IMG/VR virus record: IMGVR_UViG_3300032103_000073
Reading direction: 5' to 3' (one strand)
DNA: 64,000 bases
From: a virus
Lineage: Duplodnaviria > Heunggongvirae > Uroviricota > Caudoviricetes
Both the position numbers and the translations under genes were made by a program. The number at the start of each line of letters is the position of its first letter. Within the stretch, counting starts at the first letter, position 1. Shown one piece after another: positions 1 through 64,000 of the stretch. The notes beneath the pieces are model-generated. The model was not told the origin of the DNA, searched no databases, and worked only from the letters and a program-made list of their open reading frames with translations.

Positions 1-100
1 TTACTACATAACGCCTCCTACTATATTTTTACCAGAAGAAGGCATTAGGATTACTGTAATAGGTACCGATGAAGATTGGACAGAACAGTTAAGCGATGAT

Positions 101-406
101 TTGGAAAATACCTTCCCAACCGTACCAATGACTTTTTATCATTTGGATGACAGAACAAGCGACAATTGGCAATGGCTTTATCATATGGTTGACTCTAGTG
201 ATTTGATCATGGTAAATGTGGGACGTTGCACACCGTTGGAAGTAAACTTATCCTTGCTAACAGCAAACGGAAGTAAAGTTTGGTTTTATGTGGACAAAGA
301 GCTGGTTGACAAAGACCTTAGAATATTGTTAAATAGCATAAATGCAAATGTGTTTAACAACAGCGAACAACTTCACGCAATGCTTAGAAATTTTGTCGGC
401 GAATGA
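101..406 (+). CDS. hypothetical protein
   Basis: ORF whose stop overlaps the clpX start (ATGA). Confidence 0.4.
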   Translation: MENTFPTVPMTFYHLDDRTSDNWQWLYHMVDSSDLIMVNVGRCTPLEVNLSLLTANGSKVWFYVDKELVDKDLRILLNSINANVFNNSEQLHAMLRNFVGE

Positions 407-1641
407 CTGAAAAGACTAAACCTTTAATGTGTTGCAGTTTTTGCGACAAAAATCAAAACGAAGTTAAAAAATTAGTTGCAGGTAGCAAAGGTTATATCTG
501 CGATGAGTGTATTGTCTTATGCAACGAGGCAATTAAAGATGATATTGTAAAAACTTCTACTACCGGCGAACTGCCAAGTCCTCGAGAAATTTATCAACAT
601 TTAGATCAATATGTTATCAGCCAGGACATGCCTAAACTGTCACTAAGTGTTGCAGTTTACAATCATTACAAACGTTTACAAAATACCAGCGACATTGAAA
701 TTGAAAAAAGCAACGTGCTGTTTATTGGTCCCACTGGATCCGGCAAAACACTGCTGGCAAAAACAATTGCCAAGTTTCTTAATGTTCCTTTTGCTATCAC
801 CGATGCTACAAGTTTAACTGAAGCAGGCTATGTTGGCGAAGATGTTGAAAACGTTATACATAAACTTTATCAAGCAGCAGACAATAATATTGAACGTTGC
901 GAGCAGGGCATTATCTACATCGACGAAATAGACAAGAAGGGTCGCAAAAGCGAAGGTGCTAGCATTACACGCGATGTATCCGGTGAAGGTGTACAACAGG
1001 CCCTGCTAAAGATTATCGAAGGTACTGAATGTCGCGTTCCGCAAACAGGCGGACGAAAGCATCCAGGGCACGAGATGCTGACTATCAATACAAAAAATAT
1101 TTTGTTTATATTAGGCGGTGCATTTGTTGGTCTAGAAGAAGTTATCAATAAGAGAATCAACACTGGTTCTACTATTGGCTTTGGACCGGCAGACTCTAGA
1201 AAGAAACCTAACCTAAATCAAGTAATACACGAAGATGTGATCAAATGGGGAATTATTCCCGAGCTTGCTGGACGCATGCCAAAGATCGCAGTGTTAGAAG
1301 AACTAACAGAAGAACAATTGGTTCGCTCTATGAAGGAACCAAAAAACAGTATCATAAGTCAATATCAAGAGCTATTCCGCATGGACGGGGTTGAGTTGAT
1401 AATAGATGATAGTGCATGCCGCGCTATTGCTAGAAAATGCTTGACTATGAAATTAGGCGCCCGTGGCCTTAGAGCAGAATTGGAATCTGTACTCTTAAAA
1501 ACACAATTTGTCTTGCCTGATTTAGCCAACGAAAATGTTGCTAAAGTCACAATAACCGAGGAAACAGTCAACCAAGGCAAGGAACCACTACTAGTATATG
1601 GCAACAAACGTAAAAAGACAAGAGAACAGAGTTCTCAGTAA
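403..1641 (+). CDS. clpX: ClpX-like AAA+ unfoldase
   Basis: N-terminal C4 zinc finger (CxxC...CxxC), Walker A GPTGSGKT, overall ClpX-like architecture. Confidence 0.9.
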   Translation: MTEKTKPLMCCSFCDKNQNEVKKLVAGSKGYICDECIVLCNEAIKDDIVKTSTTGELPSPREIYQHLDQYVISQDMPKLSLSVAVYNHYKRLQNTSDIEIEKSNVLFIGPTGSGKTLLAKTIAKFLNVPFAITDATSLTEAGYVGEDVENVIHKLYQAADNNIERCEQGIIYIDEIDKKGRKSEGASITRDVSGEGVQQALLKIIEGTECRVPQTGGRKHPGHEMLTINTKNILFILGGAFVGLEEVINKRINTGSTIGFGPADSRKKPNLNQVIHEDVIKWGIIPELAGRMPKIAVLEELTEEQLVRSMKEPKNSIISQYQELFRMDGVELIIDDSACRAIARKCLTMKLGARGLRAELESVLLKTQFVLPDLANENVAKVTITEETVNQGKEPLLVYGNKRKKTREQSSQ

Positions 1642-2137
1642 TAGAGAAATTCGCGCTCGCGAAGTTCGCTTGATCGATGCCGATGGCAGCAACGTCGGAG
1701 TTGTTGCTTACTTTAAAGCATTAAACTCTGCACAGGACCAAGGGCTTGACCTTATCCTAATCAACGGTGCTACAAATCCACCTGTTTGCAAAATAGGTGA
1801 CGTGGGCAAGTACAAATACGAAATGCAAAAGCGCCAAAAAGAACAGGATCGTAAAAATAGAGAAAATCGAGTTGAACTAAAAGAAGTGCAACTACGACCT
1901 GGTATCGGCGAGCACGACCTTGAAGTTAAAATGAAACACATCAAGGAATGGCTAACCGAAGGCGACAAGGTTAAGATTGTTATTAAATTCCGTGGTCGCG
2001 AAATGGCTAATACCGGTCAAGGTACCACAATTATAAATAATATTTTAGAACAAGTGCCCGCAGCTAAACTAGAAGGAACTAGCGAACTGCAAGGCAATAG
2101 AATGATAGCAACATTATTTCAAGGTAAAACAAAATGA
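1598..2137 (+). CDS. infC: translation initiation factor IF-3
   Basis: REIRAREVRL...PPVCKI...KFRGRE motifs typical of IF3; start overlaps the clpX 3' end by 44 nt in another frame. Confidence 0.85.
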   Translation: MATNVKRQENRVLSNREIRAREVRLIDADGSNVGVVAYFKALNSAQDQGLDLILINGATNPPVCKIGDVGKYKYEMQKRQKEQDRKNRENRVELKEVQLRPGIGEHDLEVKMKHIKEWLTEGDKVKIVIKFRGREMANTGQGTTIINNILEQVPAAKLEGTSELQGNRMIATLFQGKTK

Positions 2138-2370
2138 GTAAAAAACAAGGACCATTGATGGGTAGTACAGTTATTGTACAAAATGATAACTGGGAAAAAG
2201 CTCTGCGCATCTTTAAAAAGAAGATTACAGAAAGCGGCAAACTGATTGAACTTAAAGAAAAAGAGTTCTACGAAAAGCCCAGCGTGACCAAGCGCAAGAC
2301 AAAAAATCAACAGGCACGTAGAGCACAGAAGAAGCGTGAAGCTGACGCACTACCAAAGAAACTTTACTAA
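2134..2370 (+). CDS. rpsU: ribosomal protein S21
   Basis: ALRIFKKK...GKL.ELKEKEFYEKPS..KRK...ARRRAQKK signature; ATGA overlap with the infC stop. Confidence 0.85.
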   Translation: MSKKQGPLMGSTVIVQNDNWEKALRIFKKKITESGKLIELKEKEFYEKPSVTKRKTKNQQARRAQKKREADALPKKLY

Positions 2371-2675
2371 TGAGTAATACCATAGACTTGTCTAGCATTG
2401 AACCTGTTGCATTTGAATGGGATGACACTGCTACTACAATTGGAGTTGTAGCACAGGATATTTCTACTATAGCAGGAGTAGGGTCTGCTATTACTGTTTC
2501 TGCTAACAATTGGAATTCTTCTATTAGCTACACTGATCCATACGAAGCAATTGAAAAGAGATTAGCAGCAGTTGAATCGGTTTTGGCAGAAGAAAAAGCC
2601 ATTAGAGATAACTGTCCAGCAGTCAAACAGGCCTATGATGAATACCGACTTTTGCTTGAATTGGCAAAAGGATAA
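2370..2675 (+). CDS. hypothetical protein
   Basis: ORF coupled to the rpsU stop. Confidence 0.4.
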   Translation: MSNTIDLSSIEPVAFEWDDTATTIGVVAQDISTIAGVGSAITVSANNWNSSISYTDPYEAIEKRLAAVESVLAEEKAIRDNCPAVKQAYDEYRLLLELAKG

Positions 2676-2704
2676 TTGACAGGCTTACGAAATCAGCGTA
2701 TAAA
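2676..2704 (+). promoter_or_regulatory. sigma70-like promoter (TTGACA-N17-TATAAA) upstream of hsp20
   Basis: ttgaca 2676-2681, 17-nt spacer, tataaa 2699-2704. Confidence 0.6.
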
Positions 2705-2709
2705 TATAC

Positions 2710-2736
2710 TTGTACAACGCCATTAGGGTTGTACAA
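2710..2736. promoter_or_regulatory. perfect inverted repeat TTGTACAAC-N9-GTTGTACAA (CIRCE-like operator architecture)
   Basis: 9-nt arms with a 9-nt spacer immediately downstream of the -10 box and upstream of hsp20. Confidence 0.55.
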
Positions 2737-2780
2737 TGGGCACATTGCCCAAAACGTTCTTGCTTATTAAAGGAGAAAAT

Positions 2781-3218
2781 ATGAACGCACTTACACGATT
2801 TGACACTACAGCTCTTAACCAATTAAACAGAGCACTGGTTGGATTTGATCGCATGTTTAATGAACGAATCAATTCTAACCAATCTTACCCTCCCTACAAC
2901 ATCATCAAGAAAGATGACAACAACTATGAAATTGAAATCGCAGTTGCTGGCTTTACACTTGGAGAAATTGATGTTGAAGTGAATCAAAACATGCTAACAA
3001 TTTCCGGACAGCGTGATAGAGAAGAAGAAGAAGCAGATGTAGAATATCTACACCGCGGTCTTGCTTATCGTAGCTTTGAAAAGACACTAACTCTTGCAGA
3101 GCATATGGAAGTTGGAACTGCAAGTATTAAAGATGGCGTTCTACGAATTGCTATTACTAGGATCGTTCCTGAAGCACTAAAGCCCCGCAAGGTTGAAGTT
3201 ATCAGCTACGACAAGTAA
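2781..3218 (+). CDS. small heat-shock protein (Hsp20/alpha-crystallin family)
   Basis: alpha-crystallin-like core (IAVAGF...L.I); SD AAAGGAG before ATG 2781 (track ORF begins at 2736). Confidence 0.75.
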   Translation: MNALTRFDTTALNQLNRALVGFDRMFNERINSNQSYPPYNIIKKDDNNYEIEIAVAGFTLGEIDVEVNQNMLTISGQRDREEEEADVEYLHRGLAYRSFEKTLTLAEHMEVGTASIKDGVLRIAITRIVPEALKPRKVEVISYDK

Positions 3219-3228
3219 GCACTAAAAC

Positions 3229-3245
3229 GGGGGCACTGTGCCCCC
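3229..3245 (+). terminator. GC hairpin gggggcactgtgccccc (weak terminator)
   Basis: perfect stem after the hsp20 stop; no strong T-run. Confidence 0.35.
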
Positions 3246-3273
3246 AATTGATAAATACTTTTGAAAGTTAAAA

Positions 3274-3579
3274 ATGAGCGTAATGGCAGAAACAAGTCAA
3301 TCAACTAAACAAGACGTTGTTATCAAGCAACCTAGCATGTATAAAGTCGTGTTTAATAACGACGATGCAACTCCGATGGATTTTGTTATTGATTTACTCA
3401 AGGCAGTTTTTCATCAAGACGAAGACCGTGCTACCCAAACTACAATGGAAATTCACGAAAAAGGTCGTGGCATTGCAGGTGTTTATACTTTTGAAGTAGC
3501 AGAACAAAAGCACAGCGAAGCAACGTATATCGCCCGAAATAATGGGCATCCACTTAACATTAACCTAGAGTCTGAATAA
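3274..3579 (+). CDS. clpS: ClpS-like adaptor
   Basis: PSMYKVVFNNDDATPMDFVIDLL...ATQ...H..G.....FEVAE matches the ClpS core. Confidence 0.8.
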   Translation: MSVMAETSQSTKQDVVIKQPSMYKVVFNNDDATPMDFVIDLLKAVFHQDEDRATQTTMEIHEKGRGIAGVYTFEVAEQKHSEATYIARNNGHPLNINLESE

Positions 3580-3857
3580 TGGACGCAAAAACAAAAGAAA
3601 TCCTGGACATCACCCAAGAGGAATGTGCAGAAGTAGTAGTAGCCGTGAGCAAAATTAGCCGCTTTGGCATAGACAACGTTAAACCCGGTAAGCCTAAAAC
3701 AAACAGGGAACACTTGGAAGAAGAAGTAGGTGACTTGTTAGCTATGGTGGACTTGATGATTGAACATAAAGTTATTGACGTTAATAGCGTTAATCTAGCT
3801 CGTGCCGCCAAAAAAGACAAGCTAAAGCTGTGGAGTAATATCTACTCCGAAAATTGA
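3579..3857 (+). CDS. MazG-like nucleotide pyrophosphohydrolase domain protein
   Basis: EEVGDLLAMV-type MazG motif, small all-alpha protein. Confidence 0.5.
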   Translation: MDAKTKEILDITQEECAEVVVAVSKISRFGIDNVKPGKPKTNREHLEEEVGDLLAMVDLMIEHKVIDVNSVNLARAAKKDKLKLWSNIYSEN

Positions 3858-4267
3858 TAATATCAGTAGAAACCATGATATAATGTTGCGGTGCCAGATA
3901 AATAAGTAGAAACACTGAGTTTTTATTTAAGAAAGGCACCACAACATGCTATCACTTATTGCATACTTAATCAAACCGCTGATTAACGAACAGCAAAATC
4001 AACAAAATGATTTAGATCGTTATATAACCAGCAAACAGCCTACTACAACAGCAGAAGTAGAATACTGGCAACGAGAATATGATAAAAAACAATCTGTAGG
4101 AGGTTGGTTATCATGAAACATATTAAACAAATCTTTTGGGAATTTATATTAGAATATGCAGAGTATCGCCGAGCTCAAATTGAGCGCCGCGGTTATGCAA
4201 ACTGGTATTAATGCGTAGTTAATATTCTGCTGATACTGCTAAATATTTTATATAGGGGGTATTTGCA

Positions 4268-4696
4268 GTGCCAAGAAAACCAAACGTAACCCAAACTAAA
4301 CTGTTCAAAATGGTGCAACAGTTCGACGAATTTGACTGCAAATTTAGACCTACTATACAGGATTGTCGTAGCGTATTTCGTCAGATAAACAAGCAGGTAT
4401 TTAATAATGAATTAAAAATGCCAGCATTTAGATTAGTTTATTCTAGTGCATTTTGGGGTGAATGCACAGGCGATCAATATGACCAAACTAAATGCACTAT
4501 TAAAATGAACAAAAGCTTCTTATCTAAGAGGCTTTTTGTTTATACATTAGCACATGAAATGGTGCATCAATGGGAATGGTTAACCTATGAGAATATGACA
4601 CATGGCCCGAGATTCTTTATATGGCGAGAAGAATTAAGTAAATTCGGTATTATATTAAGTAGAAAATATCGAATAAAGCATTATAAGCTAAAGTAA
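4268..4696 (+). CDS. HExxH zinc-metallopeptidase-like protein (SprT-like)
   Basis: TLAHEMVHQWEW motif. Confidence 0.5.
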   Translation: MPRKPNVTQTKLFKMVQQFDEFDCKFRPTIQDCRSVFRQINKQVFNNELKMPAFRLVYSSAFWGECTGDQYDQTKCTIKMNKSFLSKRLFVYTLAHEMVHQWEWLTYENMTHGPRFFIWREELSKFGIILSRKYRIKHYKLK

Positions 4697-4719
4697 TACT
4701 CGAGTATTATCTAAATAAA

Positions 4720-4748
4720 TTGGCACAAATTGGGCTCCATGTTATAAT
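4720..4748 (+). promoter_or_regulatory. conserved early promoter (TTGGCA-N17-TATAAT)
   Basis: member of the repeated promoter family. Confidence 0.7.
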
Positions 4749-4754
4749 ACATAC

Positions 4755-5069
4755 ATGATGAAGCGCAAAACACGTTCCGACCGCAAGCATGCAATCTACG
4801 TTATTACTAACGTAGTTACTAAAGACCAATACATTGGTGTTACAGTTTGCTCAGGCAACCTTCGCAAAGCACTAAAAGTTCGCATGCAAAAGCACATCCG
4901 CCGCGCACTTACAGAAAACAAAGACTGGGCACTGTGCCGCAACATCCGTGACTACGGTGTTGAAGCATTTGAGTATGGTGTTGTTGAAACTGTGCGCGGC
5001 AAAGCGGCAGCTCACGCACGTGAGCGCGAGCTTACTCGCGTACATGCTCCTGTTTTGAACACACTGTAA
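4755..5069 (+). CDS. small GIY-YIG-domain protein
   Basis: IYVITN...YIGVT...R..E motif spacing. Confidence 0.5.
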   Translation: MMKRKTRSDRKHAIYVITNVVTKDQYIGVTVCSGNLRKALKVRMQKHIRRALTENKDWALCRNIRDYGVEAFEYGVVETVRGKAAAHARERELTRVHAPVLNTL

Positions 5070-5083
5070 AAGAAAGTATTACA

Positions 5084-5269
5084 ATGAGCTATTTGCGTTT
5101 TATTTGGTTTGTTGTTGAACGTGACGGCGTTCGTGAAGCTATTCGCTGGGCTGAAAACGCTAGCCCTATGCCCGGACGCCAAACCCTGCCTGAATACTGT
5201 GCAGATCAGGGTTATGCTATCATGTCAGGTCCTTACAAAACTCGCAAAAAGGCTCTTGAAAACTTATAA
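5084..5269 (+). CDS. hypothetical protein
   Basis: ORF. Confidence 0.35.
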   Translation: MSYLRFIWFVVERDGVREAIRWAENASPMPGRQTLPEYCADQGYAIMSGPYKTRKKALENL

Positions 5270-5271
5270 AT

Positions 5272-5300
5272 TGGCACAAATTGGTTTTGGCGCTATAATA
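5272..5300 (+). promoter_or_regulatory. conserved early promoter plus UTR cassette
   Basis: TTGGCA-N17-TATAAT followed by ACATACATAGCGTAACAAAACAGGAG and ATG 5332. Confidence 0.75.
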
Positions 5301-5331
5301 CATACATAGCGTAACAAAACAGGAGTTAAAG

Positions 5332-5544
5332 ATGTCGGCAAATCCAGGAGCTTTTATGACTTATGCAGGCTTGAAGAAGATGTTGGAGCAGATGACACCT
5401 GAGCAGTTGCAACAGAATGTAGTAGTCTATGCAGGAGACATCGACGAAACTATGCCTGTCTTTGGTACTTGTACAAATACTGAAGAAGAAATGGGCGAGG
5501 TGTTGGACACTGATCCCGAAGGTGCGTTCTTCCTGTTGGTTTAA
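5332..5544 (+). CDS. hypothetical protein
   Basis: ORF downstream of the UTR cassette. Confidence 0.5.
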   Translation: MSANPGAFMTYAGLKKMLEQMTPEQLQQNVVVYAGDIDETMPVFGTCTNTEEEMGEVLDTDPEGAFFLLV

Positions 5545-5639
5545 GGAGTAGAAAATGACCGCTATTACTAATCTCATTATCGTACTCATGCCGGTTATCA
5601 TCATGGGCCTATCAATCATTGTCAAGGATGGATTCTAAA

Positions 5640-5849
5640 ATGAACGAACGAATTTTATCACCACAACTACTCAAGTTAGTTCAAGATGCTGGCCCCGGGT
5701 ATTCGTTAGCCGATCCTAAATGGGTTAAAAAGTTCGCCGAGTTGATTGTCAGAGAATGTGCTATAATTGCTAATCGTGCTGAGAATACTGAAACCGAGAT
5801 ACGGTGTATGTATGATGTGATTACTGAACATTTCGGAGTTGAAGAATGA
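5640..5849 (+). CDS. FAELIVREC-family small protein
   Basis: KFAELIVRECA...EHFGVEE; paralogs at 5846, 33366, 60368 and 63139. Confidence 0.6.
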   Translation: MNERILSPQLLKLVQDAGPGYSLADPKWVKKFAELIVRECAIIANRAENTETEIRCMYDVITEHFGVEE

Positions 5850-6037
5850 ACGAACGAATTCAAGAACTCGCTGAACAGGCCAGCGACACTAGCGATTACG
5901 GACTTGAGTGTGTGACTGACAAATTTCTAGAACACTTTGCTGAGTTGATTGTTCGGGAGTGTGCTGATTTTGCGGCAAGTCAAGGATCCGGTTGGGAAGC
6001 AAGAAAATCAATTGAAAAACATTTCGGAGTTGAATGA
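5846..6037 (+). CDS. FAELIVREC-family small protein
   Basis: HFAELIVRECADF...KHFGVE; ATGA overlap with the upstream paralog. Confidence 0.6.
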   Translation: MNERIQELAEQASDTSDYGLECVTDKFLEHFAELIVRECADFAASQGSGWEARKSIEKHFGVE

Positions 6038-6206
6038 TGAAAACAATGTATGAAGTGATTATGATTGACGGGCACTGCCCGAGCGAAACCTGCTCCCTGG
6101 GCTTGTACTCGACTCGAGAGTCTGCTGAAATAACCATTGAGAAAGAGGCTCCTCAATATTCTGATCATATGATTTTTGAAATCGAAGAAAAGTATGTTGG
6201 CGAGTG
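6036..6206 (+). CDS. hypothetical small protein (56 aa)
   Basis: ATGA-coupled ORF not present in the track. Confidence 0.35.
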
Positions 6207-6219
6207 AATAGCAAATAAA

Positions 6220-6248
6220 TTGACACAAATTGATGTCTGCGTTATAAT
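6220..6248 (+). promoter_or_regulatory. conserved early promoter plus UTR cassette
   Basis: TTGACA-N17-TATAAT and GATACATAGCGTAAACAAACAGGAGTTAAAG before ATG 6281. Confidence 0.75.
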
Positions 6249-6280
6249 TGATACATAGCGTAAACAAACAGGAGTTAAAG

Positions 6281-6733
6281 ATGGGTACACGTTCGATTAT
6301 TGGTGTTATGCATGGTGATGTTTGCAAAAGCGTTTATTGCCATTGGGATGGCTATTTGGCTCACAACGGCAAAATCTTGCTGGACAACTACGACAGTGCT
6401 AAAGCCAATCACTTGGTTGCTTTGGGCGACATCAGCTCGCTTGCCGCCAAAATCGAAGTGCCTGATTTAGTTGAGCACACCTTTGACAAGCCCGCAGAAG
6501 GTATCACAGTGTTCTACGGTCGTGACCGTGGCGCGACCGGCACCGAGTTTCGTGTGTCACACACCTTCCAAGACTTCCTGGAACGTGCTGATAGTTGCGG
6601 CGCAGAGTATTACTATATTATGAAAGACGGTGTTTGGTACTGCGGTACTACTTACGCCTCGGGCGTTCTGGCTAACAAGTTGACTAGTTTGGCAGAAGCA
6701 ATTGCCCAAGAAGAATCTATGGCTACTATCTAA
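6281..6733 (+). CDS. hypothetical protein
   Basis: ORF; the track N-terminus MIHSVNKQELK is the translated UTR. Confidence 0.55.
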   Translation: MGTRSIIGVMHGDVCKSVYCHWDGYLAHNGKILLDNYDSAKANHLVALGDISSLAAKIEVPDLVEHTFDKPAEGITVFYGRDRGATGTEFRVSHTFQDFLERADSCGAEYYYIMKDGVWYCGTTYASGVLANKLTSLAEAIAQEESMATI

Positions 6734-7050
6734 TGGACTACGAAAAGCGTTATAACGAACAAGGACAAGTTGCAGTTCTAATCAGCCCGGGCTTCGGGGC
6801 TGGTTGGAGCACTTGGTCTGGCGAGCATGCAGAAGCTATGATCTTCGACAGCCGGTTGGTTGACTATGTCTTGCTCAACGATACTATAGGTTTGGGCGAA
6901 TACGCACAATCATTAGGCTACGACAGCTACATGGGCGGCGCCGAAGATGTTGAAGTGATTTGGGTAGATGCAGGTACTAGATTTGTTATTGAAGAATATG
7001 ACGGAAGCGAAAGCATCCTAACGTTTGAAGATTTGTCTTATATTGCATAA
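6733..7050 (+). CDS. hypothetical protein
   Basis: coupled ORF. Confidence 0.5.
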   Translation: MDYEKRYNEQGQVAVLISPGFGAGWSTWSGEHAEAMIFDSRLVDYVLLNDTIGLGEYAQSLGYDSYMGGAEDVEVIWVDAGTRFVIEEYDGSESILTFEDLSYIA

Positions 7051-7059
7051 GGATTAAAC

Positions 7060-7422
7060 ATGGCAGGCTATCAAGCAGTTTTAGAACTTCGTCGCATTGA
7101 AGCAGATCTGGATGCTATGGGTCTTATGCTTTGCAACCCTAAGCACGGTAGCTGGAGCGAAGAAACATATGGCGACCGTGCTGGAGTAAAGCCTAAAGAT
7201 GCAGATGCACTGCCTATCTACAGTCGTGATGCAGAATTGTTTACTGGCACACTAGAACAGATTCGTACTTGGATGATTGGTGTTAAGTGGGCACGTGAAT
7301 ATGACATGATGCTACGACTCTCTGACGACAAGAAGCGAGTAAAGAAAGAAGATGATTATCGCCATCGCGAAATGTTGCGCCGTCTGGCACACGACCACAC
7401 TAAAGTAAAAGAGGACCAATAA
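7060..7422 (+). CDS. hypothetical protein
   Basis: ORF. Confidence 0.5.
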   Translation: MAGYQAVLELRRIEADLDAMGLMLCNPKHGSWSEETYGDRAGVKPKDADALPIYSRDAELFTGTLEQIRTWMIGVKWAREYDMMLRLSDDKKRVKKEDDYRHREMLRRLAHDHTKVKEDQ

Positions 7423-7715
7423 TGACTGATGACAACAACCCAACAAAACCCGAAGACCTTAAAATTGTTTTTGCTGAAGGTTGCTTTGACAACTTCGAAG
7501 GCACACAGGAAGAACTAGACGAGATGATTGCAGAAATCAACCGCATGGTCACTAGCGGCGAAATCTTCGAAAAGAGTCGTCCCGTTGACCTTGACAACAT
7601 GGACGAAGAAGAACTCGTTGCACTTGCACAGGCAATGGGTTTGAATTTTGAGGAACTAGGTATTCCTGAAGAGCTTGCAGACTCGATTGCTAAAAAGCCA
7701 CGGTCACTACAATGA
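7422..7715 (+). CDS. hypothetical acidic protein
   Basis: ORF with ATGA overlap. Confidence 0.5.
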   Translation: MTDDNNPTKPEDLKIVFAEGCFDNFEGTQEELDEMIAEINRMVTSGEIFEKSRPVDLDNMDEEELVALAQAMGLNFEELGIPEELADSIAKKPRSLQ

Positions 7716-8038
7716 GTAGGTTTCTTGCCATGTGGGACTGCCAGGGTCTAGAATGTATGTTTGACATTACAGATCTCGACCACGATGCTATGATTGCAGG
7801 CATAAAAGACGAGCCATTTAAGACTCCTTTTAACTTGACTGCAATGATGCTTCGTGCCCGTTATAATAGTCAACGCAGTTATGAAATCTACACATTTGAA
7901 ACTGAAGACCAAGTCGACCTGCATGAAATGAAAACTATGTTTAATAATAGTCCGCAAGGTTTTGCAGAGCTTATTAGAGAAAAGGGTAATAAGATTTACA
8001 GCGACTATACTCCTAGCAATAAAAAGGTGATTGCATAA
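7712..8038 (+). CDS. hypothetical protein
   Basis: ORF. Confidence 0.5.
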   Translation: MSRFLAMWDCQGLECMFDITDLDHDAMIAGIKDEPFKTPFNLTAMMLRARYNSQRSYEIYTFETEDQVDLHEMKTMFNNSPQGFAELIREKGNKIYSDYTPSNKKVIA

Positions 8039-8259
8039 TGCCGCGAATATATACAGAAGTTGAAGTAGATGTAGACTTGGATGAGTTTGACGAAGAAGAT
8101 CTAATCGAAGAACTTGAACGCCGAGGTAAAGGTTTTGAGATTGCTAGTCGCAACGGAACTGAGATTGTTAGGGCGATACACGAAAAGCGCAGACTTGGGC
8201 AAGATTACCAGCGTGAACTTGACGAACTGATTTATCTTGCTATTGGCAAAGTTATATAA
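8038..8259 (+). CDS. hypothetical acidic protein
   Basis: ORF. Confidence 0.45.
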   Translation: MPRIYTEVEVDVDLDEFDEEDLIEELERRGKGFEIASRNGTEIVRAIHEKRRLGQDYQRELDELIYLAIGKVI

Positions 8260-8477
8260 TGACTTATCAGATTTTCCATCGAATTAAAATCCCATGCGGC
8301 GCCATTGCATCTTATGATGAAGGCTCGGGCTATGGGTATCGTTGCGAAGATTGCATGGCTGTTGTAGGTAGTATAGGGCAACCGCGCGAGTGTAAAGATA
8401 AAGCACTGGAATACAAGCTAATAGAAAAGCTAGGCGGACCCGGCTGGAATTATGCAGAACACGTTGTCAAAGACTAA
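8259..8477 (+). CDS. hypothetical Cys-rich protein
   Basis: ORF. Confidence 0.45.
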   Translation: MTYQIFHRIKIPCGAIASYDEGSGYGYRCEDCMAVVGSIGQPRECKDKALEYKLIEKLGGPGWNYAEHVVKD

Positions 8478-8498
8478 TACTCAAGTATTACCGTTTAA

Positions 8499-8527
8499 TT
8501 GACACAAATTGGCTCCTGCGCTATAAT
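8499..8527 (+). promoter_or_regulatory. conserved early promoter plus UTR cassette
   Basis: TTGACA-N17-TATAAT and the UTR before ATG 8560. Confidence 0.75.
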
Positions 8528-8559
8528 TGATACATAGCGTAAACAAACAGGAGCAATAA

Positions 8560-8925
8560 ATGGCACGTGAAACTAAAACACAACGACAAGCCCGCGAGCA
8601 AGCAGAGCAGTTTGCTCAGTTGTCGGTTGCCAAGTCTACCTATACAGAGCGTATGATGTCTGTGCTGGCCCGTGCTACTAAGTCGAACTTCGAACTGGAA
8701 GTTAAAGAAGCCCTGTTTGTACTAGAGGACCGAGACGACCGCCGTGCTGGGACTTTTACAGTGAATCCCGTGTGGAGTGAAATGGCAGACGTTGATTTGT
8801 ACAGCCTGGAGCAAGAAGTTTCTTGGAAAGAAGAATCCGTAGCAGAACGTGAGCGTGTTGCTAACCTGCGTAAGACTGCACTGTCCAAGCTGACTGCCGA
8901 AGAGCGAGAAGCACTAAGCCTTTAA
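8560..8925 (+). CDS. hypothetical protein
   Basis: ORF. Confidence 0.5.
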   Translation: MARETKTQRQAREQAEQFAQLSVAKSTYTERMMSVLARATKSNFELEVKEALFVLEDRDDRRAGTFTVNPVWSEMADVDLYSLEQEVSWKEESVAERERVANLRKTALSKLTAEEREALSL

Positions 8926-8934
8926 GGAAATAAA

Positions 8935-9180
8935 ATGAAAAATCGTTATGGTGACGAATACAGTTTTGACGCAGTAGATGCAAATACCTACACCATTGTA
9001 GGTGAGCTTGAGTACTGGCGATATGGCGGACGTGAAGGTCAAGAGCGTATGGACTTTACCGACTTGGGCTTTGTTGACCCTAGCGGCGGACCGTTTATTG
9101 AATTGGGCATGAAGATCGAAGGTCGAAAGATTGTCAATATCAGTGCCGTTGAAGATAACATTTATTTTAAGGTAGAATAA
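8935..9180 (+). CDS. hypothetical protein
   Basis: ORF. Confidence 0.45.
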   Translation: MKNRYGDEYSFDAVDANTYTIVGELEYWRYGGREGQERMDFTDLGFVDPSGGPFIELGMKIEGRKIVNISAVEDNIYFKVE

Positions 9181-9181
9181 C

Positions 9182-9931
9182 ATGAGTCAAATTCTAGTTT
9201 GGAAATGTGATCAAACGGGTAAACTGTTTGAGGATAAAAACAAGTACAAGGGTCACCTAAGTAAGCTGGCTCGCGAACGTAATACCAAGCGTAAGCTCAT
9301 GGTCGCAGAAGCTGTTGCTGATCAAAAGTGGAATGAACTCTACGAGTGCGAACAAACCATTGAGCAGTGGCGCGACATGGTTATTGCCAATCAAAACATG
9401 TTCTGGGCAGAAGCCGCAAAGACAGATCCGCATGACTGGAAGTGTGTTGGTAAATTGTCTGGTCGCAAGAATGGTGTTGTTTGCCCTGTCCCTGAACTGC
9501 TAGAGTTTACCACTTTTGATGTTCGCTGGAACCCTCGAGTTAGCAATAGCCACAGTTGTCCACACAATGGTGTGACTAACTGGTCTCCAAGTTGGAACGA
9601 AGACAAAACTGCACCTACTAGCTACCCTGGTTGGAGTGGCCGTGTTGAATGGATTGTTAAGTGGCCTAAAGAATGGGATGGCTGGTATCTGGGCAGTGAT
9701 CTGTTCCGCGACGGCTACAACACTCGCACTCGTGCTTACACCGGCACAGGTGGCGGTGGAGGTATGCGTTATAGCGAAAAGCATGGTTGCCATGTTCAGA
9801 GCTTTGGCTATGACTTCCGCATGTTTGCCGCAGACTGGCCGGGTATGGCTCGCGTTGTTGCTCGGGACCAGCTTGCAGAAGTCCTTAAAGGAAATCGGAC
9901 CAGCATTGATTATGCTCCGGAGCCGGCATGA
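9182..9931 (+). CDS. hypothetical Trp-rich protein (249 aa)
   Basis: ORF. Confidence 0.5.
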   Translation: MSQILVWKCDQTGKLFEDKNKYKGHLSKLARERNTKRKLMVAEAVADQKWNELYECEQTIEQWRDMVIANQNMFWAEAAKTDPHDWKCVGKLSGRKNGVVCPVPELLEFTTFDVRWNPRVSNSHSCPHNGVTNWSPSWNEDKTAPTSYPGWSGRVEWIVKWPKEWDGWYLGSDLFRDGYNTRTRAYTGTGGGGGMRYSEKHGCHVQSFGYDFRMFAADWPGMARVVARDQLAEVLKGNRTSIDYAPEPA

Positions 9932-10158
9932 AAGACTTTCTCGGGCAAGAACTTAACGTAGGTGACTATGTTATGTATATGAAACAACATTATCGTGAAC
10001 TTGGTATGGGAAAGATTACTAAGTTCACGCCCAAGAAGGTTCATGTTAAATGGGGCACAAGCGAGTGGGCAAGCATCCTCCAAACACCTGACCAACTGGT
10101 AAAAGTATCAGGTGAGGAAGTATTTGCCTACGCACTTAAAAATGGAATTGATGTATGA
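9928..10158 (+). CDS. hypothetical small protein (KOW/SH3-like paralog group)
   Basis: similar to 33104, 56634 and 23537 (VGD.V...K..KV...WG). Confidence 0.45.
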   Translation: MKDFLGQELNVGDYVMYMKQHYRELGMGKITKFTPKKVHVKWGTSEWASILQTPDQLVKVSGEEVFAYALKNGIDV

Positions 10159-10520
10159 ACGACACACTACTGCTCATCTTGCTATTGTTTACAAAACATT
10201 TTATTGTAGACTTTCCCTTGCAACATCGCTACCAATGGAGCAATAAAGGCACATACGGACACCCAGGCGGCATCTTGCACTCTTTTTTGCATGGCCTGGG
10301 CACTTATTTTTGTGTTGTTTGGTTCGCTCCTGCGGCAGCGCCATATTTGGCTGCTATTGACTATTTTGCACACTACCACATTGACTGGGCCAAAATGAAT
10401 ATCAACAAGCGATTGGGCTGGACGCCTGCTACACATGAACAGTTTTGGTGGTTGTTGGGCTTGGACCAATTTCTCCATGTATTGACATATATTGGCCTAG
10501 TTGCTATAATTACACCATGA
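10155..10520 (+). CDS. hypothetical membrane protein
   Basis: hydrophobic segments, His-rich. Confidence 0.4.
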   Translation: MNDTLLLILLLFTKHFIVDFPLQHRYQWSNKGTYGHPGGILHSFLHGLGTYFCVVWFAPAAAPYLAAIDYFAHYHIDWAKMNINKRLGWTPATHEQFWWLLGLDQFLHVLTYIGLVAIITP

Positions 10521-10786
10521 GCTTAACTTATTACAAAATTCGCAGTAAAAAGAATCCTGAAATGTTCCGCAAGGCCGATGGCACATGGAACGGCTCTGGC
10601 AAAGTCTACGACACTCTGGGCAAACTTCGTAGCACAATTACTCTTAATATGAACAGCTACAACGATTATACTCGCAAGCAAGTTCAAGACTGGGAAATTG
10701 TAGAGTACGAAGTTCGCGTCAAAGAAGTCAAACATCTAGCAGATGTTATTGATCCAAAGAAACTTTTTGAATTGTTAGGCAAATGA
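10517..10786 (+). CDS. hypothetical protein
   Basis: ATG 10517 overlaps the previous stop. Confidence 0.45.
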   Translation: MSLTYYKIRSKKNPEMFRKADGTWNGSGKVYDTLGKLRSTITLNMNSYNDYTRKQVQDWEIVEYEVRVKEVKHLADVIDPKKLFELLGK

Positions 10787-11073
10787 TTTTTTTAAAACTT
10801 AATCTCACAAACCCCTTATGGAATAATCGCTGGGCAAATATTCGAAATTGGTCCGGCAAAACTCCATGGAAGCACAAGTATTTCGAGTTCCAAATTATGA
10901 AGGACTCCTGTCTTGTAAATATCGAGTTTAACTGCAACTTTAGAACAGATCACGCAGGTTTTGGTCTAGGCCTCGGTCTTCTTGGCTATAGTGCAGACTT
11001 TACGTTTTATGATAGCCGTCATTGGGATGACGATTCTAACACATGGACTGAATATGAAAAAGATTTTCTATGA
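10783..11073 (+). CDS. hypothetical protein
   Basis: ORF. Confidence 0.4.
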   Translation: MIFLKLNLTNPLWNNRWANIRNWSGKTPWKHKYFEFQIMKDSCLVNIEFNCNFRTDHAGFGLGLGLLGYSADFTFYDSRHWDDDSNTWTEYEKDFL

Positions 11074-11515
11074 GAAAAAAGGCCGCCGATATGTTCCTGT
11101 CGCTGAGTACGACAATGATTTTCTCGATAGTTTTACAAAGGGTAATCACCTCGTTATGTGTTATCCTGGGGGCACTAGTCGTAGGTTTAATATTGAACCT
11201 GCTCTTGCACCTATGATTGCCGCTGGGCGTCTTGCAGAAGATGCTATGTGTACAGCTATGAACAAGGCCAGCGAGCTAAAGCCCAGCAAGAAACCTATCA
11301 CCGAAGAACAGCGAGCAGCTTGGCAACATCTTGCACAAACATTTGGTGACGACATGTATACACTGCATGGTGTTAGTGTTCGCGACATTGTTGAAGCAGG
11401 CATCCAAGCACAAATAGCGGAAACTGAAAAGTTGATGAAGCATCCAGCAGTTAAAGAAGCCTACGACCATTTTATGTTTGTTGCAAAACTGGCCTATGAA
11501 GATCCGGCCAAATAA
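11054..11515 (+). CDS. hypothetical protein
   Basis: probable start at ATG 11054 (track ORF from 10982). Confidence 0.45.
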   Translation: MKKIFYEKKGRRYVPVAEYDNDFLDSFTKGNHLVMCYPGGTSRRFNIEPALAPMIAAGRLAEDAMCTAMNKASELKPSKKPITEEQRAAWQHLAQTFGDDMYTLHGVSVRDIVEAGIQAQIAETEKLMKHPAVKEAYDHFMFVAKLAYEDPAK

Positions 11516-11747
11516 GAATCCCAAACGAACTAGTGTAGTAGTTGAGTTCGATGAATTCTTTTTCTATACAACTAGCTCGGATGCACTAGCTGGAGATATC
11601 AATCAACTAGCAGAAAGTTTTTCAGCCCGGCGTTTGTCTTACAACATGTGGGAATTTGTCTCGCAAGAAGTTGCAGACAAGTTTGTTTTTATGTATAATT
11701 TAGCTGACTATGAAAATAAACGTAAAGCGAACAGATCGAAGACATAA
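11478..11747 (+). CDS. hypothetical protein
   Basis: ORF. Confidence 0.4.
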   Translation: MLQNWPMKIRPNKNPKRTSVVVEFDEFFFYTTSSDALAGDINQLAESFSARRLSYNMWEFVSQEVADKFVFMYNLADYENKRKANRSKT

Positions 11748-12027
11748 GTGCTCTGATAAGTTTAAGTATTACATTGATGTTGATTACGACACATTTGGAC
11801 AACGAATAAGTAGCCCTGAACTATTATCGGGAAAGTTTTTTGAACTTAGGGTATGGTGCTGGGCTACCTGGGGTCCTAGTAGAGAAGCAGACCAATACGA
11901 TACACGACCGCAGGCATTTGTCCTGGATCAAAACCCTCATTGGTCTTGGTTAAACGATGAGTATAGGCAACGGCTTTACCTTGCAGGCACCGATGAGGCA
12001 GCATTGTTTGCATTGAAGTGGTCATGA
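11710..12027 (+). CDS. MF-x-LRWS-motif family small protein
   Basis: C-terminus ...EAALFALKWS; first member of tandem array 1. Confidence 0.6.
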   Translation: MKINVKRTDRRHKCSDKFKYYIDVDYDTFGQRISSPELLSGKFFELRVWCWATWGPSREADQYDTRPQAFVLDQNPHWSWLNDEYRQRLYLAGTDEAALFALKWS

Positions 12028-12221
12028 CACGCATTGAATACTGGACTGTCTTGAGAAATTTAAAGACAGAATGGTCGCGTCAAAAGCCTGGCAATGATTT
12101 TGATGATTACGTTTTAGAAAAAACGGGTATTGTAATTTGTTATACAGAAGGCCATATTAGTAGCGAATATAAAGTTGCAAACAAAGAACAATATCTGATG
12201 TTTACATTAAAGCACACATGA
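12024..12221 (+). CDS. MF-x-LRWS-motif family small protein
   Basis: C-terminus ..YLMFTLKHT; TGGTCATGA stop-start overlap. Confidence 0.6.
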   Translation: MTRIEYWTVLRNLKTEWSRQKPGNDFDDYVLEKTGIVICYTEGHISSEYKVANKEQYLMFTLKHT

Positions 12222-12475
12222 CACGAGTTTACCATTGGTCGTTCCACAACGGCGTAGATTCTATCAATCCCGGTAGCAATTTTCCTATGGTGCCACCGCG
12301 CAGTTGGACCTGTTGGGTCTACCCTGAAGACGATCGAGAGTTTGAACAATGGATGGAAACCAACTGCCCAACAGCAGAATGTATCCATCGTTTTAATAGC
12401 GGTGATCCTATGTACACTGTGTCAATTACCAGTGATGAAGAATGTATGATGTTTAAACTTAGGTGGCAAGTATGA
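12218..12475 (+). CDS. MF-x-LRWS-motif family small protein
   Basis: C-terminus ..ECMMFKLRWQV. Confidence 0.6.
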   Translation: MTRVYHWSFHNGVDSINPGSNFPMVPPRSWTCWVYPEDDREFEQWMETNCPTAECIHRFNSGDPMYTVSITSDEECMMFKLRWQV

Positions 12476-12684
12476 GAGTTTTAAAGAAAGAGTTATGGCC
12501 GCATTGTGTGACATTAGACGGTGTAGACGATACTAGGCTGAAAATAGACGATGTCGAGATTTGGTTAGCAGATAGACTGGGTGCCTTTAAATCTAATTGG
12601 AATGCTGTCTATCATTACAATCGCACAGATTTTTATTTTAAGTCGGGCGACGACGCATTGATGTTTAAATTAAAGTGGTCATGA
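12463..12684 (+). CDS. MF-x-LRWS-motif family small protein
   Basis: C-terminus ..DALMFKLKWS. Confidence 0.6.
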   Translation: MASMRVLKKELWPHCVTLDGVDDTRLKIDDVEIWLADRLGAFKSNWNAVYHYNRTDFYFKSGDDALMFKLKWS

Positions 12685-13043
12685 GAACAAGTATTTGGTT
12701 TAGAACAGAAGAACGTCAGCCTGATAAGTCTGGGTCTTATCTCACTTATCGTGGATTCGGCATGGGCGGTATGGCTGATGGCGATCATCACAATGGCTAC
12801 TTGTATTACCACAAGAAAACCAATCAGTGGTATGAGTATGAAAGTGAAGTGAGGTCATCATTTCCTAGAACTTGTATTGTCTATTATTGGACTGATGCGG
12901 ATCCTGATGGCTGGACTGATCAAGATCCCCCTAGTATCCATATTAAGTCCTTAAAATCTATCAACCCTGCACTAGAGTCTGCTTGGCGAGATGTAGAAGA
13001 AGCTGTTAAGAAATATGAGTTTTTGAAAAAGTTAGTAGAATGA
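12681..13043 (+). CDS. hypothetical protein inside the array (no C-terminal motif)
   Basis: ATGA-coupled. Confidence 0.5.
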   Translation: MRTSIWFRTEERQPDKSGSYLTYRGFGMGGMADGDHHNGYLYYHKKTNQWYEYESEVRSSFPRTCIVYYWTDADPDGWTDQDPPSIHIKSLKSINPALESAWRDVEEAVKKYEFLKKLVE

Positions 13044-13324
13044 AAAAACGTCTAATACCAAATGATATTAGTATCTACGAACAATTCAGAATCAGAGAAG
13101 ATTTTCTAAAGCAAGTAGACACTTGGTCTAAACAAAAAAGATTTAGTCAGTATGTTGGTTATACTCCTGATCAATATCGATATATTGATCTAAACGATCT
13201 AGAACAAGCAAGCGGCGTTAGGTGTTTTTGGAGAAAATATATTGGCGAAAATCAACAGATGCTGGCAGGTTTTGAGTTAGTCAATATTGAAGCATATACC
13301 ATGTTTGTGTTAAAATACAGCTAA
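13040..13324 (+). CDS. MF-x-LRWS-motif family small protein
   Basis: C-terminus ..AYTMFVLKYS. Confidence 0.6.
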   Translation: MKKRLIPNDISIYEQFRIREDFLKQVDTWSKQKRFSQYVGYTPDQYRYIDLNDLEQASGVRCFWRKYIGENQQMLAGFELVNIEAYTMFVLKYS

Positions 13325-13554
13325 TGCCCTACGAAGTTAAAACAAATGGATTTCACGACGAAGTTGTAGAATGGCTACAGGAAAATGTAGGCGACTTACT
13401 TTGGAGTAGACCTATCGTTGAATGGAAGGGACAAGGCTGGACAATGAATCATTTTGGATCATTAGTCAATGAATCAAACCCTGGCAGATATAGGTATCTT
13501 ATTAGGATAAACGATGCTGAGTTAGCAACTATGTGTGCATTAAGGTGGTCATGA
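13324..13554 (+). CDS. MF-x-LRWS-motif family small protein
   Basis: C-terminus ..LATMCALRWS. Confidence 0.6.
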   Translation: MPYEVKTNGFHDEVVEWLQENVGDLLWSRPIVEWKGQGWTMNHFGSLVNESNPGRYRYLIRINDAELATMCALRWS

Positions 13555-13802
13555 AAACATACGACGGACATTTATACGAAACTTGCGAAGATTGGCATCC
13601 GGTTGTTATACGCAACACCGGCGTCTTTATGCAGGATCAAATTCTCCGCGGCCAGTGGTTAAGTGAAAACTGTCCTGACGGGAATTATGATTATGACGCT
13701 TGGTGCTATCCCGGCGACAATCTAACAGATCCTGATCATCGCACAATTTACTTTTTTAGAGACCAAGAAGTTGCTTTTAGATTCTCATTGAGGTGGTCAT
13801 GA
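13533..13802 (+). CDS. MF-x-LRWS-motif family small protein
   Basis: C-terminus ..VAFRFSLRWS. Confidence 0.6.
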   Translation: MCIKVVMKTYDGHLYETCEDWHPVVIRNTGVFMQDQILRGQWLSENCPDGNYDYDAWCYPGDNLTDPDHRTIYFFRDQEVAFRFSLRWS

Positions 13803-13963
13803 GAAACCCGTTGTACTGGCAGTATAATGGTGTAGCACCAATAACAGAACTCGTAGCCTGGTGCGAGCAACAGATCCCTGATGAGTATGTCTATCACGGC
13901 TGGGAGAGTATTTTATTTCTAACTAAAGGTGCAAAGATGTTATTTTTGTTGAGGTGGTCGTGA
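13799..13963 (+). CDS. MF-x-LRWS-motif family small protein (54 aa, not in the track)
   Basis: C-terminus ..AKMLFLLRWS. Confidence 0.5.
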   Translation: MRNPLYWQYNGVAPITELVAWCEQQIPDEYVYHGWESILFLTKGAKMLFLLRWS

Positions 13964-14160
13964 AGTTCTGGAACAAAAATAAAGAGCACAGATCCTGGAC
14001 TAAGGTTAGCGTGGCCGGCACCGACCTCAAGAAAGAGAAATTTTTGTGGTGTAAAAGGCAACCCAGCACAGGTAGATTTTATCGGTTTTACGGTGCTCCA
14101 TCTTGGTGGTTTGAATACCCCGAAGACGCTGTTATGTTTAGTTTAAGGTGGGGGCAATGA
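13960..14160 (+). CDS. MF-x-LRWS-motif family small protein
   Basis: C-terminus ..DAVMFSLRWGQ; GTGA start overlap. Confidence 0.55.
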   Translation: MKFWNKNKEHRSWTKVSVAGTDLKKEKFLWCKRQPSTGRFYRFYGAPSWWFEYPEDAVMFSLRWGQ

Positions 14161-14429
14161 GACCAGAATATAAAGTAGATGTCCCTCACACATACGAAGA
14201 AGATGCATTAGACGCTATGACTGAATGGTTGCAGTCTAATGTCGGTAAGCCCTATCCTTGGGACGATGAAGAAACAAGTTATAAACGATTTGACTGGGAA
14301 GCTGATGGTAAATGGTGTTGTGTTGCCGGATCAAACAAGTATAATAGACAGCCCGGCGACACTCTTTTGGATACATGGTGGTTCGCCGCCAAGGACGATG
14401 CTATGATGTTTTCGCTGAGGTTTGCATGA
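14148..14429 (+). CDS. MF-x-LRWS-motif family small protein
   Basis: C-terminus ..DAMMFSLRFA. Confidence 0.6.
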   Translation: MGAMRPEYKVDVPHTYEEDALDAMTEWLQSNVGKPYPWDDEETSYKRFDWEADGKWCCVAGSNKYNRQPGDTLLDTWWFAAKDDAMMFSLRFA

Positions 14430-14647
14430 TAGACAATAAACTAATCAAAGTCCCTGTTAAAGTAAGAAACTGGTGGGACTTGGAAAATCGTTTAATTGAA
14501 ATCAACCAACTGAGAGCATGGCTTGACGAAATTACAGATTGGCAACCGGATATGTATGAGCTGCGGTTTCACGGCATGGGACGCTATTGTAATGCATGGT
14601 TTGCAAACGAAGAACATGCCATGCTTTGTGCGTTAAAGTATTCATAA
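14375..14647 (+). CDS. MF-x-LRWS-motif family small protein
   Basis: C-terminus ..HAMLCALKYS. Confidence 0.55.
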   Translation: MVVRRQGRCYDVFAEVCMIDNKLIKVPVKVRNWWDLENRLIEINQLRAWLDEITDWQPDMYELRFHGMGRYCNAWFANEEHAMLCALKYS

Positions 14648-14895
14648 TGTTTATTCATACATATACACAAAAGAACTACGATGCACAAGAGCCGGAAATA
14701 GCAAGATGGTATGTGGCAGCATTTACTACTCCGAAAAACTATTATGATATTGCCAAGTGGTGCTACAATACATTCGGAGAACCTGGATTTATTCACAATA
14801 CGCAAAGAACTAGGTGGGCCGATGATATTCATTATGGTGAAATATATTTTAGTAATGAAGAAGACCTTTTGATGTTTATATTGAGGTGGTCGTGA
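14646..14895 (+). CDS. MF-x-LRWS-motif family small protein
   Basis: C-terminus ..DLLMFILRWS; WCYNTFGEPG motif. Confidence 0.6.
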
Positions 14896-15272
14896 AGTTT
14901 TATCAGGCACCTTGGATAACAGAAAAAACACAAAGACAAATGGCACGTTGGGAAATACACAAACGATTTGGTATAAAGCAAGCCTTATGGTGGCAGTTTA
15001 TGCCCGGCACTATCATAGAAGTAAAATGGCCTAGAGGTTGGGCTGTGCTGGATGAAGACCCAGACGGCGGCCAGACTGCCGTGGAATCCTCAGACCCAAA
15101 CGACCATTATAGACCTTGGCTGGAACAGAATGTCGGCAAGCAGGGCTGGGATTGGGATTGGCGTGTTGGGCAAGTCACATTATATGATGATCACCAAAGT
15201 GATACTTTGCTAATTAAAATTAGACACAAATATCGAAATACTGCTATAATAGCTAAACTAAAATGGTCATAG
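14892..15272 (+). CDS. MF-x-LRWS-motif family small protein
   Basis: C-terminus ..AIIAKLKWS. Confidence 0.55.
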   Translation: MKFYQAPWITEKTQRQMARWEIHKRFGIKQALWWQFMPGTIIEVKWPRGWAVLDEDPDGGQTAVESSDPNDHYRPWLEQNVGKQGWDWDWRVGQVTLYDDHQSDTLLIKIRHKYRNTAIIAKLKWS

Positions 15273-15274
15273 CT

Positions 15275-15574
15275 ATGAATATACGTGAGTTTATCAATAA
15301 AACACAAGAAGAACACGATCGTAGGTATCGAAATCAGTCTGCTGCTGAAGTTTTAATGGGCTGGGTTCACCGAGAGATTAAAGACTGGGGATCGGTGTTC
15401 GCAGAGGGAGGATATTATAGTGTCGTCCCTGCAAGCATTTCGCAATGGCAAGAACTGCACGAATGGTGTAATCAAACTTTTGGTCGAGAACACTATGCAT
15501 GGTCGGGCAATAACTTTTGGTTCGAAACTCCCGAAGACGCTACTATGTTTGCCTTACGTTGGGGGTCGCTATGA
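15275..15574 (+). CDS. MF-x-LRWS-motif family small protein
   Basis: C-terminus ..DATMFALRWGSL; WCNQTFG motif. Confidence 0.6.
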   Translation: MNIREFINKTQEEHDRRYRNQSAAEVLMGWVHREIKDWGSVFAEGGYYSVVPASISQWQELHEWCNQTFGREHYAWSGNNFWFETPEDATMFALRWGSL

Positions 15575-15810
15575 AACCAGAATATGATGAATACTGGTAC
15601 GAGCACAATGTCTTTTATTTTAAGATAGCAACGTGGAGTCGCCGATTTTGTTTTATCCCTCGCAAGTGTTGGTTATCTCAGTCGTGGATGTGGCTGCGCC
15701 CTGCTATGCGAGGCGTTAGGATTATTAAAGGCCCAGGATCCGATGTTGTTGAAATATACTGGGTCAATGAAAACGAGTATTTATTTCATAAGTTAAGGTA
15801 CGGATACTAA
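15573..15810 (+). CDS. MF-x-LRWS-motif family small protein
   Basis: C-terminus ..EYLFHKLRYGY. Confidence 0.5.
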
Positions 15811-16049
15811 TGGAATACTTTTGGAGTGATGGCGGCAATAATAGACCTTACTTTAGATATAGGGTTAAGGTAGCCAAATGCACTGAAGAAATGTATAAAT
15901 GGTGCGAAGCATTTGACGACGAAGGAGCGTACTTTCGTCGTTTTCATGTTGAGTGGAAAACCGTACATGCTGGTAAAGAATACGAAGTTGTTCAGTTTGA
16001 ATGGGATAAGGCTGCGCTAATGTTTAAGCTAACTTGGGGCGGCGAATGA
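15810..16049 (+). CDS. MF-x-LRWS-motif family small protein
   Basis: C-terminus ..AALMFKLTWGGE. Confidence 0.55.
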   Translation: MEYFWSDGGNNRPYFRYRVKVAKCTEEMYKWCEAFDDEGAYFRRFHVEWKTVHAGKEYEVVQFEWDKAALMFKLTWGGE

Positions 16050-16456
16050 TGCAGTTTATCAAAGTCATTAAAGAACGATATCAAGCGTGGCAAGATCAAC
16101 GTTTCCTAAAGAAACACTGCTGTAATAATTGGGAACAATATCTCCGTCAAACAGATCCTGACGTATTTTATCCTGCTACAAGAATCCGAGATTTTTATCA
16201 CGGCTACCCGTATGTTTATTGTTTTGAAAATCGCAGTCATCAAATATATCAGTGGGACTTGGGATTTGACGGTTCTGCCGAAATAGTTGATTGGGCAAAA
16301 TTCTACTGCGAAAGTAAAGTTAGGTTTGATGGTTTTCGCTGTGTCAAAGACAGCCAAGGAGATTGGTGTACAAACGAATTGGGCGGCGGCGACTATTATT
16401 TTGCCGCTTTTAAAAATGAACTCGATATGTTTAATTTTATATTGAGGTGGGCCTAA
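16034..16456 (+). CDS. MF-x-LRWS-motif family small protein
   Basis: C-terminus ..LDMFNFILRWA. Confidence 0.55.
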   Translation: MGRRMMQFIKVIKERYQAWQDQRFLKKHCCNNWEQYLRQTDPDVFYPATRIRDFYHGYPYVYCFENRSHQIYQWDLGFDGSAEIVDWAKFYCESKVRFDGFRCVKDSQGDWCTNELGGGDYYFAAFKNELDMFNFILRWA

Positions 16457-16701
16457 TGGCTCAAAAAACATTCATCGAAACTAACGGCTTAAAACTTATA
16501 AGCGATGAGCGCGACATTATGGTTCCTTCTCGACTCTTTGACGATGTAGTTGCATGGTGCAATATAAATCATATTGATGTCACTGTGCCGCAAGGTACTT
16601 ATAGTCATAGCACTGCTGCTAGCATATTTAAGGTACATCTTTGGCGTGTAAAAGATCAAGAACAGCGAATGTTGTTTGCACTACGTTGGGATTTGTTTTG
16701 A
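16447..16701 (+). CDS. MF-x-LRWS-motif family small protein
   Basis: C-terminus ..QRMLFALRWDLF. Confidence 0.55.
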   Translation: MGLMAQKTFIETNGLKLISDERDIMVPSRLFDDVVAWCNINHIDVTVPQGTYSHSTAASIFKVHLWRVKDQEQRMLFALRWDLF

Positions 16702-16985
16702 GTTATAACGGCATAGCAAAATTTAGACCAACAGGATTAAAGCTAGTGAAAATTTCACAAGTAATAGAAAACGGTGCAGACTGCTATCCTTGGCGTGAAG
16801 TATTTGTTTGGTTTCCCTGGGTCACTACTGTTTCGGGAAAGCGTATTTGGTGGGAGCGAGTATTTAAACGTAGAGTTTGGGTAGTATGGGGAACGGGATT
16901 TCATACGGAGCCCGAAGTGCAGTACGCAACTTTATTTGAACTGTTAGCTTACAAAGACGAAGATTATTTTAATATGGAAAAATAA
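16641..16985 (+). CDS. array member (divergent C-terminus)
   Basis: ..ATLFELLAYKDEDYFNMEK. Confidence 0.45.
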   Translation: MACKRSRTANVVCTTLGFVLSYNGIAKFRPTGLKLVKISQVIENGADCYPWREVFVWFPWVTTVSGKRIWWERVFKRRVWVVWGTGFHTEPEVQYATLFELLAYKDEDYFNMEK

Positions 16986-17290
16986 TGGCAGCACTAGTAA
17001 ACGAAGATTGGATAAGAGCACGTAGCTTACTTGATAAGGGCTGGGTGCATCATTTTATACCACTTAGTAGTTTGATTAGCACACGAGTAGGATGGTTAGT
17101 AGACACGTATGGACCGCCTGCTAACGTTAACCGTCCTATGTACATGGGCTTGGATTTTGACAACTGCTCCTGGATGTTTGTTAAAATGGAAGATGCTTTT
17201 AAAAAAACTTTAGACTTTAAACACGATTGGATGTTATTGTTTGAATCGGAAGAAATGCTGATGATGTATAAATTGAGATTTGGGGAATAA
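16985..17290 (+). CDS. MF-x-LRWS-motif family small protein
   Basis: C-terminus ..EMLMMYKLRFGE. Confidence 0.55.
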   Translation: MAALVNEDWIRARSLLDKGWVHHFIPLSSLISTRVGWLVDTYGPPANVNRPMYMGLDFDNCSWMFVKMEDAFKKTLDFKHDWMLLFESEEMLMMYKLRFGE

Positions 17291-17587
17291 ATGGATATTG
17301 TAATGGCAGGTCGCCGTGTGGGCAAAAGCATTATGTCTCAAATGTGGCGAGAAATAAATGAAATGACAGACAAATTATACAGCGAACTGACCAGTGCAGA
17401 AGTTGATGGCTGCATGTGGTATACTATTAAATGCACCGAGCCTGTTGCAGCATGGATTAGGCAACAGCCAGGTGAACACACTCAATGGGATAATCTTATC
17501 GATAACAAATGGTATGTGCATTTTGATCAATTTGATGTGCATGAGGAATTTTACTTGATGTTAAAATTGCGGTGGGGTGCGCAATGA
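17291..17587 (+). CDS. MF-x-LRWS-motif family small protein
   Basis: C-terminus ..FYLMLKLRWGAQ. Confidence 0.55.
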   Translation: MDIVMAGRRVGKSIMSQMWREINEMTDKLYSELTSAEVDGCMWYTIKCTEPVAAWIRQQPGEHTQWDNLIDNKWYVHFDQFDVHEEFYLMLKLRWGAQ

Positions 17588-17853
17588 ATAAAGCGTTAAA
17601 AGAATACGAAGATATACTTGCAGAAGAGATTCGCAAGGAAATTGATGCTGAAATATTGTTTAGTATGTATAAGACGTTTGGCTGGCATCCCGTTGTGGAT
17701 TGTCGAAATCTCAGTTTTAATCATGCCTTACTAAAACAAGTAGAAGAATGGCTTACTACAATGCCTCGTGGCAAGTATCATATTAAAAGTCATACCGACT
17801 ATATCTTCCAATTACAGGAAGATGCTATGATGTTTAAGCTAAAGTGGTCATAA
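17572..17853 (+). CDS. MF-x-LRWS-motif family small protein
   Basis: C-terminus ..DAMMFKLKWS. Confidence 0.6.
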   Translation: MGCAMNKALKEYEDILAEEIRKEIDAEILFSMYKTFGWHPVVDCRNLSFNHALLKQVEEWLTTMPRGKYHIKSHTDYIFQLQEDAMMFKLKWS

Positions 17854-17854
17854 T

Positions 17855-18028
17855 ATGACAGTAGTAGGTCGTAAAAAAGTCAGTGATGTGTTAAACTGGC
17901 TCAATGAGAAAAAGTTTAAATATACTATCAATACCTTGTTATCAAATTCACTTCACGGCGTTTATTATTTAGAAATGAAAAACAGCGAAGAAGAACTTCT
18001 AACACGACTTACTTGGGGAATCACATGA
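17855..18028 (+). CDS. MF-x-LRWS-motif family small protein (57 aa, not in the track)
   Basis: C-terminus ..EELLTRLTWGIT. Confidence 0.45.
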   Translation: MTVVGRKKVSDVLNWLNEKKFKYTINTLLSNSLHGVYYLEMKNSEEELLTRLTWGIT

Positions 18029-18783
18029 AAAAACTTTTAATAGCTCTTTTGCTCTTGCCTGCACTATCATGGGCTACTGCCAGCTATGGGGTATTTGATT
18101 TTGCCTCAGTAGAATACCAACACAGCAAGAACACAGACGAAGTTCGTAGCATTGCTAGCATTACAAAACTATTCACCGCGCAAACAGTATTAGACAGCGG
18201 CGTTGATTTAAGAGAATTGGTTCAAGTTAGGGGTAAAGCTACAGGCAGATTTGCCCGGGGCACTTTAATATCTCGTTATGAACTACTTCGCGCCATGTTG
18301 ATGAGCAGCGACAACTTGGCGGCAGAAACGCTAGCTCATGCCCATCCTGGTGGTTTTGAACGGTTTATACAAGACGTCAATACACGAGTCGGCGATATGG
18401 CACTTAAGAATACTGTAATTGTAGACAGCACTGGTTTACTACCTGGCAATAAAAGTACAGTTGACGACCTTCGTGATTTCTTGTTCACTTTACGTAAATA
18501 TATGTTGATACAGGCGTTAAGCGTAGAGAAAACTTATAGCACAGAATACCGCAGAGGTGCAAAGATAGTTAAAGTAAATTTAAAAAACACCAACCCGCAG
18601 ATGTGGTCATATGATAATATTGTTCTCACTAAAACGGGATTTACTAATCCAGCAGGTCGGTGTTTGGCTATGCTAGTTGAAAAAGATGGCGGTTTGTTTG
18701 CTGTGGTTAGTCTAGGGAATTTATCGGTGCAAGAACGATCGAAGAATATCGCCAACTTAATGAATGAAATAGGTAGTAAGTAA
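18025..18783 (+). CDS. secreted D-alanyl-D-alanine endopeptidase/PBP-like serine hydrolase
   Basis: signal peptide MKKLLIALLLLPALSWA; SxxK (SITK), SxN (SSDN) and KTG motifs. Confidence 0.65.
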   Translation: MKKLLIALLLLPALSWATASYGVFDFASVEYQHSKNTDEVRSIASITKLFTAQTVLDSGVDLRELVQVRGKATGRFARGTLISRYELLRAMLMSSDNLAAETLAHAHPGGFERFIQDVNTRVGDMALKNTVIVDSTGLLPGNKSTVDDLRDFLFTLRKYMLIQALSVEKTYSTEYRRGAKIVKVNLKNTNPQMWSYDNIVLTKTGFTNPAGRCLAMLVEKDGGLFAVVSLGNLSVQERSKNIANLMNEIGSK

Positions 18784-19301
18784 TGCAATATTATAAAGCA
18801 GTAGAATTTGATAATTTAGAAATTATACAGAAAAAGGTATTTGATCTTTTTCCGAAAGATGACTTTGAAAAGAATAAGTTATTTTATATAGATGATAATT
18901 TAAACAGTTTTCTTTCTATTCCCGAGTTAAAGGATAACTTAATTAGATTAGGATTATTAGACCATGTTATGGGTTTTGGCTTTTATGTGACAACAAAGCC
19001 CAATCCAATTCATACAGATAATACTGCTTATGATTATAGTTTGAATATTCCTATAGTTGGCTGCGAAAATACGTTTGTGGAGTTTTATGAATCTACTAGC
19101 GAGCCGATTAAGCTGCAATTATATACTGGTGTAATTTATTATCATTATAAACAACAATCCTGCACACTAAAAGATAAACTTGAACTAACAAGTCCGCATA
19201 TTATAAAAGTAAATGTGCCGCATGCAGTTATAAACAATAACAGTTCGCAACGAATCACCCTGTTGATCAGACTGAAAAAAACAGTCGGCGAAATATTTTG
19301 A
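18783..19301 (+). CDS. Fe(II)/2OG dioxygenase-like paralog
   Basis: IHTDN...YSLNIPIVGCENTFVEF...VPHAVIN (HxD...H); paralog of the 53041(-) ORF. Confidence 0.45.
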   Translation: MQYYKAVEFDNLEIIQKKVFDLFPKDDFEKNKLFYIDDNLNSFLSIPELKDNLIRLGLLDHVMGFGFYVTTKPNPIHTDNTAYDYSLNIPIVGCENTFVEFYESTSEPIKLQLYTGVIYYHYKQQSCTLKDKLELTSPHIIKVNVPHAVINNNSSQRITLLIRLKKTVGEIF

Positions 19302-19327
19302 CACAAATTGACGTCTACGTTATAATA
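19299..19327 (+). promoter_or_regulatory. conserved early promoter plus UTR cassette
   Basis: TTGACA-N17-TATAAT and the UTR before ATG 19359. Confidence 0.75.
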
Positions 19328-19358
19328 GATACATAGCGTAAACAAACAGGAGCAGACG

Positions 19359-19538
19359 ATGACTGTAGCAGAATTGATTGCTAAACTTCAGCAGTGTGAT
19401 CCTAACTTGCCTGTCAGCGTCAATGACGAAGCCAATGGCAATTTTATCGAAGACATTGATGCCGTATTTTTCTGTCCCGAAGATAAAGAATATGGCGATC
19501 GAGCTTGTGTCACACTAGTAGTCAATGAGGTAAACTAA
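19359..19538 (+). CDS. hypothetical small protein (59 aa)
   Basis: ORF after the UTR cassette, not in the track. Confidence 0.4.
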   Translation: MTVAELIAKLQQCDPNLPVSVNDEANGNFIEDIDAVFFCPEDKEYGDRACVTLVVNEVN

Positions 19539-19539
19539 A

Positions 19540-19737
19540 ATGGGTTATCGTGTTATGAATTCTGTTGACAATATGCGTGAGCGTTTTGGGGCACGGGCAG
19601 GACTCGAAGGTCCTTTTAACTACGATGGTCGCGTTCTTTACTACGATCCAAAAGAAGGTCAGTACTACGATCCTACTACAGACTTCTACATCGAAAACGA
19701 TGAGCTGGCTGTAATTATGAAGATGTCCGATGTCTAA
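19540..19737 (+). CDS. hypothetical protein
   Basis: ORF. Confidence 0.4.
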   Translation: MGYRVMNSVDNMRERFGARAGLEGPFNYDGRVLYYDPKEGQYYDPTTDFYIENDELAVIMKMSDV

Positions 19738-19978
19738 AGAAAACCGCAGTTGGCAATTTAACCTTGCCTTTTGGACTATTACCTTGCCAGTTGTGCCGTT
19801 TGCGGTGCTACTGGTGATTATGGTCATGATCAATCCGTTTTGGTTCAGGGAAGATTTTGCCGGCTGGGCAGAAACAACTGTAAACCGTTTTAGTGAATGG
19901 CGTTTTAAAATCTTAAAACCTTTGTATTACCGAGACAACTTCTTTGACATTCTTAAAAACCCCGAGGATCTAAAATGA
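19730..19978 (+). CDS. hypothetical membrane protein
   Basis: hydrophobic TM segment. Confidence 0.4.
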   Translation: MSKENRSWQFNLAFWTITLPVVPFAVLLVIMVMINPFWFREDFAGWAETTVNRFSEWRFKILKPLYYRDNFFDILKNPEDLK

Positions 19979-20145
19979 GCGTTATGAGTGAACTGCACAT
20001 GGATATCGTTGACATGTTGGCCGCAGGCGACCGGCCGATTAAGATTGCAACCCTGCTGGACATTCCTGTTAGCATTGTTTACGATGTCTTGGAAGATATG
20101 GAAGCTACAGAAGAATACAGCCCGTTTGAAACAGTCAATTCTTAA
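19975..20145 (+). CDS. hypothetical small protein with HTH-like segment
   Basis: 56-aa ORF, ATGA-coupled. Confidence 0.3.
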   Translation: MSVMSELHMDIVDMLAAGDRPIKIATLLDIPVSIVYDVLEDMEATEEYSPFETVNS

Positions 20146-20146
20146 A

Positions 20147-20175
20147 TTGGCACAAATTGGTTTTGGTGCTATAAT
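20147..20175 (+). promoter_or_regulatory. conserved early promoter plus UTR cassette
   Basis: TTGGCA-N17-TATAAT and the UTR before ATG 20208. Confidence 0.75.
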
Positions 20176-20207
20176 TGATACATAGCGTAAACAAACAGGA
20201 GTTAAAG

Positions 20208-20546
20208 ATGACTGCAAAACTGCTCAAGCGTTTCCAAAACCAAGCGGAATCTTGCCAAGCCAGCTTGGATAAGTTTGCCGCAGAATTTGCCAAGGATCCT
20301 GCTTATGCATTGAGTTGGGGCACTGGCGCATTTGAAAAGGCTGCTCGTCTGCGAGTGCTCAAGCAAATTGTCGCCGCCCTAGAAGACGGCACTGCTACAG
20401 TAGACAACATTCGTTCTACTATGATGGACCGTGTTCTGCACAAGAGCAAGTATCCTGCACAAAGCACTAGCCCTACGAGCAACCTGATTGAACAGTACGA
20501 ACTGGCAGCTTGCGCCGATATTTTGTCTGATTTGCAATACGTTTAA
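20208..20546 (+). CDS. hypothetical protein
   Basis: ORF. Confidence 0.5.
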   Translation: MTAKLLKRFQNQAESCQASLDKFAAEFAKDPAYALSWGTGAFEKAARLRVLKQIVAALEDGTATVDNIRSTMMDRVLHKSKYPAQSTSPTSNLIEQYELAACADILSDLQYV

Positions 20547-20556
20547 GGAGTCAAGA

Positions 20557-20883
20557 ATGAGCTATTCTAATCTGCCCGCCAGTGTTGTTATCCGTGCCTG
20601 TGAAGGTTACCTGCAAGCTCGCGAGGCTCGCATCCAGCGCGAATGTGAACAGGAAATCGTCCGATGGACAGGCGCTAAACTTTGGCGATGGAGTCGTCCC
20701 ATGACCCGTGAGCAGGCCCAAGACTTCTGTTCAGAAGAATTGAGCATAATCCGGATCGCCGGCGGGCGATGGGCTCGTGATATTGCAGACCTGTTGAGCT
20801 TGGCAAGGTTGTCACAAAAACGCAACGCCTTGGTCGCAGTTAAGGCAGACCTTGCCCCCTTGTTGGAACCGCACTTTAACTGA
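20557..20883 (+). CDS. hypothetical protein
   Basis: SD GGAG before ATG 20557. Confidence 0.5.
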   Translation: MSYSNLPASVVIRACEGYLQAREARIQRECEQEIVRWTGAKLWRWSRPMTREQAQDFCSEELSIIRIAGGRWARDIADLLSLARLSQKRNALVAVKADLAPLLEPHFN

Positions 20884-20905
20884 TTATTAACTAACTGGTA
20901 TTAAA

Positions 20906-21115
20906 ATGAAACAAGCATTAACAAAAGAACAAATCATTGCTTTATTTTGCAAGGATATGGAACAGCCAATTATCCAAATGGCATTGTATCGATCTTTTAA
21001 AAGATATGCCGAATTGAGAGACAAATTAGCATCGGACTACGAGTCTATTACAAAAATTCCTGCCAATGAATTTACAAGTGCCTATGCATTGTATTCCTTT
21101 AATAAGGTTAATTGA
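20906..21115 (+). CDS. hypothetical protein
   Basis: ORF. Confidence 0.4.
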   Translation: MKQALTKEQIIALFCKDMEQPIIQMALYRSFKRYAELRDKLASDYESITKIPANEFTSAYALYSFNKVN

Positions 21116-21140
21116 CACAAATTGGTTTTGGTAATATAAT
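21112..21140 (+). promoter_or_regulatory. conserved early promoter
   Basis: TTGACA-N17-TATAAT and a UTR variant before ATG 21171. Confidence 0.7.
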
Positions 21141-21170
21141 ACTTGTATCGTAAACAAAACGGAGCAGAAA

Positions 21171-21446
21171 ATGGCTACTATTCAAGAAATCAATTCCTTG
21201 ATTATGTTTGGTGATTTTAATAACGAACAGTTGACGTCGATTATTGATGCAATCAAATTTCGTCGCGCACAGATGACCCGGGATGCTAAACGTTCGTTTA
21301 CAGTTGGTAGTGATGTTAAGTTTTTTAGTACCAAACGCGGTATCACAGTGTCGGGTCGAGTGACAAAGGTAGCTATTAAATATATTACTGTTAGCACCGC
21401 ACAGGGCCTGTGGCGAGTTCCTGCTAACATGCTCGAAGCCGCTTAA
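21171..21446 (+). CDS. hypothetical protein
   Basis: ORF. Confidence 0.5.
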   Translation: MATIQEINSLIMFGDFNNEQLTSIIDAIKFRRAQMTRDAKRSFTVGSDVKFFSTKRGITVSGRVTKVAIKYITVSTAQGLWRVPANMLEAA

Positions 21447-21475
21447 TTGACACGAATTGGTTTTGGCGTTATAAT
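21447..21475 (+). promoter_or_regulatory. conserved early promoter plus UTR cassette
   Basis: TTGACA-N17-TATAAT and the UTR before ATG 21508. Confidence 0.75.
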
Positions 21476-21507
21476 TGATACATAGCGTAAACAAACAGGA
21501 GTTAGAA

Positions 21508-21795
21508 ATGAGCAAGAAAGATTGGACCGTTGCAGTTTACAAAGCTGACAAGCGTTGCAAAGCTGGCGAGCGTTTTGTTGCTAAGTATCCTTTTAACGGT
21601 ATGGACCGTGAGGCTGTTGAGCGCGAACTGCGCGAACTCACTGCTCAACTGTATCCTAAAAAGGACGGCTGGCGATTTGATGTGCAAGAGCGTTATATGA
21701 CGGTCAAGAACCTGATGATTGGCAAGGATGTGCAGATTGAAGCCGACACTCCTTGGTGTTGCAATCCTGCTAGCGAAACCTACTGGTCAATGTGA
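21508..21795 (+). CDS. hypothetical protein
   Basis: ORF. Confidence 0.5.
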   Translation: MSKKDWTVAVYKADKRCKAGERFVAKYPFNGMDREAVERELRELTAQLYPKKDGWRFDVQERYMTVKNLMIGKDVQIEADTPWCCNPASETYWSM

Positions 21796-22011
21796 TGCAT
21801 ACGTTTGTTTTTACCTATAAACAAGTAGTGCAAATCACAGTGCAAGCAGATGATGAACCGTCTGCACGCCAGGAATTACAAAACAAAATAGATGCTGCCG
21901 AAACCTGGGGCATCCAAGTCCCGCGCAGTCATATCATATACGAACTGTTTACGTCCTATTGAATTGACTTGTTATTTTTAATCTGTTAAACTAATTTTTT
22001 AAGGAGACCTT

Positions 22012-23046
22012 ATGAAGGCATCTAAATTTATTTCTGCTGTTGTAGTTGCATCCGCATTGGTTGCCGCAGTAGCTGAAGCTGGTAGTATCGGACGAAGCGG
22101 CAGCGGGTCTAGTTCAAGCTCAAGCTCAAGCCGTTCTAGTTCTAGTGTAAGCAAACCGTCTTACTCTGCTCCATCAAAGCAGGCAGTGGCTCCTGCTCCG
22201 AGCCATCCTGGCGGTATCGGTGGCACAACATCTAGCGTAGGTGTTCGTAAAAGCGAAGTGACTAACGGCGTCCGAAACGATGTAGCTGTTAGCAAAGGTG
22301 CAACTACTGGCACCTCAGGCACACATTCTACGCCTAGCACTAGTCCGCAGTATGCACCTGCACCGCAATACGGTTATCAACAGCCGCCAGCGCCTACAGT
22401 AGGCGGTGGATGGGCTGCTCCGTTCCTAGGCGCTATGGGCGGCACACTAGTAGGTAATGCACTGTTTGGCAATCACGGACACAGTGGCGGTACTACAGTA
22501 ATCAATAACGGCACTCCTGGAAGTTCGTCCGGTGGTGTTGTGGCAAGTGGTCCTGGTGCAGTTGCCGGTGATGCACAATTTAACCCGGGCGGCGTAGCTG
22601 CTCAACCTAAAAAGGAGTATACCGTGTGGAGTTTTATCGCTGATGTATTTGGTTTCGTAATTGTAGTTGCCCTGCTTCTTGGTGTTGCTTGGCTGTTCTA
22701 CAAAGGCTTTCAACTGGTTCGCAATTTTATCAACAAGGAGCGCGGCGTGAGTTCACAACCTTTTAACCCTACCCAACAATTTTGGCGTATTCAACGAGCA
22801 TTTGCAGAAGCAGATGTGACTGAACTTAAGGTACTGCTGGGTCCGGATGTTGTATATGAACTGACTAATGGCTTGACTCCTAGCACCATTACATTGTCTA
22901 ATGTAAGTCACGAAGTGCGGCTTGCTAACAACACTGAGTTCAGTATTTGGTACAAGTTCGAAGACAACGAATCTGAGATCAACCAAGTGTGGCATTTCGA
23001 GAAGTTCGGCAAAGATTGGAAGCTGAACGGTATCGAAAACGTGTAA
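22012..23046 (+). CDS. secreted/membrane protein with Ser/Gly-rich low-complexity region and a C-terminal globular domain
   Basis: signal peptide, poly-S tract, one TM helix (FVIVVALLLGVAWLF). Confidence 0.6.
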   Translation: MKASKFISAVVVASALVAAVAEAGSIGRSGSGSSSSSSSSRSSSSVSKPSYSAPSKQAVAPAPSHPGGIGGTTSSVGVRKSEVTNGVRNDVAVSKGATTGTSGTHSTPSTSPQYAPAPQYGYQQPPAPTVGGGWAAPFLGAMGGTLVGNALFGNHGHSGGTTVINNGTPGSSSGGVVASGPGAVAGDAQFNPGGVAAQPKKEYTVWSFIADVFGFVIVVALLLGVAWLFYKGFQLVRNFINKERGVSSQPFNPTQQFWRIQRAFAEADVTELKVLLGPDVVYELTNGLTPSTITLSNVSHEVRLANNTEFSIWYKFEDNESEINQVWHFEKFGKDWKLNGIENV

Positions 23047-23062
23047 TACACTAGTATTAAAA

Positions 23063-23086
23063 CCCGCCCAGGCGGGTTTTTTGTTT
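23063..23086 (+). terminator. rho-independent terminator
   Basis: cccgcccaggcggg stem followed by a T6 run. Confidence 0.8.
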
Positions 23087-23088
23087 AG

Positions 23089-23117
23089 TTGACACAAATT
23101 GGTGCTTGCGTTATAAT
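23089..23117 (+). promoter_or_regulatory. conserved early promoter plus UTR cassette
   Basis: TTGACA-N17-TATAAT and the UTR before ATG 23149. Confidence 0.75.
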
Positions 23118-23148
23118 ACATACATAGCGTAAACAAACAGGAGTTGAT

Positions 23149-23475
23149 ATGCGTACAGTAAATCTGGATACTAAAGAAGCTACTAACAAGTGGTGGGCAG
23201 TGCAGGATCGCCGTATGCGCAATATTGCAAACCAAAGTTTGTATACGCAGGCTCAACAAGTGCGAATGGACCGTATTAAACTAGCACTCGAGTTAGTTGT
23301 TTCAGGCCAAGTATTTGAAGTAAATTATGGCAAACGCGGTGCTAGCGTTAAGATTGCAGTAGGGTTTAACATTAAGGATCGTAAAGGTCTACGCCAACTG
23401 GAAAATGATTGGGCACAAGAAGGCATTTTTCGTAAAGAAACAGCACAAGGCACCCTTTACTTCATGCCCCGATAA
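23149..23475 (+). CDS. hypothetical protein
   Basis: ORF. Confidence 0.5.
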   Translation: MRTVNLDTKEATNKWWAVQDRRMRNIANQSLYTQAQQVRMDRIKLALELVVSGQVFEVNYGKRGASVKIAVGFNIKDRKGLRQLENDWAQEGIFRKETAQGTLYFMPR

Positions 23476-23504
23476 TTGACACAAAATCCAATCTGCGTTA
23501 TAAT
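23476..23504 (+). promoter_or_regulatory. conserved early promoter plus UTR cassette
   Basis: TTGACA-N17-TATAAT and the UTR before ATG 23537. Confidence 0.75.
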
Positions 23505-23536
23505 ACATACATAGCGTAAACAAACAGGAGTTAGAG

Positions 23537-23782
23537 ATGACTACACTTAAAGTTGGCGATTTCGTTAAATCCCTGGATTTCAATGGCATTGACGATTGCT
23601 ATATGGAAGGCCAAGTTGTTAGCATTTCCCAGCAGTTTGGTGACTTCCGAGCTCGTTTTACTCGCCGTGTTTGGCAAGGTAAAGTCGACAAGAAGTTCAA
23701 GACAGATTTCTTCACTGCTCCTATGCAAGGCAACATGTTTATGGATCGCGCTGATTCTCCTCGTGTTATTGTTGTCGCTTAA
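23537..23782 (+). CDS. hypothetical small protein (KOW/SH3-like paralog group)
   Basis: ORF. Confidence 0.45.
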   Translation: MTTLKVGDFVKSLDFNGIDDCYMEGQVVSISQQFGDFRARFTRRVWQGKVDKKFKTDFFTAPMQGNMFMDRADSPRVIVVA

Positions 23783-23791
23783 GGACTCGAT

Positions 23792-24284
23792 CATGCAAAA
23801 TAATGTTATCGTGACAGCTGAAGAATTTAAGAGCATTCACAATGCTGTCTGTGATATTGACAACGTTGTCTGTCGCTTGGAAGGTGTCTTAAACCCAGAA
23901 TTGTTTTCTACTCTGTCTAAAGCTCGTGACAGTATTCGACTTGGCTTGCAAGGTGCGTATAAACAAGAAGACAATGATTTGGAAGCAAAAAGCGAACACT
24001 ACAGCCAAGTGCAATACGATTTGTTGCTGGCTGCCATCTGGAGTATCTACGAAGTAAAGAACCTCAGTGCTCGTCATCCTTTCCTTGGTGCCACTAAAGT
24101 GCATTACAAAGATCACTGGGGCAAGCCTGTCACTAAAGACATTGTTGGTGCAACCTGGGCCGCTTTGTATGTTGCAGGCGATGCATGCATTAGAGCTAGC
24201 GGTGACAATCATCACGTTTTTATCGAGCAGTTTGAACCTAGTAAAGAAGACGCTAGTGTGTTGATCATGCAAACAGGAAGTTGA
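23792..24284 (+). CDS. hypothetical protein
   Basis: probable start at ATG 23792 (track frame begins at 23553 and overlaps the previous gene). Confidence 0.45.
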
Positions 24285-24285
24285 T

Positions 24286-24990
24286 ATGGATAGTAATGAC
24301 AAAGGCTTTTTCGGAACAGTGTTGGCTATGTTGGCATTGTTTATGGGCTACCCTGTAGCGGCATTTTTTATTTTTCTAGTTGCAGTCTATTAAGGAGACA
24401 TTATGTTTGAAGTTTGGGATGGAGATTTGTTTCTGTTTACGTGTGAAGCATGTGAAGCAGACCTTTATGAAGAACAAGGCTTTACTGTTCGGATGCAGGA
24501 GGCAGCATAATGTCTACACTGCGAGAATTGATGATCGAGTATATTCTGTTTGCCTTTAGCGACGAAGAACTCATGGAAAAGTTTATGATTGCAGAACACG
24601 AGCTGAAAGAGATTTCGGACGAAGATTTGCTAGAAGTTTATGATCAAACCCTACTCACTCCCATAAAGGAATAATCATGGAAAGTAAATGGTTGGCTATT
24701 ATGATGATTGGCACTATGGCTGCGGGCATGACAGCCGTTGCAGTTGAATCGTATAACGAGAGTCAATGTAAATTGGCCTATGTGCAGTCTACAAAGACTG
24801 CTGAAGAAATCAACAAAATTTGTAAGTGAGAAATAATATGGACAAGTACGAACAAATCACCAAGCTGGCGGAAGCCGCCGCATTGATTCAAGAAGTTATC
24901 AATTCAGGCGACTGCCCGCTTACTTTTGAGCTTGAAGAAGTCAACGTAACAATTGCCGATTTGGCAGACGAAATTGAAGGAGTAGAATAA
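24286..24990 (+). other. cluster of five micro-ORFs (about 35-54 aa each), ATGA-coupled
   Basis: ATG ORFs at 24286, 24403, 24510, 24677 and 24838, all below the track cutoff. Confidence 0.35.
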
Positions 24991-25427
24991 TGGGACTGGA
25001 TATGTATCTGAATGCCAAGCGTCACCTTTGGTATAATGAAACGGACTTGGCAGAAAAAATTGGCAAAGAGTTCCCCGAGATCGGTGCCGCCAAAATTAAG
25101 TCAATTACCGCAGAAGCCATCTACTGGCGCAAGTCAAACGCAATCCATAAATGGTTCGTAGACAATGTACAAGGTGGTAACGACGACTGTGGTTATTACG
25201 ATGTTAGCCGGGAAGATCTAGAAAAGCTTCTGGCTGTAATCGAAGAAGTGTTGGAGGATCATACAAAAGCTGCAACATTGCTTTGTCCACAAGCAGGCTT
25301 CTTCTTTGGTAGCAAAGACATCGACGAATGGTATTGGCAAGATCTCGAGAATACTCGAGATCGGCTCACTAAACTGCTAGCACAAGAAATGCCTAATTGG
25401 TGGTTTGAATATCATTCTAGCTGGTAA
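24990..25427 (+). CDS. hypothetical protein
   Basis: ORF. Confidence 0.5.
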   Translation: MGLDMYLNAKRHLWYNETDLAEKIGKEFPEIGAAKIKSITAEAIYWRKSNAIHKWFVDNVQGGNDDCGYYDVSREDLEKLLAVIEEVLEDHTKAATLLCPQAGFFFGSKDIDEWYWQDLENTRDRLTKLLAQEMPNWWFEYHSSW

Positions 25428-25623
25428 CCAAATTATGACAACCAAAATTAAATACAGCTATCATGCTCAAATTCTTTTTTCCAAAACAACCGGTCCAAGC
25501 CGATACACCTCATACTGAATATCAGGACCCTTATCTTGAGCAAGTTGCTGATCAACTTCGCTTGCTCGTAGAACAAAACACTGTTAAAATTACACAATCA
25601 CAACAAACTGAAAAGGAAGTAGA

Positions 25624-26241
25624 ATGAGTTTAGTCCCAATGGTGCTCGAGCGTACAGGCAACAGCGAACGAGCAATGGATTTGTATAGCCGATTGATGCG
25701 TGACCGCATTATCTTGCTAGAAGGCGAAGTAGAAGATCGCATGGCTAACCTAATCGTAGCCCAGCTACTGTTTTTGGAAAGCGAAGATCCTGACCGCGAT
25801 ATCACTATGTTTATCAACAGCCCAGGTGGCAGTGTAAGTGCAGGACTTGCAATCTACGACACTATGAACTTTATCCGCCCCGATGTTGCAACTTATGTAG
25901 TTGGGCAAGCATGTAGCATGGGTTCGTTCCTTGCGCAAGCAGGAGCCAAAGGCAAGCGTTTTGTTCTACCCGAAGCTCGTACAATGATTCACCGGGTTAG
26001 TTCGGGCACTCGTGGTACCAGCGGAAGTGTGCATGTCCAGGACTTGCAGTTTGAAGATGCTCGTCGAAGCTTCGAGGAAAGTAAACGCATCAATGAACGT
26101 CTAACTCAACTTTACGTTAAACATAACACTGCTGGAAAAGGCTACGATGAATTGTTTAACGACATGAAGTTTGACACCTTCTTGAGCAGTCGAGAAGCAG
26201 TGGCATATGGTTTGGCTGATCAAGTTATTGAAAAACGATGA
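25624..26241 (+). CDS. clpP: ClpP-like serine protease subunit
   Basis: [15 protein letters not shown]......[10 protein letters not shown]...[10 protein letters not shown] matches the ClpP core with a Ser/His/Asp triad. Confidence 0.85.
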
Positions 26242-26567
26242 ACGAACTACTTAGCCTTCTTTGGGGTTTTATTGTTGGTGCAGCTATTGCATGGCTGATC
26301 CTAAAACTGGTTGCTGGATACCTTCGTGCAAAAAACGAAGTACTAAAAAAGGAACTTGAAGTTCTAAACAAGAACCTCAAAGAAAAGTTTATCTCCTGCG
26401 ACATTGAAAAGCACGGTGAAGTATTTTACCTTTTTGAAAAAGAAACCGACAGGTTTATTGCACAAGGTCGTAATATGGATGAACTAAAACAACACTGCGA
26501 TTCTCGTTTTAAAACACAGATCATTGTTGCAGATAACGAGCAATTGGAAAAGTTTGGTTTGAAGTAA
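26238..26567 (+). CDS. hypothetical membrane/coiled-coil protein
   Basis: N-terminal TM helix. Confidence 0.4.
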
Positions 26568-26575
26568 TTTGAGTG

Positions 26576-26605
26576 TTGACAGCCCACTTGAATCTTTGTT
26601 ATAAT
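26576..26605 (+). promoter_or_regulatory. sigma70-like promoter (TTGACA-N18-TATAAT)
   Basis: consensus hexamers. Confidence 0.55.
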
Positions 26606-26639
26606 AGGCTGTTGTTTTTAACTTTTAAGGTAAATTAAA

Positions 26640-26816
26640 ATGAGTGGTATGACTTGGACTGTGACTTGCGGCAAATTCCGTAAAACTTTTGTAGATTTCC
26701 AAAGCGCAAAAGCTGAAGCGGAAAAGGAAAGCTGGCTGCAAGATCGAGCTGCTGAGATTAAAACTAATCAAGGCAACGTTAAACGAGTTCGTGTTCGCCA
26801 GCCCTTTAACGTATAA
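26640..26816 (+). CDS. hypothetical small protein (58 aa)
   Basis: ORF not in the track. Confidence 0.35.
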   Translation: MSGMTWTVTCGKFRKTFVDFQSAKAEAEKESWLQDRAAEIKTNQGNVKRVRVRQPFNV

Positions 26817-27037
26817 TGGGCTTTAACAAGCGATGGGACTCGGGCGAAGTTATTCGCCAATTGCGAGCCATGGCATATGAGTGTAGCCATCCAGGAACAG
26901 ATGGCTACACTGGATTTTACATCAAGCAGGATCTATTAAAAATAAAATTCCTGCTTGATGATTTGCTTGAACAGTGCCCGAAGTTTGAGGGCGAAGAAGA
27001 AATTTATCATGCCCGTTTAGTAGACAAATTAAAATGA
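26816..27037 (+). CDS. hypothetical protein
   Basis: ORF. Confidence 0.45.
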   Translation: MGFNKRWDSGEVIRQLRAMAYECSHPGTDGYTGFYIKQDLLKIKFLLDDLLEQCPKFEGEEEIYHARLVDKLK

Positions 27038-27501
27038 CCTATACTGAAAAAGATTACGATGCATTTGTTAAGGATATCGAAACACAGTATCCTGCAATGT
27101 TTTCGCAACGATATGGCGGCATTGCAGTGGGTGCCGGCTGGTGGCCTATTGTTAAGTTGCTATGTGCAAACATCCAAGGCCATATTGATTGGATGAATGA
27201 ACGTCGGGCACTACTACAAAAAGAAAACCCGCATAATCTTGTAATTCCTGAACAAGTGGAGCAGGTAGTAGTTTCGCAAATTAAAGAAAAGTTTGGTGGA
27301 CTGCGTTTCTATTACGATGGCGGCGACACTTATATTCGCGGGTTGGTAACTATGGCGGAAGCCTGGGCTAGCATCGCTTGCGAAGAATGTGGCGCACCTG
27401 GACGAACTCGTGGTGATGGTTGGGTAAAAGTTCTATGCGACGAACATGAAGCTGAACGCACAGCCCGAAGAAACATTGACATAAAATACAATCCTGTATA
27501 A
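27034..27501 (+). CDS. hypothetical protein
   Basis: ORF. Confidence 0.5.
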   Translation: MTYTEKDYDAFVKDIETQYPAMFSQRYGGIAVGAGWWPIVKLLCANIQGHIDWMNERRALLQKENPHNLVIPEQVEQVVVSQIKEKFGGLRFYYDGGDTYIRGLVTMAEAWASIACEECGAPGRTRGDGWVKVLCDEHEAERTARRNIDIKYNPV

Positions 27502-27510
27502 AATAGTAAA

Positions 27511-28362
27511 ATGAAAATTAAAGTTGTATCAGATCTACATTTGGAATTTGGTGACGTCAACATCAAGAATGATGAAAATTGTGACGTGCTGATTCTCTCG
27601 GGTGACATTCTTGTTGCTGAGGATCTCTACGACTATCCCAGTCCTGATCCTTACACACCTGGCGGTATGGCTAACTATGGTCGCCGTATGCAAGCCAGTG
27701 GTCGCTACAATGATTTCTTCAAGCGTGTAAGTTTCCAATTCCCTCACGTGATCTACGTAGCAGGCAATCACGAACTGTATCACGGCAAGTGGGTCAAAAG
27801 CATCAACTATCTGCGTGAGTTTTTTGCACAGCGATTTAGTAATGTTTACTTTCTAGAACGGGACATTAAGACTATCGGTGATGTGACTTTTATTGGCAGT
27901 ACCTTGTGGACTGACATGAACAAGCATGATCCTATTACCTTGCATGCAGTTCGAGACATGATGAACGACTATAGACTTATTCGCAACGACGACAAAGGCT
28001 ACACTGCTCTTAAACCGGCAGACACTGTTATTCGTCATCGCGAAAGTCTTGGCTACATCAAATCAATTGTAGAAGGCATGCACGACGAAAAGTTTGTGGT
28101 TGTAGGACATCACAGCCCAAGTTTCCAAAGTGTACATGAACAGTACAAGAGCCAATACTTGATGAACGGCGCTTATCACAGTAGCTTGGAAGACTTTATC
28201 ATGGATCATCCGCAGATCAAACTGTGGACACATGGACATACCCATCATGTATTTGACTACATGATTGGCGGCACTCGTGTTGTTTGCAACCCTCGTGGTT
28301 ATTGCAACGCAGACTACGTGGAAGAAACCGGTTTCGACCCTAACATGTTTATTGAAATTTAA
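27511..28362 (+). CDS. calcineurin-like metallophosphoesterase
   Basis: DLHLE, GDIL, GNHE and GHTH metal-ligand motifs. Confidence 0.65.
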   Translation: MKIKVVSDLHLEFGDVNIKNDENCDVLILSGDILVAEDLYDYPSPDPYTPGGMANYGRRMQASGRYNDFFKRVSFQFPHVIYVAGNHELYHGKWVKSINYLREFFAQRFSNVYFLERDIKTIGDVTFIGSTLWTDMNKHDPITLHAVRDMMNDYRLIRNDDKGYTALKPADTVIRHRESLGYIKSIVEGMHDEKFVVVGHHSPSFQSVHEQYKSQYLMNGAYHSSLEDFIMDHPQIKLWTHGHTHHVFDYMIGGTRVVCNPRGYCNADYVEETGFDPNMFIEI

Positions 28363-28371
28363 GGAAACAAA

Positions 28372-28935
28372 ATGATCAGTCTAAAAGATTTTTTGGAAGT
28401 TATCGACTACAGTATTACCGAAGGCTGGACCTACTGCTGGCAGTGTTTTGGTGATAATGCCTATGCACTGGATCATCACGATCCTGATCGTAGCAAGAAC
28501 AGCTTTACTATTGTTTTTGATAAAAAAGACCGAACCGTATATTGTGTAGAAGCACACGACTACGAAAACAATCGTAGCTATCGTTTGCTACATCCTGCGC
28601 ATGCCCAGGCCTACCAAGATGAATGCACAGCTAAAGGTATTAAGGACATGGCCTGGGACGATGTTGCCTACACTGATTTGGAAACAGATGAGGATTGGCT
28701 TGAGAAAGCTCGTGCAATCTTTGCTGGTGAACCTTACGATACTCGTGTTAGTGTTCCTGTAAATTTTACAGATGAAGAACTGCTCAAGTATATGGTTGCT
28801 GCTCATGAACGTGACATGACCTTTAATCAGTTTGTTGAAGCTGCTTTGCGAGAAGCTATCAATGAACATCAACGTGACCCCGAAGCTTTTAAGGCAAGAG
28901 CAGACCAGTGGAAAGCTGAACATGCTGGCGATTGA
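28372..28935 (+). CDS. hypothetical protein
   Basis: ORF. Confidence 0.5.
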   Translation: MISLKDFLEVIDYSITEGWTYCWQCFGDNAYALDHHDPDRSKNSFTIVFDKKDRTVYCVEAHDYENNRSYRLLHPAHAQAYQDECTAKGIKDMAWDDVAYTDLETDEDWLEKARAIFAGEPYDTRVSVPVNFTDEELLKYMVAAHERDMTFNQFVEAALREAINEHQRDPEAFKARADQWKAEHAGD

Positions 28936-29488
28936 AACAATCACAAGAGATCAGCTTGAGCAGCACCTGCTTGAGCTTGATCAGGACAGTTGTGTTTGCC
29001 GTTTTGGCTATGCTGCTAACCCTACTACAATTAAAATGTATGTGGACAGTATTCCAGAAGGAGACATGCTATTTGGTATTCGTCCCAGCTTGATCAATGA
29101 CCGTGTAGCTGCCGCAGTGCATCTTGCTATAAGTCCCGATGGCTCAACCGCAGAGCTTGGTATTAGCACCTTGCCTGAATTTAAGCGTAGAGGCATGGGC
29201 GAACGTGTCCTACGTTATGCAGTTGATATTTTACGCAACAGAGGTATTAAGCAGATCTACAGTGTTTGTATGCCTGATAATAGTCCCTTGATGAATCTTA
29301 TTCGCAAGCTAAACATTACTTCTATTACCAGCAGTCCGGGACAGCGCGAAGCAACTATCAACATTCCTATGGCGGGGATTGACAGTGTTTTGGCAGAGTT
29401 GCGAAATGATCGTATGATTATTGTTGACAGTGCTATGAAGCCTTGGGCAGAGCTTTGGGGCAAAATGCTCAATATTGACACAAAATAA
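28922..29488 (+). CDS. GNAT-family acetyltransferase-like protein
   Basis: R-R-G-M-G acetyl-CoA-binding motif; probable start at 28922 (track from 28832). Confidence 0.5.
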   Translation: MLAIETITRDQLEQHLLELDQDSCVCRFGYAANPTTIKMYVDSIPEGDMLFGIRPSLINDRVAAAVHLAISPDGSTAELGISTLPEFKRRGMGERVLRYAVDILRNRGIKQIYSVCMPDNSPLMNLIRKLNITSITSSPGQREATINIPMAGIDSVLAELRNDRMIIVDSAMKPWAELWGKMLNIDTK

Positions 29489-29509
29489 CTTTGGCAGTAT
29501 ACTGCTAAT

Positions 29510-29872
29510 ATGAAGATTCGAGTTAAAAATCCAGAGTTTAATCGCCCGGGCGTTTGGTATTTTGAGCAGCCCGAGTATTTTGAATACGAGGGTGATGAAG
29601 TCCAAGTTAAATGGCTCAAGCCCGACGAAATAGCCTTGTCTACAGGAAACCCAGAGTTTCCTTTTCGTGTGATCAAACGAGCAAAGATTTTGCTCATTGA
29701 CGATAAGCCTGTAGAGCAAGAAAAAGACAATACTGTTAAGACCTTTACGGTTAAAGGCAGCAAAGGTGATTCTTATACAGTGACCGTTGCACCGGGTAAA
29801 TATCACTGTACCTGTAGCGGCTTTCAGTTTAGGCGTTCATGTAAACATATCACGGAGTTTGCCCATGCGTAA
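29510..29872 (+). CDS. SWIM zinc-finger-like small protein
   Basis: CTCSGFQFRRSCKH (CxC...CxH). Confidence 0.4.
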   Translation: MKIRVKNPEFNRPGVWYFEQPEYFEYEGDEVQVKWLKPDEIALSTGNPEFPFRVIKRAKILLIDDKPVEQEKDNTVKTFTVKGSKGDSYTVTVAPGKYHCTCSGFQFRRSCKHITEFAHA

Positions 29873-30227
29873 AGTTTTATCAGTAGTTCTATTAAGTACA
29901 GTTTTAATGGGCTGTGCTACACATCATCAAGCTAACCAAACTACCGGAGCGGTGATCGGTGGAGTTGTTGGCAAACAAATAGGTGGAACTCCTGGAGCAA
30001 TTCTTGGCGCTGGCATGGGCGCAGTTATAGGCGGACAGCAGCCTGTAGAACAACCCCGATATTATCCTCCTGTTTATCAGCAAGAATATAGATACTACGA
30101 CAGGTCTGCTCAGTGCGAAATTTATCGCCGTAGAGAGCACGCCTGCTATCAATATCATTATCGCGATACTCGTGCCATGTGTTTAGAAGATGCACGTAGC
30201 AGGCATTTTTATTGTATGACTCGATAA
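29865..30227 (+). CDS. glycine-zipper lipoprotein
   Basis: lipobox LMGC; GxxxG repeats GAVIGGVVGKQIGG... Confidence 0.5.
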   Translation: MRKVLSVVLLSTVLMGCATHHQANQTTGAVIGGVVGKQIGGTPGAILGAGMGAVIGGQQPVEQPRYYPPVYQQEYRYYDRSAQCEIYRRREHACYQYHYRDTRAMCLEDARSRHFYCMTR

Positions 30228-30254
30228 ATAACTATAACAAACTTAGGAGTTATT

Positions 30255-30557
30255 ATGATTAGAATTACATTTTCTATGATCAGACCAAATACTAATGTCG
30301 ATTGGTGGTTCAATACCCCCGATGGCGCAGTATATAGCAATTACAGAGCAAGCAATTATAGCGATAAAATTAGCAACCCAGAGGTAATTTTAAGCGATGA
30401 TGGTCTTGCTTGGACTTACAGTGTCACTTGGGCAACTAGAGAAGACTACGAAGCAAGATTAGCCGACGACAAATATAGTCTAGCACTAGAAGCAAGAGCC
30501 GCGTACAATCTCGAAAACGGCATTACTGAAACTAAACACCAAATTGTCAATCTTTAA
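30255..30557 (+). CDS. hypothetical protein
   Basis: ORF. Confidence 0.45.
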   Translation: MIRITFSMIRPNTNVDWWFNTPDGAVYSNYRASNYSDKISNPEVILSDDGLAWTYSVTWATREDYEARLADDKYSLALEARAAYNLENGITETKHQIVNL

Positions 30558-30567
30558 TCTAGTTTAA

Positions 30568-30596
30568 TTGACACAAAATCCTCGTTATGCTATAAT
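30568..30596 (+). promoter_or_regulatory. conserved early promoter
   Basis: TTGACA-N17-TATAAT. Confidence 0.7.
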
Positions 30597-30626
30597 ACAT
30601 TTATAGTTAGATAACGGGGATTTTTT

Positions 30627-31355
30627 ATGTTTAATCAACCGCGCAGAAAACCTAAATCTCAACCAAAAAAGCCCTACACCATTCCCGACGCATGGGTAGC
30701 AGTTGCCTACGCAGATCGTATCAATCAAGGTCAGTATGTAAACGACCGTACTGTCTTTGGTCCAGAAGATACCAAAAAGAACACCAATCGGGCGTTAGCT
30801 ATTGCAGTGCTAGATAATATTGTCACTGCCGATCAAATTCAACTAGTTGATCGCGAATTTGCTTCTACCCTTGCTGCCCACTTTTCGGGCTTGATGTTTC
30901 ACACTCTCAAGCAGGCGAGCGAAACTCAACTGCATCCATCGCGCGGAACTTTTACGGATACCATTGCTTCTATTATTGGCATGAGCGAAGTAGGTGTTTA
31001 TGAAGTTGCTTGCATGGTTTGCTTGCCTTCCACTTACCGTAAAGACTTGAAAAAAGAAGCAAGGGCAGAAACAATGTTTGCCCTGAACGCTACAAGCGAA
31101 TATGTTGGTATGCCGGGCAGTAAGCACGAATTGCCTGTTGATGTTATCAGTACTGTCTACAGTCAAAAATACGAAGCATTGATTGTCACTGCAAAAAGCG
31201 GAGGTAATATTGTAAAATTTTTTACAAGTAAGGATCGTGGAGAATTTCCCGATAACACTACGGTTAAAATTAAAGGAACCGTAAAGCACGCTAGTGTAAA
31301 CGAGCGCACCGGCGGCAAAGAAACTTGGTTGACTCGTGTAAAGGTTATTGTATGA
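30627..31355 (+). CDS. hypothetical protein (242 aa)
   Basis: ORF. Confidence 0.5.
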   Translation: MFNQPRRKPKSQPKKPYTIPDAWVAVAYADRINQGQYVNDRTVFGPEDTKKNTNRALAIAVLDNIVTADQIQLVDREFASTLAAHFSGLMFHTLKQASETQLHPSRGTFTDTIASIIGMSEVGVYEVACMVCLPSTYRKDLKKEARAETMFALNATSEYVGMPGSKHELPVDVISTVYSQKYEALIVTAKSGGNIVKFFTSKDRGEFPDNTTVKIKGTVKHASVNERTGGKETWLTRVKVIV

Positions 31356-31528
31356 TTAGAGTGGTTTTTCTGTTTTTGGTTTTAAGTGTGCTGGCCTATT
31401 TGGCAATCAAGGCTACAGAAATGATGACAGGTCAGCAGTTGATTAAATTGACAAAAATTGCAGGCTATGTTATAATCAGTTCTATGTTAGCAATCATGCT
31501 AATGTTTGGACTAGTAATGTTCTTTTAA
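31352..31528 (+). CDS. small membrane protein
   Basis: two TM helices; ATGA overlap. Confidence 0.4.
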   Translation: MIRVVFLFLVLSVLAYLAIKATEMMTGQQLIKLTKIAGYVIISSMLAIMLMFGLVMFF

Positions 31529-31621
31529 GGATTTTATGATTAGTAATATTTGGGTTCGCCCTTTGTATTTTGTTTTGGGTTTTAGTGTTTCTTTCTTTCT
31601 TTTTTCTACAGGAGTTCTTTA

Positions 31622-32419
31622 ATGAAAAGCGTTTTTAAATTTGGTTTTGTTGTTGCCGCAGTTGCTCTGGCTACTGGTTGTACTCGTATCGAGACTGGTG
31701 AAGTTGGCGTACGGGTTGGGTTTGATAAACAGGTTAAACCGGGTGAACTCGAGCCAGGTAGTTTCAATCAGGTATTGATTGGTGATGTGCTGACTTTCCC
31801 TTACAAGGATGTTAACGTGGTTCTAGAGAATATGACCCCAGTGGCTAAAGACAACAGCACTATGAAAGATTTAGATGCTGTAGTTGTTTATAACCTCAAT
31901 AAGAATCAAGCAGCAGAACTGTATAGTTCTAAGAACCGCAGCTTCCACGCAGAGTTTAAAGGCGATACTTACTTAATGTATAACTACATCGTCCAAAATG
32001 CTCGTAATGCTATCTACAAAGCGGCACGAAAGCATGAAGCCTTGGACATGGCAGACAATCGTGATGCTATGGAAAACTTTATCAAGGAAGAAATCACTCG
32101 GAATCTTGCTGAGGAAAAACTGGATGGTGCTATCACTATTAGCCAGGTCATGATTCGTAACGTAACTCCTGCTGACAGTGTTGTTCAGAGTGCTAACGAA
32201 TTGGTTCGTAGTAAGAACGAACTCAAGCAAAAAGAAATTGAAGTTAAGACTGCCGAAGCAGAAGCACGTCGAATGGCTGCTCTAGCTAACAACAGCTCTA
32301 GCTCGATTGCTTTTATGAATGCCCAAGCTGCTCTTAATATCTCTGAAGGTATCAAGAACGGCAAGGTGCAGACTATTGTTGTTCCTAGCAACATGACCAG
32401 CTTGATGCTGCCTAAGTAA
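31622..32419 (+). CDS. SPFH/Band-7-like lipoprotein
   Basis: lipobox ATGC; TGEVGVRVGFDK prohibitin-like start; coiled-coil C-terminus. Confidence 0.5.
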   Translation: MKSVFKFGFVVAAVALATGCTRIETGEVGVRVGFDKQVKPGELEPGSFNQVLIGDVLTFPYKDVNVVLENMTPVAKDNSTMKDLDAVVVYNLNKNQAAELYSSKNRSFHAEFKGDTYLMYNYIVQNARNAIYKAARKHEALDMADNRDAMENFIKEEITRNLAEEKLDGAITISQVMIRNVTPADSVVQSANELVRSKNELKQKEIEVKTAEAEARRMAALANNSSSSIAFMNAQAALNISEGIKNGKVQTIVVPSNMTSLMLPK

Positions 32420-32420
32420 T

Positions 32421-32618
32421 ATGAAACTACCGATGAGTCCCGGCGAGTACATGTTCTGGACGGGACTCGTCTATTTTGTTGTAGGAATGTATGCGATCTT
32501 TGTTGATAGGTTTGTAGAACCCGAATACATTCAAATGGTGTGGATACTAGTGCTACTGATTCCCGTACTATTCCCCGTCCGTTGGTTAGTTCGTGGCACA
32601 CCTTTTTGGAAAAGCTAA
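32421..32618 (+). CDS. small membrane protein
   Basis: TM helices. Confidence 0.4.
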   Translation: MKLPMSPGEYMFWTGLVYFVVGMYAIFVDRFVEPEYIQMVWILVLLIPVLFPVRWLVRGTPFWKS

Positions 32619-32956
32619 TGAAAAACTTTGTTTACTTTATCGGTTGGTTGCTTAAACGAATGTTTGGGGGCGTAATCGACATATACTACAAATATGATAA
32701 ACTTGTAGTTAAAGAGCCCTGGCTCGGCCTGCTGCCTACACTAATGATTAGTGTAGTCGTATTGTTTGTCGCTATGCTAGTATTCGTTTCAATAGACTTT
32801 ATTAGCCACGCTTCACTAAAGCTGTCTTTTGGTATTGCTGGCTTAGTATATGTAAACTACTTTCGTATTTTACTTCGCGAGCAATATGGCAAGTATATGC
32901 AAGAGCGAGACAAGTTTGTTGACACGCTAAAAGGTTCAAATGATTCCCCACACTAA
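32618..32956 (+). CDS. membrane protein
   Basis: TM helices; probable start at 32618. Confidence 0.4.
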   Translation: MKNFVYFIGWLLKRMFGGVIDIYYKYDKLVVKEPWLGLLPTLMISVVVLFVAMLVFVSIDFISHASLKLSFGIAGLVYVNYFRILLREQYGKYMQERDKFVDTLKGSNDSPH

Positions 32957-33103
32957 ATGGGAGCGACTAATCCTGCTTGAAGAAATTGAGCGCGGTGAGA
33001 AAATTGTAATTCCTACCAGCATCGAGCATGCCGAGAACATGATACGTGTAGCACAATTTTATATCAATCAACATCACGAAGAAATGGTCGAGGTATTATC
33101 AAA

Positions 33104-33364
33104 GTGACCGAAGAACTTAATCCGCACCTAGACATTCTAGGACGTGAACTTAAAGTAGGTATGCCTGTGGCAGTGAGTGCAGGGCAAACAGGTCTAAAGA
33201 TCTGCACAGTTAAAGCACTTACACCTAAAATGGTGCGTGTGGAACCCGTTAAAAAGCAAACAAGTTGGGGAGGTAAAGTAAAGACATATCTCGAGTACGG
33301 TAATCAAATGGTTATTATTGGTGGGGAAGATGTTCTCATGTATGTATTAAAACACGGTGGTTAA
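33104..33364 (+). CDS. hypothetical small protein (KOW/SH3-like paralog group)
   Basis: paralog of 9928. Confidence 0.45.
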   Translation: MTEELNPHLDILGRELKVGMPVAVSAGQTGLKICTVKALTPKMVRVEPVKKQTSWGGKVKTYLEYGNQMVIIGGEDVLMYVLKHGG

Positions 33365-33365
33365 A

Positions 33366-33581
33366 ATGAATGAACTAATTGCACAACTAGCAGAACAAGC
33401 GGCACAGGCTACAGCCGCAGAACCTAACGAAGTAAACTTGGAAGTAGAAGTCGATGACACCAAGTTCCAAATCCCTGGCAACTTTATTGAGAAGTTTGCA
33501 GAGTTGATTGTTCGGGAATGTTCTACACTAGCGTATGACGGTCCCGGAGGTATCTTGGAACATTTTGGAGTTGAAGAATGA
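33366..33581 (+). CDS. FAELIVREC-family small protein
   Basis: KFAELIVRECSTL...EHFGVEE. Confidence 0.6.
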   Translation: MNELIAQLAEQAAQATAAEPNEVNLEVEVDDTKFQIPGNFIEKFAELIVRECSTLAYDGPGGILEHFGVEE

Positions 33582-33702
33582 AAACAATACTAGCAGTCGT
33601 CGGCGGCTTTGTTCTTGCACTAGCTATTTTAGGTACGTTTAATATCGGCAATTTTGTTTTAATGTATAGCCCTGATAAAATCTCTTGCGTTAAGGAACAA
33701 CA

Positions 33703-34089
33703 ATGAAAATCGGAACAAGTCTCGGGAAGTGTGTTAAGAGTCTGCTTGACGGTGATGTTGCCTACGAGGATGTGTTGTTCGTTGTAAGCAACACTTTGGG
33801 TCCTGATGAGGAAAAGCTCAAGGACATCATGCAACAATATTATTACGGATACGCAGATAACCCTGCATATGATCTTTCTGAGCATACTCTTGAAGAAGCC
33901 CAGGATATGGCAGTACGATTGTTTAGAAACGGCAAGTTGTTCCAACCCCGTATCCATATTAAAGACCTATGGGGTAATGCCCATGGCCTAAAGGACACTT
34001 GGTATGATATCGTCCCCAGCCTTGGTAGTAGCGAAAGCGCCAAGAATGCATGGGATGCTTATGTTATGATGAGCAAGTTGAGCCAATGA
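33703..34089 (+). CDS. hypothetical protein
   Basis: ORF. Confidence 0.5.
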   Translation: MKIGTSLGKCVKSLLDGDVAYEDVLFVVSNTLGPDEEKLKDIMQQYYYGYADNPAYDLSEHTLEEAQDMAVRLFRNGKLFQPRIHIKDLWGNAHGLKDTWYDIVPSLGSSESAKNAWDAYVMMSKLSQ

Positions 34090-34090
34090 T

Positions 34091-34288
34091 ATGCCGCAGT
34101 ATAGAAACATTGTTGTCCGGGTCCCGCGTGGCAATGCAGGCTGGCAATGGGGTCGCAATCAATGGCAAGAGTGGTGTGCATTAAATTGCCGGGGCGATTA
34201 TCAAGTGGTTGCATATAACAATCGTGAAATTACAGGCGGCTTCGATTTAGAGTCGGATGCAATGATGTTTATGTTGAGATGGTCATGA
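34091..34288 (+). CDS. MF-x-LRWS-motif family small protein
   Basis: C-terminus ..DAMMFMLRWS; start of array 2. Confidence 0.6.
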   Translation: MPQYRNIVVRVPRGNAGWQWGRNQWQEWCALNCRGDYQVVAYNNREITGGFDLESDAMMFMLRWS

Positions 34289-34740
34289 ATTATAATTCTC
34301 TATCGGATAAAGAACTATTAAACTATTTAGATCTATACAACGATGATCCTTTGGTTCGTCGCTTGTTAAAGATATTAGAAGAAGGAAGTATTGTACAAGA
34401 GCTGGTCGATGCAGGCATGGATCCTACTGACAGGACCTTTGAACATGATTGGCAGAATTTGAGTCCTGGTGATTACATCGAGCAACTTCGTAGAGACATG
34501 GAATACCATATCGAAGAACGTGACGAGATTGAACAAGAAAAAGAACACCTTGAGCGTGAAGTGACCCGTTTGTCTACTATGAGTCTTGTTAAATTTATCG
34601 CTGATGTTAGCGAGAAATTGGATGTTGCAAAATCAGAGATGCATCGTGCTCAACGTATTGCAGACAACGAAAAGAAGCTACGACAAGAATCTGAACAGAA
34701 ATTTGAGTTCTGGGAAAAACTAAATCACGGCATTAAATGA
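34285..34740 (+). CDS. hypothetical coiled-coil protein
   Basis: ATGA-coupled. Confidence 0.5.
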   Translation: MNYNSLSDKELLNYLDLYNDDPLVRRLLKILEEGSIVQELVDAGMDPTDRTFEHDWQNLSPGDYIEQLRRDMEYHIEERDEIEQEKEHLEREVTRLSTMSLVKFIADVSEKLDVAKSEMHRAQRIADNEKKLRQESEQKFEFWEKLNHGIK

Positions 34741-34940
34741 CAATCACAGACCTGCACGTACACAATGACGATAGGTATCCTTACAAGTATCGTTTAGATG
34801 TTCACATAGGTAACTTGAATCGTTATGAAGATGTACGGGACTGGATCGACCAACAAGGGATACCGGCCGTTATCGGACCGGGGTTTGGTTATTTTCGAAC
34901 CAAAGAAGATGCCTTGTTAGTAGCTTTACGATGGTCCTAA
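34737..34940 (+). CDS. MF-x-LRWS-motif family small protein
   Basis: C-terminus ..DALLVALRWS. Confidence 0.6.
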   Translation: MTITDLHVHNDDRYPYKYRLDVHIGNLNRYEDVRDWIDQQGIPAVIGPGFGYFRTKEDALLVALRWS

Positions 34941-34947
34941 CCAAATA

Positions 34948-34976
34948 TTGACACAAAATAATCATAGTGCTATAAT
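34948..34976 (+). promoter_or_regulatory. conserved early promoter
   Basis: TTGACA-N17-TATAAT. Confidence 0.7.
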
Positions 34977-34981
34977 AAGCT

Positions 34982-35230
34982 ATGATGAAGCTGGAAACTA
35001 CAACGTCAACATGGCACGGTGCAAAGTATACGTGCATCCGTCCTCGTCTTTCCAGCTGGAGTGTTAGTGCCAATCAAGCTACATGGACTGCTATTTCACA
35101 GTGGTGCTATGACTCGTTTGGCGAGCCTGGAGACCTGTTTGATTCTACTTGTGCTCGATGGTATATTAGCAATGGCTATTTGTTCCGACAGCCCGAAGAT
35201 GCAATGATGTTTATGTTGAGGTGGTCATGA
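34982..35230 (+). CDS. MF-x-LRWS-motif family small protein
   Basis: C-terminus ..DAMMFMLRWS; WCYDSFGEPG motif. Confidence 0.6.
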   Translation: MMKLETTTSTWHGAKYTCIRPRLSSWSVSANQATWTAISQWCYDSFGEPGDLFDSTCARWYISNGYLFRQPEDAMMFMLRWS

Positions 35231-35496
35231 GTATTACTAAACCCGAATGCTATTTAGAGCCCGAGTTTTTAAACAAACTTTGGTGCAATTATGTTGAGAT
35301 TAATCACCTTGGCAAAGGCAAGTTTTATTACCTGGAGACGGAGTATTGTAGGGTAAGCCGCCGTGGGTATCTATCACAACAATTTGAATTGTGGTTGTGG
35401 AAAGAAGGTGCAAGTGTTCGACAAATCAACGGCAAGTGTTATTTAGAATTTATCGATGCAGAAGATGCAATGATGTTCAGATTGAGGTTTAGTTGA
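35227..35496 (+). CDS. MF-x-LRWS-motif family small protein
   Basis: C-terminus ..DAMMFRLRFS. Confidence 0.6.
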   Translation: MSITKPECYLEPEFLNKLWCNYVEINHLGKGKFYYLETEYCRVSRRGYLSQQFELWLWKEGASVRQINGKCYLEFIDAEDAMMFRLRFS

Positions 35497-35497
35497 T

Positions 35498-35761
35498 ATG
35501 TTTGAGTTTGCATCAATGACTACAAAGTACGAAAATTTCACTGGAAAGAAGTGGAATTACAGTGGCAACAATGACACTAACTACCTAAGGAAGAACTTTC
35601 CGATGGTAAGTCTCGAAGGCAATAAACAACTGCTAGACGAAATGCATTTAGTACGAGACTGGTGTCAAGAACAGTTTGGAGACTATTGGATCTACGATTG
35701 GAATGACTTTTACTTTAAGAATAAAGATGATGCAGTTTTGTTTGCGTTGAGGTGGCTATGA
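35498..35761 (+). CDS. MF-x-LRWS-motif family small protein
   Basis: C-terminus ..DAVLFALRWL. Confidence 0.6.
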   Translation: MFEFASMTTKYENFTGKKWNYSGNNDTNYLRKNFPMVSLEGNKQLLDEMHLVRDWCQEQFGDYWIYDWNDFYFKNKDDAVLFALRWL

Positions 35762-36033
35762 ACTTTGAGTTGCAAGAAGGATATAACAAGCGAGTTGAGT
35801 TTAGTCCGGCTGTTGTATACCGCATTATGTCCACTTGGACTGAAGTTAAAGTCACTAGAGCAATGGCCGAACAACTGGTATCAGTACCTGTAAAATATCC
35901 AGCATCAAAGGGATACCCTCGTATCAGAAAATGGGTCGACGATAACATCGAAGGCCGCTGGGCAAGTCATATTCATTTGTTTTATTTTGAAGAACCAACA
36001 GATGCGTTCCTTTTTAGATTGAGGTTTGGTTGA
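35752..36033 (+). CDS. MF-x-LRWS-motif family small protein
   Basis: C-terminus ..DAFLFRLRFG. Confidence 0.6.
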   Translation: MAMNFELQEGYNKRVEFSPAVVYRIMSTWTEVKVTRAMAEQLVSVPVKYPASKGYPRIRKWVDDNIEGRWASHIHLFYFEEPTDAFLFRLRFG

Positions 36034-36293
36034 TGGCAATAACTTATACAATGTCCGAAAAATGGCCTACTATAAAGTTCCCGAAATTACATAAGGTTGT
36101 TTATGATCAGCGATCAGATGAACAAGTATTAGCCGGATATCAACGAAGCTATAAGGATCATTTAGTAGATACATGGCTCGAAACAAACTGTAAGCATCCT
36201 TACTATCACAGTCCTGGGTATCAACGCGAAAAGTATATTCAATTTGAATGCGACGAAGAAGCATTTATGTTTGCACTACAGTGGAGCAACTAA
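36030..36293 (+). CDS. MF-x-LRWS-motif family small protein
   Basis: C-terminus ..EAFMFALQWSN. Confidence 0.6.
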   Translation: MMAITYTMSEKWPTIKFPKLHKVVYDQRSDEQVLAGYQRSYKDHLVDTWLETNCKHPYYHSPGYQREKYIQFECDEEAFMFALQWSN

Positions 36294-36517
36294 TGTTTTT
36301 CCATTGGTTTAAGTATAAAGTTCCAGTTGAAAGACATTCGAGTGAGATAATCATTAAAATGACATCAGAAGGCATCGTACCTTTAGCGAGAACAAATTTC
36401 TGGGACTATCTTAAACGAGAGTTTGGTGTCAAGCAATACTTTAACTGGCGCAACTGTACTAACTATATGGTGTTCAACAATGAAGAACACTACCTAATGT
36501 TTTTGTTAAAATTATGA
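36293..36517 (+). CDS. MF-x-LRWS-motif family small protein
   Basis: C-terminus ..HYLMFLLKL. Confidence 0.5.
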   Translation: MFFHWFKYKVPVERHSSEIIIKMTSEGIVPLARTNFWDYLKREFGVKQYFNWRNCTNYMVFNNEEHYLMFLLKL

Positions 36518-36819
36518 AACGAGATGATCTAATTAATATGATTGATAGCCTGTCACGAGGCATAGCAATACATCGACATCACGAAAAACGAGCCACCATG
36601 GCAAAAGATTCATTCAAGTTCAGCCGTAAATGGTATCAAGCACATTTCGATGTCGAGCAATATTTTGAAGTAGATGCATGGTGCGAAGAACAGTTCGGTC
36701 CACATCCTCGTCAACCCGATGCATGGAGCCGTTGGTGGCACAAGTTCGAGGACAGCATCTTGTTCCGTGACCAAGATGATTACATGATGTTTGTTTTACG
36801 ATGGGGCAAGCATGATTAA
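36514..36819 (+). CDS. MF-x-LRWS-motif family small protein
   Basis: C-terminus ..DYMMFVLRWGKHD; WCEEQFGPHP motif. Confidence 0.6.
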   Translation: MKRDDLINMIDSLSRGIAIHRHHEKRATMAKDSFKFSRKWYQAHFDVEQYFEVDAWCEEQFGPHPRQPDAWSRWWHKFEDSILFRDQDDYMMFVLRWGKHD

Positions 36820-37003
36820 AGTAAGTAAGAACCCGTTAGAAAGAAACAGCTATATTATTAGCAAAGGTCTCGATTATAAAACCGAAGACTGGTTAGAACT
36901 AAAAGAATGGCTCGAGCAACAAGACCACTTTTATCTCAACGGCGGAGTGCTGCATTTTAAAAGCGACGAAGTCAGTATGATGTTTGCATTAAAATACCTA
37001 TGA
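36812..37003 (+). CDS. MF-x-LRWS-motif family small protein
   Basis: C-terminus ..VSMMFALKYL. Confidence 0.55.
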   Translation: MIKVSKNPLERNSYIISKGLDYKTEDWLELKEWLEQQDHFYLNGGVLHFKSDEVSMMFALKYL

Positions 37004-37617
37004 TTAAACTACTTGGAAAACTCCCTTTAAATCCTGTTATCGCTCTTAGTGGCGGTGTGGATAGTATGGCTGTGGCTGATTTTGTTAGTCGTAGCAGAAG
37101 TGTGCAATGTGCATTTTTCCATCATGGCACCGGGGTTAGTGATATTGCAGCCCAAGTTGTCAAGGACTATTGCCTCAAACGAGGTTGGCATTTGTTTATG
37201 GGTCATATCGTCAATGAACGACCTGAGGACATTAGCCCCGAAGAACACTGGCGTAATGAACGTTATGCGTTCTTAGATAACCTACAGCGTGATGTGATTA
37301 CAGGTCATCATCTTGACGACAGTGTAGAAACTTACCTATGGAGCACCTTGCACGGCACTGCTAAGGTTATCCCGTATCAACGCAATCGTGTAATTCGCCC
37401 GTTCTCTTTGGCAAAGAAAGAGGACCTAGAAGCATGGGCTGAACGAAACAACGTGCCTTGGGTTGAAGATTACACTAACGGTGATACTAAGTATATGCGA
37501 AACTATGTGCGACACAATATTGTTCCGCATGCTCTAGCAGTGAATCCTGGCTTGCACAAAGTGGTAGCACGTAAAGTTGAAGAACAATATCACAAAACAC
37601 TTGACACAAATTATTAA
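37000..37617 (+). CDS. tilS: tRNA(Ile)-lysidine synthetase-like PP-loop domain (TilS N-terminal catalytic domain)
   Basis: SGGVDS PP-loop; TGHHLDDSVETYLW and VIRPF...WVEDYTNGD..Y.RN motifs match the TilS core; 205 aa, catalytic domain only. Confidence 0.75.
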   Translation: MIKLLGKLPLNPVIALSGGVDSMAVADFVSRSRSVQCAFFHHGTGVSDIAAQVVKDYCLKRGWHLFMGHIVNERPEDISPEEHWRNERYAFLDNLQRDVITGHHLDDSVETYLWSTLHGTAKVIPYQRNRVIRPFSLAKKEDLEAWAERNNVPWVEDYTNGDTKYMRNYVRHNIVPHALAVNPGLHKVVARKVEEQYHKTLDTNY

Positions 37618-37630
37618 ATACTGCTATAAT
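37601..37630 (+). promoter_or_regulatory. conserved promoter driving the tRNA pair
   Basis: TTGACA-N18-TATAAT overlapping the tilS stop. Confidence 0.65.
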
Positions 37631-37650
37631 AGATACAATAAATAAAACAC

Positions 37651-37728
37651 TGCTCCTATAGCACAATTGGTTAGTGCAATCGACTCATAATCGATAGGTT
37701 ACTGGTTCGAGTCCAGTTGGGAGCACCA
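37651..37728 (+). tRNA. tRNA-Ile2 (anticodon CAT, lysidine type) or Met
   Basis: cloverleaf; anticodon arm ..TCGACTCATAATCGAT.. as in E. coli tRNA-Ile2; encoded CCA; adjacent to tilS. Confidence 0.8.
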
Positions 37729-37733
37729 AGATT

Positions 37734-37809
37734 TCTGGCGTTCGTTCAATGGATAGGACAAGATTCTTCTAAAGTCTTTATGGGGGTTCGATTCCCTCAC
37801 GCCGGACCA
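37734..37809 (+). tRNA. tRNA-Arg (TCT)
   Basis: cloverleaf; anticodon loop CTTCTAA. Confidence 0.75.
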
Positions 37810-37810
37810 A

Positions 37811-37850
37811 ACAAAAACAAAAACCCGCATAATGCGGGTTTTTGTTTTAT
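37811..37850. terminator. bidirectional rho-independent terminator
   Basis: A-run, cccgcataatgcggg stem, T-run. Confidence 0.8.
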
Positions 37851-38725
37851 CCATTATAGTTAAACGTCGAACGAACTAAAACACGCTCTCTTAATATATT
37901 AGGGTCGTCTTGATCTCGTTTGTGTATGGTCAAGATTTGATCCATCAGAATAATATCACCGGGCTCCCATGGGTGCGAATAGATAAACTTATCCTGAAGA
38001 CAGTGTTCTTTTAAATCTTCTAACAAGCATGGATCTTGCGGAAATGAGCACTTGTTATGAAAGTGAAAATATAATCCTTTTTTTCCTCTAAAGCTATCGT
38101 TGATCAACGGCATTTGATAAGGAACTTTATTTTTTGCCATAGCGTTATATTGATCTGCTGGTAATCCTTCTGCCCATATTTCGGGAGCATACTCAAAATT
38201 GCCCACTATGCCCTGGCAACGCTCTTTGAGGTCTGCAGGCATAGCTTCGTAAGCTAGTGTAGTATCCATGAAACTAGTGCTGGTCCCCTTAATGCCTTCG
38301 CTTACACCCTGCAAGGCAACACCGTTAGCCCTACCCGGTCCGTTGTAGTTGCTATGCCAGTCTAGTGTGCCGGTTCCGAATATACCACTGCGTTTGCCAT
38401 TTTTTATTTGTCCGGTTACTCGCTGCACAGGATACAGATCATCTATGCCTTCATAATTAAATGGATCGATAACTTCTTTGGCTTTGTTAAACAAGACATT
38501 ACCGTGAATGTCCCACGTGCATTGGTCCCAGTTAGCAACATTGCCTTGACCCATGCGATAAATTAGTTTCATATAAGGAACGGTTAGCCTGGGTTGATTT
38601 TTAAATACAACAACTAAATCGCGCAGCAGTGACTCTTTAATATCTACATAATCTTGTTCTGTTAGTTCTCGTATGTCGCAGTCGGAAATTTCTACGGCAC
38701 AATTGTTTAATGGTGTAATCTTCAT
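37847..38725 (-). CDS. TauD/TfdA-like Fe(II)/alpha-ketoglutarate dioxygenase (putative)
   Basis: WEPGDIILMDQILTIHKR C-terminal motif; 292 aa. Confidence 0.45.
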   Translation of the reverse strand: MKITPLNNCAVEISDCDIRELTEQDYVDIKESLLRDLVVVFKNQPRLTVPYMKLIYRMGQGNVANWDQCTWDIHGNVLFNKAKEVIDPFNYEGIDDLYPVQRVTGQIKNGKRSGIFGTGTLDWHSNYNGPGRANGVALQGVSEGIKGTSTSFMDTTLAYEAMPADLKERCQGIVGNFEYAPEIWAEGLPADQYNAMAKNKVPYQMPLINDSFRGKKGLYFHFHNKCSFPQDPCLLEDLKEHCLQDKFIYSHPWEPGDIILMDQILTIHKRDQDDPNILRERVLVRSTFNYNG

Positions 38726-38779
38726 ATGTTTATTTAATCAATAGAGCCTGTAAGCTAGAAAAGTCTAATAAATATTTGC

Positions 38780-39568
38780 ATGTCATATTCTAAAATCATA
38801 ACAAACAAACTAGCTTCTAATACAGAATTTTTACCTTACATTCAATTGGCAGCAACTGCACTGGTTGCAGCATTTGTTATATTTTATCCCCAGTCTCATG
38901 CAGGATGGCTAACAGCAGTTCTTATGTATGCGGCGATTGGCTGTTTTGGCATTAGCATTGGTTATCATAGACTACTAACGCATAAGAGTTTTAAGACTAC
39001 AAAATTTTGGGAATATTTTTGTGCCTTGTGGGGAACATTGGCATTTACTGGCAGTGCGATAGGTTGGGTAGGCATGCACAGAGACCATCACAAATACAGC
39101 GACAAGCCGGGTGACCCGCATAGTCCAGTAGTTCGCAGCTGGCGCATGCTAGTAGCAGCTTACGATTATGCCCCGGATAAATGGAAGATTCGCCATTTAA
39201 TCTTTGATAAATTTCACGTCTTTATTCACACTTGGTATTTTGGTTTATTGTTAGCATGGACAGCTTTTTGGTTTTCACTTGGTGGAATAGCATTAGCTAT
39301 GTATGTGGTTATTATCCCTGCGGTAATTAGCGTTTGGGTTAGCACTACTAGCAACTATATGAACCACAAATGGGGATATAGGAATTTTGAAACAACAGAT
39401 AACAGCCGCAACCTTTGGTTTAATGCAGTCTTTACATTTGGAGAAGGATGGCATAACAACCATCACGCTCGCCCGGGTAATTATGACTTTGGATCTGGTA
39501 CTAGTGGCAAGTGGTGGGAATTTGATCCCGGTGCTAGAATTATAGAATTGATACGATCTTGCAAATAA
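38780..39568 (+). CDS. membrane fatty-acid desaturase/hydroxylase family protein
   Basis: three His boxes HRLLTH, HRDHH and HNNHH; four TM helices. Confidence 0.7.
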   Translation: MSYSKIITNKLASNTEFLPYIQLAATALVAAFVIFYPQSHAGWLTAVLMYAAIGCFGISIGYHRLLTHKSFKTTKFWEYFCALWGTLAFTGSAIGWVGMHRDHHKYSDKPGDPHSPVVRSWRMLVAAYDYAPDKWKIRHLIFDKFHVFIHTWYFGLLLAWTAFWFSLGGIALAMYVVIIPAVISVWVSTTSNYMNHKWGYRNFETTDNSRNLWFNAVFTFGEGWHNNHHARPGNYDFGSGTSGKWWEFDPGARIIELIRSCK

Positions 39569-40077
39569 TTATAAGTTGCACTTGAATCTAGTAAAATTTG
39601 CAAAAAAGAAAAATCGCTGTCGCTATTATTTACAAACATCCCTTTTAATGAGCGGTCTATAATAAAAGGTAGTGGCTGAAGATTATGTTTCTCTGCTTTA
39701 CTTTTATCGTTATTGGCACTAAAATAATTAACGTCAATAGTTCCCGGCGTTAGTGGGATATATAACTCAACTGAAGTTTTGACATCATTGACATACAAAT
39801 CGATAAATCCTTTGCGCTTTTTCGGGTGCATATTATAAAGCATTATTCTTGAAATATTTAAATTGCAATTACTTATGAAATTAAAAATCTCGTAAGTGTG
39901 TAATCGATCATATTGGATGAATTTATTTTTAATATTTTTTGAATGGGACCCCCAGTCGAATTGACAAGAAGATCGGTCTTTTATGACCTCTATATCCGAT
40001 TGCAGCAATTGATAAAAATCAACCGAAGCTTTATGGTCTTGAAAAAAAGTTATTGACATTATTCTAAAAAATAACAA
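39481..40077 (-). CDS. hypothetical protein
   Basis: minus-strand ORF in the island. Confidence 0.4.
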   Translation of the reverse strand: MLFFRIMSITFFQDHKASVDFYQLLQSDIEVIKDRSSCQFDWGSHSKNIKNKFIQYDRLHTYEIFNFISNCNLNISRIMLYNMHPKKRKGFIDLYVNDVKTSVELYIPLTPGTIDVNYFSANNDKSKAEKHNLQPLPFIIDRSLKGMFVNNSDSDFSFLQILLDSSATYNYLQDRINSIILAPGSNSHHLPLVPDPKS

Positions 40078-41240
40078 TGGCTAGTAGATCGAACTAGGCC
40101 GTATTTTATACCCTTCATGCTTGTCCATTCGGGTCCTGCAATTTGTTGCAATTTTTTAATCCCGTTTGTATATATTCTCCTCTGCTCGCTATGTTCGTCT
40201 TTTAAAAACCAAGCGTCACGAGGACTCCACATTAACAAAAAATCATCTTTACCGCTACTATAAGTGTCAGTATTCCAATCTGGATATACAATACGATGTA
40301 ATCCGTTGTTTGTTAGATAAATGAATGTATTGTTATATTTGGCTTTTCCTAACACATTATATTCCGGCGTTAGCCAACCAGCCTTGACATCGTATTCTGG
40401 CACATTTTTTAAATAGTTCATGACTAAATGGCCCTGCTTACATAGTATGTCACATGCATCTGGACTCCAGTAAAAAAACTCATCATTTTCCCAACTTCTG
40501 TTTAGTTCCTGAGTTAAAGGGTTAACGGCATTATCTACAATGTCTATGAAGTTAATTGCATATTTGTTGTTTATTAAATTAACACGCGGTTTATCAATAC
40601 CCCAAACAAAGCAAACAGATTTTCCTTTCGAGTACAAGTCTAAATAATCTTTTTCTTGTTCCCTGATATATCGTCTTGCTTGTTGATTTGGACTAAAAAC
40701 AGCATTTGATTTATACAAGAAATCAAATTTATTGTTATCTTTTGAAAACAAGTCTTTTTGATAGTCTAAATGATCTACTAACCGGAATTTGGTCAATGGG
40801 CTATGTTCTAGCAATTGTTTTGCTACCGGCATTGCAACTCTACTAACTTCACTATTTAAATAAGTGTCCCAACTTCCATCACCGCCGAAATTATGAAAGG
40901 TTGCAATTTCATCTACAAACAGACCTTGATCAACAAATGCTCGTAGCATTGTATAACTGTCTGCTCCACCGGACCACCAAAGCACTATGTAATCATAACG
41001 TTCTCTAATTTGCCTTGCTCGTTTTTGATAAAGAGTTCTTAAGTCCTCGGTTGGTTCGATTTTCCAATTATATGATGCAAATTCATAGTCATTGAAATTC
41101 CAATGTATCTTGTCTACATTATTTTTTTTAGCTGCTTCTATAGCAGATACTTTGCTATAGAATTTCAAATCATTGACTTGATAAAAGCCAAATTTATCTT
41201 TAGACAAATAAGGCTTTGAAATAAGCGAATCGTAGGTCAT
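40059..41240 (-). CDS. PP-loop (SGGxDS) ATP-pyrophosphatase-like protein
   Basis: IVLWWSGGADSYTML motif; 393 aa. Confidence 0.5.
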   Translation of the reverse strand: MTYDSLISKPYLSKDKFGFYQVNDLKFYSKVSAIEAAKKNNVDKIHWNFNDYEFASYNWKIEPTEDLRTLYQKRARQIRERYDYIVLWWSGGADSYTMLRAFVDQGLFVDEIATFHNFGGDGSWDTYLNSEVSRVAMPVAKQLLEHSPLTKFRLVDHLDYQKDLFSKDNNKFDFLYKSNAVFSPNQQARRYIREQEKDYLDLYSKGKSVCFVWGIDKPRVNLINNKYAINFIDIVDNAVNPLTQELNRSWENDEFFYWSPDACDILCKQGHLVMNYLKNVPEYDVKAGWLTPEYNVLGKAKYNNTFIYLTNNGLHRIVYPDWNTDTYSSGKDDFLLMWSPRDAWFLKDEHSEQRRIYTNGIKKLQQIAGPEWTSMKGIKYGLVRSTSHCYFLE

Positions 41241-41269
41241 AAGTAAGTGTATAATTAACTTTATTTATT

Positions 41270-42196
41270 ATGAACAAAACATTTTTAACACTACTGGGAT
41301 CTCTAATGATTTCCACTTCTCTTTTTGCAAAAGAAAAGATTTCGATTTATTTTCCATATGCAGCCAGCGCAAGTCCGACACCTAGCGTCATACGTATGGT
41401 AGATGAAGCAAATAACTTGCAAGAAAAATATAATTTCCAACTGGTATTTAAACCAGGTGGCAATCAGGGTATTGCAGTGAATTCGATGGATCGAGAACCT
41501 AACAACTCGTTGTCTGTTATTGCGCCTGCTTATGTAGAAAATTACAAAACTAACATGTTTGACAAAAACAATCACGTACCGATATGGTCGATGGGTAATG
41601 CTTGTTGGTTGGTTATTTCTAATTTAGGAGACGAAAAAACAGGATTATCAAGTTTAAAACACGAAAAAGAAATAAATGTCGGCGGGGTCGGCTTTGGTAA
41701 TGCTACACACCTGACTGCACTTGCGTTGGGAGAGAAATATAACATAAAAATAAATTATATTGTTTTCAAATCAAACACAGATGCTCTGATGAATATGGTC
41801 GGAAAAAACGGTATTAACATGGTTATAGATAAAGCAGATAACTATATTAATTTTAAAGAAAAAGGTAATCTTCGTGCATTAGCAGTGAGCTGCAATAAAA
41901 AAATAGGGAAATTGAATTTCGTTAAAACATTAGAAGAACAAAAAATAACAGCGCCTTCAGTTTTTAATATTATTATTGCAAACAAAAATATGCCGATAGA
42001 CTTGCAGCAAGACATCAAGTCTATTTTACAAAAAAGTGCAGAAAACATTGGACAAGATTTTTTCTTAGAACATAGTGGTTTTAGACCTAGTCAATTTGAT
42101 AAAATATCAGAAGACATGTTTTACAACAAATCGTTGCTTTTGTTAGAAGAATTGCTTGCAAAGCATAAATATGCTATAGAACTAAGTAAAAAATAA
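41270..42196 (+). CDS. secreted periplasmic solute-binding-like protein
   Basis: signal peptide plus about 290-aa mature domain. Confidence 0.35.
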   Translation: MNKTFLTLLGSLMISTSLFAKEKISIYFPYAASASPTPSVIRMVDEANNLQEKYNFQLVFKPGGNQGIAVNSMDREPNNSLSVIAPAYVENYKTNMFDKNNHVPIWSMGNACWLVISNLGDEKTGLSSLKHEKEINVGGVGFGNATHLTALALGEKYNIKINYIVFKSNTDALMNMVGKNGINMVIDKADNYINFKEKGNLRALAVSCNKKIGKLNFVKTLEEQKITAPSVFNIIIANKNMPIDLQQDIKSILQKSAENIGQDFFLEHSGFRPSQFDKISEDMFYNKSLLLLEELLAKHKYAIELSKK

Positions 42197-42205
42197 GGAG
42201 ATACT

Positions 42206-42565
42206 ATGTTTACTTTAACGATTACAACAACAAGACCTGATACTTCTGCACCGTTTTTTCCGCATTCGCCGGCTGGGCGTTTATACGAAGAAACTTCGCA
42301 AGAACTAATGTTAGAAAGAAATAGTAGCATGCACAATAAACTCGTAGAGTTTACAAGGGTAGAATCGACTGACCATTTAACATTAATAACGACTCTTGTG
42401 TTTGAAAACGTCGAAGGTAGGAAAATATACGGAGATACGCTACTAAGTAGATTATTAGAAAAAAATCTATTAGCAATAGCATCCGCCAGGGAATTATACA
42501 ATCAAACAGTAAATCACGTCAGTACTGTAGAGGTTAAAAACGAAGGTTCTAATACACCGAATTGA
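42206..42565 (+). CDS. hypothetical protein
   Basis: ORF. Confidence 0.4.
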   Translation: MFTLTITTTRPDTSAPFFPHSPAGRLYEETSQELMLERNSSMHNKLVEFTRVESTDHLTLITTLVFENVEGRKIYGDTLLSRLLEKNLLAIASARELYNQTVNHVSTVEVKNEGSNTPN

Positions 42566-42645
42566 CCCTTATTTGTAAAATAGAGTAAACGACTAAGTCG
42601 TTTACTCAGTAGGCAAGCATAAAATAAAAGATTGCAATGTAGACT

Positions 42646-43389
42646 ATGAGCACACGCTTACCTGTATACGCCCCTTTAAATAATAGATTTACGTTTGATG
42701 CTGCTCGTTTAATTGCAGAAATTAACAGTCTAATTGCAAATCAAGCAGAAGAAAGAACATTACCTTTTGAAAACGGTCGTAGCGTATATGACCCTGCTGG
42801 CCGGCTGCAAATCGCAAGCGATGCCGACTTAAACAACACTACGAAATATGAAATAAACGAACACAGACAACGAGTTAAAATCCCTGGCAAGATTAAAACT
42901 TACCATGTTTTTAACTTAACCTATTTGCCTGAAGAACAAGACAGTCTAATAGATATATATCGAAATAACGATCCTGAGAAAAAGATTTTTTGGCATACTT
43001 ATAAAAAGCCCTTTACGTGGCGTAAAGAATTAGAAAATACTTACATTAAACAGTGCGTGGAACAATTTCCGTGGGAGTATATACAAGGTGTTAGACTAAT
43101 ACATATGTCACCGCCTAGTATTGGACAAATTCATAGAGATAGTCACCCCAGAGATAATCTACGCTATTTTAGAGAAGGTTTTGCCAGTATCAGTTTTAAC
43201 ATAGACTCGGGCAATGGAGTTCTTAAGTATTTAGACGCAGGCGAAGAAAAGCAAGTTAATAATAATGTTAAAATATTTCACTTTGATGACAGTGTTGCCC
43301 ATGGTGTCACTGCAATTTCATCTCCACGCTACCAACTGAGAATGTGGGGGAAATTATCTGTTCCGTATTTGGATTTATTAAATGTTTAA
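42646..43389 (+). CDS. Fe(II)/2OG dioxygenase-like paralog
   Basis: QIHRDSHP ... VAHGVTA (HxD...H). Confidence 0.4.
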   Translation: MSTRLPVYAPLNNRFTFDAARLIAEINSLIANQAEERTLPFENGRSVYDPAGRLQIASDADLNNTTKYEINEHRQRVKIPGKIKTYHVFNLTYLPEEQDSLIDIYRNNDPEKKIFWHTYKKPFTWRKELENTYIKQCVEQFPWEYIQGVRLIHMSPPSIGQIHRDSHPRDNLRYFREGFASISFNIDSGNGVLKYLDAGEEKQVNNNVKIFHFDDSVAHGVTAISSPRYQLRMWGKLSVPYLDLLNV

Positions 43390-43933
43390 AAAACTTGATA
43401 ATTCTTTTTTAAATTTAGAACTAGATTGGAAGTCGTTTATAACAGATGATATATTTACAGAATATTATTCTAAAAAACGCGGCGGCGGTAGCTTCTTTTA
43501 TACCCTGCCTTGTAGTAAGAAAGACTTCTTAAATCTGCAAAAAAAGAATATTTTTACTATCGAACCAACTTTTATCCAGTACTGCGAATTTACCGGTCCC
43601 GGTTTGGTTACTCCGCATATTGACCGAGGGTCAACTGTTGCATTGAACTTTTACCTGGAACCGCAAGGTGATCGCACAATTTTTTATGAAACTACTTTAG
43701 ACTGTGACAGTGGTACCGGGTACCACGGGGATAAATCAAAGTTGTCATATGTAACAGACTTGAGCACCTTAAAAGAAATAGGATCTTTTGTTGCTGCACC
43801 ACTTGACGTTTATTTGCTAGACGTTAACAAATTGCACGGGATAGAAAAAGTAAACGACCTGCCGCGAACAATGATTACCTTCAGGTGGTTTAAACATTCG
43901 TATGAAGAAGTGTTATCAAGCCTGTCCTTATAA
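43382..43933 (+). CDS. Fe(II)/2OG dioxygenase-like paralog
   Basis: TPHIDRGSTVALNFYL ... KLHGIEK (HxD...H). Confidence 0.4.
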   Translation: MFKKLDNSFLNLELDWKSFITDDIFTEYYSKKRGGGSFFYTLPCSKKDFLNLQKKNIFTIEPTFIQYCEFTGPGLVTPHIDRGSTVALNFYLEPQGDRTIFYETTLDCDSGTGYHGDKSKLSYVTDLSTLKEIGSFVAAPLDVYLLDVNKLHGIEKVNDLPRTMITFRWFKHSYEEVLSSLSL

Positions 43934-43938
43934 AATAA

Positions 43939-43967
43939 TTGACACAAAGGCTAAATAGAAGTACAAT
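43939..43967 (+). promoter_or_regulatory. promoter (TTGACA-N17-TACAAT)
   Basis: upstream of tRNA-Thr. Confidence 0.6.
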
Positions 43968-43975
43968 AACAACAT

Positions 43976-44052
43976 TGCTGGATTAGCTCAGTTGGTAGAG
44001 CACTCGCCTTGTAAGCGAAAGGTCGTCAGTTCGAACCCGACATCCAGCACCA
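43976..44052 (+). tRNA. tRNA-Thr (TGT)
   Basis: cloverleaf; loop CTTGTAA; CCA encoded. Confidence 0.8.
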
Positions 44053-44086
44053 AAGTTAAATTTTTTATCTATTTTGCCAAAAGATA

Positions 44087-44115
44087 TTGACACAAGAGAT
44101 AAATAAACTTATAAT
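44087..44115 (+). promoter_or_regulatory. promoter (TTGACA-N17-TATAAT)
   Basis: consensus hexamers. Confidence 0.6.
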
Positions 44116-44164
44116 AGAAGCTTACGTTAACAAAGTTAGCGTAGAAATTTTTAGGAATAACCAA

Positions 44165-44314
44165 ATGCAAACGATTGCGAAACATTTTAGTCAGTTTAGT
44201 TCACAAGCCAAACAGGTGGCAATGCCCACCTATTGGTGTGCTCTAGGCTCTGGCTCTAATGATCGCACACCGGAGATTAGGTCAGGGTTCCATGAAGGAT
44301 CAGGTTACGCATAA
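44165..44314 (+). CDS. hypothetical small protein
   Basis: ATG 44165 after the promoter (track ORF begins at 44087). Confidence 0.35.
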   Translation: MQTIAKHFSQFSSQAKQVAMPTYWCALGSGSNDRTPEIRSGFHEGSGYA

Positions 44315-44337
44315 GTAATCAAAGAATTCAAAAGGAA

Positions 44338-44370
44338 CCCTGGAACTAAAAACTCCAGGGTTTTTGTTTG
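44338..44370 (+). terminator. rho-independent terminator
   Basis: ccctggaactaaaaactccaggg stem plus T-run. Confidence 0.8.
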
Positions 44371-44379
44371 CTGAAAAGG

Positions 44380-44760
44380 AAAAATGATAGACACCGAGAC
44401 AAGAATTAAACAGCAAGCAGAATGGTTGAAGTTGCATACTTTAACTCAGGAGCAAACGAAAGTTTTGATCCAGAACAAGTTAAGGCGTGCAACAGAGATG
44501 CATACTGCTTTAAACAAGCGAGAGGTGCTTTGTAAGCTCCGTTAAAATCGCAAACGTGGGATAGGGAACGCGACCCTGCAGACACGCAAAACACTGCTAG
44601 TAATGTGGGCGGCCTACCCGATGGTAAGTCTATGGTGAGAACGTAGATGTGTAAAACGGTAGAGTATTAAAGTGTATTAGGTCCCACACCAGGCAATTGG
44701 AGCCGAAATGTCGTCTAGTATACTTTAATACACACATTCGAAAGAGTGTGTTAACAAATA
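44380..44760. other. ORF-free structured region (candidate ncRNA)
   Basis: no ORF of 60 aa or more; multiple inverted repeats (e.g. acacacattcgaaagagtgtgt). Confidence 0.35.
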
Positions 44761-44761
44761 T

Positions 44762-44839
44762 GTACGGGTGGCAGAGAGGCCCAATGCAACGGTCTGCAAA
44801 ATCGTAAAACCGTCGGTTCAAATCCGACCCCGTACTCCA
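44762..44839 (+). tRNA. tRNA-Cys (GCA)
   Basis: cloverleaf; loop CTGCAAA. Confidence 0.65.
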
Positions 44840-44845
44840 AATTTA

Positions 44846-44923
44846 GCGTGGTTAGTGTTTAACGGCCTAGCACGACTGGCTTCCACCCAGTAAGAAAGAG
44901 TTCGAATCTCTTACCCCGCACCA
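44846..44923 (+). tRNA. tRNA-Gly (TCC)
   Basis: loop CTTCCAC; one acceptor mismatch. Confidence 0.6.
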
Positions 44924-44928
44924 AATTT

Positions 44929-45004
44929 ATCCTGTTAGTTTATCGGTTTAGAACAGTGGCCTTTCAAGTCGCAGAGACGGGTTCGATTCCCGTACAGGAT
45001 GCCA
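44929..45004 (+). tRNA. tRNA-Glu (TTC)
   Basis: loop CTTTCAA. Confidence 0.7.
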
Positions 45005-45011
45005 AGTTAGT

Positions 45012-45085
45012 AGGGGTATAGTGTAATGGTAGCACAACACACTTTGACTGTGTCGGTCTAGGTTCAAATCCTGGTACCCCCGCCA
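45012..45085 (+). tRNA. tRNA-Gln (TTG)
   Basis: strong similarity to the E. coli tRNA-Gln scaffold; loop CTTTGAC. Confidence 0.75.
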
Positions 45086-45092
45086 ATTTTAT

Positions 45093-45170
45093 CTCTGCGT
45101 AATGTCAATCTGGTAGACGGCCTGATCTGGAGTCAGGAGGCTGTAGGTTCGAATCCTACCGTGGAGACCA
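45093..45170 (+). tRNA. tRNA-Pro (TGG)-like, atypical (C33)
   Basis: anticodon arm CCTGA-TCTGGAG-TCAGG with C at position 33. Confidence 0.5.
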
Positions 45171-45177
45171 ATTTTAT

Positions 45178-45216
45178 ATCTCCGTAGCTCAATCAGGCAG
45201 AACACCGGTTTTGTAT
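45178..45216 (+). pseudogene. truncated tRNA 5' fragment (acceptor, D-arm and anticodon 5' half)
   Basis: ATCTCCGTAGCTCAATCAGGCAGAACACCGGTTTTGTA; no matching 3' half; resembles the 5' half of the tRNA at 49363. Confidence 0.55.
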
Positions 45217-45225
45217 AAATAAGCT

Positions 45226-45855
45226 ATGAACTATATAATTTACAAGACTACAAATCTGCTAAACGGTATGTACTACATTGGTTCTCATCAAACCAATGAC
45301 TTAAATGACGGATACTTAGGTTCGGGTAAACATTTAAAAAGAGCCATTACTAAGTACGGCAGAGAAAATTTTAAATTTGAAATTCTTTACTTTCTTCCCT
45401 CAAAAGAGGAAATGTTTAAAGTAGAACGAGAAATCGTAAATGAATCTTTTGTGCAAGATCCGCTAACGTATAATTTAAAAATCGGTGGTAGCGGAGGGAA
45501 TCCTGGTATTATCGGAGCTTTTTCTGGAAGAAGGCATACCGAAGAAACTAGAGAAAAAATGAGAGTTTCGAGGTCGAAACAAGCGCCCATGTCAGAAACA
45601 AGTAGACAAAAACTTTCAGAAAATAACTGGTCTAAAAGAGATCCCGGCGCGCATAGAGAACACATGCGTAAGATAGCATCTATGCCACGGTCGGAAGAAC
45701 ATAACAAAAAAGTCGCCGAAGCAAACATAGGCAAAACAATAGTTAATAATGGTATTATTGCTAAAAGAATAGATAAGAAAGATTTGAGCTACTATGAAGA
45801 TAGTGTTGGAAAAGAGGCGCAATGCCTCGTAAGAAATAATATGCCCTTAAGATAA
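45226..45855 (+). CDS. GIY-YIG homing endonuclease (Seg-like)
   Basis: IIYKTTNLLNGMYYIGSH...KRAITKYG GIY-YIG module plus basic C-terminal DNA-binding region. Confidence 0.75.
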   Translation: MNYIIYKTTNLLNGMYYIGSHQTNDLNDGYLGSGKHLKRAITKYGRENFKFEILYFLPSKEEMFKVEREIVNESFVQDPLTYNLKIGGSGGNPGIIGAFSGRRHTEETREKMRVSRSKQAPMSETSRQKLSENNWSKRDPGAHREHMRKIASMPRSEEHNKKVAEANIGKTIVNNGIIAKRIDKKDLSYYEDSVGKEAQCLVRNNMPLR

Positions 45856-45915
45856 CGGCAGTCGTCAGGTCTCCAAAACCTTGAAGTCGCGGTTCGAATC
45901 CGTGAGGGTATGCCA
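45841..45915 (+). tRNA. tRNA-Trp (CCA)
   Basis: acceptor ATGCCCT/AGGGTAT; loop CTCCAAA; overlaps the last 15 nt of the endonuclease ORF. Confidence 0.65.
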
Positions 45916-45922
45916 ATTTAAT

Positions 45923-46014
45923 GGAAAGTAATGCAGCGGGGATGGTCCTGCGACTGGCCTTGAAAACCAGGTTCTCAGAAATGGGATGGGGTTCGACTCC
46001 TCTGCTTTCCGCCA
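45923..46014 (+). tRNA. tRNA-Ser (TGA)
   Basis: type II; loop CTTGAAA; resembles E. coli tRNA-Ser. Confidence 0.75.
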
Positions 46015-46184
46015 ATTTTGAGACTGCTCTACGGGCACTGCAATGAACGTAGACAGGTTGTGTGGTGTGTTGGCAGCACAGCGGAAGCGAGTACCTAACA
46101 GAAAAGTTTGCAGACCGAGTAAGTTAGCGAAAGGGGAGCAGGGTTAGGTTCGAATCCTATCACATTTACTCAAATCTAATATAT
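46015..46184 (+). other. unassigned tRNA-like/structured RNA with a T-arm (GGTTCGAATCC)
   Basis: no ORF; T-arm motif at 46143-46159; no consistent acceptor pairing found. Confidence 0.3.
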
Positions 46185-46278
46185 AGTGAGTTGACAGAGT
46201 CTGGCTAATTGTGCCTCCCTGCTAAGGAGTGCGTCCTTGAAAGAGGGCACAAGGGTTCGAATCCCTTGCTCACTGCCA
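46185..46278 (+). tRNA. tRNA-Ser (GCT)
   Basis: type II; loop CTGCTAA; long variable arm. Confidence 0.75.
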
Positions 46279-46310
46279 AGTTGTCGAATGTTAAGATAAA
46301 TAAATTCATG

Positions 46311-46335
46311 CGGCTGTAGCTCAGTTGGTAGATTT
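46311..46335 (+). pseudogene. truncated tRNA 5' fragment (acceptor plus D-arm)
   Basis: GCGGCTGTAGCTCAGTTGGTAGA followed by unrelated sequence and the HNH gene. Confidence 0.5.
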
Positions 46336-46376
46336 ATGCGATAGAGTATAAATACAGTATAGGAGATACTCTACCA

Positions 46377-46763
46377 ATGAAAGCAATTTGCTTACAATGT
46401 AATAAAGATTTTGAATACGGGCATAGTTCCACTGGGAAGTTTTGTAGCAACCAGTGTAGCGGCTTATATAAGAAAACAGAACATAAACAAAAGTTCTTTT
46501 CAGGTTTGTTAAAACGAATTGAACGACCTACAGCAAGGAAATATCTTGCTGAGGAAAGAGGATATAAATGTGAAGTATGTAGCGTAAGTGATTGGCAAGG
46601 CAAGCCAATCACTTTACATGTAGATCATATAAATGGCGATCCGTCAAACGATCACCCAGGTAACTTAAGGTTAATTTGCCCTAACTGCCATAGTCAAACA
46701 GAGTTTTTGGGTGCGGCAAATAAAGGTAGAGGACGCGGTTCATTAGGAATCGCAAAGTATTAA
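46377..46763 (+). CDS. HNH homing endonuclease
   Basis: CxxC ... HVDHINGDPSNDHPGNLRLICPNCH (HNH with zinc ligands). Confidence 0.75.
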   Translation: MKAICLQCNKDFEYGHSSTGKFCSNQCSGLYKKTEHKQKFFSGLLKRIERPTARKYLAEERGYKCEVCSVSDWQGKPITLHVDHINGDPSNDHPGNLRLICPNCHSQTEFLGAANKGRGRGSLGIAKY

Positions 46764-46838
46764 GCAGGATTAATTCAGTGGTAGAATGTCTCGTTGCCAA
46801 CGAGAATGTCGTCGGTTCGAACCCGACATCCTGCTCCA
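46764..46838 (+). tRNA. tRNA-Gly (GCC)
   Basis: loop TTGCCAA; begins one nt after the HNH stop. Confidence 0.8.
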
Positions 46839-47061
46839 AATAACACGGCTCCTATCATTTGCTCATTGAGGAATGCTTGGGAGTTCTTTTATAAACTTCT
46901 AATGAACGCTCTTGCAGATGCCATGCTGGTAAAAAACTTCATGTCAAACTTTAGCGTATACAAATCGAGAACAAAGATATAGCAAACATCATTAGTCTCT
47001 GTCATAGACAAGTGGATTAATAACCCGCCTTTAGTTATAGAGTCGTATGTTTGCATTAAAA

Positions 47062-47138
47062 TATTTATCATGGGTCTTTAACTCAGTTGGATAGAGTGCC
47101 AGTCTTCGAAACTGGAAGTCGTGGGTTCGAATCCTGCA
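47062..47138 (+). tRNA. tRNA-Arg (TCG)
   Basis: loop CTTCGAA. Confidence 0.7.
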
Positions 47139-47163
47139 AGACCCGCCAATTATAAATATTAAC

Positions 47164-47760
47164 ATGATACTAAAGTACAGAGATCCAAGATTTTATTCTG
47201 TAGATTCGTTGAAGTGCTGGAAAAATGTCAACGTTCCTTTAAATGTTGTTCATCCCGATGCAACTATAGACATTAGATCAAATAGTTTGAAAGAAATATT
47301 GCTTCCATTATCTGCAATAGATCCCAATTTTAAATTATGGTTAGCAGAACTAGGATTAGAAATTTCCCTAGTAAGATTGTTTATTGCTAGTGCAAATTAC
47401 GAGTATACAAAACATGTAGATCGTCAAACATTTAACGACCAGTCAGTGGCGTTAAATTTTGCCTTCGATGACACTGGCACTGTTTTTTCATGGCATAATT
47501 TAAATAAAGATGGCAGGATCGAAGTTACAAAAAATAAAAACAATATCCCGATTTGGAATTTTTCCAACTGTGCTACTGTTTTGGCAGAAGAAATTAAACA
47601 TCGAGAAAATCAGCCGTTTTTAGTCAACACTGGATATATTCATTCTTTAAAAGTTGGCAATCAGGACAGACATTGTTATAGTTATTTCCTGCGGAAAGCC
47701 GGTACAGCCGTTCCGTTGCAATGGGATGATGCAATAATAGCATTTGACAGATTTATATAA
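47164..47760 (+). CDS. Fe(II)/2OG dioxygenase-like paralog
   Basis: KHVDRQ...LNFAFDD...NTGYIHSL; paralog of 52449. Confidence 0.45.
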   Translation: MILKYRDPRFYSVDSLKCWKNVNVPLNVVHPDATIDIRSNSLKEILLPLSAIDPNFKLWLAELGLEISLVRLFIASANYEYTKHVDRQTFNDQSVALNFAFDDTGTVFSWHNLNKDGRIEVTKNKNNIPIWNFSNCATVLAEEIKHRENQPFLVNTGYIHSLKVGNQDRHCYSYFLRKAGTAVPLQWDDAIIAFDRFI

Positions 47761-47764
47761 TTAA

Positions 47765-47839
47765 CTCGCTGTAGTTCAATGGATAGAACAGTTCTCTCCT
47801 AAAGAATAGATCCAAGAATCGAACTTGGTGGCGAGACCA
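47765..47839 (+). tRNA. tRNA-Arg (CCT)
   Basis: loop CTCCTAA; unusual T-loop AATCGAA. Confidence 0.6.
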
Positions 47840-47853
47840 TAAAGGAGATCGTA

Positions 47854-48027
47854 TGAAAACACTTTACTTTGAAAATATTCGCAACCGCGAACGCTTTTAT
47901 TGTAAAAACGCTCGAGACATACATATGATCGACGGCATTGAATACATGAAAGTTTTTAGACTGGGAACGCAACGCGAAGTTCTTGTTAAACGAGAATCTC
48001 TCAAGAAAGTTGCAGAGCCCAAGTAAG
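47854..48027 (+). CDS. hypothetical small protein (57 aa)
   Basis: SD AAAGGAG plus ATG. Confidence 0.35.
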
Positions 48028-48101
48028 GCTGCTATAGTATAATGGTATTACATACCCTTGGTAAGGGTAAAACACAAGTTCAATTCTTGTTAGCAGCACC
48101 A
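48028..48101 (+). tRNA. tRNA-Thr (GGT)
   Basis: loop TTGGTAA. Confidence 0.8.
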
Positions 48102-48105
48102 TTAA

Positions 48106-48134
48106 TTGACACAAAATAGAGAACATGCTACAAT
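48106..48134 (+). promoter_or_regulatory. promoter (TTGACA-N17-TACAAT)
   Basis: drives leader A and the tRNA-like at 48347. Confidence 0.6.
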
Positions 48135-48139
48135 AGATA

Positions 48140-48346
48140 CAAGTTAAGAAATTAACTGTTTTGATAGATGTTGTTGGGAGCGATCCCCCACAACAGAGAT
48201 GTAAGGTCCTCAACTGCGAGGCGTTAGCAACATTTATCATCTTGTTCTTTAAAAATTTGCAGTGTTGTTTAGGCTGATTGACGGCAATCGAAAAGCAGTC
48301 TGAGTCTTGTCCCCGGCGCACCGCTTTGCCGAGCGTACCGCAGGGA
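48140..48346 (+). other. structured leader A (candidate small RNA), homologous to leader B
   Basis: shared 5' box AGAT(A/G)(C/T)AAGTTAAG(A/C)AATTAACT and a GGGA(A)GCGATC hairpin. Confidence 0.4.
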
Positions 48347-48420
48347 GTCTCTATAGTGTAAGGGTAGCACGCCAGCTTGTAAGAGTTGGAGGATTGGGTT
48401 CGAATCCCAATAGAGTTTAA
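48347..48420 (+). tRNA. tRNA-Gln-scaffold paralog with an 8-nt anticodon loop (TTGTAAGA); no CCA
   Basis: D-arm and T-arm nearly identical to the tRNA-Gln at 45012; stem CCAGC/GTTGG encloses 8 nt. Confidence 0.4.
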
Positions 48421-48453
48421 CAAGACATCAGCCTAAACAACATTGCAAATAAG

Positions 48454-48482
48454 TAGACACAAATTCTTGTGTTTGCTATAAT
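48454..48482 (+). promoter_or_regulatory. promoter (TAGACA-N17-TATAAT)
   Basis: drives leader B and tRNA-Glu. Confidence 0.5.
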
Positions 48483-48489
48483 AGATGTA

Positions 48490-48641
48490 AGTTAAGCAAT
48501 TAACTTACTTGCTCTTTAAAAAGTTCATCCAACATATAAGTCGCTGGGAAGCGATCATTATATGCAAACACATTAGATCAGCTACCGGCGAAGGGAGTAA
48601 CCGGCGATTGTTAAAGTGAGTGTGTTTACATATAATGTTTT
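48490..48641 (+). other. structured leader B (candidate small RNA)
   Basis: homologous to leader A. Confidence 0.4.
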
Positions 48642-48716
48642 ACTCGGTTCGTCTATCGGTTAGGACGACAGCCTTTCAAGTTGTAAAGACGGGTTCGATT
48701 CCCGTACCGAGTACCA
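48642..48716 (+). tRNA. tRNA-Glu (TTC), second copy
   Basis: loop CTTTCAA; T-arm identical to the copy at 44929. Confidence 0.7.
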
Positions 48717-49362
48717 AAAATAATCGTAGCGGTTGATGAGACTGATTAAACAAGTCAACTGAATAATCTCCCACAGATCAGTTGTAAAGGAGAACGTCTA
48801 AACACTAAGGCAATGCTTAGTACTATAGTAGATGGAAACCGACCCCTGTCAGAGCGCGGGGGCTTTTACAGTGTTTATAGTAGAGTAGGAAGTATCCGAA
48901 GCGACTTAGTTAGGATGCAGCCAACAGACCAACATTGACCGCGTAGATAGTCCGGACTATCGCTTGAAACGGAAGATGCGTCCACCCCCTGCCCTGCTTT
49001 ACTATAAACACTGTGAACGATGCGAAAGTAAGTCGGTCCAGTAGGGTAAGGAAAAGTATTGCTAGCGGAAAGAGCTGCCGAAGGACAGAAGTTAGTCCCG
49101 CATGGCAATGACTAATGCGGATAGGCTAACGCCGTGTAATCCTTCAAGAATTTGCTAACACAGGGTGGATTTACATGCCGATGTGTTTAATGTTGTTTAA
49201 AACCGAGCAGTGTGCCTTATCAGCGCAATAGTTAGACTCTACCTGGCAACAGCAAACCAAATGTAAGATAGTTGCTATCGCGTCCTGCAGGTAAGTTAGC
49301 AACCGTAACATCACGGACGGGCGTATTTTATGCCGTGTAATCAAATGCGACTCAGTAATTTA
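48717..49362 (+). other. about 640-nt ORF-free structured region (candidate ribozyme or ncRNA; group-I-intron-like P7 elements)
   Basis: AGATAGTCCGGACTA (48947-48961) and GTTAGTCCCGCATGG / GACTAATGCGGATA about 140 nt downstream; G/C-rich helices. Confidence 0.35.
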
Positions 49363-49437
49363 GCTCTGTTATTTCATGTGGTAGAATACCGGTTTTGTAG
49401 TCCGGAGAGGGCAGTTCAAGTCTGTCACGGAGCACCA
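49363..49437 (+). tRNA. tRNA with anticodon arm CCGGT-TTTGTAG-TCCGG (TGT, Thr-like; U:U closing pair)
   Basis: cloverleaf with CCA; anticodon assignment uncertain. Confidence 0.5.
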
Positions 49438-49503
49438 TATTAAAACACATTACTAAGAGTCCAGGTTCATAGCGTGGCCTAGTGTGTTTTAATATGTTTA
49501 TGT

Positions 49504-49581
49504 CCGGGTGTAGCGCAGTCTGGTTAGCGCATCTGCTTTGGGAGCAGAGGGTCGTGAGTTCGAATCCCACCACCCGGACCA
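49504..49581 (+). tRNA. tRNA-Pro (TGG)
   Basis: loop TTTGGGA. Confidence 0.75.
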
Positions 49582-49590
49582 AGTTTATGT

Positions 49591-49668
49591 TGGGGTATAG
49601 CTTAGTTTGGCCTAAAGCAACGGTCTTTGAAATCGTGATCACTGGTTCGAATCCAGTTACCTCTGCCA
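49591..49668 (+). tRNA. tRNA-Gln (TTG), second copy
   Basis: loop CTTTGAA; U1:U72. Confidence 0.6.
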
Positions 49669-49724
49669 AGTTTTAGGAGAATCGCGTAAGCGTATTCTTA
49701 ATCGACCCAGTATCAGGGCGTCCT

Positions 49725-49752
49725 GACATTAGTATTTTTTGGGGGCAGCAGC
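49725..49752 (+). terminator. hairpin plus T-run (weak terminator)
   Basis: tcagggcgtcctga ... tttttt. Confidence 0.35.
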
Positions 49753-49827
49753 GGGCTGCGGTGATCCCTTGCAAGGATCATGACTAGAAGGGTTCAACTC
49801 CCTCGGCCTCCACCAAACAATGCCCGG
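49753..49827 (+). tRNA. tRNA-Ala (TGC)-like
   Basis: G3:U70; loop CTTGCAA; atypical D region and 8-nt variable loop; T-loop TTCAACT. Confidence 0.5.
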
Positions 49828-49833
49828 TTAATT

Positions 49834-49907
49834 AAATGGTATAATACACCCCTGATAAGGGTGAATCACTGGATCGTAACCAGTACTGGGTACCAATGTT
49901 AGTTAGA
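49834..49907 (+). tRNA. tRNA-Ile (GAT)
   Basis: loop CTGATAA. Confidence 0.7.
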
Positions 49908-49948
49908 GCATTCTGTTGATCTATGATAAATAATATTATGGAGACAAT

Positions 49949-50542
49949 ATGTTTTGTAAATTTTGCAACAAAGAATGTAAGAATAAGAATAGTCTAGTAA
50001 ACCATGAGCGTTTATGTCCAGCGAACCCTGACAGAAAATATGTGTCACACACGCTAGGTAAAAACGGTCATGTCGCTTGGAATAAAGGACTGTCCAAAGA
50101 AACTTCTAGATCTTTGGCACAGTTAAGTGAAACACATAAGCGAAACGGTCACGGTGGCTGGTCTAAGAAAGCTAGTTCCAACGGAGGCAAAGCAGGTGGC
50201 GGATATCGTGAAAATGCAGGAAGAAGTAAGAAATTCAAAGTAGTCGATTCTTTCGACAAAACGGTGTGCTTGCAAAGCACATACGAACTTAGATGCAGTC
50301 GACTATTGAATGAGTTGGGCATTAAGTGGATAAGACCATCAGCATTAAAGTATGATAGTAAAAATTATTTTGCTGATTTTTATTTACCGGAGTATGATTT
50401 GTATCTAGATCCAAAGAATAATTATAAAGCAAAATTGGATACTGACAAAATCAATAAAGTAAAAGAACAAAATAATGTAAGAGTTGTGATTCTCACTGAG
50501 GATCAGTTGACTCAAGATTATATAAAAAGCCTTTGTAGTTAA
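49949..50542 (+). CDS. zinc-finger protein, possible homing-endonuclease-like
   Basis: N-terminal CKFC...HERLC zinc finger; basic middle region; inserted between tRNAs. Confidence 0.35.
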   Translation: MFCKFCNKECKNKNSLVNHERLCPANPDRKYVSHTLGKNGHVAWNKGLSKETSRSLAQLSETHKRNGHGGWSKKASSNGGKAGGGYRENAGRSKKFKVVDSFDKTVCLQSTYELRCSRLLNELGIKWIRPSALKYDSKNYFADFYLPEYDLYLDPKNNYKAKLDTDKINKVKEQNNVRVVILTEDQLTQDYIKSLCS

Positions 50543-50602
50543 ATGGTATAACGGTCGCTTGATAAGCGATTATTACAAGTTCAATTCTTGTCGAAGGCAC
50601 CA
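50529..50602 (+). tRNA. tRNA-Ile (GAT)-like, second copy
   Basis: loop TTGATAA; overlaps the preceding ORF's 3' end. Confidence 0.55.
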
Positions 50603-50841
50603 AGTTTTGTAGCGTTAGCAAGAGAAAAGTACCAATTCGTGTAGCTGGCCAGCGAAAGAGGAGGTAAAACAGGAGGGGGTTCAACTCCCCACCGCGGGTA
50701 GCCATGCGGTAGCTGGAATGGAGCATCTGACCAAGTATCCCAAGTAACAAGTCCTGGAAGAACTCGACGTAAGGAAGTCCGGCTCTGTACGTCTAAACAC
50801 TAGTGATAAACCTGAGGACGCTAGGCTACAAATTAATTTAT
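50603..50841 (+). other. ORF-free structured region with a tmRNA-type T-arm motif (GGGGGTTCAACTCCCC)
   Basis: motif at 50667-50682; no CCA end. Confidence 0.3.
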
Positions 50842-50917
50842 TCCCCAGTAGCACAGCGGTAGTTGCGCCTGACTGTTAATCAGGATGTCCGTGGTTCGAT
50901 CCCACGCTGGGGAGCCA
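50842..50917 (+). tRNA. tRNA-Asn (GTT)
   Basis: loop CTGTTAA. Confidence 0.75.
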
Positions 50918-50971
50918 ATTAATAAACACATTGCCGAGCGACGAAGGAAATGAGTAGTGTGTTTTTTAATT

Positions 50972-51061
50972 GGAGAGTGTTCCCGTCAGCGGCCTGTAAA
51001 GTCGTTGTCCTTAATTTGGCGGGTGGCTGGACAGATGGTTCGATTCCTTCACTCTTCACCA
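50972..51061 (+). tRNA. tRNA-Tyr (GTA)-like, atypical (reduced D-arm, about 28-nt variable arm)
   Basis: acceptor GGAGAGT/ACTCTTC; anticodon arm GCGGC-CTGTAAA-GTCGT as in E. coli tRNA-Tyr. Confidence 0.45.
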
Positions 51062-51066
51062 ATTTT

Positions 51067-51141
51067 GGCCTTGTCATATAGTGGTTATTATACCGGTCTG
51101 TCTAATCGGATATCGGGGTTCGATTCCCCGCAAGGTCGCCA
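51067..51141 (+). tRNA. tRNA-Asp (GTC)
   Basis: loop CTGTCTA (U37). Confidence 0.6.
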
Positions 51142-51148
51142 GTTTAAT

Positions 51149-51225
51149 GCGTCTGTAGCTCAGTTGGATAGAGTACTTGGCTACGAACCAAGGGGTCGTG
51201 GGTTCGAATCCTGCCAGACGCGCCA
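51149..51225 (+). tRNA. tRNA-Arg (ACG)
   Basis: loop CTACGAA. Confidence 0.8.
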
Positions 51226-51230
51226 AATAT

Positions 51231-51307
51231 GCCAATGTAGCTCAGACGGTAGTAGCAGCGGATTGAAAATCCGCGTGTCGGTGGTTCGATTCCACTCGTT
51301 GGCACCA
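51231..51307 (+). tRNA. tRNA-Phe (GAA)
   Basis: loop TTGAAAA. Confidence 0.8.
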
Positions 51308-51453
51308 GTTAAGGGATAGACGGTACGATGAGTCCCACACAACCTAGCATTGGGTCTAGCAATGCGAAACGGCAGATCGGTTGAAGTGGTTGTATAAACT
51401 CTTGTATGCGAGACAATCCGGTAAGGTCTGCGGGAACAGACGAGCTGGGCTCC
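51308..51453 (+). other. ORF-free structured spacer (candidate ncRNA)
   Basis: no ORF; G/C-rich hairpins. Confidence 0.3.
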
Positions 51454-51530
51454 CAATCTATATGCCTTGGTGACGGAATTGGTATACGTGCTTGACTCAA
51501 AATCAAGATTCTGTGGGTTCGAGTCCCACC
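51454..51530 (+). tRNA. class-I (short variable arm) tRNA with Leu anticodon CAA
   Basis: arm CTTGA-CTCAAAA-TCAAG; 4-nt variable loop. Confidence 0.55.
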
Positions 51531-51531
51531 C

Positions 51532-51560
51532 AAGGTACCAGTTGACACAAAATAGCAGAT
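51532..51560 (+). promoter_or_regulatory. promoter (TTGACA-N17-TATAAT) plus SD and 7-codon mini-ORF (MKRSGKR)
   Basis: AACAGGAG then ATG 51585 and stop 51606. Confidence 0.55.
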
Positions 51561-51681
51561 GCTATATAATTTAATTTTAAACAGGAGTATGATATGAAAC
51601 GTTCAGGTAAACGATAGTGTCATCCTAGACCCCGTAATTGGTCTGGGTTGGCACGTAAAAGAAAATGTAATTTACGACTAA

Positions 51682-51755
51682 CCCTTCGAGATGTTATGGT
51701 TGCATAGCGGACTCTTAATCCGACAAGTGACGGTTCAAATCCGTCCGGAGGGACC
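51682..51755 (+). tRNA. tRNA-Lys (CTT)
   Basis: loop CTCTTAA; 4-bp anticodon stem. Confidence 0.6.
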
Positions 51756-51761
51756 AATTAT

Positions 51762-51835
51762 GGGATTGAAGCTTTAAGGTGAAGCAACGGACTTTTAATC
51801 CGTAGATCTGGGATCGTTGGCCCAGCAGTCCTACC
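51762..51835 (+). tRNA. tRNA-Lys (TTT)
   Basis: loop CTTTTAA; atypical T-loop. Confidence 0.65.
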
Positions 51836-51956
51836 ATATAAAAACACATTATTAGTTCAGTAGAGAACGATAACAGGCCATCTTTTGGTAGATCAGTATG
51901 TTATAGGACAACAGATGAAATTTCTGTTATAGTGTGTTTCTATATGGTATTTTTAT
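51836..51956 (+). other. spacer with hairpin and T-runs (terminator-like)
   Basis: aacagatgaaatttctgtt hairpin. Confidence 0.3.
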
Positions 51957-52032
51957 GCAGCGTTTAGTGGAGTGGTTACCATACTTGTCTGTGAAACAAG
52001 TGAGAACGGTTCGAATCCGTAACGTCTGCCCA
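51957..52032 (+). tRNA. tRNA-His (GTG) with G-1 and a bulged U in the acceptor 3' strand
   Basis: loop CTGTGAA; G-1:C73. Confidence 0.55.
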
Positions 52033-52227
52033 AACAATATTTTTTGTTAAGCTGTAGTTTAAATGAAAGCCTGAGTGTTTCCCGACGGGGATTAGCAAGG
52101 GACGCGGTAAGTTAGTAGACAAAAACGACAATGGGCCCTGCGTTGTTGGCGGCTACTGATGATGACAATAGAATAACGTCCGCGGAGGACGAGGTGCTCA
52201 GAGTTGAGCCAGCTTTACAAAGAATAT
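52033..52227 (+). other. ORF-free structured region (candidate ncRNA)
   Basis: 195 nt, no ORF. Confidence 0.3.
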
Positions 52228-52303
52228 GGTGATGTAGCTCAGTTGGTAGAGTACCTCCTTCATACGGAGAGTGTCGGCGGTTCAAGTCCGTCCATCACCA
52301 CCA
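52228..52303 (+). tRNA. tRNA-Met (CAT), elongator-like
   Basis: loop TTCATAC. Confidence 0.7.
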
Positions 52304-52310
52304 AATATAA

Positions 52311-52437
52311 TCTGTAGGTGCTGAAACGGTAGACAGCAGACGGCAGTCTGTGTAAAGGGTTCGAATCCCTTGGAAGTCCGCAAGACTTTTAGTATGGTAC
52401 TATTGGTGGTTCGAGTCCATCCCTGCAGACCAAATAA
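52311..52437 (+). ncRNA. about 125-nt tRNA-like element (acceptor CTGTAGG/CCTGCAG, CCA, two T-arm-like hairpins)
   Basis: 7-bp terminal pairing, D-arm-like helix, internal AAGGGTTCGAATCCCTT and GGTGGTTCGAGTCCATC. Confidence 0.4.
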
Positions 52438-52448
52438 ATAAATAGTCA

Positions 52449-53051
52449 ATGGAACAAAAATTTTTATTTGCAGAAAAGTCAAAATGTTTTAGACACATCA
52501 CTATGCCGTTTACCTTTATTCAACCGCATGTTCCTATCGATCTGACTAGCATTACTTCTCCTAAGGAAATACACATTAATATCAATTCAGTAGACGCCTG
52601 TTTTATAACATGGTTGCATAATCTAGGTTTGTATTCACTCCATCCTAGGTTATTTGTTACTCCGCCTGGGACAAAATACAATATCCATGTTGATATTTTG
52701 TTCCCGCGAGAAAATACTGCTACTTATTTAAATTTTCCGTTTAATGACGCTGGTTCATTTATGAGGTGGTTTAATTTAAAAAACGAAAAAAATGCTTATA
52801 TAACAACTACTAGTGTAGAAGACAAAAAATTTCAAGTTATTAATGCAAACGAAGATGATTGCTCTGTTATCGAAATTATGCACGCGCCCGGCAATTCTCC
52901 TATATTAGTTAATGCCGGTTACTTACATGATTTAACGAATCCGAGTAATTTCAGACATTGTTGGAGTTTCCCTTTGCTAAAATTAATCGACAACACACGA
53001 ATAAATTGGGACGAAGCAGTGGAGATTTTTTCCTCTTACATTAAAAATTAA
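52449..53051 (+). CDS. Fe(II)/2OG dioxygenase-like paralog
   Basis: IHVDIL...LNFPFNDAG...NAGYLHDL. Confidence 0.45.
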   Translation: MEQKFLFAEKSKCFRHITMPFTFIQPHVPIDLTSITSPKEIHININSVDACFITWLHNLGLYSLHPRLFVTPPGTKYNIHVDILFPRENTATYLNFPFNDAGSFMRWFNLKNEKNAYITTTSVEDKKFQVINANEDDCSVIEIMHAPGNSPILVNAGYLHDLTNPSNFRHCWSFPLLKLIDNTRINWDEAVEIFSSYIKN

Positions 53052-53574
53052 CAGGTAAGTCAAATATTCGAATCAGTAGCATCACTCGCATATTTGGAGA
53101 TTTGTTTTCTACTCTATGCGGAACTTTAACCGATAGCAAATAAGGCACAGAAGTTTCGTGAGATTCTATTAACTTACAATCATCCGGGTAGTACCTGAAA
53201 AAATGATGAGTTTTTCCTTTATTTTCTACTGTTACTACGTGCGGGTTTGCTAGCGTGTTATAAAAATTTATCCAAGTATTTTCGCACCCAGAAATGGGAA
53301 TGTTTAAACTATATCGGTAAGGACCGCTGTCCATATGATAATTTCCGTTGTCATATCCCATTGTTACATTTATTGCAACCTGGCCTACGCAATGGTTGGG
53401 TAATTTTAGATCATTAATTACTTTTTTGATAGACGGAAGTGTTAAAAAAACATCTTTGTTATTTTCTATATAAGTTAAATTAGTAGAAAGCAAAAGGTGT
53501 TTGGGTATAGACATCAATACTTCGTTTTGTATGTCTGTGAGATTTTCTATATGTATTTCTCTAAAAGGAGCCAT
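53041..53574 (-). CDS. Fe(II)/2OG dioxygenase-like paralog
   Basis: YHMDSGPYRYSLNIPISGCENTWINF...VPHRVEN; paralog of 18783. Confidence 0.45.
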   Translation of the reverse strand: MAPFREIHIENLTDIQNEVLMSIPKHLLLSTNLTYIENNKDVFLTLPSIKKVINDLKLPNHCVGQVAINVTMGYDNGNYHMDSGPYRYSLNIPISGCENTWINFYNTLANPHVVTVENKGKTHHFFRYYPDDCKLIESHETSVPYLLSVKVPHRVENKSPNMRVMLLIRIFDLPVNF

Positions 53575-54195
53575 ACTAGTATTTATAAAATATCTCGCAG
53601 ATCAAGTTTATGTGGCGTGTATAGGTCATACACGATTTCTGGCAGTTGAAGTGACAGGAGTAATTATCCTGAGAACGATACTGGTGCTGGGAGGTAACGT
53701 TGCCCGGCGAGAAATCCGAGATTGTTTGCGTTCGAGTCGCAAACGCTACACACAAAGTTTCTTGCAAGAAGAACAGAGGTACGGTGGTCCTACTTGAGTG
53801 GGGACTATAAAAGCCGACAAACGCCTGGGGTACAACTCCATACGCTCAGCCAAATAAGGCGGATTCTGTTTCTCCGTAACAGCCCTAGCAGGCACCTGAA
53901 AAGGACTTGGGACAGCGTATTGCTACATCGACGACGAAATGTCGAGCTGGAGAATGTAACCAGCATCCATAGTCAATAACATTCATCATTGGTAGATAGC
54001 CTTAAGCGGTTGGCAAACCGGGACTACACTACGAAGCAGCTTAGCCAGCGCGATGAAAAGACCCTTTACGTCGAGAGTGTTATTGACTATGGTCCACAAG
54101 GGTGGTATGTAGGCAACGTGGATTTGCCGAGGACCGGGATTCCTTAACTAGCCAACAACTAGTGCCATATAGTATATTGGTATTACATTTATAAT
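53575..54195 (+). other. about 620-nt ORF-free structured region (candidate ncRNA or ribozyme)
   Basis: no ORF of 100 aa or more; AGGTAACGTTGCCCGG; AACCGGGACTAC / CATAGTC elements. Confidence 0.35.
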
Positions 54196-54270
54196 GTCCG
54201 GTTATTTCAGCGGTAGAATACTTCCATGACACGGAAGAGGTCACTGGTTCGATCCCAGTACCGGACACCA
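54196..54270 (+). tRNA. tRNA-Val (GAC)
   Basis: loop ATGACAC. Confidence 0.7.
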
Positions 54271-54271
54271 A

Positions 54272-54300
54272 TTGACACAAAATCACAGAACAACTATAAT
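54272..54300 (+). promoter_or_regulatory. promoter (TTGACA-N17-TATAAT)
   Basis: upstream of the tRNA at 54304. Confidence 0.6.
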
Positions 54301-54303
54301 AAC

Positions 54304-54380
54304 AACTAATAATGCCCCGGTGGTGGAATTGGTAGACACGCTACGTTGAGGTCGTAGCATTTGCAGGTTCGAGTCCTGTC
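54304..54380 (+). tRNA. class-I tRNA with Leu anticodon GAG (G37)
   Basis: 5' half resembles E. coli tRNA-Leu (TGGTGGAATTGGTAGACAC) but the variable loop is only 4-5 nt. Confidence 0.55.
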
Positions 54381-54432
54381 CAGGGTACCATTGAATGTAA
54401 AGTTAAATACATATGTAAACAAAGGAGTAATC

Positions 54433-54993
54433 ATGTCTGTACTAGCACTCGACATTTCTGGAATCCCACGTCAGTGGATTTCCTTTGATGACGCTATCAC
54501 TTACCACGCCAAAGATGCAGTAGCATGGAGCATGGGAGAAGTAGTAGCGAAGTATCGCGGTGGCTTACAAAATGATGGATCTGAAAGTTACTTGGAAACC
54601 ACTAGCATTATTGCTATTAAGGGTCACGGATTTAATCCCCATAAGCACGGAACTGTGGCGTTGAGCAACCGAACATTGTTTGGTCGTGACCGCAACACTT
54701 GTGCCTACTGCGGGGGTCATTTCCCTAACTATCACCTGTTGAGTAGGGATCATATTGTTCCTAAATATCACGGCGGTGAAAATACTTGGATGAACTGTGT
54801 TACGGCTTGCAAGGAATGTAACAGCAAAAAAGGACATAAGACTTTGAAAGAAGCTCGTATGGAATTGCTCTACGTGCCATATGCACCTAACCACTTTGAA
54901 AATATGATTTTGCAAAACCGAAGCATCATGGCGGATCAGATGGAATATTTGATCCAAGGTGTGCCTAAGCACAGCAGGATCCTGCTTTCATAG
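54433..54993 (+). CDS. HNH endonuclease
   Basis: CAYCGGHF...DHIVPKYHGGENTWMNCVTACKECNSKK; SD GGAG before ATG 54433. Confidence 0.75.
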   Translation: MSVLALDISGIPRQWISFDDAITYHAKDAVAWSMGEVVAKYRGGLQNDGSESYLETTSIIAIKGHGFNPHKHGTVALSNRTLFGRDRNTCAYCGGHFPNYHLLSRDHIVPKYHGGENTWMNCVTACKECNSKKGHKTLKEARMELLYVPYAPNHFENMILQNRSIMADQMEYLIQGVPKHSRILLS

Positions 54994-55005
54994 ATTGAGG
55001 GTGAT

Positions 55006-55218
55006 TTATTTCCCCCGAAGTTTAGCCCTGGCGTTGACGACTCTTTTAATACGGTTTCTCAAGTTGTTTTCGAGAATCCAATCATTTCTAAGCTCGTCAG
55101 CTAACATACCAAGTAAGAATCCTAACTCCCATATTAGGCGTTCTTGCTTGGTTTTCTCGCCGTGATCAACTAGGGCCAGTTGCTCTTGTATAAGTTTAAC
55201 TGCTTGTTCTAGTTTCAT
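55006..55218 (-). CDS. hypothetical small protein
   Basis: minus-strand 70-aa ORF. Confidence 0.35.
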   Translation of the reverse strand: MKLEQAVKLIQEQLALVDHGEKTKQERLIWELGFLLGMLADELRNDWILENNLRNRIKRVVNARAKLRGK

Positions 55219-55280
55219 ATTAAATATTTACCAAAATTTAGTAGGTAAGCGTCAATAAATATCAACACAAGGAGAATACC

Positions 55281-55952
55281 ATGAAACGTATCATCGAAAT
55301 CAGAGCCGCCGAGGGCGGAGAAGATAGTAAACTATTTGTTAAAGATTTGGCACAAGCATATATTAAGTTCGCACAAAGCAAGGGCTGAGCTACCCGCCTG
55401 ATAGGTGAGTATCAAGGCGAACTTCATATTGAAGTCCAGGGTACTGATTTATCCGGCTTGTATAACGAAAGCGGAGGACATCGCATACAGCGAATTCCGC
55501 CCACAGAACGAAAAGGCCGAGTGCATACCAGCACAGTCACAGTTGCCATCGTAGATCCCGCAGAAGTTGCTTTAGAATTAAAGGACTCTGATTTACGAAT
55601 AGAATGGTACAGTGGTACAGGCGCCGGCGGGCAGCACAGGAACAAGCACCAAAACTCGTGCCGCATTACACACATTCCTTCTGGCATAGTTGCAACAGCA
55701 CAATGTCGCTCAAGGGAAAACAGTTTAGCGGAAGCACGAAGCGCGATTGTTGCCCGTGTAAACGAACAAGTTAAAAAACAGTTTACAGATGGGCTAGCAC
55801 AAAATAGGCGTGAGCAAGTGGGCTCTGGCATGCGAGGAGACAAAATTCGCACTTACAGATTCCAAGACGACAGGGTGCAGGACCATGTAACAAGCAAAAC
55901 AGCCAGTACTAAAAAAGTATTACAAGGCAACTTTGACTTGCTGTGGGCTTAA
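55281..55952 (+). CDS. RF1-like peptide chain release factor (domains 2-4) interrupted by an in-frame TGA at 55386-55388
   Basis: strong SD; GGQ motif SGTGAGGQHRNK; PxT-type tripeptide (PPT); ESGGHRIQRIP; a single reading frame across the TGA. Confidence 0.65.
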
Positions 55953-55953
55953 A

Positions 55954-55982
55954 TTGGCACAAATTGGCTTTGGTGCTATAAT
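55954..55982 (+). promoter_or_regulatory. conserved early promoter plus UTR cassette
   Basis: before ATG 56015. Confidence 0.75.
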
Positions 55983-56014
55983 ACATACATAGCAAAACAA
56001 AACAGGAGTTAGAG

Positions 56015-56245
56015 ATGGACCGCACACTGTACCGCATTTATGCTCGCAATGAGGATTCTGATCGTGTTGTTATGTACGAAACAGATATGAACGGTATGTA
56101 TATGGACCGCTTTTACGACTTCGGTGCTATGAGCGTGTTTGATGTTAAGCGAGTCCTTAACACCTACGATGGCATCGACCCCAAAATTGAAAGTGTTTCT
56201 AAAACTGAATTCACTAAAAAGTTCGGTAAAGCATTCGCACTGTAA
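56015..56245 (+). CDS. hypothetical protein
   Basis: ORF. Confidence 0.5.
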   Translation: MDRTLYRIYARNEDSDRVVMYETDMNGMYMDRFYDFGAMSVFDVKRVLNTYDGIDPKIESVSKTEFTKKFGKAFAL

Positions 56246-56256
56246 GGAACTGACAA

Positions 56257-56627
56257 TGGCAAGCCTGTTCGTTATCCGCGAAAAGAACACTAACACCTAC
56301 TGCACTGGTAGCAATCGTTGCACTTTTAATGCCGACCTGCAAAGTGCGGCTATGTTTAACAAGCGTGAAAACGCAGAGAAAGCGGCTCGTACGATGTTTG
56401 CCAAGGCTGACAAAGGTGAGGTAAACCGCTACGGTGGATGGACTTGGGAAGTCTACAACGAAGATGGCACTGTTCAACACTTCCATCACGCACACCTAAA
56501 GGCCTACATCGAACTCCTGCGGAACAGCACAAACGATCACACTGACCGTATCAAATGGATCGAAGAAGAAGTTAAAGAACAACGATGCGAAATGGAAGTC
56601 CTGGAAGTAAAGTTATCTTTGATTTAA
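56257..56627 (+). CDS. hypothetical protein
   Basis: ATG 56257 after SD AAGGAA. Confidence 0.5.
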
Positions 56628-56633
56628 TAATAT

Positions 56634-56885
56634 ATGAAAGACATTGTTAAGCAAGAACTGGCGGTTGGGAATATGGTTGTTTTTAACCCGCCAAAATACA
56701 AAGGCTTGGTCACAGGCACGGTTGTCGGCTTCACTCCCAAAATGATTAAAGTGAAATACTCAGCCGCTTGGGTTAGCAATTGGGTCGATGGTCAACGAGT
56801 CAATTGGGATATTACTAATGTTTACCCTACAGATGTTATGAAAGTTGACGAACAATTGGCATTTATTCATACATTGAGTGTTTAA
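56634..56885 (+). CDS. hypothetical small protein (KOW/SH3-like paralog group)
   Basis: paralog of 9928. Confidence 0.45.
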   Translation: MKDIVKQELAVGNMVVFNPPKYKGLVTGTVVGFTPKMIKVKYSAAWVSNWVDGQRVNWDITNVYPTDVMKVDEQLAFIHTLSV

Positions 56886-56914
56886 TTGGCACAAATTGGT
56901 TTTGGTGCTATAAT
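56886..56914 (+). promoter_or_regulatory. conserved early promoter
   Basis: before ATG 56946. Confidence 0.7.
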
Positions 56915-56945
56915 ACTTGTATAGTAAGAAGCAAAGGATAACACA

Positions 56946-57152
56946 ATGGGTTTTGAAACAGTGGTTCTGGACAAGGTTGCACGAGTTCTTAAAAACGACA
57001 ACTCTGCAAGTTTCTTCTGCGGTACGCTGAGTGTTATTTGTACACGAGCAGAAGCCCGCACAGTCCTGCATCAGCTGAACAAGGACTACAACAACAAGGT
57101 AGAGATGAGCAAAGATGGCTCGTATGGCTACCTATTTGATTTTACTGCATAA
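56946..57152 (+). CDS. hypothetical protein
   Basis: ORF. Confidence 0.45.
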   Translation: MGFETVVLDKVARVLKNDNSASFFCGTLSVICTRAEARTVLHQLNKDYNNKVEMSKDGSYGYLFDFTA

Positions 57153-57161
57153 GGAATAAAA

Positions 57162-57725
57162 ATGCCCTGGATACAAAATGTCAGCATGAGCGATGTCAAG
57201 CGCGGCTTGCATTTCGAGGCCGGCGAAAATAGCATGCTGATTCAGATTGTTGACCCAGCATATGAGTTTCCTGCACCGTTGAAGCAGTTTAAAGAAGTTC
57301 ATCAGTTTGAATTTCTCGATGTAGAAGCAACTGACTTGGAGTTTGCAGAGTTTGCCTGCACACAAGAGCAAGCAGACCGCTTGGTGGAACTGCTAACTCA
57401 TGCTATGGACAAACGCATGAACGTTCTCGTGCATTGCCATGCAGGTGTTTGCCGCAGTGGTGCAGTCTGCGAAGTAGGTGTTATGATGGGATTTAGCGAC
57501 ACAGAAGTGTTTCGCAGTCCTAACCTGCTGGTCAAGCACTTAATGATGAAGCGACTTGGATGGACCTATGATGCCGATGAAAAGCATAGCACAAACGGCT
57601 ATACTACTCCCAGCGGCATTATTGTTCCCAAGCAAGAATTAGATTGGACAAACGATAACGAAAAGGTGTTTACACTGGCTGATGCCCGGCGCAAGTATCG
57701 TTTTAACACCGGAGAAGATGTATGA
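57162..57725 (+). CDS. protein tyrosine/dual-specificity phosphatase
   Basis: CX5R P-loop VHCHAGVCRSG. Confidence 0.65.
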   Translation: MPWIQNVSMSDVKRGLHFEAGENSMLIQIVDPAYEFPAPLKQFKEVHQFEFLDVEATDLEFAEFACTQEQADRLVELLTHAMDKRMNVLVHCHAGVCRSGAVCEVGVMMGFSDTEVFRSPNLLVKHLMMKRLGWTYDADEKHSTNGYTTPSGIIVPKQELDWTNDNEKVFTLADARRKYRFNTGEDV

Positions 57726-58057
57726 GCAAGCGACTGATTTTAGATTGCAAAGCAAAGTATTACGTTGACTTTGATGATTTTGACGGCAAGACTCCCGAGG
57801 AGATCATCGAGACTATGCAAGCACTCCGTGCAGAAGTAGGCACCGATGATGTGTACTACTCCATCGAAAGCTATGGATACGATGGCGGCAAGGAACTGAC
57901 TTTGCGCGAACGCCGCGAGGAAACTGACAAGGAATACAACAAGCGCATCGCAGAAGAAAAGAAAGTTAAGGCCAAAGCAAAAGAAGCCAAGGCTACAAAG
58001 GAAGCTAAAGAGCTAGCTGAGTTTTTGCGTTTGAAGAAGAAGTTCGAAAAGGCTTAA
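57722..58057 (+). CDS. hypothetical Lys/Glu-rich protein
   Basis: ORF. Confidence 0.45.
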   Translation: MSKRLILDCKAKYYVDFDDFDGKTPEEIIETMQALRAEVGTDDVYYSIESYGYDGGKELTLRERREETDKEYNKRIAEEKKVKAKAKEAKATKEAKELAEFLRLKKKFEKA

Positions 58058-58058
58058 T

Positions 58059-58289
58059 ATGGATAAACTAGAAAAAATTCTCAGCAAGTCACCTGAAGAA
58101 AAGAAAATTCATCGGCTGGAGCGAGAAATCGAAAAGTATAAAGATCAAATTAAAGATTTGGAAAAAGAAAACGCTCTGTTAGAAAAAAGTGTTGCTTCGG
58201 AACGAGAATGGCGCAGGGATTTCCAACGCCTAATGAAGGCAGCAGTGCATGAAGATAATTTAACAGACTATGAACGGAGATATTGGTAA
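58059..58289 (+). CDS. hypothetical coiled-coil protein
   Basis: ORF. Confidence 0.4.
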   Translation: MDKLEKILSKSPEEKKIHRLEREIEKYKDQIKDLEKENALLEKSVASEREWRRDFQRLMKAAVHEDNLTDYERRYW

Positions 58290-58520
58290 TTGTTTAAGGT
58301 AATTTACAATAACGTCGAGCAAGAGTTCGACACATTAGATTTGGCAATGAGGCATGCAAAACTGCTCAATGCCTTTGTCACAATTAAAAGCGACACGTTT
58401 GAAATTGTAGGCAAGTTTGGAGTAGATAGTGTCCGAGACGGACGATGTCCCGACGGCGTTGTCTACGACTGGAATAAAGCAAGTCGTATCGGTCGTGTTA
58501 AGAAAGAACGGGTAGTATAA
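58290..58520 (+). CDS. hypothetical protein
   Basis: ORF. Confidence 0.4.
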   Translation: MFKVIYNNVEQEFDTLDLAMRHAKLLNAFVTIKSDTFEIVGKFGVDSVRDGRCPDGVVYDWNKASRIGRVKKERVV

Positions 58521-58536
58521 AGTACTACCTTTTTAT

Positions 58537-58565
58537 TTGACACTAATTGGTTTTGGACATATAAT
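58537..58565 (+). promoter_or_regulatory. conserved early promoter
   Basis: before ATG 58594. Confidence 0.7.
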
Positions 58566-58593
58566 AACTGTATTAAACAGAAAGGAGCACGAT

Positions 58594-58806
58594 ATGACTA
58601 GATTCTTCTGGCAAGATGCCAAAGGTCTCAAAGCCGATGTTGAACGTCATCGTGCTAAAGAGGCTGAACTGGATGCTCGTATCGCAGAACTCGAAGGCAA
58701 AGATGATCCTATGAGCATCGCAGCCATGCGAGTGTATCGCAGATTTCGTGCGCAACTGCAACAAAGCAAGGCTGATGTTGTAAGCAAGATTGGAAAAAGA
58801 AAATGA
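58594..58806 (+). CDS. hypothetical protein
   Basis: ORF. Confidence 0.45.
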   Translation: MTRFFWQDAKGLKADVERHRAKEAELDARIAELEGKDDPMSIAAMRVYRRFRAQLQQSKADVVSKIGKRK

Positions 58807-59345
58807 AAAAATGGATCACCTCGGATTTACATTTCGGGCATGCCAATATTATGAAGTTCTGCCCGGTGACCCGTGTGGGATTCACCGATGTGACAGACAT
58901 GCGAGAACAGATGATCGCAGAATGGAATGCAAGTGTTGCACCAGAAGATGAAACATTTATCTTGGGCGACTTTGCATTTTTGCCTGCGAAAGATGCGGTT
59001 GCTATTCTGCGTAGACTAAATGGCACAAAGATTTTGATTGAAGGCAATCACGACCGCAAACTGTTGAACGACCCGAGCTTCCGCGGGGAGTTTAAAGAAG
59101 TACATCAGTACTTGCGTTATAATCATGAAGGTACTACTGTGATTATGTTGCACTACCCTATCTGGGAGTGGGATCAAATGCATCGCGGTAGTGTGCATTT
59201 TTATGGGCATGTGCATGGCGCAAAGACTGGCATGGAAAAGTATCGTGCCCGTGATGTAGCGTTTGACGCTACGGGACGAGTCGTTAGTAACTTGGATGCT
59301 ATGATTGCAGATGCATTAAAGGGCGAAATTCGCAGTCATCACTAA
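58803..59345 (+). CDS. metallophosphoesterase (Ser/Thr phosphatase-like)
   Basis: SDLHFGH, GDFAF, GNHDRK and GHVHG motifs. Confidence 0.65.
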   Translation: MKKWITSDLHFGHANIMKFCPVTRVGFTDVTDMREQMIAEWNASVAPEDETFILGDFAFLPAKDAVAILRRLNGTKILIEGNHDRKLLNDPSFRGEFKEVHQYLRYNHEGTTVIMLHYPIWEWDQMHRGSVHFYGHVHGAKTGMEKYRARDVAFDATGRVVSNLDAMIADALKGEIRSHH

Positions 59346-59362
59346 ACAATTTCGGAGCATAC

Positions 59363-59770
59363 ATGGTGCTTTCTAAAAACAGCTTAAACAAACTAAAGTC
59401 CAGTATGATGTCATCGGATTCGAGTGCAGATTATGCTGGACCTGTTTATAACTATTTGGTCTACGGTTTCCATCCGGGTAGCTTTTTTCGAGCACTGTTA
59501 GCTAACGATTTTATGAGTGCAATTGCTCACAGTCATCCTGCTAACAGCGTATATGAGCTTAAAAAGCTAGTAGGATGGCTATGTCAAACTTTCCCACCCG
59601 ATGTTGTTTATGGTAATTATGAAGTAGTAGAAGGTTGGTGCAAGAAAACTGACGAAGAACGGTATCAAGTATTACTAGATGCTAAACTTGTATACGATAA
59701 AGAAACTGAAATGATGCTAATCCTACAGGGAAAACTGCAAGCAGATGTACGGGAAATCGAATTTGTTTAA
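59363..59770 (+). CDS. hypothetical protein
   Basis: ORF. Confidence 0.45.
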   Translation: MVLSKNSLNKLKSSMMSSDSSADYAGPVYNYLVYGFHPGSFFRALLANDFMSAIAHSHPANSVYELKKLVGWLCQTFPPDVVYGNYEVVEGWCKKTDEERYQVLLDAKLVYDKETEMMLILQGKLQADVREIEFV

Positions 59771-59799
59771 TTGACACAAATTCGGTTTGGCGTTATAAT
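59771..59799 (+). promoter_or_regulatory. conserved early promoter
   Basis: before ATG 59830. Confidence 0.7.
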
Positions 59800-59829
59800 A
59801 CTTGTATAGTAAGAAACAAGGAGTCAGTC

Positions 59830-60366
59830 ATGGAAGATTTTACCATGGATCAAAGCGGTATGGATATCGTGCGTAAGGCACAAGTCTATGCCATGGCTGC
59901 TCATGCGGCTGTTGGACAAAAGCGTAAGTACACCAACGAACCCTACATTGTTCACCCTGCAGAAGTTGCCAGCATCGTTGCCAGTGTTCCCGGTAGTACT
60001 CCTGACATGGTTGCGGCCGCGTGGCTTCATGACGTTATCGAGGATACTGGTTGCACATTTACTGATGTGCATATGGCTTTTGGTATCGACATTGCTACTC
60101 TCGTTGGCTGGTTGACTGATGTGAGCCGGCCCGAAGATGGCAATCGTGCCCACCGCAAGGCTATGGACCGTGAGCATACTGCACAAGCACCTGCTGAGGC
60201 ACAGACCATCAAGTTGGCTGACCTTATCAGCAACAGCCGTAGCATCATGCAACATGACCCGGAGTTTGCAAAGACTTACCTCGAAGAAAAGCGTCAGCTT
60301 CTTGCAGTTATGACCAAGGGTGACCGCAGTCTTCATGCAGAAGCTAGCAAGTTTGTTGGAGTTTGA
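59830..60366 (+). CDS. HD-domain phosphohydrolase
   Basis: H..H...HPAEV and WLHDVIEDT (H-HD-D metal ligands). Confidence 0.6.
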   Translation: MEDFTMDQSGMDIVRKAQVYAMAAHAAVGQKRKYTNEPYIVHPAEVASIVASVPGSTPDMVAAAWLHDVIEDTGCTFTDVHMAFGIDIATLVGWLTDVSRPEDGNRAHRKAMDREHTAQAPAEAQTIKLADLISNSRSIMQHDPEFAKTYLEEKRQLLAVMTKGDRSLHAEASKFVGV

Positions 60367-60367
60367 A

Positions 60368-60634
60368 ATGAACGAACAAATGCTGGAACTTTATAGACGG
60401 GCTCAAGTGCCGTATACTGCTATTGACCCGTCTAATAATATGCCTTATGAGACAACTACTTTTAGTGCGGAAAAGTTCGCCGAGTTGATTGTTCGGGAAT
60501 GTTTGAACCAATTACAAGAATTAACGCCACTGAAAATTTCCAATGAAGAACACCAGAAATTAGTTGATGCTACACATATAGCGGCAGTGAGTATCGGTGT
60601 TGCTAAGATTAAACATCATTTCGGAGTTGAATAA
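60368..60634 (+). CDS. FAELIVREC-family small protein
   Basis: KFAELIVRECLNQ...HHFGVE. Confidence 0.55.
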   Translation: MNEQMLELYRRAQVPYTAIDPSNNMPYETTTFSAEKFAELIVRECLNQLQELTPLKISNEEHQKLVDATHIAAVSIGVAKIKHHFGVE

Positions 60635-61179
60635 TGAAGTTAGTTTTAATTCGAGGATTGCCCGGTTCGGGTAAAAGCACAATGGCACAAACTTTGTGCT
60701 ATAGCCCAGACTGGGTACATCAAGAAGCAGATCAGTTTTGGATGCATAACGGAGAGTACCGTTTTGATGCCGCTCGGTTGCGCGAAGCTCACGAATGGTG
60801 TCAATCTAAGACTCGCGAAGCATTGGCCGCAGGCTGTGATGTTGTGGTCTCTAACACCTTTACTACCATCAAAGAACTGCGTCCTTACTTTGACATTGCA
60901 AAAGAATTTAACATTGTGCCCAATGTATTTGTAGCACAAAACGACTTTGGTAGTGTTCACAATGTTCCTGCTGAGACTTTGGCTAAGATGCGTGAGCGTT
61001 TTCAGTTCAATATTGACAGCCTGTTTGCAGAGTACCGGCCTGCAAAGGTTATCCCTATTGCTGTAGACGGGGAAGATGGATGGCACACTTGTCCCTACAA
61101 GATGGAAATCCACGACGACTTCGAGTCGCTGTGTCAATGTTCAGATGAACAAGAGCACGAATGTGCTATGGATGTTTAA
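60634..61179 (+). CDS. P-loop polynucleotide-kinase-like protein
   Basis: Walker A GLPGSGKST; PNK/zeta-toxin-type kinase fold size. Confidence 0.55.
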   Translation: MKLVLIRGLPGSGKSTMAQTLCYSPDWVHQEADQFWMHNGEYRFDAARLREAHEWCQSKTREALAAGCDVVVSNTFTTIKELRPYFDIAKEFNIVPNVFVAQNDFGSVHNVPAETLAKMRERFQFNIDSLFAEYRPAKVIPIAVDGEDGWHTCPYKMEIHDDFESLCQCSDEQEHECAMDV

Positions 61180-61180
61180 T

Positions 61181-61429
61181 ATGGGCTGGGTAGTTTATGC
61201 TAAAGGCGATGGAGAAATTCTTCGCTATTACAAGTCGGAGAAGGCAGCACAGAGCCAAGTCACAGGACACAATAAAAAACTGTTTCTGGACATCCTGCAT
61301 AACGGCCATAGTCGTTATGAAAGTCGCAAGGAGTGGGCATACTGCAACTGGCACGACTTTGAAGAAGTTTATAAAAAGTATTATGAACATAACAAGCACC
61401 ATATGCTGGTTATGAGCTCATTTCGCTAG
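61181..61429 (+). CDS. hypothetical protein
   Basis: probable ATG 61181 (track from 61076). Confidence 0.4.
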   Translation: MGWVVYAKGDGEILRYYKSEKAAQSQVTGHNKKLFLDILHNGHSRYESRKEWAYCNWHDFEEVYKKYYEHNKHHMLVMSSFR

Positions 61430-61439
61430 AGTCGAAAAA

Positions 61440-61468
61440 TAGACATAAATCGGTTTGAGTGTTATAAT
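61440..61468 (+). promoter_or_regulatory. promoter (TAGACA-N17-TATAAT)
   Basis: before ATG 61497. Confidence 0.55.
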
Positions 61469-61496
61469 ACTTTTTTGCATAAAATAGAGTTATATA

Positions 61497-62396
61497 ATGT
61501 TTAAAGACGAATTGAAAAAGTATGTAGAGACTTCGGGCTTAGTGAACATGAAGCCCGCTGGGGACGGAATCTTTGTTCTCAAGTATCGCAAAAAAGTTTT
61601 TTATGACAATCTTTGGGACGAGTATCTGGAACACTGCCGCGGGTCAGTGATTGATAAAGACTTTAATCTAATCTCTTATCCGTTTCAGAAAATCTACAAC
61701 TATGGTATCGAAAAGGAAGCACCTGTGCTAGCGGACGACACTGAAGTTTTAGCATATCGCAAAGTCAATGGCTTTATGGTAGCCATGACTTGGTACAATG
61801 GCGACATCTTAGTTTCAACTACAGGTTCTACAGACAGTCCTTATGTTACTATGGCAAAAGAAATGATGTTGACTCATCAATCTTGGGCAGACTGGCAGTT
61901 GGCACTTAACCGTTCAGACATGGATGGCATGACCGTTATGTTTGAGTGTGTTCATCATAACGACCCGCACATCATTCCAGAAAAGCCAGGTATGTATGTA
62001 TTAGGCTATCGTAACAACCAGTTTGGTTCTAAAGTGGGGCACGATCCTTGCGTATTGCAAGACTTGGCGATTGCATTTAACTGCCACAAGCCAGAAAGCG
62101 TAACAGCGTCCATGACGGCAATAAAGAACTTGGCCAAGGAATGCAAGCACGAAGGGTTTGTATTCTATACCGCTGATGGTGTAAGTGCTAAGATCAAGTC
62201 GCCATACTACTTGACTTCAAAGTGGGTTGCTCGCAATCCACGTACAGATAAGTTAGTAGACTTGAACAAGGACATCAAGCACAATATCGACGAGGAGTAT
62301 TATGGGCTCATCGACGCAATCCGATTAAACATCGCGGCTTACACCGCGATGAATGAACAGGAAAGATTAGAGTGGGTTCGTAAGTTCCTCGGATAA
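61497..62396 (+). CDS. ATP-dependent RNA ligase-like nucleotidyltransferase
   Basis: motif I KVNGF; EGFVFY (motif IV); K-x-K (motif V). Confidence 0.6.
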   Translation: MFKDELKKYVETSGLVNMKPAGDGIFVLKYRKKVFYDNLWDEYLEHCRGSVIDKDFNLISYPFQKIYNYGIEKEAPVLADDTEVLAYRKVNGFMVAMTWYNGDILVSTTGSTDSPYVTMAKEMMLTHQSWADWQLALNRSDMDGMTVMFECVHHNDPHIIPEKPGMYVLGYRNNQFGSKVGHDPCVLQDLAIAFNCHKPESVTASMTAIKNLAKECKHEGFVFYTADGVSAKIKSPYYLTSKWVARNPRTDKLVDLNKDIKHNIDEEYYGLIDAIRLNIAAYTAMNEQERLEWVRKFLG

Positions 62397-63083
62397 CTTA
62401 CAGTTATCACCGTGCCATCGTTTAAGATTGCTCGCACTTACTTCTTTAGAACAGTGAGGGCATCTTAACCTTGGACGGTTTGCGTGATAGGGATTTTCTT
62501 TAATCTTGTTGATATGTTCTGTTGATTTGGGCTTGCTCTGCTTTGCCTTTATTTCTGCCGCATACTCAACACCAAATCGTTCCTCGTAAGTTTTTCCAGC
62601 ATAGTGTTCTCGCATAGTTTGCTTGAACTCATCTGTTTTGGGCTGCGAATGTTTGCCCTTGCCGTTGGCACTCATTTTCTTTCTTGTGCTCTCTTTGTGA
62701 GTTTTGCTATACATAGGATTAAGTTCGCCTCTACGAGATTTACCATACCAAGGATTTTTCTTTCCGCGAATGTCTGCGTGAAAAGTCCCAGCACCGGTTG
62801 CTTGGTTTATGTATAACGGATTCTTGTGTACCTGGTGCTTTTTATGAAAGTATTCTTCTTGTTCTGCCGCTTCTTTTTTAGTAGCATGAACAGTAAGTAT
62901 TTTGGTTTCGAAAAGGTGTGGATTTTGTTCAAGTTCCTCTAACCAAATCTGTTTGTAAAGTTTGCTGGAAACGGAACCGTGATATCCGTTTTGAACATTT
63001 TTTACATTGGAACGCCCAATGTAAAACATAGGCATTTTGGTCCCTTTGTAAATGGTTAGATAGGTACAGTATTCCATTGACAT
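62367..63083 (-). CDS. GIY-YIG homing endonuclease (Seg-like)
   Basis: YLTIYKGTKMPMFYIGRS GIY-YIG; basic C-terminal region; only large minus-strand gene in this block. Confidence 0.7.
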   Translation of the reverse strand: MSMEYCTYLTIYKGTKMPMFYIGRSNVKNVQNGYHGSVSSKLYKQIWLEELEQNPHLFETKILTVHATKKEAAEQEEYFHKKHQVHKNPLYINQATGAGTFHADIRGKKNPWYGKSRRGELNPMYSKTHKESTRKKMSANGKGKHSQPKTDEFKQTMREHYAGKTYEERFGVEYAAEIKAKQSKPKSTEHINKIKENPYHANRPRLRCPHCSKEVSASNLKRWHGDNCKLSEELTNPL

Positions 63084-63138
63084 TTTTCCTTTTCGGTGCT
63101 ATACTTATTTATATGAATACTATCCTTTTGTTGATAAA

Positions 63139-63351
63139 ATGAATAAACTAATCAAAGAACTTAAACACCAAGCAACAGACTATGTTGATAGTATTGATGA
63201 TGGGCTTGGTATAGAACATTATAGAGAATTTGTGGATCTAAAGTTCGCTGAGTTGATTGTAGGGGAATGTGCTAAAGTTGCTTTGTGGGAGCAAGGCAAG
63301 GGATATGATGTTGGTGAAATTATCCTAAAACATTTTGGAGTAAAAGAATGA
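63139..63351 (+). CDS. FAELIVREC-family small protein
   Basis: KFAELIVGECAKV...KHFGVKE. Confidence 0.55.
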   Translation: MNKLIKELKHQATDYVDSIDDGLGIEHYREFVDLKFAELIVGECAKVALWEQGKGYDVGEIILKHFGVKE

Positions 63352-63449
63352 CGCTAGTAGATGCTATTCGTGCTAACATTGTAGAATACACTGCCATGGA
63401 CGAGCAAGCTCGTCTTGCATGGGTACGCAACTATATGGAGGCGGCCTAA
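63348..63449 (+). CDS. duplicated C-terminal fragment of the RNA ligase (33 aa)
   Basis: MTLVDAIRANIVEYTAMDEQARLAWVRNYM versus ligase C-terminus LIDAIRLNIAAYTAMNEQERLEWVRKFL. Confidence 0.5.
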   Translation: MTLVDAIRANIVEYTAMDEQARLAWVRNYMEAA

Positions 63450-63672
63450 GGATGAAATGTTTAATGGAACATGGGGTACAACCTATGTTCCAAGAAAGCG
63501 AACAGTAAGTCCTTGGGTTAAATGGTTTGCTTGGCGGCCTGTTACAACAGTAGGAGGCCATCGTATGTGGCTTAAATCTGTATATCGACGATGCATAAAC
63601 ACTTATGTTGATATGGACAACTGGCGCAGGTATGAATATGCTACTTTATTTGATGTGCTGAAAGGTAACTGA
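63415..63672 (+). CDS. hypothetical protein
   Basis: ORF. Confidence 0.45.
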   Translation: MHGYATIWRRPKDEMFNGTWGTTYVPRKRTVSPWVKWFAWRPVTTVGGHRMWLKSVYRRCINTYVDMDNWRRYEYATLFDVLKGN

Positions 63673-64000
63673 TGAGACTAATGTTAGGTACTAAAGAACG
63701 ACCAAGTTTGTTAGTTGACGTTGAGCAGGAATACAGTCCTACTCACTTTGAGTTTTGGGTAGTCAACGGGGCATGGGAAGGTACTTACACTAACGGGCAT
63801 GTCACTGTTTGGCATCCCTGTGAGCCGTGGTCTGAACTAGGCAAAACTGAAATCTTGTGCGATAATCAAGACAGGTTGCGTAGTTTGCCTAGTTATGATT
63901 ATCAGACCGTGTTTGACAACTTTCACGATCCTGATTATGTTGCACCCAAGCCCGAGAAGGTTGTACTGCCTGCTGACTGGGACGATGATATACCATTTTA
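63672..64000 (+). CDS. hypothetical protein (3' partial at the window edge)
   Basis: ATGA-coupled ORF running off the end. Confidence 0.4.
   Translation, partial: MRLMLGTKERPSLLVDVEQEYSPTHFEFWVVNGAWEGTYTNGHVTVWHPCEPWSELGKTEILCDNQDRLRSLPSYDYQTVFDNFHDPDYVAPKPEKVVLPADWDDDIPF

Follow-up and report, generated by a model that had tools for sequence, protein, structure and literature searches.

Two, and probably three, of the nuclease genes in the window (the whole stretch of viral DNA analysed here, 64,000 nucleotides) sit in a broken tRNA gene, each accompanied by an intact copy of the tRNA concerned. The same layout, here called "disrupt-and-replace", is found in dozens of phage contigs. In the literature searched, we found no description of such a layout, with truncated tRNAs or tRNA pseudogenes adjoining phage homing endonucleases. 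We think it likely that each unit is a mobile cassette lying within a resident tRNA gene of the same isoacceptor that it carries. As judged by comparison of the sequences, the remnants are displaced resident alleles and not local duplications, and the intact tRNA arrived together with the endonuclease gene. The three units comprise the following features.

45178-45211, + strand: resident tRNA-Trp(CCA) 5' remnant (positions 1-33), ending just 5' of the anticodon; from its top tRNA matches.
45212-45225, + strand: conserved left end of the GIY-YIG element, TGTATAAATA-N4; from conservation across loci.
45226-45855, + strand: SegB-like GIY-YIG homing endonuclease gene, 209 aa; from Pfam, identity to SegB and metagenomic homologues.
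45841-45915, + strand: intact carried ("cargo") tRNA-Trp(CCA); ARAGORN, Rfam tRNA 42.1 bits.
46310-46332, + strand: resident tRNA-Gly(GCC) 5' remnant (positions 1-23); from matches to genes of loci L059 and L009.
46333-46376, + strand: 5' UTR of the HNH element; near-invariant in L033-L041, with a covarying hairpin.
46377-46763, + strand: HNH homing endonuclease gene, 128 aa; Pfam HNH_3/HNH match.
46764-46838, + strand: intact carried tRNA-Gly(GCC); ARAGORN, Rfam tRNA 68.2 bits.
49898-49920, + strand: piece of a tRNA-Ile(GAT), covering about positions 14-36, with its end directly 3' of the anticodon and CTATGATAAATA next; from tRNA matches.
49949-50542, + strand: putative endonuclease ORF, 197 aa; phrog_9019 at 1.2e-7.
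50529-50602, + strand: intact cargo tRNA-Ile(GAT), sharing 14 nt with the 3' end of the ORF at 49949-50542; ARAGORN, Rfam tRNA 68.8 bits.

The ORF at 45226-45855 matched the Pfam GIY-YIG model PF01541 at 23.9 bits (cutoff 22.6). Its residues 1-91 were 55% identical to the catalytic domain of T4 SegB (E 2e-30), and the YIIY...YIG, Arg, Glu and Asn motif positions of the two proteins lined up. A NUMOD3-type module (PF07460) scored 17.4 bits in this ORF, below the cutoff of 20.4; precomputed PF07460 matches were present in some of its homologues, and 750 metagenomic homologues were found at E<=1e-20. ARAGORN placed tRNA-Trp at 45841-45915, overlapping the 3' end of the ORF by 15 nt. This cargo tRNA was 63/74 identical to the cargo Trp of L042, the two forming one lineage, and was distinct from resident-type Trp genes.

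The fragment in front of the GIY-YIG element (fragment 1) was compared with 443 tRNAs, taken from the window and from related loci, and its best four matches were all tRNA-Trp, with scores of 23, 22, 21 and 21; the best score outside these four was 17. It was 28/33 identical to the Trp of L048 and corresponds to the cargo type of that locus. Fragment 1 lies in register after tRNA-Pro and a 7-nt spacer, ATTTTAT, that is reused elsewhere in the tRNA block. Directly 3' of it, at 45212-45221, stands TGTATAAATA, the conserved end of the element, and the apparent TGT "anticodon" of the fragment is part of that end. A preliminary description of this DNA had paired fragment 1 with the tRNA at 49363, and the fragment was first read as tRNA-Thr(TGT) from a 12/12 match of ACCGGTTTTGTA to that gene. 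With the loop set aside, its identity became ambiguous and no relation to the tRNA-Thr at 49363 was left. The Thr reading was dropped because the cassette homologues show that TGT is the element end and that the body of the fragment is tRNA-Trp.

The ORF at 46377-46763 matched HNH_3 (PF13392) at 24.8 bits, exactly the cutoff, and PF01844 at 20.3 bits, below the cutoff of 21.4. It contains the HNH (beta-beta-alpha metal) motif HVDHINGD...NLRLICPNCH with CxxC pairs at 65-68 and 101-104, and it has 542 metagenomic homologues at E<=1e-10, several of them 95-97% identical. By ARAGORN, tRNA-Gly(GCC) begins at 46764, the base 3' of the HNH stop codon. The endonuclease classes and the positions of the downstream tRNAs were thus as the preliminary description had given them. 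The cargo Gly agrees at 73/75 positions with the cargo of L040, which belongs to a different array, and both differences fall in one compensatory T-stem pair. A hybrid origin of the Gly gene at 46764, part cargo and part resident, was considered and rejected, since the same tRNA is found complete in L040, in another array. The fragment preceding the HNH element (fragment 2) matched the intact Gly(GCC) genes of L059 and L009 at 23/23 and 21/23 positions, and its match to the Gly downstream of it was gapped (18/21). It runs directly on from a spacer that is homologous to the one 5' of the intact gene in L009.

Both fragments are real 5' parts of tRNA genes, as had been described, with their coordinates corrected to 45178-45211 and 46310-46332. 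From the identities of the fragments and the downstream tRNAs, each nuclease therefore precedes an intact tRNA of the fragment's isoacceptor. They are best read as footprints of the insertion of an endonuclease gene into a tRNA gene, in agreement with the earlier proposal. The other part of that proposal, that the 5' end of the downstream gene had been duplicated, did not stand: the fragments differ from the downstream tRNAs (fragment 1 gave no meaningful alignment to the downstream Trp) and match alleles of other phages, 28/33 in L048 and 23/23 in L059.

Against the tRNAs of the window, the best local alignment scores of the fragments were 17 and 18-19. Among 4000 random 40-nt windows of non-tRNA sequence, one reached 17 and none reached 19. 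An nhmmer profile made from the window tRNAs barely detected fragment 2 (E 2.9) and missed fragment 1; because such a profile is too weak for pieces of 23-33 nt, it was replaced by alignment scores set against the sampled null. No 3' remnants were found in the window. Megablast of 44700-47200 against GenBank phages gave short tRNA matches only, tblastn of ORF 47164 against phages gave no match, and neither did scans of viral contigs with ORF 47164 and with a 25-mer of fragment 1. Contigs encoding the exact ORF 47164 protein were 100% identical to the window and thus uninformative. The tRNA arrays of this phage group are heavily shuffled. A further orphan tRNA 5' fragment, with no nuclease gene adjoining, lies at 54168-54188.

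Comparison with relatives that have no endonucleases had been proposed in the preliminary description, and it gave the expected result. In loci L009 and L010 the order is Cys-Ile-Trp-Gly(GCC), with the genes intact, Trp and Gly(GCC) among them, and with neither nucleases nor truncated fragments. These loci encode a 58%-identical orthologue of the neighbouring ORF 47164 and share flanking spacers with the window. The site therefore shows presence/absence variation among related genomes within one syntenic block.

A third cassette, consisting of a putative nuclease gene and tRNA-Ile(GAT), is probably present at 49898-50602. The gene at 49949 had been noted as endonuclease-like, which agrees with our results; that it has the same layout, with a tRNA-Ile(GAT) fragment of its own, had been overlooked. 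The C-terminal part of its product resembles Holliday-junction-resolvase/PD-(D/E)XK nucleases, and 16 related loci were found in viral contigs. The top three matches of the fragment at 49898-49920 were Ile(GAT) genes, and it was 20/23 identical to the gene in L038. In 11 of 13 close homologues the ORF overlaps tRNA-Ile(GAT) by 14-45 nt, and the loci homologous to this cassette contain Ile(GAT) 5' halves with an identical end point.

Relatives of the GIY-YIG element were counted in L042-50, L052-53, L079-81, L085 and the window. tRNA-Trp was next in all of the approximately 17 loci with readable downstream sequence, overlapping the ORF by 10-15 nt in most. Nine of ten distinct contexts had a different Trp 5' remnant each, all ending at position 33 before TGTATAAATA, and the sequences of these nine remnants differed right up to the junction. 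The sequence TGT(A/G)TAAATA, followed by 4-5 nt and ATG, was conserved in L045-L053 and L079-L088, and L042-44 had a 9-nt insertion. Trp 3' remnants starting in the T-loop were also present in L047, L079 and L081. In L081 the 5' and 3' remnants came from different alleles and did not match each other.

The HNH element recurs in the same manner in L033-L041 (96-97% protein identity), L055-L060 (61-75%) and L078 (69%), and tRNA-Gly(GCC) stood 0-14 nt past the stop codon in 15/15 loci examined. Genes 96-97% identical were found in at least six different array contexts, with PhyH-like, superoxide dismutase or Rpb6-like ORFs, or tRNA-Trp, tRNA-Val or tRNA-Arg, as upstream neighbours. Where a Gly remnant was present, it always ended in GGTAGA. 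Its D-arm part, TAGCTCAGTTGGTAGA, was almost invariant between loci, and its acceptor part varied by genome (GCGGCTG, GCGGGAA, GCGGATG, GCGGGTG, GCGGGCG), with the element about 90-92% identical between genomes whose acceptor parts differ. In L033, L034 and L035 the HNH element, cargo included, lies between a 5' and a 3' Gly remnant whose acceptor strands are complementary and covary (GCGGGAA/TTCCCGC, GCGGATG/CGTCCGC and GCGGGTG/TACCCGC). The anticodon arm (Gly positions 24-48) was absent where 3' remnants exist. L055-57, L060 and L078 had only a short GGTAGAG piece without the 23-nt remnant; from these loci and the allele mismatch in L081, the history was therefore not one simple insertion per genome. 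L059 carries a Gly of the fragment 2 type (23/23) and keeps a remnant of the L033 cargo type (22/23). This, and the match of fragment 1 to the L048 cargo type, fits reciprocal targeting.

The two elements differ in the sequences in front of their ORFs. In the HNH element, 46340-46348 pairs with 46367-46375, and the loop of this hairpin holds a T4-type late-promoter box, TATAAATA, at 46347-46354 and a Shine-Dalgarno sequence, GGAG, at 46362-46365. The 5' UTR is near-invariant in L033-L041. In L055-L060 compensatory changes preserve the hairpin, with 90% of cells paired and both sides altered in 4 pairs, a covariation matched by 2/500 shuffles; the fold z-scores of single window sequences were marginal, about -2. 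With a box in the loop and a compensatory stem, the HNH element has the arrangement of T4-type control, in which the box lies in or next to a hairpin covering the translation start. In the GIY-YIG element the box alone is conserved, at 45214-45221 inside the left end and 4-5 nt before the ATG, and no Shine-Dalgarno sequence was found in 45212-45225. With the box so close to the ATG, a T4-like start would give a leaderless or truncated mRNA. TATAAATA was not enriched in the window (7 found, 4.9 expected). For T4 segB, a translation-blocking hairpin and cutting of the mRNA by tRNA maturation have been proposed, and T4 also offers a precedent for a late promoter within such a hairpin (PMC2988022, PMC2330249). 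Expression of the cassettes may follow this pattern: a TATAAATA late promoter would lie inside a hairpin that masks the translation start on read-through transcripts, and tRNA 5' processing would cut the nuclease mRNA at or before the stop codon.

The cassette we propose has three parts: a late-promoter box, the gene of a free-standing homing endonuclease, and an entire tRNA gene that abuts the 3' end of the ORF or is fused to it. Its insertion points are fixed, after position 33 in Trp, 23 in Gly(GCC) and 36 in Ile(GAT). The 5' part of the resident gene stays behind as an orphan, in some other genomes together with the T-arm and 3' end past the cargo, and the carried tRNA maintains the phage's supply of that tRNA. 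From the sequences we infer the cleavage specificity, the immunity of the cargo and the homing of the cassette. On co-infection, the nuclease would cut uninterrupted resident-type alleles near the junction, and the cassette-bearing genome would serve as template for repair of the break. The conserved D-arm and T-arm of tRNAs would provide short homology arms, so that a cassette could enter any array in any gene order. The cargo allele would escape cutting because its D-stem (Gly) or anticodon stem (Trp) differs. Somewhat favoured, on present comparisons, is the broader view that these units form a guild of at least three unrelated families (GIY-YIG, HNH and PD-(D/E)XK-like), each with one isoacceptor, a break at a fixed nucleotide and a nuclease-resistant replacement allele, in which rival variants hit each other's cargo.

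Several other origins of the fragments were weighed. They may travel with the element, as a homology arm, an operator or a hairpin arm, and not derive from the tRNA gene of each genome. The near-invariance of TAGCTCAGTTGGTAGA and the mismatched remnants of L081 fit this explanation, and the older GGTAGAG/GATAGAG piece is clearly element-borne, forming the 5' arm of the conserved hairpin. The acceptor part, however, varies by genome next to an element that is about 90-92% identical, the 5' remnants of L033, L034 and L035 pair perfectly with the covarying bases of the far-side 3' remnant, the Gly remnant of the window runs into a spacer homologous to that before the L009 gene, and the nine Trp remnants vary up to the junction. 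We regard travelling fragments as unlikely. Local tandem duplication or segmental amplification of tRNA and nuclease, as by SegB in T6, is more improbable still. SegB drives amplification of tRNA-Tyr/segB with junctions at which microhomology links the 5' end of the tRNA to the 3' end of segB (PMC13096335), and the GIY-YIG protein of the window is SegB-like; the fragments, however, do not copy the tRNA next to them (fragment 1 unalignable, fragment 2 gapped) and agree with other phages' alleles, the nuclease gene is not repeated, and an identical junction recurs in unrelated array contexts.

The nucleases might also reside in introns or split tRNA genes, the fragment supplying the 5' exon and a 3' half the remainder of a working tRNA. 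The Trp and Ile insertions do lie in the anticodon loop, the usual site of bacterial group I tRNA introns (PMC3984707, PMC13011429), and a 3' remnant is present at some other loci. Yet an Rfam search of 43500-55000 at E<=1 returned neither group I introns nor other ribozymes, the complements of the fragment acceptor strands (CGGAGAT, CAGCCGC) are absent from the whole tRNA array, and the same isoacceptor is encoded in full inside the would-be intron. In loci with 3' remnants the split gene has lost its anticodon arm, so splicing could not yield a tRNA. With neither a ribozyme core nor exons that join into a complete tRNA, an intron is scarcely credible. Equally little weight is given to ordinary decay, in which the fragments would be tRNA pseudogenes left by array shuffling and lie near nucleases by coincidence. 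Such shuffling and the nuclease-free fragment at 54168-54188 speak for it, but fragment and downstream tRNA share their isoacceptor for three different nuclease families, and junction positions are constant over dozens of loci. The mobile cassette therefore remains our preferred explanation.

The closest known system is T4 SegB, which is also encoded by a free-standing GIY-YIG gene within a phage tRNA array with a tRNA directly after the ORF; the shared identity is confined to the catalytic domain, the C-terminal DNA-binding part of the window protein being unrelated to that of SegB. SegB likewise recognises a feature of tRNA genes, the T-arm motif GGTTCRANTCC (PMC2330249), and co-localisation of segB and tRNA genes is statistically widespread. 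In contrast to the window genes, T4 segB lies between intact tRNA-Ile and tRNA-Arg without a remnant, and its preferred site lies not in a neighbouring tRNA but in the tRNA-Asn of T2L; the window cassette interrupts, at a fixed nucleotide, the gene of the isoacceptor that it carries. The T5 genes F-TflI/II/IV are HNH-type genes embedded in a tRNA cluster (cited in PMC2330249). The HNH homologue of the T5-like HdH2 (34% identical) ends exactly at the start of tRNA-Thr, and, unlike with the window gene, no remnant of the same isoacceptor was found upstream. In the cultured relatives T4 segB, HdH2 and Vibrio phage 1.081.O, the nuclease adjoins a tRNA and no clear same-isoacceptor remnant was found. 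In Aeromonas phage Ah1, a weak and non-significant resemblance was seen between GCGCTCGGTATTCC upstream and GCGCTCGGCCTTCC in the downstream Gly(TCC).

Islands and prophages that integrases insert into tRNA genes resemble the cassettes in that tRNA sequence brought by the element keeps a working gene and a displaced fragment marks the border (PMC9897764). Those islands use a site-specific recombinase, duplicate the 3' part, span tens of kilobases and occur in bacterial chromosomes, whereas the window element is about 0.5-0.7 kb, has a nuclease gene, leaves the 5' part, brings a complete tRNA and occurs in phage genomes. It consists of a nuclease ORF and a tRNA only, and neither a Tyr/Ser recombinase nor att repeats were found. 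Like group I introns that bear homing endonuclease genes in tRNA anticodon loops, the cassettes are inserted at one fixed nucleotide, are present in some relatives and absent from others, and encode a nuclease whose presumed target is the uninterrupted allele; they differ in having no ribozyme or splicing, so that a whole replacement gene pays the cost of interruption. Free-standing endonuclease ORFs of mitochondria replace the 3' end of atp6 or cox genes with one that they bring along. They too carry a part-copy of the disrupted gene, the displaced original becoming a pseudogene fragment, but the genes are protein-coding, the fusions are in frame and the genomes are those of organelles. We know of no tRNA case of this kind of replacement.

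Homing endonuclease genes were believed to persist within genes mainly by means of self-splicing introns or inteins, or else beside their target. The cassettes suggest another solution, which is to break the target gene and carry a spare. The proposed model would explain duplicate isoacceptors and orphan tRNA pieces in phage arrays, scrambled gene order between close relatives, and nuclease ORFs that run into the next tRNA. For annotation, such fragments should not be labelled tRNA pseudogenes of unknown origin. If the units do form a guild as outlined above, they would represent a third way, besides self-splicing introns and inteins, to occupy an essential gene cheaply; the targeting of rival cargo would drive fast turnover of tRNA alleles and heavy shuffling of arrays, and the tRNA D-arm and T-arm would act as universal homology arms. 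Phage tRNAs counter host defences that cut tRNAs, and elements that spread variant tRNA alleles may thus shape this conflict. The HNH enzyme is predicted to cut tRNA-Gly(GCC) genes with a GCTC/GAGC D-arm and to spare those of the ATTC/GAAT type.

The window derives from a large phage (source contig 267 kb) and has a GC content of 41%. ARAGORN called 32 tRNA genes in it, the majority in an array at 43977-54390, and Rfam added a few further tRNAs absent from these calls. The following features are encoded in the window.

403-1641, ClpX homologue
45226-45855, GIY-YIG ORF (Pfam, 23.9 bits versus a cutoff of 22.6)
45841-45915, tRNA-Trp, overlapping the final 15 nt of the GIY-YIG ORF
46377-46763, HNH ORF (Pfam), inside the tRNA array like the GIY-YIG ORF
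61497-62396, T4 RnlA-like RNA ligase

The catalytic domain of the GIY-YIG ORF showed 55% identity to T4 SegB. The first base of tRNA-Gly(GCC) is the base directly after the stop codon of the HNH ORF. ARAGORN and Pfam recovered both nuclease ORFs and the tRNAs overlapping or abutting them as the preliminary description had them.

A 5' part of a tRNA gene lies upstream of each nuclease ORF, at 45178-45211 (fragment 1, tRNA-Trp positions 1-33) and 46310-46332 (fragment 2, tRNA-Gly(GCC) positions 1-23, sequence GCGGCTGTAGCTCAGTTGGTAGA). Fragment 1 is separated from the preceding tRNA-Pro by a 7-nt ATTTTAT spacer, a spacing like that of its neighbours, and contains U8 and A9, a GG-bearing D-arm and one strand of a 5-bp stem. 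The best alignment scores of the two fragments against the tRNAs of the window were 17 and 18-19; among 4000 random 40-nt non-tRNA windows, a score of 17 was attained once and a score of 19 never, which marks both as genuine tRNA 5' parts. The fragments noted in the preliminary description were thus confirmed, but their coordinates and the identity of fragment 1, taken there as a Thr type, needed correction. Without its loop, the identity of fragment 1 was ambiguous. Up to position 33, its best four matches among 443 tRNAs were all Trp (23, 22, 21 and 21; next 17), and it was identical at 28 of 33 positions to the tRNA-Trp carried by L048, another phage locus. Because fragment 1 fits exactly the pattern of the GIY-YIG loci described below, the TGT in it belongs to the element and is no Thr anticodon, and the Thr assignment was dropped. 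Fragment 2 was identical (23/23) to the intact tRNA-Gly(GCC) carried by the L059 variant. No matching 3' acceptor strand for either fragment was found anywhere in the array and no intron ribozyme was detected with Rfam, which rules out an intron or a split tRNA.

A homologue of the ORF at 47164-47760 (58% identity) was found on two ENA contigs, L009 and L010. They share with the window, at ~70-76% DNA identity, the upstream structured spacer, tRNA-Cys, the 231-nt spacer after tRNA-Gly(GCC), tRNA-Arg(TCG), this ORF, tRNA-Arg(CCT), a 57-aa ORF and tRNA-Thr(GGT). The gene order in L009/L010 is Cys-Ile-Trp-Gly(GCC), with neither nuclease genes nor fragments in the block. Fragment 2 and its preceding spacer align to the L009 spacer and the first 23 nt of the intact tRNA-Gly(GCC) and diverge beyond, and the intact Gly gene of the window aligns over the full L009 gene and continues into the common downstream spacer. 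This comparison with a relative lacking the endonucleases supports the proposal that the fragments are footprints of insertion. They had been regarded as partial duplications of the target gene; instead, they derive from resident alleles that were displaced, and the intact tRNAs downstream are cargo. We refer to a nuclease gene and its cargo tRNA, lodged in a resident tRNA gene of the same isoacceptor, as a cassette, and to the leftover parts of the resident gene as remnants.

At E<=1e-10, 542 homologues of the HNH protein were found, and identity was 95-97% for several. Of these, P0008 (96%) was encoded in five or more distinct contexts (L033/36, L034, L035/37, L038 and L039) and P0007 (97%) in a further one (L040/41). 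DNA similarity to the window was ~90% from 46308-46310 through 46800. At the left junction, sequences upstream of the element were unrelated, and the acceptor part of the tRNA 5' piece was genome-specific (GCGGCTG, GCGGGAA, GCGGATG, GCGGGTG or GCGGGCG); from GGTAGA on, a nearly invariant element followed, opening with TTTATGCGrTAGAGTATAAATACAG. At the right junction, a complete tRNA-Gly(GCC) followed the stop codon, identical in L033-L038 and different by one base in L039. In L033, L034 and L035, the cargo tRNA was followed by GAATAAAGCAGGTC and then by the T-arm and 3' end of a second tRNA. Within each of these genomes, the 5' and 3' pieces had perfectly pairing acceptor strands, which covaried between genomes (GCGGGAA/TTCCCGC, GCGGATG/CGTCCGC and GCGGGTG/TACCCGC); the HNH element therefore sits within a resident tRNA gene, in place of approximately positions 24-48. 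The L040 cargo was identical to the window tRNA at 46764 at 73 of 75 positions, both differences forming one compensatory pair; the HNH nuclease thus travels with at least two cargo alleles. Among distant homologues (61-75% identity; L055-L060 and L078), tRNA-Gly(GCC) came next in all, within 1-14 nt. The L059 remnant matched the L033 cargo at 22 of 23 positions and fragment 2 is of the L059 cargo type; HNH variants therefore appear, from these sequence matches, to displace one another's cargo alleles.

The GIY-YIG protein had 750 homologues at E<=1e-20. In loci 69% (L042-44), 54-65% (L045-L053) and 60% (L079-L088) identical to the window protein, the next gene was tRNA-Trp wherever downstream sequence sufficed, overlapping the ORF by 10-15 nt in most. 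A tRNA-Trp 5' part lay upstream in 9 of 10 distinct contexts. These remnants varied in acceptor and D-arm sequence, all kept AATGGCAG, a hallmark of the Trp genes of this family, and all stopped at position 33, followed by TGTATAAATA, 4-5 nt and ATG. A 3' Trp remnant was present beyond the cargo in L047, L079 and L081, where conservation extended through GTCAAGGTTC and ended there, which places the right junction in the T-loop. The T-loop is the motif recognised by T4 SegB (PMC2330249). The 5' and 3' remnants were complementary in L079 and non-complementary in L081, indicating a more complex history at some loci.

A third cassette was found in the array.

49898-50602, partial tRNA-Ile(GAT) fragment, GATAAATA box, 197-aa ORF and overlapping intact tRNA-Ile(GAT)
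49949-50542, the nuclease-like ORF of 197 aa, PD-(D/E)XK-like, with a weak match to Holliday-junction-resolvase-type nucleases

The ORF and the tRNA-Ile(GAT) at 50529 overlap by 14 nt, and tRNA-Ile(GAT) was overlapped likewise in 11 of 13 close homologues on viral contigs. Several homologues had an Ile(GAT) 5' half upstream, ending right after the anticodon and followed by CTATATAAATA; the window fragment (49898-49920) matched an Ile(GAT) gene in 20 of 23 nt, with CTATGATAAATA next to its 3' end. Judged from sequence, one layout is therefore common to three unrelated nuclease families, GIY-YIG, HNH and the putative third. Just upstream, at 49822-49895, is another complete Ile(GAT) gene, whose T-loop is unusual (GGATCGTAACC). 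Distant members of the three families adjoin or overlap tRNA-Gln(TTG), Met(CAT), Gly(TCC) and Cys(GCA) (L061 1369, L076/L077 1594, L003 4620 and L004 3610), which suggests that target isoacceptors switch as the nucleases diverge.

The cassettes have a constant layout, with fixed junctions beside variable remnants, in resident genes that they split and that are uninterrupted at the empty site, and each nuclease clade is strictly paired with an isoacceptor. We infer that each nuclease would cut uninterrupted resident-type alleles near the junction, and that repair would then copy the cassette by way of short homology in the D-arm and T-arm. Cargo alleles would escape cutting because their sequence differs from the target. 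The Gly D-stems are GCTC/GAGC in the target and ATTC/GAAT or GTTT/AAAC in the cargo; for Trp, target and cargo differ in the anticodon stem.

Phage tRNA clusters are already known to harbour nuclease genes, such as those of T4 SegB and the T5 F-Tfl enzymes (PMC2330249), and segB-tRNA co-localisation was the subject of a 2026 survey. In GenBank, the GIY-YIG gene is most closely related to one gene of Aeromonas phage Ah1 and one of Vibrio phage 1.081.O; each of these, too, is part of a tRNA array and shares 14-15 nt with the tRNA that follows it. No clear remnants were found in T4, HdH2 or Vibrio phage 1.081.O. In the literature searched, we found no description of a remnant with a same-isoacceptor cargo tRNA and fixed junctions, of this layout in three nuclease families or of reciprocal displacement of cargo alleles. 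Mitochondrial endonuclease ORFs bring a replacement gene end and are one of the two nearest analogues in logic. The other is formed by integrase-driven islands, which regenerate the tRNA gene into which they insert (PMC9897764).

In the HNH 5' UTR, a hairpin with the stem GGTAGAG/CTCTACC ends at the start codon, and its loop holds the late-promoter box TATAAATA and a Shine-Dalgarno sequence. The stem is kept through compensatory changes: 90% of alignment cells were paired and 4 pairs changed on both sides, as reached by 2 of 500 shuffles, with single-sequence fold z-scores of only ~-2. This promoter/hairpin arrangement has been described for I-TevI, segB and mobE of T4-type phages (PMC2988022). 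The 5' arm looks like an old D-arm remnant, co-opted for the hairpin. Where ORF and tRNA overlap, tRNA 5' processing would remove the nuclease stop codon; such mRNA cutting has been proposed for segB and tRNA-Arg (PMC2330249). In the GIY-YIG cassette, the box is just 4-5 nt ahead of ATG without a Shine-Dalgarno sequence, which suggests, speculatively, a leaderless late mRNA. TATAAATA was not enriched within the window. It lies exactly 5 nt before ATG, again without a Shine-Dalgarno sequence, at ORF 47164 (47151-47166) and ORF 53041-53574(-) (53574-53587(-)). This spacing, also that of the GIY-YIG cassettes, is a hint of leaderless late mRNAs in the phage.

Further nuclease-related features and array elements were observed. 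An HNH_5 endonuclease gene (54433-54993, E 8e-16) starts directly after tRNA-Leu(GAG), and a NUMOD3/HNH-like gene (62367-63083(-)), preceded by TATAAATA at a distance of 22 nt, extends into the end of the RnlA-like gene. An orphan tRNA 5' fragment without an adjoining nuclease gene, at 54168-54188, matches positions 6-26 of tRNA-Thr(GGT) at 48028 in 20 of 21 nt; it lies 7 nt ahead of tRNA-Val 54196 and may be the leftover of a lost cassette. Absent from the ARAGORN calls were a Ser(TGA)-like long-arm tRNA (45923-46013), a ~150-nt RNA with a T-arm at its end and no CCA (46020-46175), an orthologue of L009 Arg(CCT) (47765-47839), another long-arm tRNA-like gene (50971-51062) and a region with two T-arms (52310-52440). 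The tRNA at 48346-48419 lacks a 3' CCA and has an anticodon loop of 8 nt (read as 'gtaa' by ARAGORN); it could be frameshift-suppressor-like or decayed. The ~600-nt GC-rich stretch from tRNA-Glu to tRNA-Thr (48720-49350), with no convincing ORF and no Rfam match at E<=1, may be a structured RNA. Sigma-70-like promoters (TTGACACAA-N17-TAnAAT) recur at ~43941, 44088, 48106 and 54273, ahead of tRNA blocks or small ORFs. The 29-mer TAATACACACATTCGAAAGAGTGTGTTAA (44726-44754; hairpin ACACAC/GTGTGT), directly ahead of a block's first tRNA, is exact in the window, L009/L010 and 12 otherwise diverged phage contigs (L021-L032), and may be a processing or transcription signal of the array.

Follow-up and report, generated by a model that had tools for sequence, protein, structure and literature searches.

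A new structured RNA family in the tRNA clusters of uncultured jumbo phages

The window, a 64,000-nt stretch of phage DNA analysed at full length, carries an array of tRNA genes in which tRNA-Glu(UUC) (48642-48716) and tRNA-Thr(UGU) (49363-49437) are separated by a gap of 646 nt (48717-49362). This gap is a mosaic of five parts: a leader, a conserved structured element (module 1), a spacer, a second conserved element (module 2) and a 1-nt junction. The gap and its surroundings comprise the following features:

48454-48482, plus strand: promoter-like site TAGACA-17-TATAAT with TG before the -10 element, an 11/12 consensus match only, with a putative role
48556-48637, plus strand: boundary hairpin H1 upstream of tRNA-Glu, with 17-nt arms CATTATATGCAAACACA / TGTGTTTACATATAATG (inverted repeat I2, 94% complementary)
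48642-48716, plus strand: complete tRNA-Glu(UUC), the 5' flank (59 bits)
48717-48798, plus strand: leader of 82 nt with two small hairpins, a lineage-specific spacer outside the family core (folding z = -1.19)
48799-49146, plus strand: module 1, a structured RNA family member of 348 nt (consensus ~205 nt), identified with covariance model R1
49147-49258, plus strand: unstructured spacer of 112 nt, unique to this phage and missing from the relative L107
49259-49361, plus strand: module 2, ~100 nt, ending 1 nt before tRNA-Thr (profile HMM, E = 7e-29)
49363-49437, plus strand: complete tRNA-Thr(UGU), the 3' flank (46 bits)
49436-49496, plus strand: boundary hairpin H2, CATATTAAAACACATTA / TAGTGTGTTTTAATATG (inverted repeat I3; chance expectation 0)

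An earlier reading of the letters without database searches (hereafter the sequence-only reading) had described the gap as an ORF-free, highly structured region and the longest non-coding stretch of the array. The gap is indeed ORF-free, its longest reading frame (77 aa, minus strand) having neither a Pfam match nor likeness to a protein of the window. The statement on length is roughly right; positions 44053-44761 are longer (709 nt, tRNA-free) but hold small reading frames. This second interval (z = -9.64) was considered as a sibling large ncRNA and rejected, as the alignment with L043 showed it to hold a pair of small conserved reading frames together with a promoter and a terminator. High structure applies to 48799-49146, the source of the folding signal, but not to the leader and 49147-49362. 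Over the whole gap the folding z was -2.4 on the plus strand and -1.3 on the minus strand. The strongest signal came from a hairpin extension with a 25-bp stem at 48862-49016 (z = -7.25), and 49147-49362 folded no better than shuffled sequence (z = +1.36).

The leader is common only to the window, L107 and L148, among which its first hairpin covaries (GUUGA/UCAAC, GUCGG/UCGAU, ACUGA/UCAGU). Hairpin H1 is of the same type as H2 and as the hairpin found 3' of GOLLD in relatives, and H2 matches the 3' end of a GOLLD-flank profile (E = 0.0013). Judged from its consensus match and position, the promoter-like site at 48454-48482 likely starts a transcript of H1, tRNA-Glu, the RNA modules and tRNA-Thr. 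As to the wider surroundings, the array is rich in endonuclease genes of ~200 aa, a gene 1 kb upstream was found only in this phage and in short contigs ending before the region, and beyond the array lie genes for a phosphatase and for an RNA ligase of the Rnl1 type, components of tRNA repair. With a similarity of 38-45% to ligases of Acidovorax, Variovorax and Ralstonia phages, the ligase points to a freshwater member of the Burkholderiales as the probable host. The lake sequencing runs SRR4101184 and SRR4101185 contain this phage.

The sequence-only reading had further proposed group I intron elements in the gap, likening AGATAGTCCGGACTA (48945-48959) to an S element and assigning GTTAGTCCCGCATGG (49091-49105) and GACTAATGCGGATA (49110-49123) to P7 and P9-type pairings. 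All three strings are present at these positions, and they loosely resemble R/S elements; neither covariance models nor motif positions nor flanks support an intron. The group I model Intron_gpI (RF00028) gave no match at its gathering score and none at E<=10 on 48400-49500, nor did it match the minimal family member (L106 470-700) in a search space of only 231 nt. As a positive control, the same model detected an intron in the related phage L047 (4801-5004, 50.2 bits), which shows that phages of this clade can carry group I introns. The S-like string is a local palindrome within the 145-nt extension of hairpin Hb, present only in the window and L107, and the P7/P9 strings make up hairpin He, a variable element that has another sequence and length in each relative. 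Exact 21- and 29-mers of these motifs had 0 matches in viral contigs because the motifs are lineage-specific. Both neighbouring tRNAs are complete, in agreement with the earlier remark that no exon or split tRNA was seen at the flanks, and there are therefore no exons to join. Since the family fold also lacks the P3-P8/P4-P6 architecture, we give practically no credence to a group I intron or its remnant. The fallback offered at the time, a large ncRNA or free-standing ribozyme remnant, is essentially right for 48799-49146.

Module 1 is a member of a new, previously undescribed structured RNA family that we have seen only in the tRNA clusters of uncultured giant or jumbo phages. Covariance model R1, built from 17 relatives with the window and L107 left out, matched the window copy along its full length (model positions 1-205) with 169 bits and E ~1e-47. 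This copy measures 348 nt because its hairpin Hb is expanded; the minimal natural forms have 181 nt. A degenerate multi-k-mer scan yielded five loci with module 1, a 20-mer search eight and a metagenome search 22, while an independent anchor on block 1 returned 27 loci, 26 of them true members. In total, the family comprises ~50 viral and metagenomic contigs with 42 distinct sequences. Conservation is at least 97% at 74 of ~200 consensus positions, the near-invariant ones lying mostly in junctions, an apparent level inflated by sampling that was always anchored on invariant motifs.

Module 1 matched no Rfam family, and the Rfam check that had been suggested for the region likewise gave no match there. 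In a blastn comparison with 50,697 cultured phages, the flanking tRNA-Glu was the only part of the region to match; a lenient search of cultured phages, T4-like ones included, with the minimal member found no match, nor did searches of cellular genome contigs with two different invariant module 1 patterns. Neither the motif nor an account of an RNA of this kind turned up in the literature search. Within the gap itself, a second copy was sought in the 3' part, where R1 gave only a -0.7-bit match to its last 45 positions. Moreover, none of 80 related arrays anchored on the phosphatase gene contained module 1 according to R1, which implies that it is dispensable for this phage type.

The fold of module 1 in the window consists of these elements:

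48809-48815 with 49057-49063, plus strand: helix P1, GGCAAUG with UAUUGCU (double-sided changes in 6/7 pairs; 98.3% of cells paired)
48827-48836 with 49033-49042, plus strand: invariant irregular helix (helix 3), AGUAGAUGGA with UCGGUCCAGU (99.7% paired)
48843-48862, plus strand: hairpin Ha, CCCCUGU-CAGAGC-GCGGGGG (double-sided changes in 6/7 pairs)
48865-49017, plus strand: hairpin Hb with its 145-nt expansion, a 25-bp stem with a branched tip that holds AGATAGTCCGGACTA (inverted repeat I1)
49080-49145, plus strand: 3' domain, in which P5 (GAAGGACA / UG..UCCUUC) encloses GAAG, hairpin He and the invariant CGCCGUGUAA

Five helices covary, namely P1, Ha, Hb, P5 and He, and an unbiased helix scan returned exactly this set. 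Covariation among related phages, the absence of which had been named as what would speak against a structured RNA, is strong. Across the 42 distinct sequences 96.8% of cells were paired, compared to 32-41% in slid controls, and compensatory cells numbered 216 versus at most 38. The corresponding values were 96.9% versus 31-43% for alignment A1 and 94.4% versus 33-45% for the independent test set A5, in which 22 of 39 pairs showed double-sided changes, a number reached by 0 of 500 shuffles. The window sequence itself pairs in all five covarying helices.

P1 is a long-range helix closing the 5' domain. The base of Hb covaries across the family and is capped by a GNRA loop in the minimal forms. 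Its insert measures 4-50 nt in all members other than the window and L107, whose shared expansion differs at 2 positions in 146 nt, both changes preserving pairing. In the 3' domain, double-sided changes were found in 5/5 pairs of P5 and in 2/3 pairs of He (49091-49130), the loop of which ranges from 7 to 49 nt across the family. The irregular helix 3 never covaries, its changes being one-sided U/C opposite G only; this putative helix is compatible with the data and not proven by covariation. Helix 2 of the first model (UACU/GGUA) failed on the independent set with 55% paired, and no pseudoknot, including the nested double type, was detectable in module 1 by covariation. G-U pairs are frequent (28 at pair 11/342) and would appear as A-C on the opposite strand, and all copies are co-oriented with the tRNAs. 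Together, these two observations place the module 1 RNA on the plus strand.

The same data bear on the proposal that the gap is non-functional or acts at the DNA level, which we regard as highly improbable. Under this proposal it would be the relic of a homing-endonuclease gene or of a tRNA, an insertion resembling a MITE, or a site of recombination or replication. The endonuclease genes of the array are of similar length, the Hb expansion is bounded by MITE-like inverted repeats of 25 bp, and the spacer at 49147-49258 is unique and unstructured. However, tblastn of all window ORFs found no similarity to the gap, the HNH genes located 3' of module 1 in L093 and L094 showed none either, and Pfam searches with the spurious ORFs returned nothing. 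A mobile element is further disfavoured by the Hb expansion, for which 1.34 Mb of related DNA held no second site. Indels of arbitrary length, compensatory substitutions, strand-specific G-U pairs and the fixed orientation relative to the tRNAs all argue against a DNA-level element. For module 1 such a reading is refuted by covariation; it is tenable for the spacer alone and, perhaps, as an account of how the Hb expansion arose.

For the spacer, no homologue was found in 1.34 Mb of related loci and no tRNA signal at E<=10. It ends with GCAAACCA where relatives have a tRNA 3' end and, as far as this weak alignment goes, may be a decayed tRNA. The stretch 49146-49362 was also considered as wholly unconserved, which was ruled out as its second half is module 2. 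This element occurs in 17 other loci (~13 distinct sequences), always together with module 1 and 10-1199 nt downstream of it, in some relatives with a tRNA in between. Two pairs covary in its helix GUUGyr/yrCAAC.

In many loci module 1 starts -2 to 5 nt from the CCA end of a tRNA or tRNA-like sequence, with a distance of 0 nt in L139 and L149, and the next tRNA follows 7-24 nt downstream; the typical distances are 0-4 nt on the 5' side and 7-11 nt on the 3' side. The window does not keep this tight layout, its module 1 being separated from the preceding tRNA by 82 nt and from the following one by 216 nt, and in several relatives 69-304 nt separate module 1 from a tRNA. Across relatives it sits between differing tRNA pairs or behind a promoter, with one copy per array of 20-40 tRNAs. 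A few copies are free-standing behind a perfect sigma-70 promoter, as in L099, where a 12/12 TTGACA-16-TATAAT promoter ends 16 nt before module 1 and no tRNA is nearby.

We think it probable, with some reserve, that 48799-49146 encodes a stable structured RNA of the new family that is co-transcribed with the tRNAs, released by tRNA processing and active in trans; its transcription, processing route and mode of action we infer from sequence and context. Module 1 would share a transcript with the tRNAs, and in the window the promoter-like site at 48454-48482 is the probable start. The 5' end of the RNA would be made by 3' processing of the upstream tRNA or, in free-standing copies, by transcription initiation at the same conserved RAAUACUAAG, and RNase P, by cutting at the tRNA that follows within a few nt, would make its 3' end. 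RNase P acts at tRNA 5' ends in general tRNA biology, and its cleavage at the 5' end of tRNA-Thr would define the 3' end of module 2. The released RNA most likely acts in trans as a stable RNA binding a conserved partner during infection. This trans role, our best guess, is also the one presumed for GOLLD and ROOL, the RNAs of the same niche in sister phages.

The position at tRNA ends also recalls the HDV-like theta ribozymes of gut phages, to which module 1 could be a self-cleaving functional parallel. The cleavage site of theta ribozymes lies no more than 5 nt to either side of a phage tRNA 3' end; ~58% of their occurrences are tRNA-associated, the others being isolated (PMC10879173). Similarly, module 1 has in many loci its 5' boundary at a phage tRNA 3' end, 0-5 nt past the CCA, and a minority of its copies are isolated from tRNAs. 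Its near-invariant junction nucleotides are typical of catalytic cores. However, theta ribozymes are nested double pseudoknots of ~50-60 nt with demonstrated self-cleavage that can follow many tRNAs, whereas module 1, at ~205 nt, is roughly 4x their size and has no such pseudoknot detectable by covariation. The HDV-like, hatchet, twister, pistol and hammerhead models found no match at E<=10. Moreover, one copy per array of 20-40 tRNAs cannot be a general solution for tRNA ends, and the distances of 69-304 nt from a tRNA in the window and several relatives as well as the promoter-driven free-standing copies speak against self-cleavage at this boundary. We consider this parallel unlikely, though it deserves some weight.

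Alternatively, module 1 might represent a new class of RNA that works in trans as a ribozyme or recognises tRNAs, for example a reduced or rearranged RNase P-like RNA processing phage pre-tRNAs. Its position within tRNA arrays and its level of conservation would fit such a role, and three invariant stretches resemble conserved regions of RNase P by eye, which may be coincidence: GAAAGUAAGUCGGUCCAGUAGGGUAAGG resembles what we take to be the RNase P sequence GGAAAGUCCGGGCUCCAUAGGGCAGGG, UAGAUGGAA the presumed UAGAUGAAUGA and GACAGAAG the presumed GACAGAAC. Against this, the RNase P models (bacterial A/B, archaeal, nuclear and type T; RF00010, RF00011, RF00373, RF00009, RF02357) gave no match at E<=10, even in the 231-nt search space, the look-alike motifs occur in a different order, and the covarying helices lack the P4 pseudoknot (CR-I/CR-V). 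We judge an RNase P-like RNA to be very unlikely. A tmRNA, that is, a tRNA-like domain plus a tag reading frame, was found in the region neither by ARAGORN nor by Rfam.

GOLLD and ROOL occur near phage tRNA islands (PMC12286853), and module 1 could in principle be a highly divergent representative of either. Like module 1, GOLLD (RF02032) is an ornate, phage-encoded conserved ncRNA in tRNA arrays, co-oriented with the tRNAs, and it occurs in the sister phages L008, L016 and L093, which belong to the same freshwater clade. Further points of likeness are a weak profile match to the GOLLD 3' region at 49086-49141 (E = 1.6, common GUGUAAUC) and the tRNA between modules 1 and 2 in some relatives, which recalls the tRNAs that can separate the parts of GOLLD in its linker (PMC12286853). 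The tRNA-island location is thus a feature that module 1 shares with GOLLD, but it is not sufficient for GOLLD membership. In L008, L016 and L093 the GOLLD model reaches 191-222 bits, yet here it has no match at E<=10, nor at E<=5 over 43500-55000. Conversely, R1 finds nothing in the GOLLD-bearing L008 and L016, and L093 carries both RNAs as separate units, 2 kb apart with four tRNAs between them. The ROOL model (RF03087) matched neither the region nor the minimal member, and the ~205 nt of module 1 compare with >600-800 nt for these RNAs. On the model scores, the R1 null result in L008 and L016 and the co-occurrence in L093, we reject a divergent GOLLD, and hold membership in either family to be scarcely credible.

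Beyond membership, GOLLD exceeds 800 nt and has no sequence or structure match to module 1; multimeric cages are a GOLLD feature. ROOL resembles module 1 as a structured phage or prophage RNA that is often near tRNA islands (PMC12286853). It differs in its ~580-660 nt, 19 stems plus pseudoknots and occurrence mainly in Firmicutes and rumen samples, whereas module 1 has ~205 nt and 5-6 helices, is found only in uncultured jumbo phages and has no Rfam match. A further point of comparison is given by species 1 and 2 (rnaC, rnaD) of phage T4, which we take to be small stable RNAs of the T4 tRNA cluster. These are made as part of the tRNA transcript, from which host tRNA-processing nucleases free them. 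Module 1 is larger, its sequence conservation is far higher, and the searches of cultured phages, T4-like ones among them, found nothing similar.

There is, in our view, a small chance that jumbo phages carry in their tRNA arrays a ribozyme of a new class, or an RNA machine directed at tRNAs, with module 1 as its catalytic or recognition core. It could be a self-cleaver freeing tRNA 3' ends, or it could act in trans to process tRNAs, shield them or sequester them while the phage contends with host anticodon nucleases.

The locus illustrates how a gap that is free of ORFs and structured can turn out to be composite, with functional RNA making up no more than part of it. With about one third of its nucleotides near-invariant and a fold backed by covariation, module 1 is of a size (~200 nt) that suits chemical probing, crystallography, cryo-EM and ribozyme assays. 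Natural variation supplies ready controls in the 181-nt forms, the 145-nt expansion, the free-standing copies and the often co-occurring module 2. Phage tRNA arrays are increasingly viewed as counter-defence and translation-takeover modules. GOLLD and ROOL, recently shown to form RNA-only nanocages, are among the most striking RNAs without an assigned function, and both live in such arrays. Module 1 adds to this niche a third, unrelated and smaller RNA family, and thereby a tractable new object.

The window carries about 32 tRNA genes on the + strand between 37.6 and 54.4 kb, with genes of endonuclease type (each about 200 aa) scattered among them, and its source contig of 267 kb identifies the virus as a jumbo phage. 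Within this array, an inter-tRNA gap of 646 nt (48717-49362) has tRNA-Glu(UUC) on one side and tRNA-Thr(UGU) on the other. The sequence-only reading had described the gap as ORF-free and highly structured. The first part was affirmed: the longest ORF (77 aa, minus strand) had no Pfam match and no resemblance to window proteins, and none was credible. The second held in weaker form, as folding of the whole gap compared to shuffles gave z = -2.4 for the + strand and z = -1.3, no better than shuffles, for the minus strand. Most prominent is an inverted repeat of 25 nt, whose arms are 48865-48889 and 48993-49017, and the main source of structure is the Hb rod of a first conserved module, module 1.

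Features of the gap and its upstream region
48454-48482: promoter-like site, upstream of hairpin H1, tRNA-Glu, the modules and tRNA-Thr
48717-48798, + strand: leader with a covarying small hairpin, common only to the window and the related loci L107 and L148
48799-49146, + strand: module 1
48809-48815 with 49057-49063, + strand: P1 of module 1
48827-48836 with 49033-49042, + strand: irregular helix of module 1
48843-48862, + strand: Ha of module 1
48865-49017, + strand: Hb of module 1
49080-49087 with 49135-49145, + strand: P5 of module 1
49091-49130, + strand: He of module 1
49147-49258: spacer, unique to the window phage, unstructured
49259-49361: module 2, a second conserved unit of about 100 nt

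At gathering score, Rfam 15 detected only tRNAs in the window. The group I, group II, RNase P and tmRNA models proposed for checking were run on 48400-49500 and gave no match at E<=10, nor did GOLLD, ROOL or any self-cleaving ribozyme; ARAGORN called no tmRNA, and no GOLLD signal was present anywhere in 43.5-55 kb. The strings previously likened to group I intron elements are present in the sequence, the S-like one in the Hb rod and the "P7/P9" ones in He, which differs in every relative. The group I interpretation is rejected, while the fallback then offered, a large ncRNA, proved right for 48799-49146, where a covarying family fold was found; the observation as a whole is partly confirmed. 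An RNase P-like role, suggested by motif resemblance by eye alone, fails model tests.

Relatives were not obtained by several routes: in cultured phages the gap region matched only the flanking tRNA, exact scans with the originally quoted motifs gave no matches, and contigs sharing the neighbouring gene either did not differ from the window or were too short to inform. IMG/VR contains 326 relatives of a DSP-type phosphatase gene located 8 kb downstream, and nearly all of the 80 loci examined carry similar, heavily rearranged tRNA arrays, none with the 48717-49362 region. Degenerate DNA patterns derived from a stop-free frame across the region core led to five viral contigs, and DNA comparison with these revealed two blocks (48800-48865 and 49012-49164), 76-88% conserved, which are adjacent in relatives and 146 nt apart in the window. 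Further copies were collected through three invariant anchors, namely a 20-mer, a two-anchor pattern applied to metagenomes, and an independent block-1 17-mer. Two patterns searched against 185,579 bacterial and archaeal species genomes, and a lenient search of cultured phages for module 1, returned none.

RNAalifold applied to 19 distinct copies predicted 37 pairs and showed compensatory double changes at 13. In this alignment (A1) 96.9% of cells were paired compared to 31-43% in slid controls, with a covariation score of 0.33 versus at most 0.10. An independent set of 22 distinct copies (A5) gave 94.4% versus 33-45%, with double-sided changes in 22 of 39 pairs, a number reached by 0 of 500 shuffles; 42 distinct copies (A6) gave 96.8% versus 32-41%, with 216 compensatory cells versus at most 38. 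These statistics are without phylogeny correction. Seventeen relatives, without the window and its near-twin L107, were used to build a covariance model, which matched window 48799-49146 over the full model length (169 bits, E about 1e-47), the extra 138 nt being taken up as an insertion in one model hairpin, and 26 more members came from the independent block-1 anchor, none used in the model. An unbiased scan of stacked covarying pairs returned exactly five helices and no pseudoknot; a small UACU/GGUA helix of the model failed on the independent set and was dropped. Module 1 is assigned to the + strand by its many G-U pairs and by its unvarying orientation with respect to the tRNAs. Since sampling was anchored on invariant motifs, the conservation of at least 97% at 74 of about 200 consensus positions is to be read with that in mind; near-invariant positions lie mostly in junctions and in the invariant irregular helix.

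Length is 181-251 nt throughout the family save for two longer copies, those of L107 (335 nt) and the window (348 nt). In most members Hb consists of a 3-4-bp stem capped by a GNRA loop, or reaches up to 50 nt, and in these two copies it is a 145-nt rod (z = -7.25); this rod accounts for the earlier "highly structured" impression and the "S-like" string. The expansion differs between window and L107 at 2 of 146 positions, with pairing kept at both, and about 17% of positions differ between their leaders. It has no other occurrence in 1.34 Mb of related DNA.

L107 has no spacer, its tRNA-Thr following 11 nt after module 1. The spacer terminus in the window resembles a tRNA 3' end and the spacer may be a decayed tRNA; no tRNA was detected in it at E<=10. 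Module 2 is conserved (E = 1e-23 to 1e-32) in 17 further loci, which amount to about 13 distinct sequences. All of these also have module 1, which module 2 follows at a distance of 10-1199 nt, in some cases with an intervening tRNA. The 3' end of module 2 lies 0-2 nt before a tRNA in all ten copies inspected. One helix covaries at two pairs, the remainder being near-invariant, and its 3' part GGACGGGCGUA..UAUGCCGUGUAAU echoes the module 1 3' end, with a score of only -0.7 bits. In L126, L109 and L120 a 70-nt tRNA called Ser(AGA), without the tRNA-Ser long variable arm, lies between the modules, 23-92 nt after module 1.

Hairpin H2, matching H1, follows tRNA-Thr, and hairpins of this type also occur 3' of GOLLD in relatives. 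A long hairpin with conserved arms ...AAACACATTA / TAGTGTGTTT... recurs in the window (48556-48637, 49436-49496, about 51842-51939), 3' of GOLLD in loci of the L016/L008 type, and following module 1 in L105. In the arrays it brackets tRNA/RNA units, and it may be a processing (RNase III-type) or termination signal. Other elements of the array were also noted. The tRNA at 48346-48419 (Rfam tRNA, 46 bits) has an 8-nt anticodon loop, UUGUAAGA, called 'gtaa' by ARAGORN; the window has no call for an ordinary tRNA-Tyr(GUA), relatives carry normal 84-88-nt tRNA-Tyr genes, and this gene may encode an atypical tRNA-Tyr or a tRNA that reads four bases. A tRNA at 47765-47836, seen by Rfam (45.7 bits) and missed by ARAGORN, and two sub-threshold tRNA-Sec-like matches in spacers (45923-46010 and 50971-51058; 34.7 and 26.5 bits) may be unusual or decaying tRNAs. 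A second tRNA-free gap (44053-44761; 709 nt, z = -9.64) was considered as a large ncRNA and ruled out, because alignment to L043 275-1030 revealed a small-gene cassette, in which two short conserved ORFs with Shine-Dalgarno sequences are accompanied by a TTGACA/TATAAT promoter, an intrinsic terminator and a terminal hairpin. Around the array lie genes for a metallophosphoesterase (27511-28362), the DSP-type phosphatase (57162-57725; 63-79% aa identity across the 326 IMG/VR contigs) and an Rnl1-like RNA ligase (61497-62396), a set suggestive of a neighbourhood for tRNA repair and counter-defence. The closest cultured relatives of the ligase are in Burkholderiales phages (38-45% identity).

The phosphatase-anchored arrays contain several conserved ORF-free families, two of which together constitute GOLLD RNA (RF02032; L016 3196-3657, +; L008 2082-2549, +). 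A GOLLD RNA is also present in the tRNA array of the related phage L093 (414-877, -), and the model scores 191-222 bits in these loci. Ornate RNAs are thus a feature of the tRNA arrays of this phage clade, in line with what has been described for GOLLD and ROOL (PMC12286853). Each of the three GOLLDs has a tRNA embedded in its linker, and family A corresponds to a conserved GOLLD 5' part, about 500 nt in length, upstream of the Rfam-modelled region. Family C comprises conserved, largely ORF-free inter-tRNA stretches of 59-80% identity (L019 4119-4562, L075 4134-4796, L046 656-1969, L080 2808-3408, L047 5981-6494, L074 12297-12841), and the members scanned had no Rfam match at gathering score. 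In L047, a related phage, a borderline group I intron match (RF00028, 4801-5004, 50.2 bits versus a gathering score of 50) lies outside the tRNA genes called there. Module 1 relatives matched no Rfam family, a minimal member not even in a 231-nt search space; the motif was not found in the literature searched, nor in the text of two large catalogues of phage and prokaryotic structured RNAs. Among phage RNAs associated with tRNA islands, a category already known, module 1 forms a new family.

In about 50 contigs module 1 lies within tRNA arrays in the orientation of the tRNAs. Many copies start 0-5 nt past a tRNA or tRNA-like CCA end, most commonly tRNA-Tyr, and many have 7-24 nt to the next tRNA. 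L099, L102 and L105 have no tRNA near module 1; in L099 a perfect TTGACA-16-TGnTATAAT promoter ends 16 nt upstream of it, and in other copies a -10 box is positioned for a transcription start at the same conserved RAAUACUAAG. The 5' end would be set either by processing of the preceding tRNA or by initiation, and CCA-adjacent starts together with initiation at RAAUACUAAG would yield a similar end by either route. This arrangement supports a discrete RNA with ends set by tRNA processing or initiation.

The fold itself names no function. The main rival reading, drawn from analogy to theta ribozymes and their cis role in tRNA 3'-end maturation (PMC10879173), would give module 1 a similar cis role beside its tRNAs. 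We favour a self-contained, trans-acting RNA, which would merely use the array for its expression and processing, because module 1 also occurs free-standing, is present once per array and has a core conserved to a ribozyme-like degree.

Follow-up and report, generated by a model that had tools for sequence, protein, structure and literature searches.

The window, i.e. the whole 64,000-nucleotide stretch of IMG/VR record IMGVR_UViG_3300032103_000073 that was analysed, belongs to a large uncultured phage of the class Caudoviricetes and encodes IF3, ClpX/ClpP, a TilS-like enzyme and an RF1-like protein. About 33 tRNA genes, all on the plus strand, form an array in which small ORFs and homing-endonuclease genes are scattered (Table 1); almost every one of these tRNA genes encodes its CCA. 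Two of the tRNA genes carry the leucine anticodons CAA and GAG and are of class I. Apart from Leu, tRNA-Ser(GCU) is the sole class-II isotype among the calls in the window. It keeps its long arm, so shortening in the array does not extend to all long-arm isotypes. A megablast search with positions 51000-55000 yielded no close relative in INPHARED, the sole match being a 53-bp tRNA stretch.

Table 1 Positions of the two leucine tRNA genes and of associated features in the window
Feature	Position	Strand	Basis
tRNA array holding both Leu genes	37652..54390	+	32 ARAGORN calls plus one Rfam-only tRNA-Arg(CCU)
tRNA-Ser(GCU), class II, 94 nt	46185..46278	+	ARAGORN; long arm kept
tRNA-Leu(CAA), class I	51464..51540	+	ARAGORN; Rfam tRNA 63.1 bits, E 2.4e-11
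Second perfect sigma-70 consensus, candidate promoter	51542..51570	+	12/12 consensus positions
Perfect sigma-70 consensus (TTGACA, 17-nt spacer, TATAAT), candidate promoter	54272..54300	+	12/12 consensus positions
tRNA-Leu(GAG), class I	54314..54390	+	ARAGORN; Rfam tRNA 51.4 bits, E 4.1e-8

One of the two candidate promoters, both of which are consensus matches, ends 13 nt upstream of tRNA-Leu(GAG). The other has the same TTGACACAAAAT start, lies 2 nt past the CCA of tRNA-Leu(CAA) and points towards the Lys tRNAs that follow. Two further tRNA-like sequences were observed that cannot decode normally: a degenerate Tyr-like gene that lacks the CCA and has 8 nt in its anticodon loop (48346-48419), and an acceptor/T-arm mimic (52312-52435). 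An Rfam search at E ≤ 1 over positions 52250-54250 gave no credible hit, either for the tRNA-like element or for a 620-nt ORF-free stretch.

Both leucine genes comprise 77 nt (74 nt plus the encoded CCA) and score well above the gathering score of the Rfam tRNA model (29). The 5-nt variable loops read AUUCU in tRNA-Leu(CAA) and CAUUU in tRNA-Leu(GAG), in agreement with the 4-5 nt given in the earlier note. That note had recognised real genes, but had placed them at 51454-51530 and 54304-54380, 10 bases upstream of the positions called by ARAGORN. The anticodon arms it described are present in the sequences (CTTGA-CTCAAAA-TCAAG; CTACG-TTGAGGT-CGTAG with G37), and inspection of the structures showed a 7-nt anticodon loop with U33 in both. 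A73 and G1-U72 are also found in both. The cloverleaf of tRNA-Leu(CAA), which is its minimum-free-energy fold, has the D-loop AAUUGGUAU, G13.A22 and an A36A37A38 run. tRNA-Leu(GAG) features G36G37 and one acceptor-stem mismatch, C5.A68.

The hallmark of class II, the long variable arm, is absent from both genes. An overlooked arm, which the earlier note had named as a refutation, is excluded by gene length and by the clean gap in the alignment with Escherichia coli leuU, as 74 nt plus CCA with a 5-nt loop leave no space for it. In this alignment, 67 of the 77 bases of tRNA-Leu(GAG) are identical to leuU, a class-II gene, and the only gap, 10 nt long, falls on the variable arm (15 nt in leuU, 5 nt in the window gene, a net 10-nt deletion). 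Identity is complete from U8 through position 30, a segment that comprises the entire D-arm and extends four bases into the anticodon stem. The anticodon loop UUGAGGU, G1-U72 and A73 are likewise common to both, while the sequence of the T-stem differs. The likeness to E. coli tRNA-Leu claimed earlier for the acceptor and D-arm of this tRNA is therefore exact for the D-arm and amounts to 5 of 7 positions in the 5' strand of the acceptor. By sequence comparison, tRNA-Leu(GAG) is nearer to the cellular leuU-type gene than to T5-type genes. For tRNA-Leu(CAA), blastn against E. coli genomes gave no match at E ≤ 1, the database being too large for a 77-nt query.

The identity set of E. coli leucyl-tRNA synthetase (LeuRS) consists of A73, U8-A14, A15-U48, G18G19 and U54-A58 (PMC6614811). 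All of these elements are kept in both genes. In the Streptomyces coelicolor enzyme, A73 is not an identity element (PMC6614811). The D-stem is of the Leu type in both genes, with 3 bp and G13.A22, and G18G19 lie inside the AAUUGGUA D-loop. The anticodons CAA and GAG both belong to the Leu codon set.

Bacterial tRNA-Leu had been regarded in the earlier note as invariably class II, which did not hold. Class-I tRNA-Leu is annotated in the phages T5 and OSYSP, in Vibrio phage JSF10 and in Stenotrophomonas phage DLP_6, was also found in a 636-kb uncultured phage and in more than 100 IMG/VR contigs, and is known from S. coelicolor, whose type-I tRNA-Leu(CAA) was studied by biochemical methods (PMC6614811). 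The latter study was the only paper on type I tRNA-Leu obtained in a full-text literature search, which found none describing phage class-I tRNA-Leu as such. For the scans of IMG/VR and of cellular genomes, tRNAs were picked by their class-I, Leu-type D-loop pattern. Among the matches listed, Leu anticodons were present in 102 of 117 pattern-bearing tRNAs from IMG/VR and in 4 of 115 from cellular genomes, three of these four residing in dense tRNA arrays. The contrast of 87% viral to 3.5% cellular among these matches is indicative, and suggests a family almost confined to viral sequence. The shared body carries the anticodons UAG, UAA, CAA, GAG and CAG among the matches listed, and AAG in L003.

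Both window genes and 63 others form a set of 65 distinct class-I Leu tRNAs that align without gaps to one cloverleaf. Of its paired cells, 98.7% are indeed paired, and compensatory changes occur at 20 of 20 pairs. The covariation score is 0.911, compared to 0.263 for shuffled and at most 0.17 for slid controls. T8, A14, A15, G18, U48 and A73 are invariant across the 65 members. The closest members among the matches listed are L080 for tRNA-Leu(CAA) (91%) and L113 for tRNA-Leu(GAG) (88%). The related 252-kb contig of L101 features the same Leu(CAA) and Leu(GAG) pair, both 77 nt in length, in a partly syntenic array. When the anticodons were masked, the 50 nearest neighbours of each gene among 1459 distinct phage tRNAs, a set enriched in class-I Leu, were all Leu; for tRNA-Leu(GAG), 10 of the 50 were class II. 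Judged by sequence, the two genes are members of a widespread, largely phage-specific class-I tRNA-Leu family, which appears to be derived from ordinary class-II tRNA-Leu through deletion of the variable arm.

These data also bear on whether the two are decaying pseudogenes, or false tRNA calls, left by a deletion in former class-II genes. The C5.A68 mismatch of tRNA-Leu(GAG) and the presence of at least one degenerate tRNA-like gene in the array (the Tyr-like gene) would fit such decay. However, the Rfam scores are high, the same architecture recurs in 65 distinct sequences with compensatory changes at every pair, and the mismatch affects pair 5-68, which is the least constrained of the family and is unpaired in 8 of the 65 members. 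A candidate consensus promoter directly upstream of tRNA-Leu(GAG) likewise argues against decay, which we regard as extremely improbable.

Compared to the window genes, those of T5_ev212 (LR597659.1), OSYSP, JSF10 and DLP_6 share the 74-nt body plus CCA, the 5-nt variable loop ending in U48, the D-loop AAUUGG(U/C/A)A, the 3-bp D-stem and A73. Positions 13 and 22 are unpaired in all of them, and form G.A in most family members. Pairwise identity reaches 87% between Leu(UAG) of JSF10 and the window Leu(CAA) and 73% between Leu(GAG) of DLP_6 and the window Leu(GAG). T5 and OSYSP carry UAA and UAG instead of CAA and GAG and show an identity of only 57-71%. All four phages are much smaller than the uncultured window phage. 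As in the window, class-II Ser genes stand beside class-I Leu genes in these phages, and class-II Tyr genes as well in the T5-like ones; in T5_ev212 and OSYSP every Leu gene is 77 nt in length and the Ser and Tyr genes are long. Bacterial SerRS and TyrRS need the long variable arm, whereas LeuRS does not. This dependence would be the most economical reason why Leu alone loses the arm.

Two non-phage tRNAs resemble the family in this respect. The type-I tRNA-Leu(CAA) of S. coelicolor, likened here by its description, has a 5-nt variable loop, the anticodon CAA and the U8-A14 identity element in common with the window gene, coexists with class-II isoacceptors and is leucylated by a bacterial LeuRS; it differs in being a cellular gene with the loop ACAGC (PMC6614811). 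Animal mitochondrial tRNA-Leu, which is class I, also features a short variable loop and A73 (PMC6614811), but belongs to another lineage with its own synthetase and lacks the Leu-type bacterial D-arm.

Taken together, both genes are very probably functional leucine tRNAs, serving as Leu isoacceptors of a large phage. Transcription would take place within the phage tRNA array, with tRNA-Leu(GAG) possibly transcribed from its own candidate consensus promoter. Host enzymes would mature both tRNAs, whose CCA is pre-encoded, position 37 would presumably be modified, and the host LeuRS would charge both with leucine. A bacterial LeuRS is expected to read A73 and the core shape (U8-A14, A15-U48, the position of G18G19, U54-A58) and neither the anticodon nor the long arm. 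Once charged, the tRNAs would read UUG and CUC/CUU.

Codon usage and codon meaning in the window are in line with this function. Across 66 window ORFs, Leu is encoded most often by TTG (25.5%) and CTT and CTC contribute 20.7%, so that UUG and CUC/CUU make up approximately 46% of the Leu codons. In the alignment of the window ClpX with its homologues, 70% of the residues at TTG sites and 84% at CTY sites are Leu, compared to a background of 9.8%. The UUG and CUY sites align with Leu or other hydrophobic residues in the same manner as the other four Leu codons.

Charging with another amino acid, in which case UUG and CUY would be read differently in phage genes, had been offered in the earlier note. 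The missing long arm, the textbook mark of bacterial tRNA-Leu, might point in this direction, as might IF3 and the RF1-like protein, whose gene carries an in-frame TGA. The ClpX alignment contradicts it, and so do the anticodon-masked neighbours, all of them Leu, and the five or six anticodons found on the family body, which have leucine alone in common. AlaRS requires G3-U70, SerRS the long arm and HisRS G-1, none of which is present in either gene, and the remaining synthetases require their own anticodons. Recoding of TGA or TAG throughout the window was rejected, because TGA serves as an ordinary stop in 28 of the 86 long ORFs and translation with code 11 leaves the conserved genes intact. 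Mischarging or reassignment thus has only a minute probability, and the option of Leu isoacceptors without a variable arm, put forward in the same note, is favoured by identity elements, family membership, covariation and codon meaning in ClpX.

The genes could also be pure decoys or sponges that occupy a tRNA-targeting host enzyme and take no part in translation; the window does contain the two non-decoding tRNA-like sequences described above. Both leucine genes, however, retain the acceptor stem, A73, CCA, U33 within the 7-nt anticodon loop, and the contexts of position 37 (A36A37A38 and G36G37, respectively). The decoding features are under purifying selection throughout the family, and CAA and GAG fit the Leu codons used most by the phage. 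A role as decoys alone is thus very unlikely.

With respect to charging of functional leucine tRNAs of this type, published experiments differ. A tRNA-Leu(CGA), derived by anticodon swap from OSYSP (MF402939.1), 'decodes TCG codons as leucine' in E. coli (PMC13596443). ARAGORN detects only two Leu genes in this genome, both of class I, so the accession number suggests that the tRNA of the recoded E. coli is built on a class-I scaffold. In Aquifex, deletion of the arm chiefly reduced affinity, and the arm 'can be reduced in size' (PMC2377443). The type-I tRNA-Leu(CAA) of S. coelicolor was not charged by E. coli LeuRS, an enzyme whose leucine-specific domain is described as preferring a large variable region (PMC6614811). 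A short arm is thus not automatically tolerated. The family is hard to reconcile with the reported restriction of E. coli LeuRS to type-II tRNA-Leu, and it breaks the textbook rule by which tRNA-Leu of the bacterial type belongs to class II. By the same inference, it would provide the scaffold of the 'viral tRNA-Leu' in virus-resistant recoded E. coli. Given that arm-less Leu tRNAs are common in phages and can probably be charged by bacterial cells, they constitute an ordinary, though little-discussed, phage feature, and the two window genes are unremarkable representatives of a phage tRNA family already annotated as tRNA-Leu in many GenBank records, including those of T5-like phages.

The arm may have been lost by neutral streamlining or as a counter-defence. 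In an adaptive scenario, the long arm of class-II tRNAs is a recognition or cleavage site for anti-phage nucleases of the host, and arm-less Leu tRNAs are nuclease-proof replacements that would sustain phage translation once the host tRNA-Leu has been destroyed. This scenario concerns the cause of the arm loss and is compatible with functional leucine tRNAs. The strong enrichment of class-I Leu in viral compared to cellular sequence, among the matches listed, is consistent with it. Class-I and class-II Leu also occur together in 35 of 120 pattern-fetched IMG/VR stretches, among the matches listed, which suggests that the short form is more than a mere replacement. Furthermore, the authors of PMC13596443 speculated that the viral tRNA-Leu is nuclease-resistant, and some nucleases are known to cleave a class-II tRNA in its variable arm (PMC13096335). 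On the other hand, a literature search found no nuclease aimed at the arm of tRNA-Leu. The arms of Ser and Tyr are kept in the same phages, a pattern that synthetase requirements explain more simply. Adaptive escape is therefore considered unlikely as the cause. The stronger version, in which the loss is a recurrent, selected counter-defence against class-II-arm nucleases (compare PtuAB of Septu and retron-Eco7 acting on tRNA-Tyr), tolerated only by LeuRS, appears likewise unlikely. If true, class-I tRNA-Leu would be a sequence marker of tRNA-Leu-directed immunity, and the superiority of the 'viral' tRNA-Leu over cellular tRNAs in recoded E. coli would be accounted for.

Type-II-specific, Schlafen-like cleavage was rejected as a driver. 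The bacterial Schlafen studied cuts the anticodon arm of Lys, Met, Ala and other tRNAs without type-II specificity (PMC13056530), and HepS targets Thr, Ile and Ser tRNAs. The anticodon loop of tRNA-Leu(GAG), being identical to that of E. coli leuU, bears no signature of anticodon-loop escape, although the tRNA of the true host may differ. A decoy for a host anticodon nuclease, the third option of the earlier note, thus gains no support here, but is conceivable. Known cases of phage tRNAs that counteract defence are T5 tRNA-Lys against PARIS, T5 tRNA-Tyr against retron-Eco7 and T6 tRNA-Tyr against Septu. Like the window genes, these are phage copies of a host isoacceptor, and in T5 tRNA-Tyr it is the variable region that is decisive. 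In these cases, nuclease and cut site are known, whereas in the window the whole arm is missing and no corresponding nuclease was found in the literature. T5 tRNA-Lys and tRNA-Tyr escape via sequence differences and keep their architecture, while T6 overcomes Septu through amplification of its tRNA-Tyr gene.

Both leucine tRNA genes of the window, Leu(CAA) and Leu(GAG), were called by ARAGORN and by the Rfam tRNA model (gathering score 29). They lie 10 bases downstream of the positions in the earlier note, while the anticodon arms quoted there are present. Each gene comprises 74 nt plus an encoded CCA and features a 7-bp acceptor stem, U8, a 3-bp D-stem with G13.A22, the D-loop AAUUGGUA(U/G), a 5-bp anticodon stem with a 7-nt loop, a 5-bp T-stem with the loop TTCGAGT, and A73. 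The variable loop has 5 nt (AUUCU or CAUUU), confirming the short arms. A long arm cannot have been missed, since 74 nt plus CCA leave no room for it. Apart from leucine, tRNA-Ser(gct) with 94 nt is the sole class-II isotype that was called here. A36A37A38 follows the CAA anticodon and G36G37 follows GAG, in agreement with the G37 noted earlier. Both contexts, which are those used by MiaA and TrmD, fit normal leucine decoders, and the two enzymes would probably use them. A 12/12 match to the sigma-70 promoter consensus ends 13 nt upstream of Leu(GAG), and a second 12/12 match, opening with the same TTGACACAAAAT, lies 2 nt after Leu(CAA), both purely as consensus matches.

Features of the window discussed in the text
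Feature	Position	Strand	Remarks
ClpX	403-1641	+	phage-encoded homologue, cellular-type proteolysis gene
IF3 homologue	1598-2137	+	cellular-type translation gene in phage context
ClpP	25624-26241	+	phage-encoded homologue, cellular-type proteolysis gene
TilS-like PP-loop ATPase (PF01171)	37000-37617	+	ends 35 nt before tRNA(CAU)
tRNA, anticodon CAT	37652-37728	+	directly downstream of TilS-like gene
GIY-YIG / HNH homing-endonuclease-like ORFs	45226-45855, 46377-46763, 54433-54993	+	interspersed in tRNA array; the last begins 43 nt past tRNA-Leu(GAG)
tRNA-Trp(cca)	45841-45915	+	ARAGORN alone, without Rfam
tRNA-Ser(gct)	46185-46278	+	ARAGORN alone, without Rfam
tRNA-Arg(CCU)	47765-47839	+	Rfam alone (47765-47836, 45.7 bits)
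Tyr-like gene	48346-48419	+	ARAGORN 'tRNA-???', 4-base anticodon gtaa; Rfam tRNA 46.4 bits
tRNA-Ala(tgc)	49741-49815	+	ARAGORN alone, without Rfam
Intergenic element	50733-50840	+	108 nt
tRNA-Leu(caa)	51464-51540	+	ARAGORN; Rfam tRNA model 63.1 bits, E 2.4e-11
tRNA-like element	52312-52435	+	called by neither ARAGORN nor Rfam
Structured RNA	53967-54098	+	about 130 nt, inside ORF-free stretch 53575-54195
tRNA-Leu(gag)	54314-54390	+	ARAGORN; Rfam tRNA model 51.4 bits, E 4.1e-8
RF1-like ORF	55281-55952	+	PPT tripeptide motif, GGQ, Pfam PCRF and RF-1 domains

Leu(GAG) was compared with leuU, the class-II tRNA-Leu(GAG) of E. coli, whose sequence was taken from a RefSeq genome in which the gene follows secG. 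The two are identical at 67 of 77 bases, including the entire stretch from U8 through position 30, and have the anticodon loop UUGAGGU, G1-U72 and A73 in common. The likeness to E. coli tRNA-Leu reported earlier thus extends to an identical D-arm, and the single architectural difference is the arm of leuU, opposite which Leu(GAG) shows a clean 10-nt gap.

The premise that such tRNAs are exceptional did not hold. Short leucine tRNAs were found by blastn to be common in INPHARED, where they are already annotated as tRNA-Leu. Genes of 77 nt occur in Vibrio phage JSF10 (Leu-UAG, 87% identical to Leu(CAA)), Stenotrophomonas phage DLP_6 (Leu-GAG) and T5_ev212 (Leu-UAA); both leucine genes of the latter are of this length, whereas its three Ser genes measure 89-95 nt and its Tyr gene 91 nt. 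A 636-kb uncultured phage carries two class-I and two class-II leucine genes side by side. A search pattern for a Leu-type D-loop, spaced from the T-loop as in class-I tRNAs, matched at least 120 IMG/VR contigs. Among the matches listed, 102 of 117 pattern-bearing ARAGORN tRNAs have leucine anticodons (UAG 51, UAA 30, CAA 15, GAG 4, CAG 2); the pattern also occurs at class-I spacing in 12 tRNA-His(GTG) genes of IMG/VR loci L005-L124. With one genome per bacterial and archaeal species, the same pattern yielded tRNA-Trp (96), tRNA-Asn (12) and only four tRNA-Leu among the 115 matches listed, and three of these four sit in arrays of 10-34 tRNAs within 8 kb. Judged from these viral and cellular matches, the arm-less tRNA-Leu would in essence belong to viruses and mobile tRNA arrays.

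A gapless alignment comprised 65 distinct 74-nt members, including the two of the window. With the class-I cloverleaf imposed, standard pairs filled 98.7% of the cells, while shuffles reached 66.5% and slid controls no more than 44%. Each of the 20 pairs is changed on both sides, and the covariation score was 0.911 (0.263 in shuffles). By these values, the members are working tRNAs under selection rather than debris. The 33-tRNA array of a 252-kb IMG/VR contig (source of locus L101) contains the same Leu(caa) and Leu(gag) pair (77 nt each) and shares the adjacencies Val(gac)-Leu(gag), Lys(ctt)-Lys(ttt) and His-Met with the window. When the anticodon was masked, all 50 nearest neighbours of each window tRNA were tRNA-Leu, drawn from 1459 different phage tRNAs that cover every isotype and are enriched in class-I Leu by the way they were collected; 10 of the 50 neighbours of Leu(GAG) in this enriched set are class II. 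We conclude that Leu(CAA) and Leu(GAG) add two members to a known family of phage tRNAs that is annotated in databases but has received little discussion.

Among the leucine codons of 66 ORFs in the window, TTG ranks first (25.5%) and CTT and CTC together make up 20.7%; AGY, read by Ser(GCU) of the array, is the most used serine class. The window ClpX was aligned with five phage homologues, a small sample with 11 sites. At its TTG sites, 70% of homologue residues are Leu and 97% are L/I/V/M/F; CTT and CTC sites are opposite Leu in 84%, compared to a background of 9.8%, and the remaining leucine codons in 51% to 71%. No sign of UUG or CUY reassignment was observed in this alignment, which contradicts the suggestion of another amino acid. 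Both tRNAs also carry the complete E. coli LeuRS identity set (A73, A14 with U8, A15-U48, G18G19, U54-A58) as tabulated in PMC6614811. Together with the masked neighbours and the ClpX sites, this supports the proposal of leucine isoacceptors that have lost the variable arm. A role as decoys for a host anticodon nuclease, the third suggestion made earlier, is hypothetical.

The type-I tRNA-Leu(CAA) of S. coelicolor is charged by its own single LeuRS, but not by that of E. coli (PMC6614811), and in Aquifex arm removal chiefly reduces affinity (PMC2377443). Recoded E. coli strains carry a tRNA-Leu(CGA) described as 'bacteriophage-derived (GenBank ID MF402939.1)' that 'decodes TCG codons as leucine' (PMC13596443). 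This accession is the T5-like phage OSYSP (110.9-kb genome), in which ARAGORN called exactly two leucine genes across the whole genome, each a 77-nt class-I family member. By inference through the OSYSP accession number, a class-I phage Leu body would therefore be leucylated in E. coli with any anticodon. For the window alone, the interest of these tRNAs is modest. It is somewhat higher at the family level, with its questions of viral enrichment and possible nuclease evasion and with the tension that arises because E. coli LeuRS is reported to be restricted to type-II tRNAs.

The variable arm is dispensable for bacterial LeuRS, while SerRS and TyrRS use theirs, so that arm deletion would be tolerated in Leu alone. 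Arm loss restricted to Leu is the pattern in the window, T5 and OSYSP, and tolerance by the synthetase is the economical reading of it. The arm might instead be a liability, its loss evading nucleases that act on it, as E. coli tRNA-Tyr is cut within the variable arm by Septu and retron-Eco7 and the resistance of T5 tRNA-Tyr was attributed to its distinctive variable loop (PMC13096335, PMC11555353). No nuclease aimed at the tRNA-Leu arm was found in the literature searched, and the targets of the bacterial Schlafen and of HepS are other tRNAs, which makes this explanation rather unlikely.

The window has a G + C content of about 42%, many small plus-strand ORFs and 32 ARAGORN tRNA genes, all on the plus strand (37652-54390), and is phage-like. 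Its ClpX shares about 55% identity with the ClpX proteins of Sinorhizobium phage Phosso and Agrobacterium phage Atu_ph07 (about 470-490 kb), no near-identical phage was found in INPHARED, and the exact ClpX sequence is also present on contigs of the public sequencing run SRR4101184. Based on these results and the gene content, the window belongs to a large, uncultured phage equipped with a set of genes related to translation. The TilS-like gene and the adjacent tRNA, whose anticodon arm we take to resemble that of tRNA-Ile2, look like a phage lysidine-synthase/tRNA-Ile(CAU) pair. For SegB-type endonucleases of T-even tRNA regions, tRNA-gene amplification under defence pressure was reported (PMC13096335).

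In the RF1-like ORF the N-terminal domain is missing and a TGA stands in frame (55386-55388), presumably aligned with a Trp of E. coli RF1; elsewhere in the window TGA is an ordinary stop. Readthrough, autoregulation or a pseudogene are possible.

The structured RNA is closed by a 15-bp stem (CCATAGTCAATAACA / TGTTATTGACTATGG) and has homologues in three IMG/VR contigs (L051 4699-4828, L093 7439-7565, L081 approximately 8860-8914). All four lie within a tRNA array on the tRNA strand, and the L051 homologue exactly fills the gap between two tRNAs. RNAalifold predicted 40 pairs for the four sequences, 16 with compensatory changes, and no Rfam match was obtained at E<=1. It is reminiscent of the stable RNAs other than tRNAs that the T4 tRNA cluster encodes. 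In the tRNA-like element (fold z-score -2.3), ACCA follows a 7-bp acceptor stem (CTGTAGG/CCTGCAG), the D-arm is Leu-like, and a tetraloop hairpin occupies the anticodon-arm position; two hairpins resemble T-arms, and there are additional hairpins. None of the fetched loci yielded a homologue of it. The Tyr-like (GUA) gene is class I with an 8-nt anticodon loop, discriminator U and an acceptor stem mismatched at its top, and lacks the CCA encoded by nearly all other array tRNAs. A degenerate gene is one possibility, a non-decoding tRNA-like RNA another. The intergenic element shares 86% identity with sequences in L124, L065 and L052, each located between tRNA-Ile(gat) and the next tRNA and abutting the latter's 5' end, and could be a further RNA embedded in the array. 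In several unrelated phage tRNA arrays, ARAGORN called a 'tRNA-Ile(tat)' of 90-94 nt (L009 4722-4815, L064 1438-1529, L101 12199-12290, L249 3805-3896), a length that is unusual for a class-I isotype and might be due to an intron, an additional arm or a miscall.
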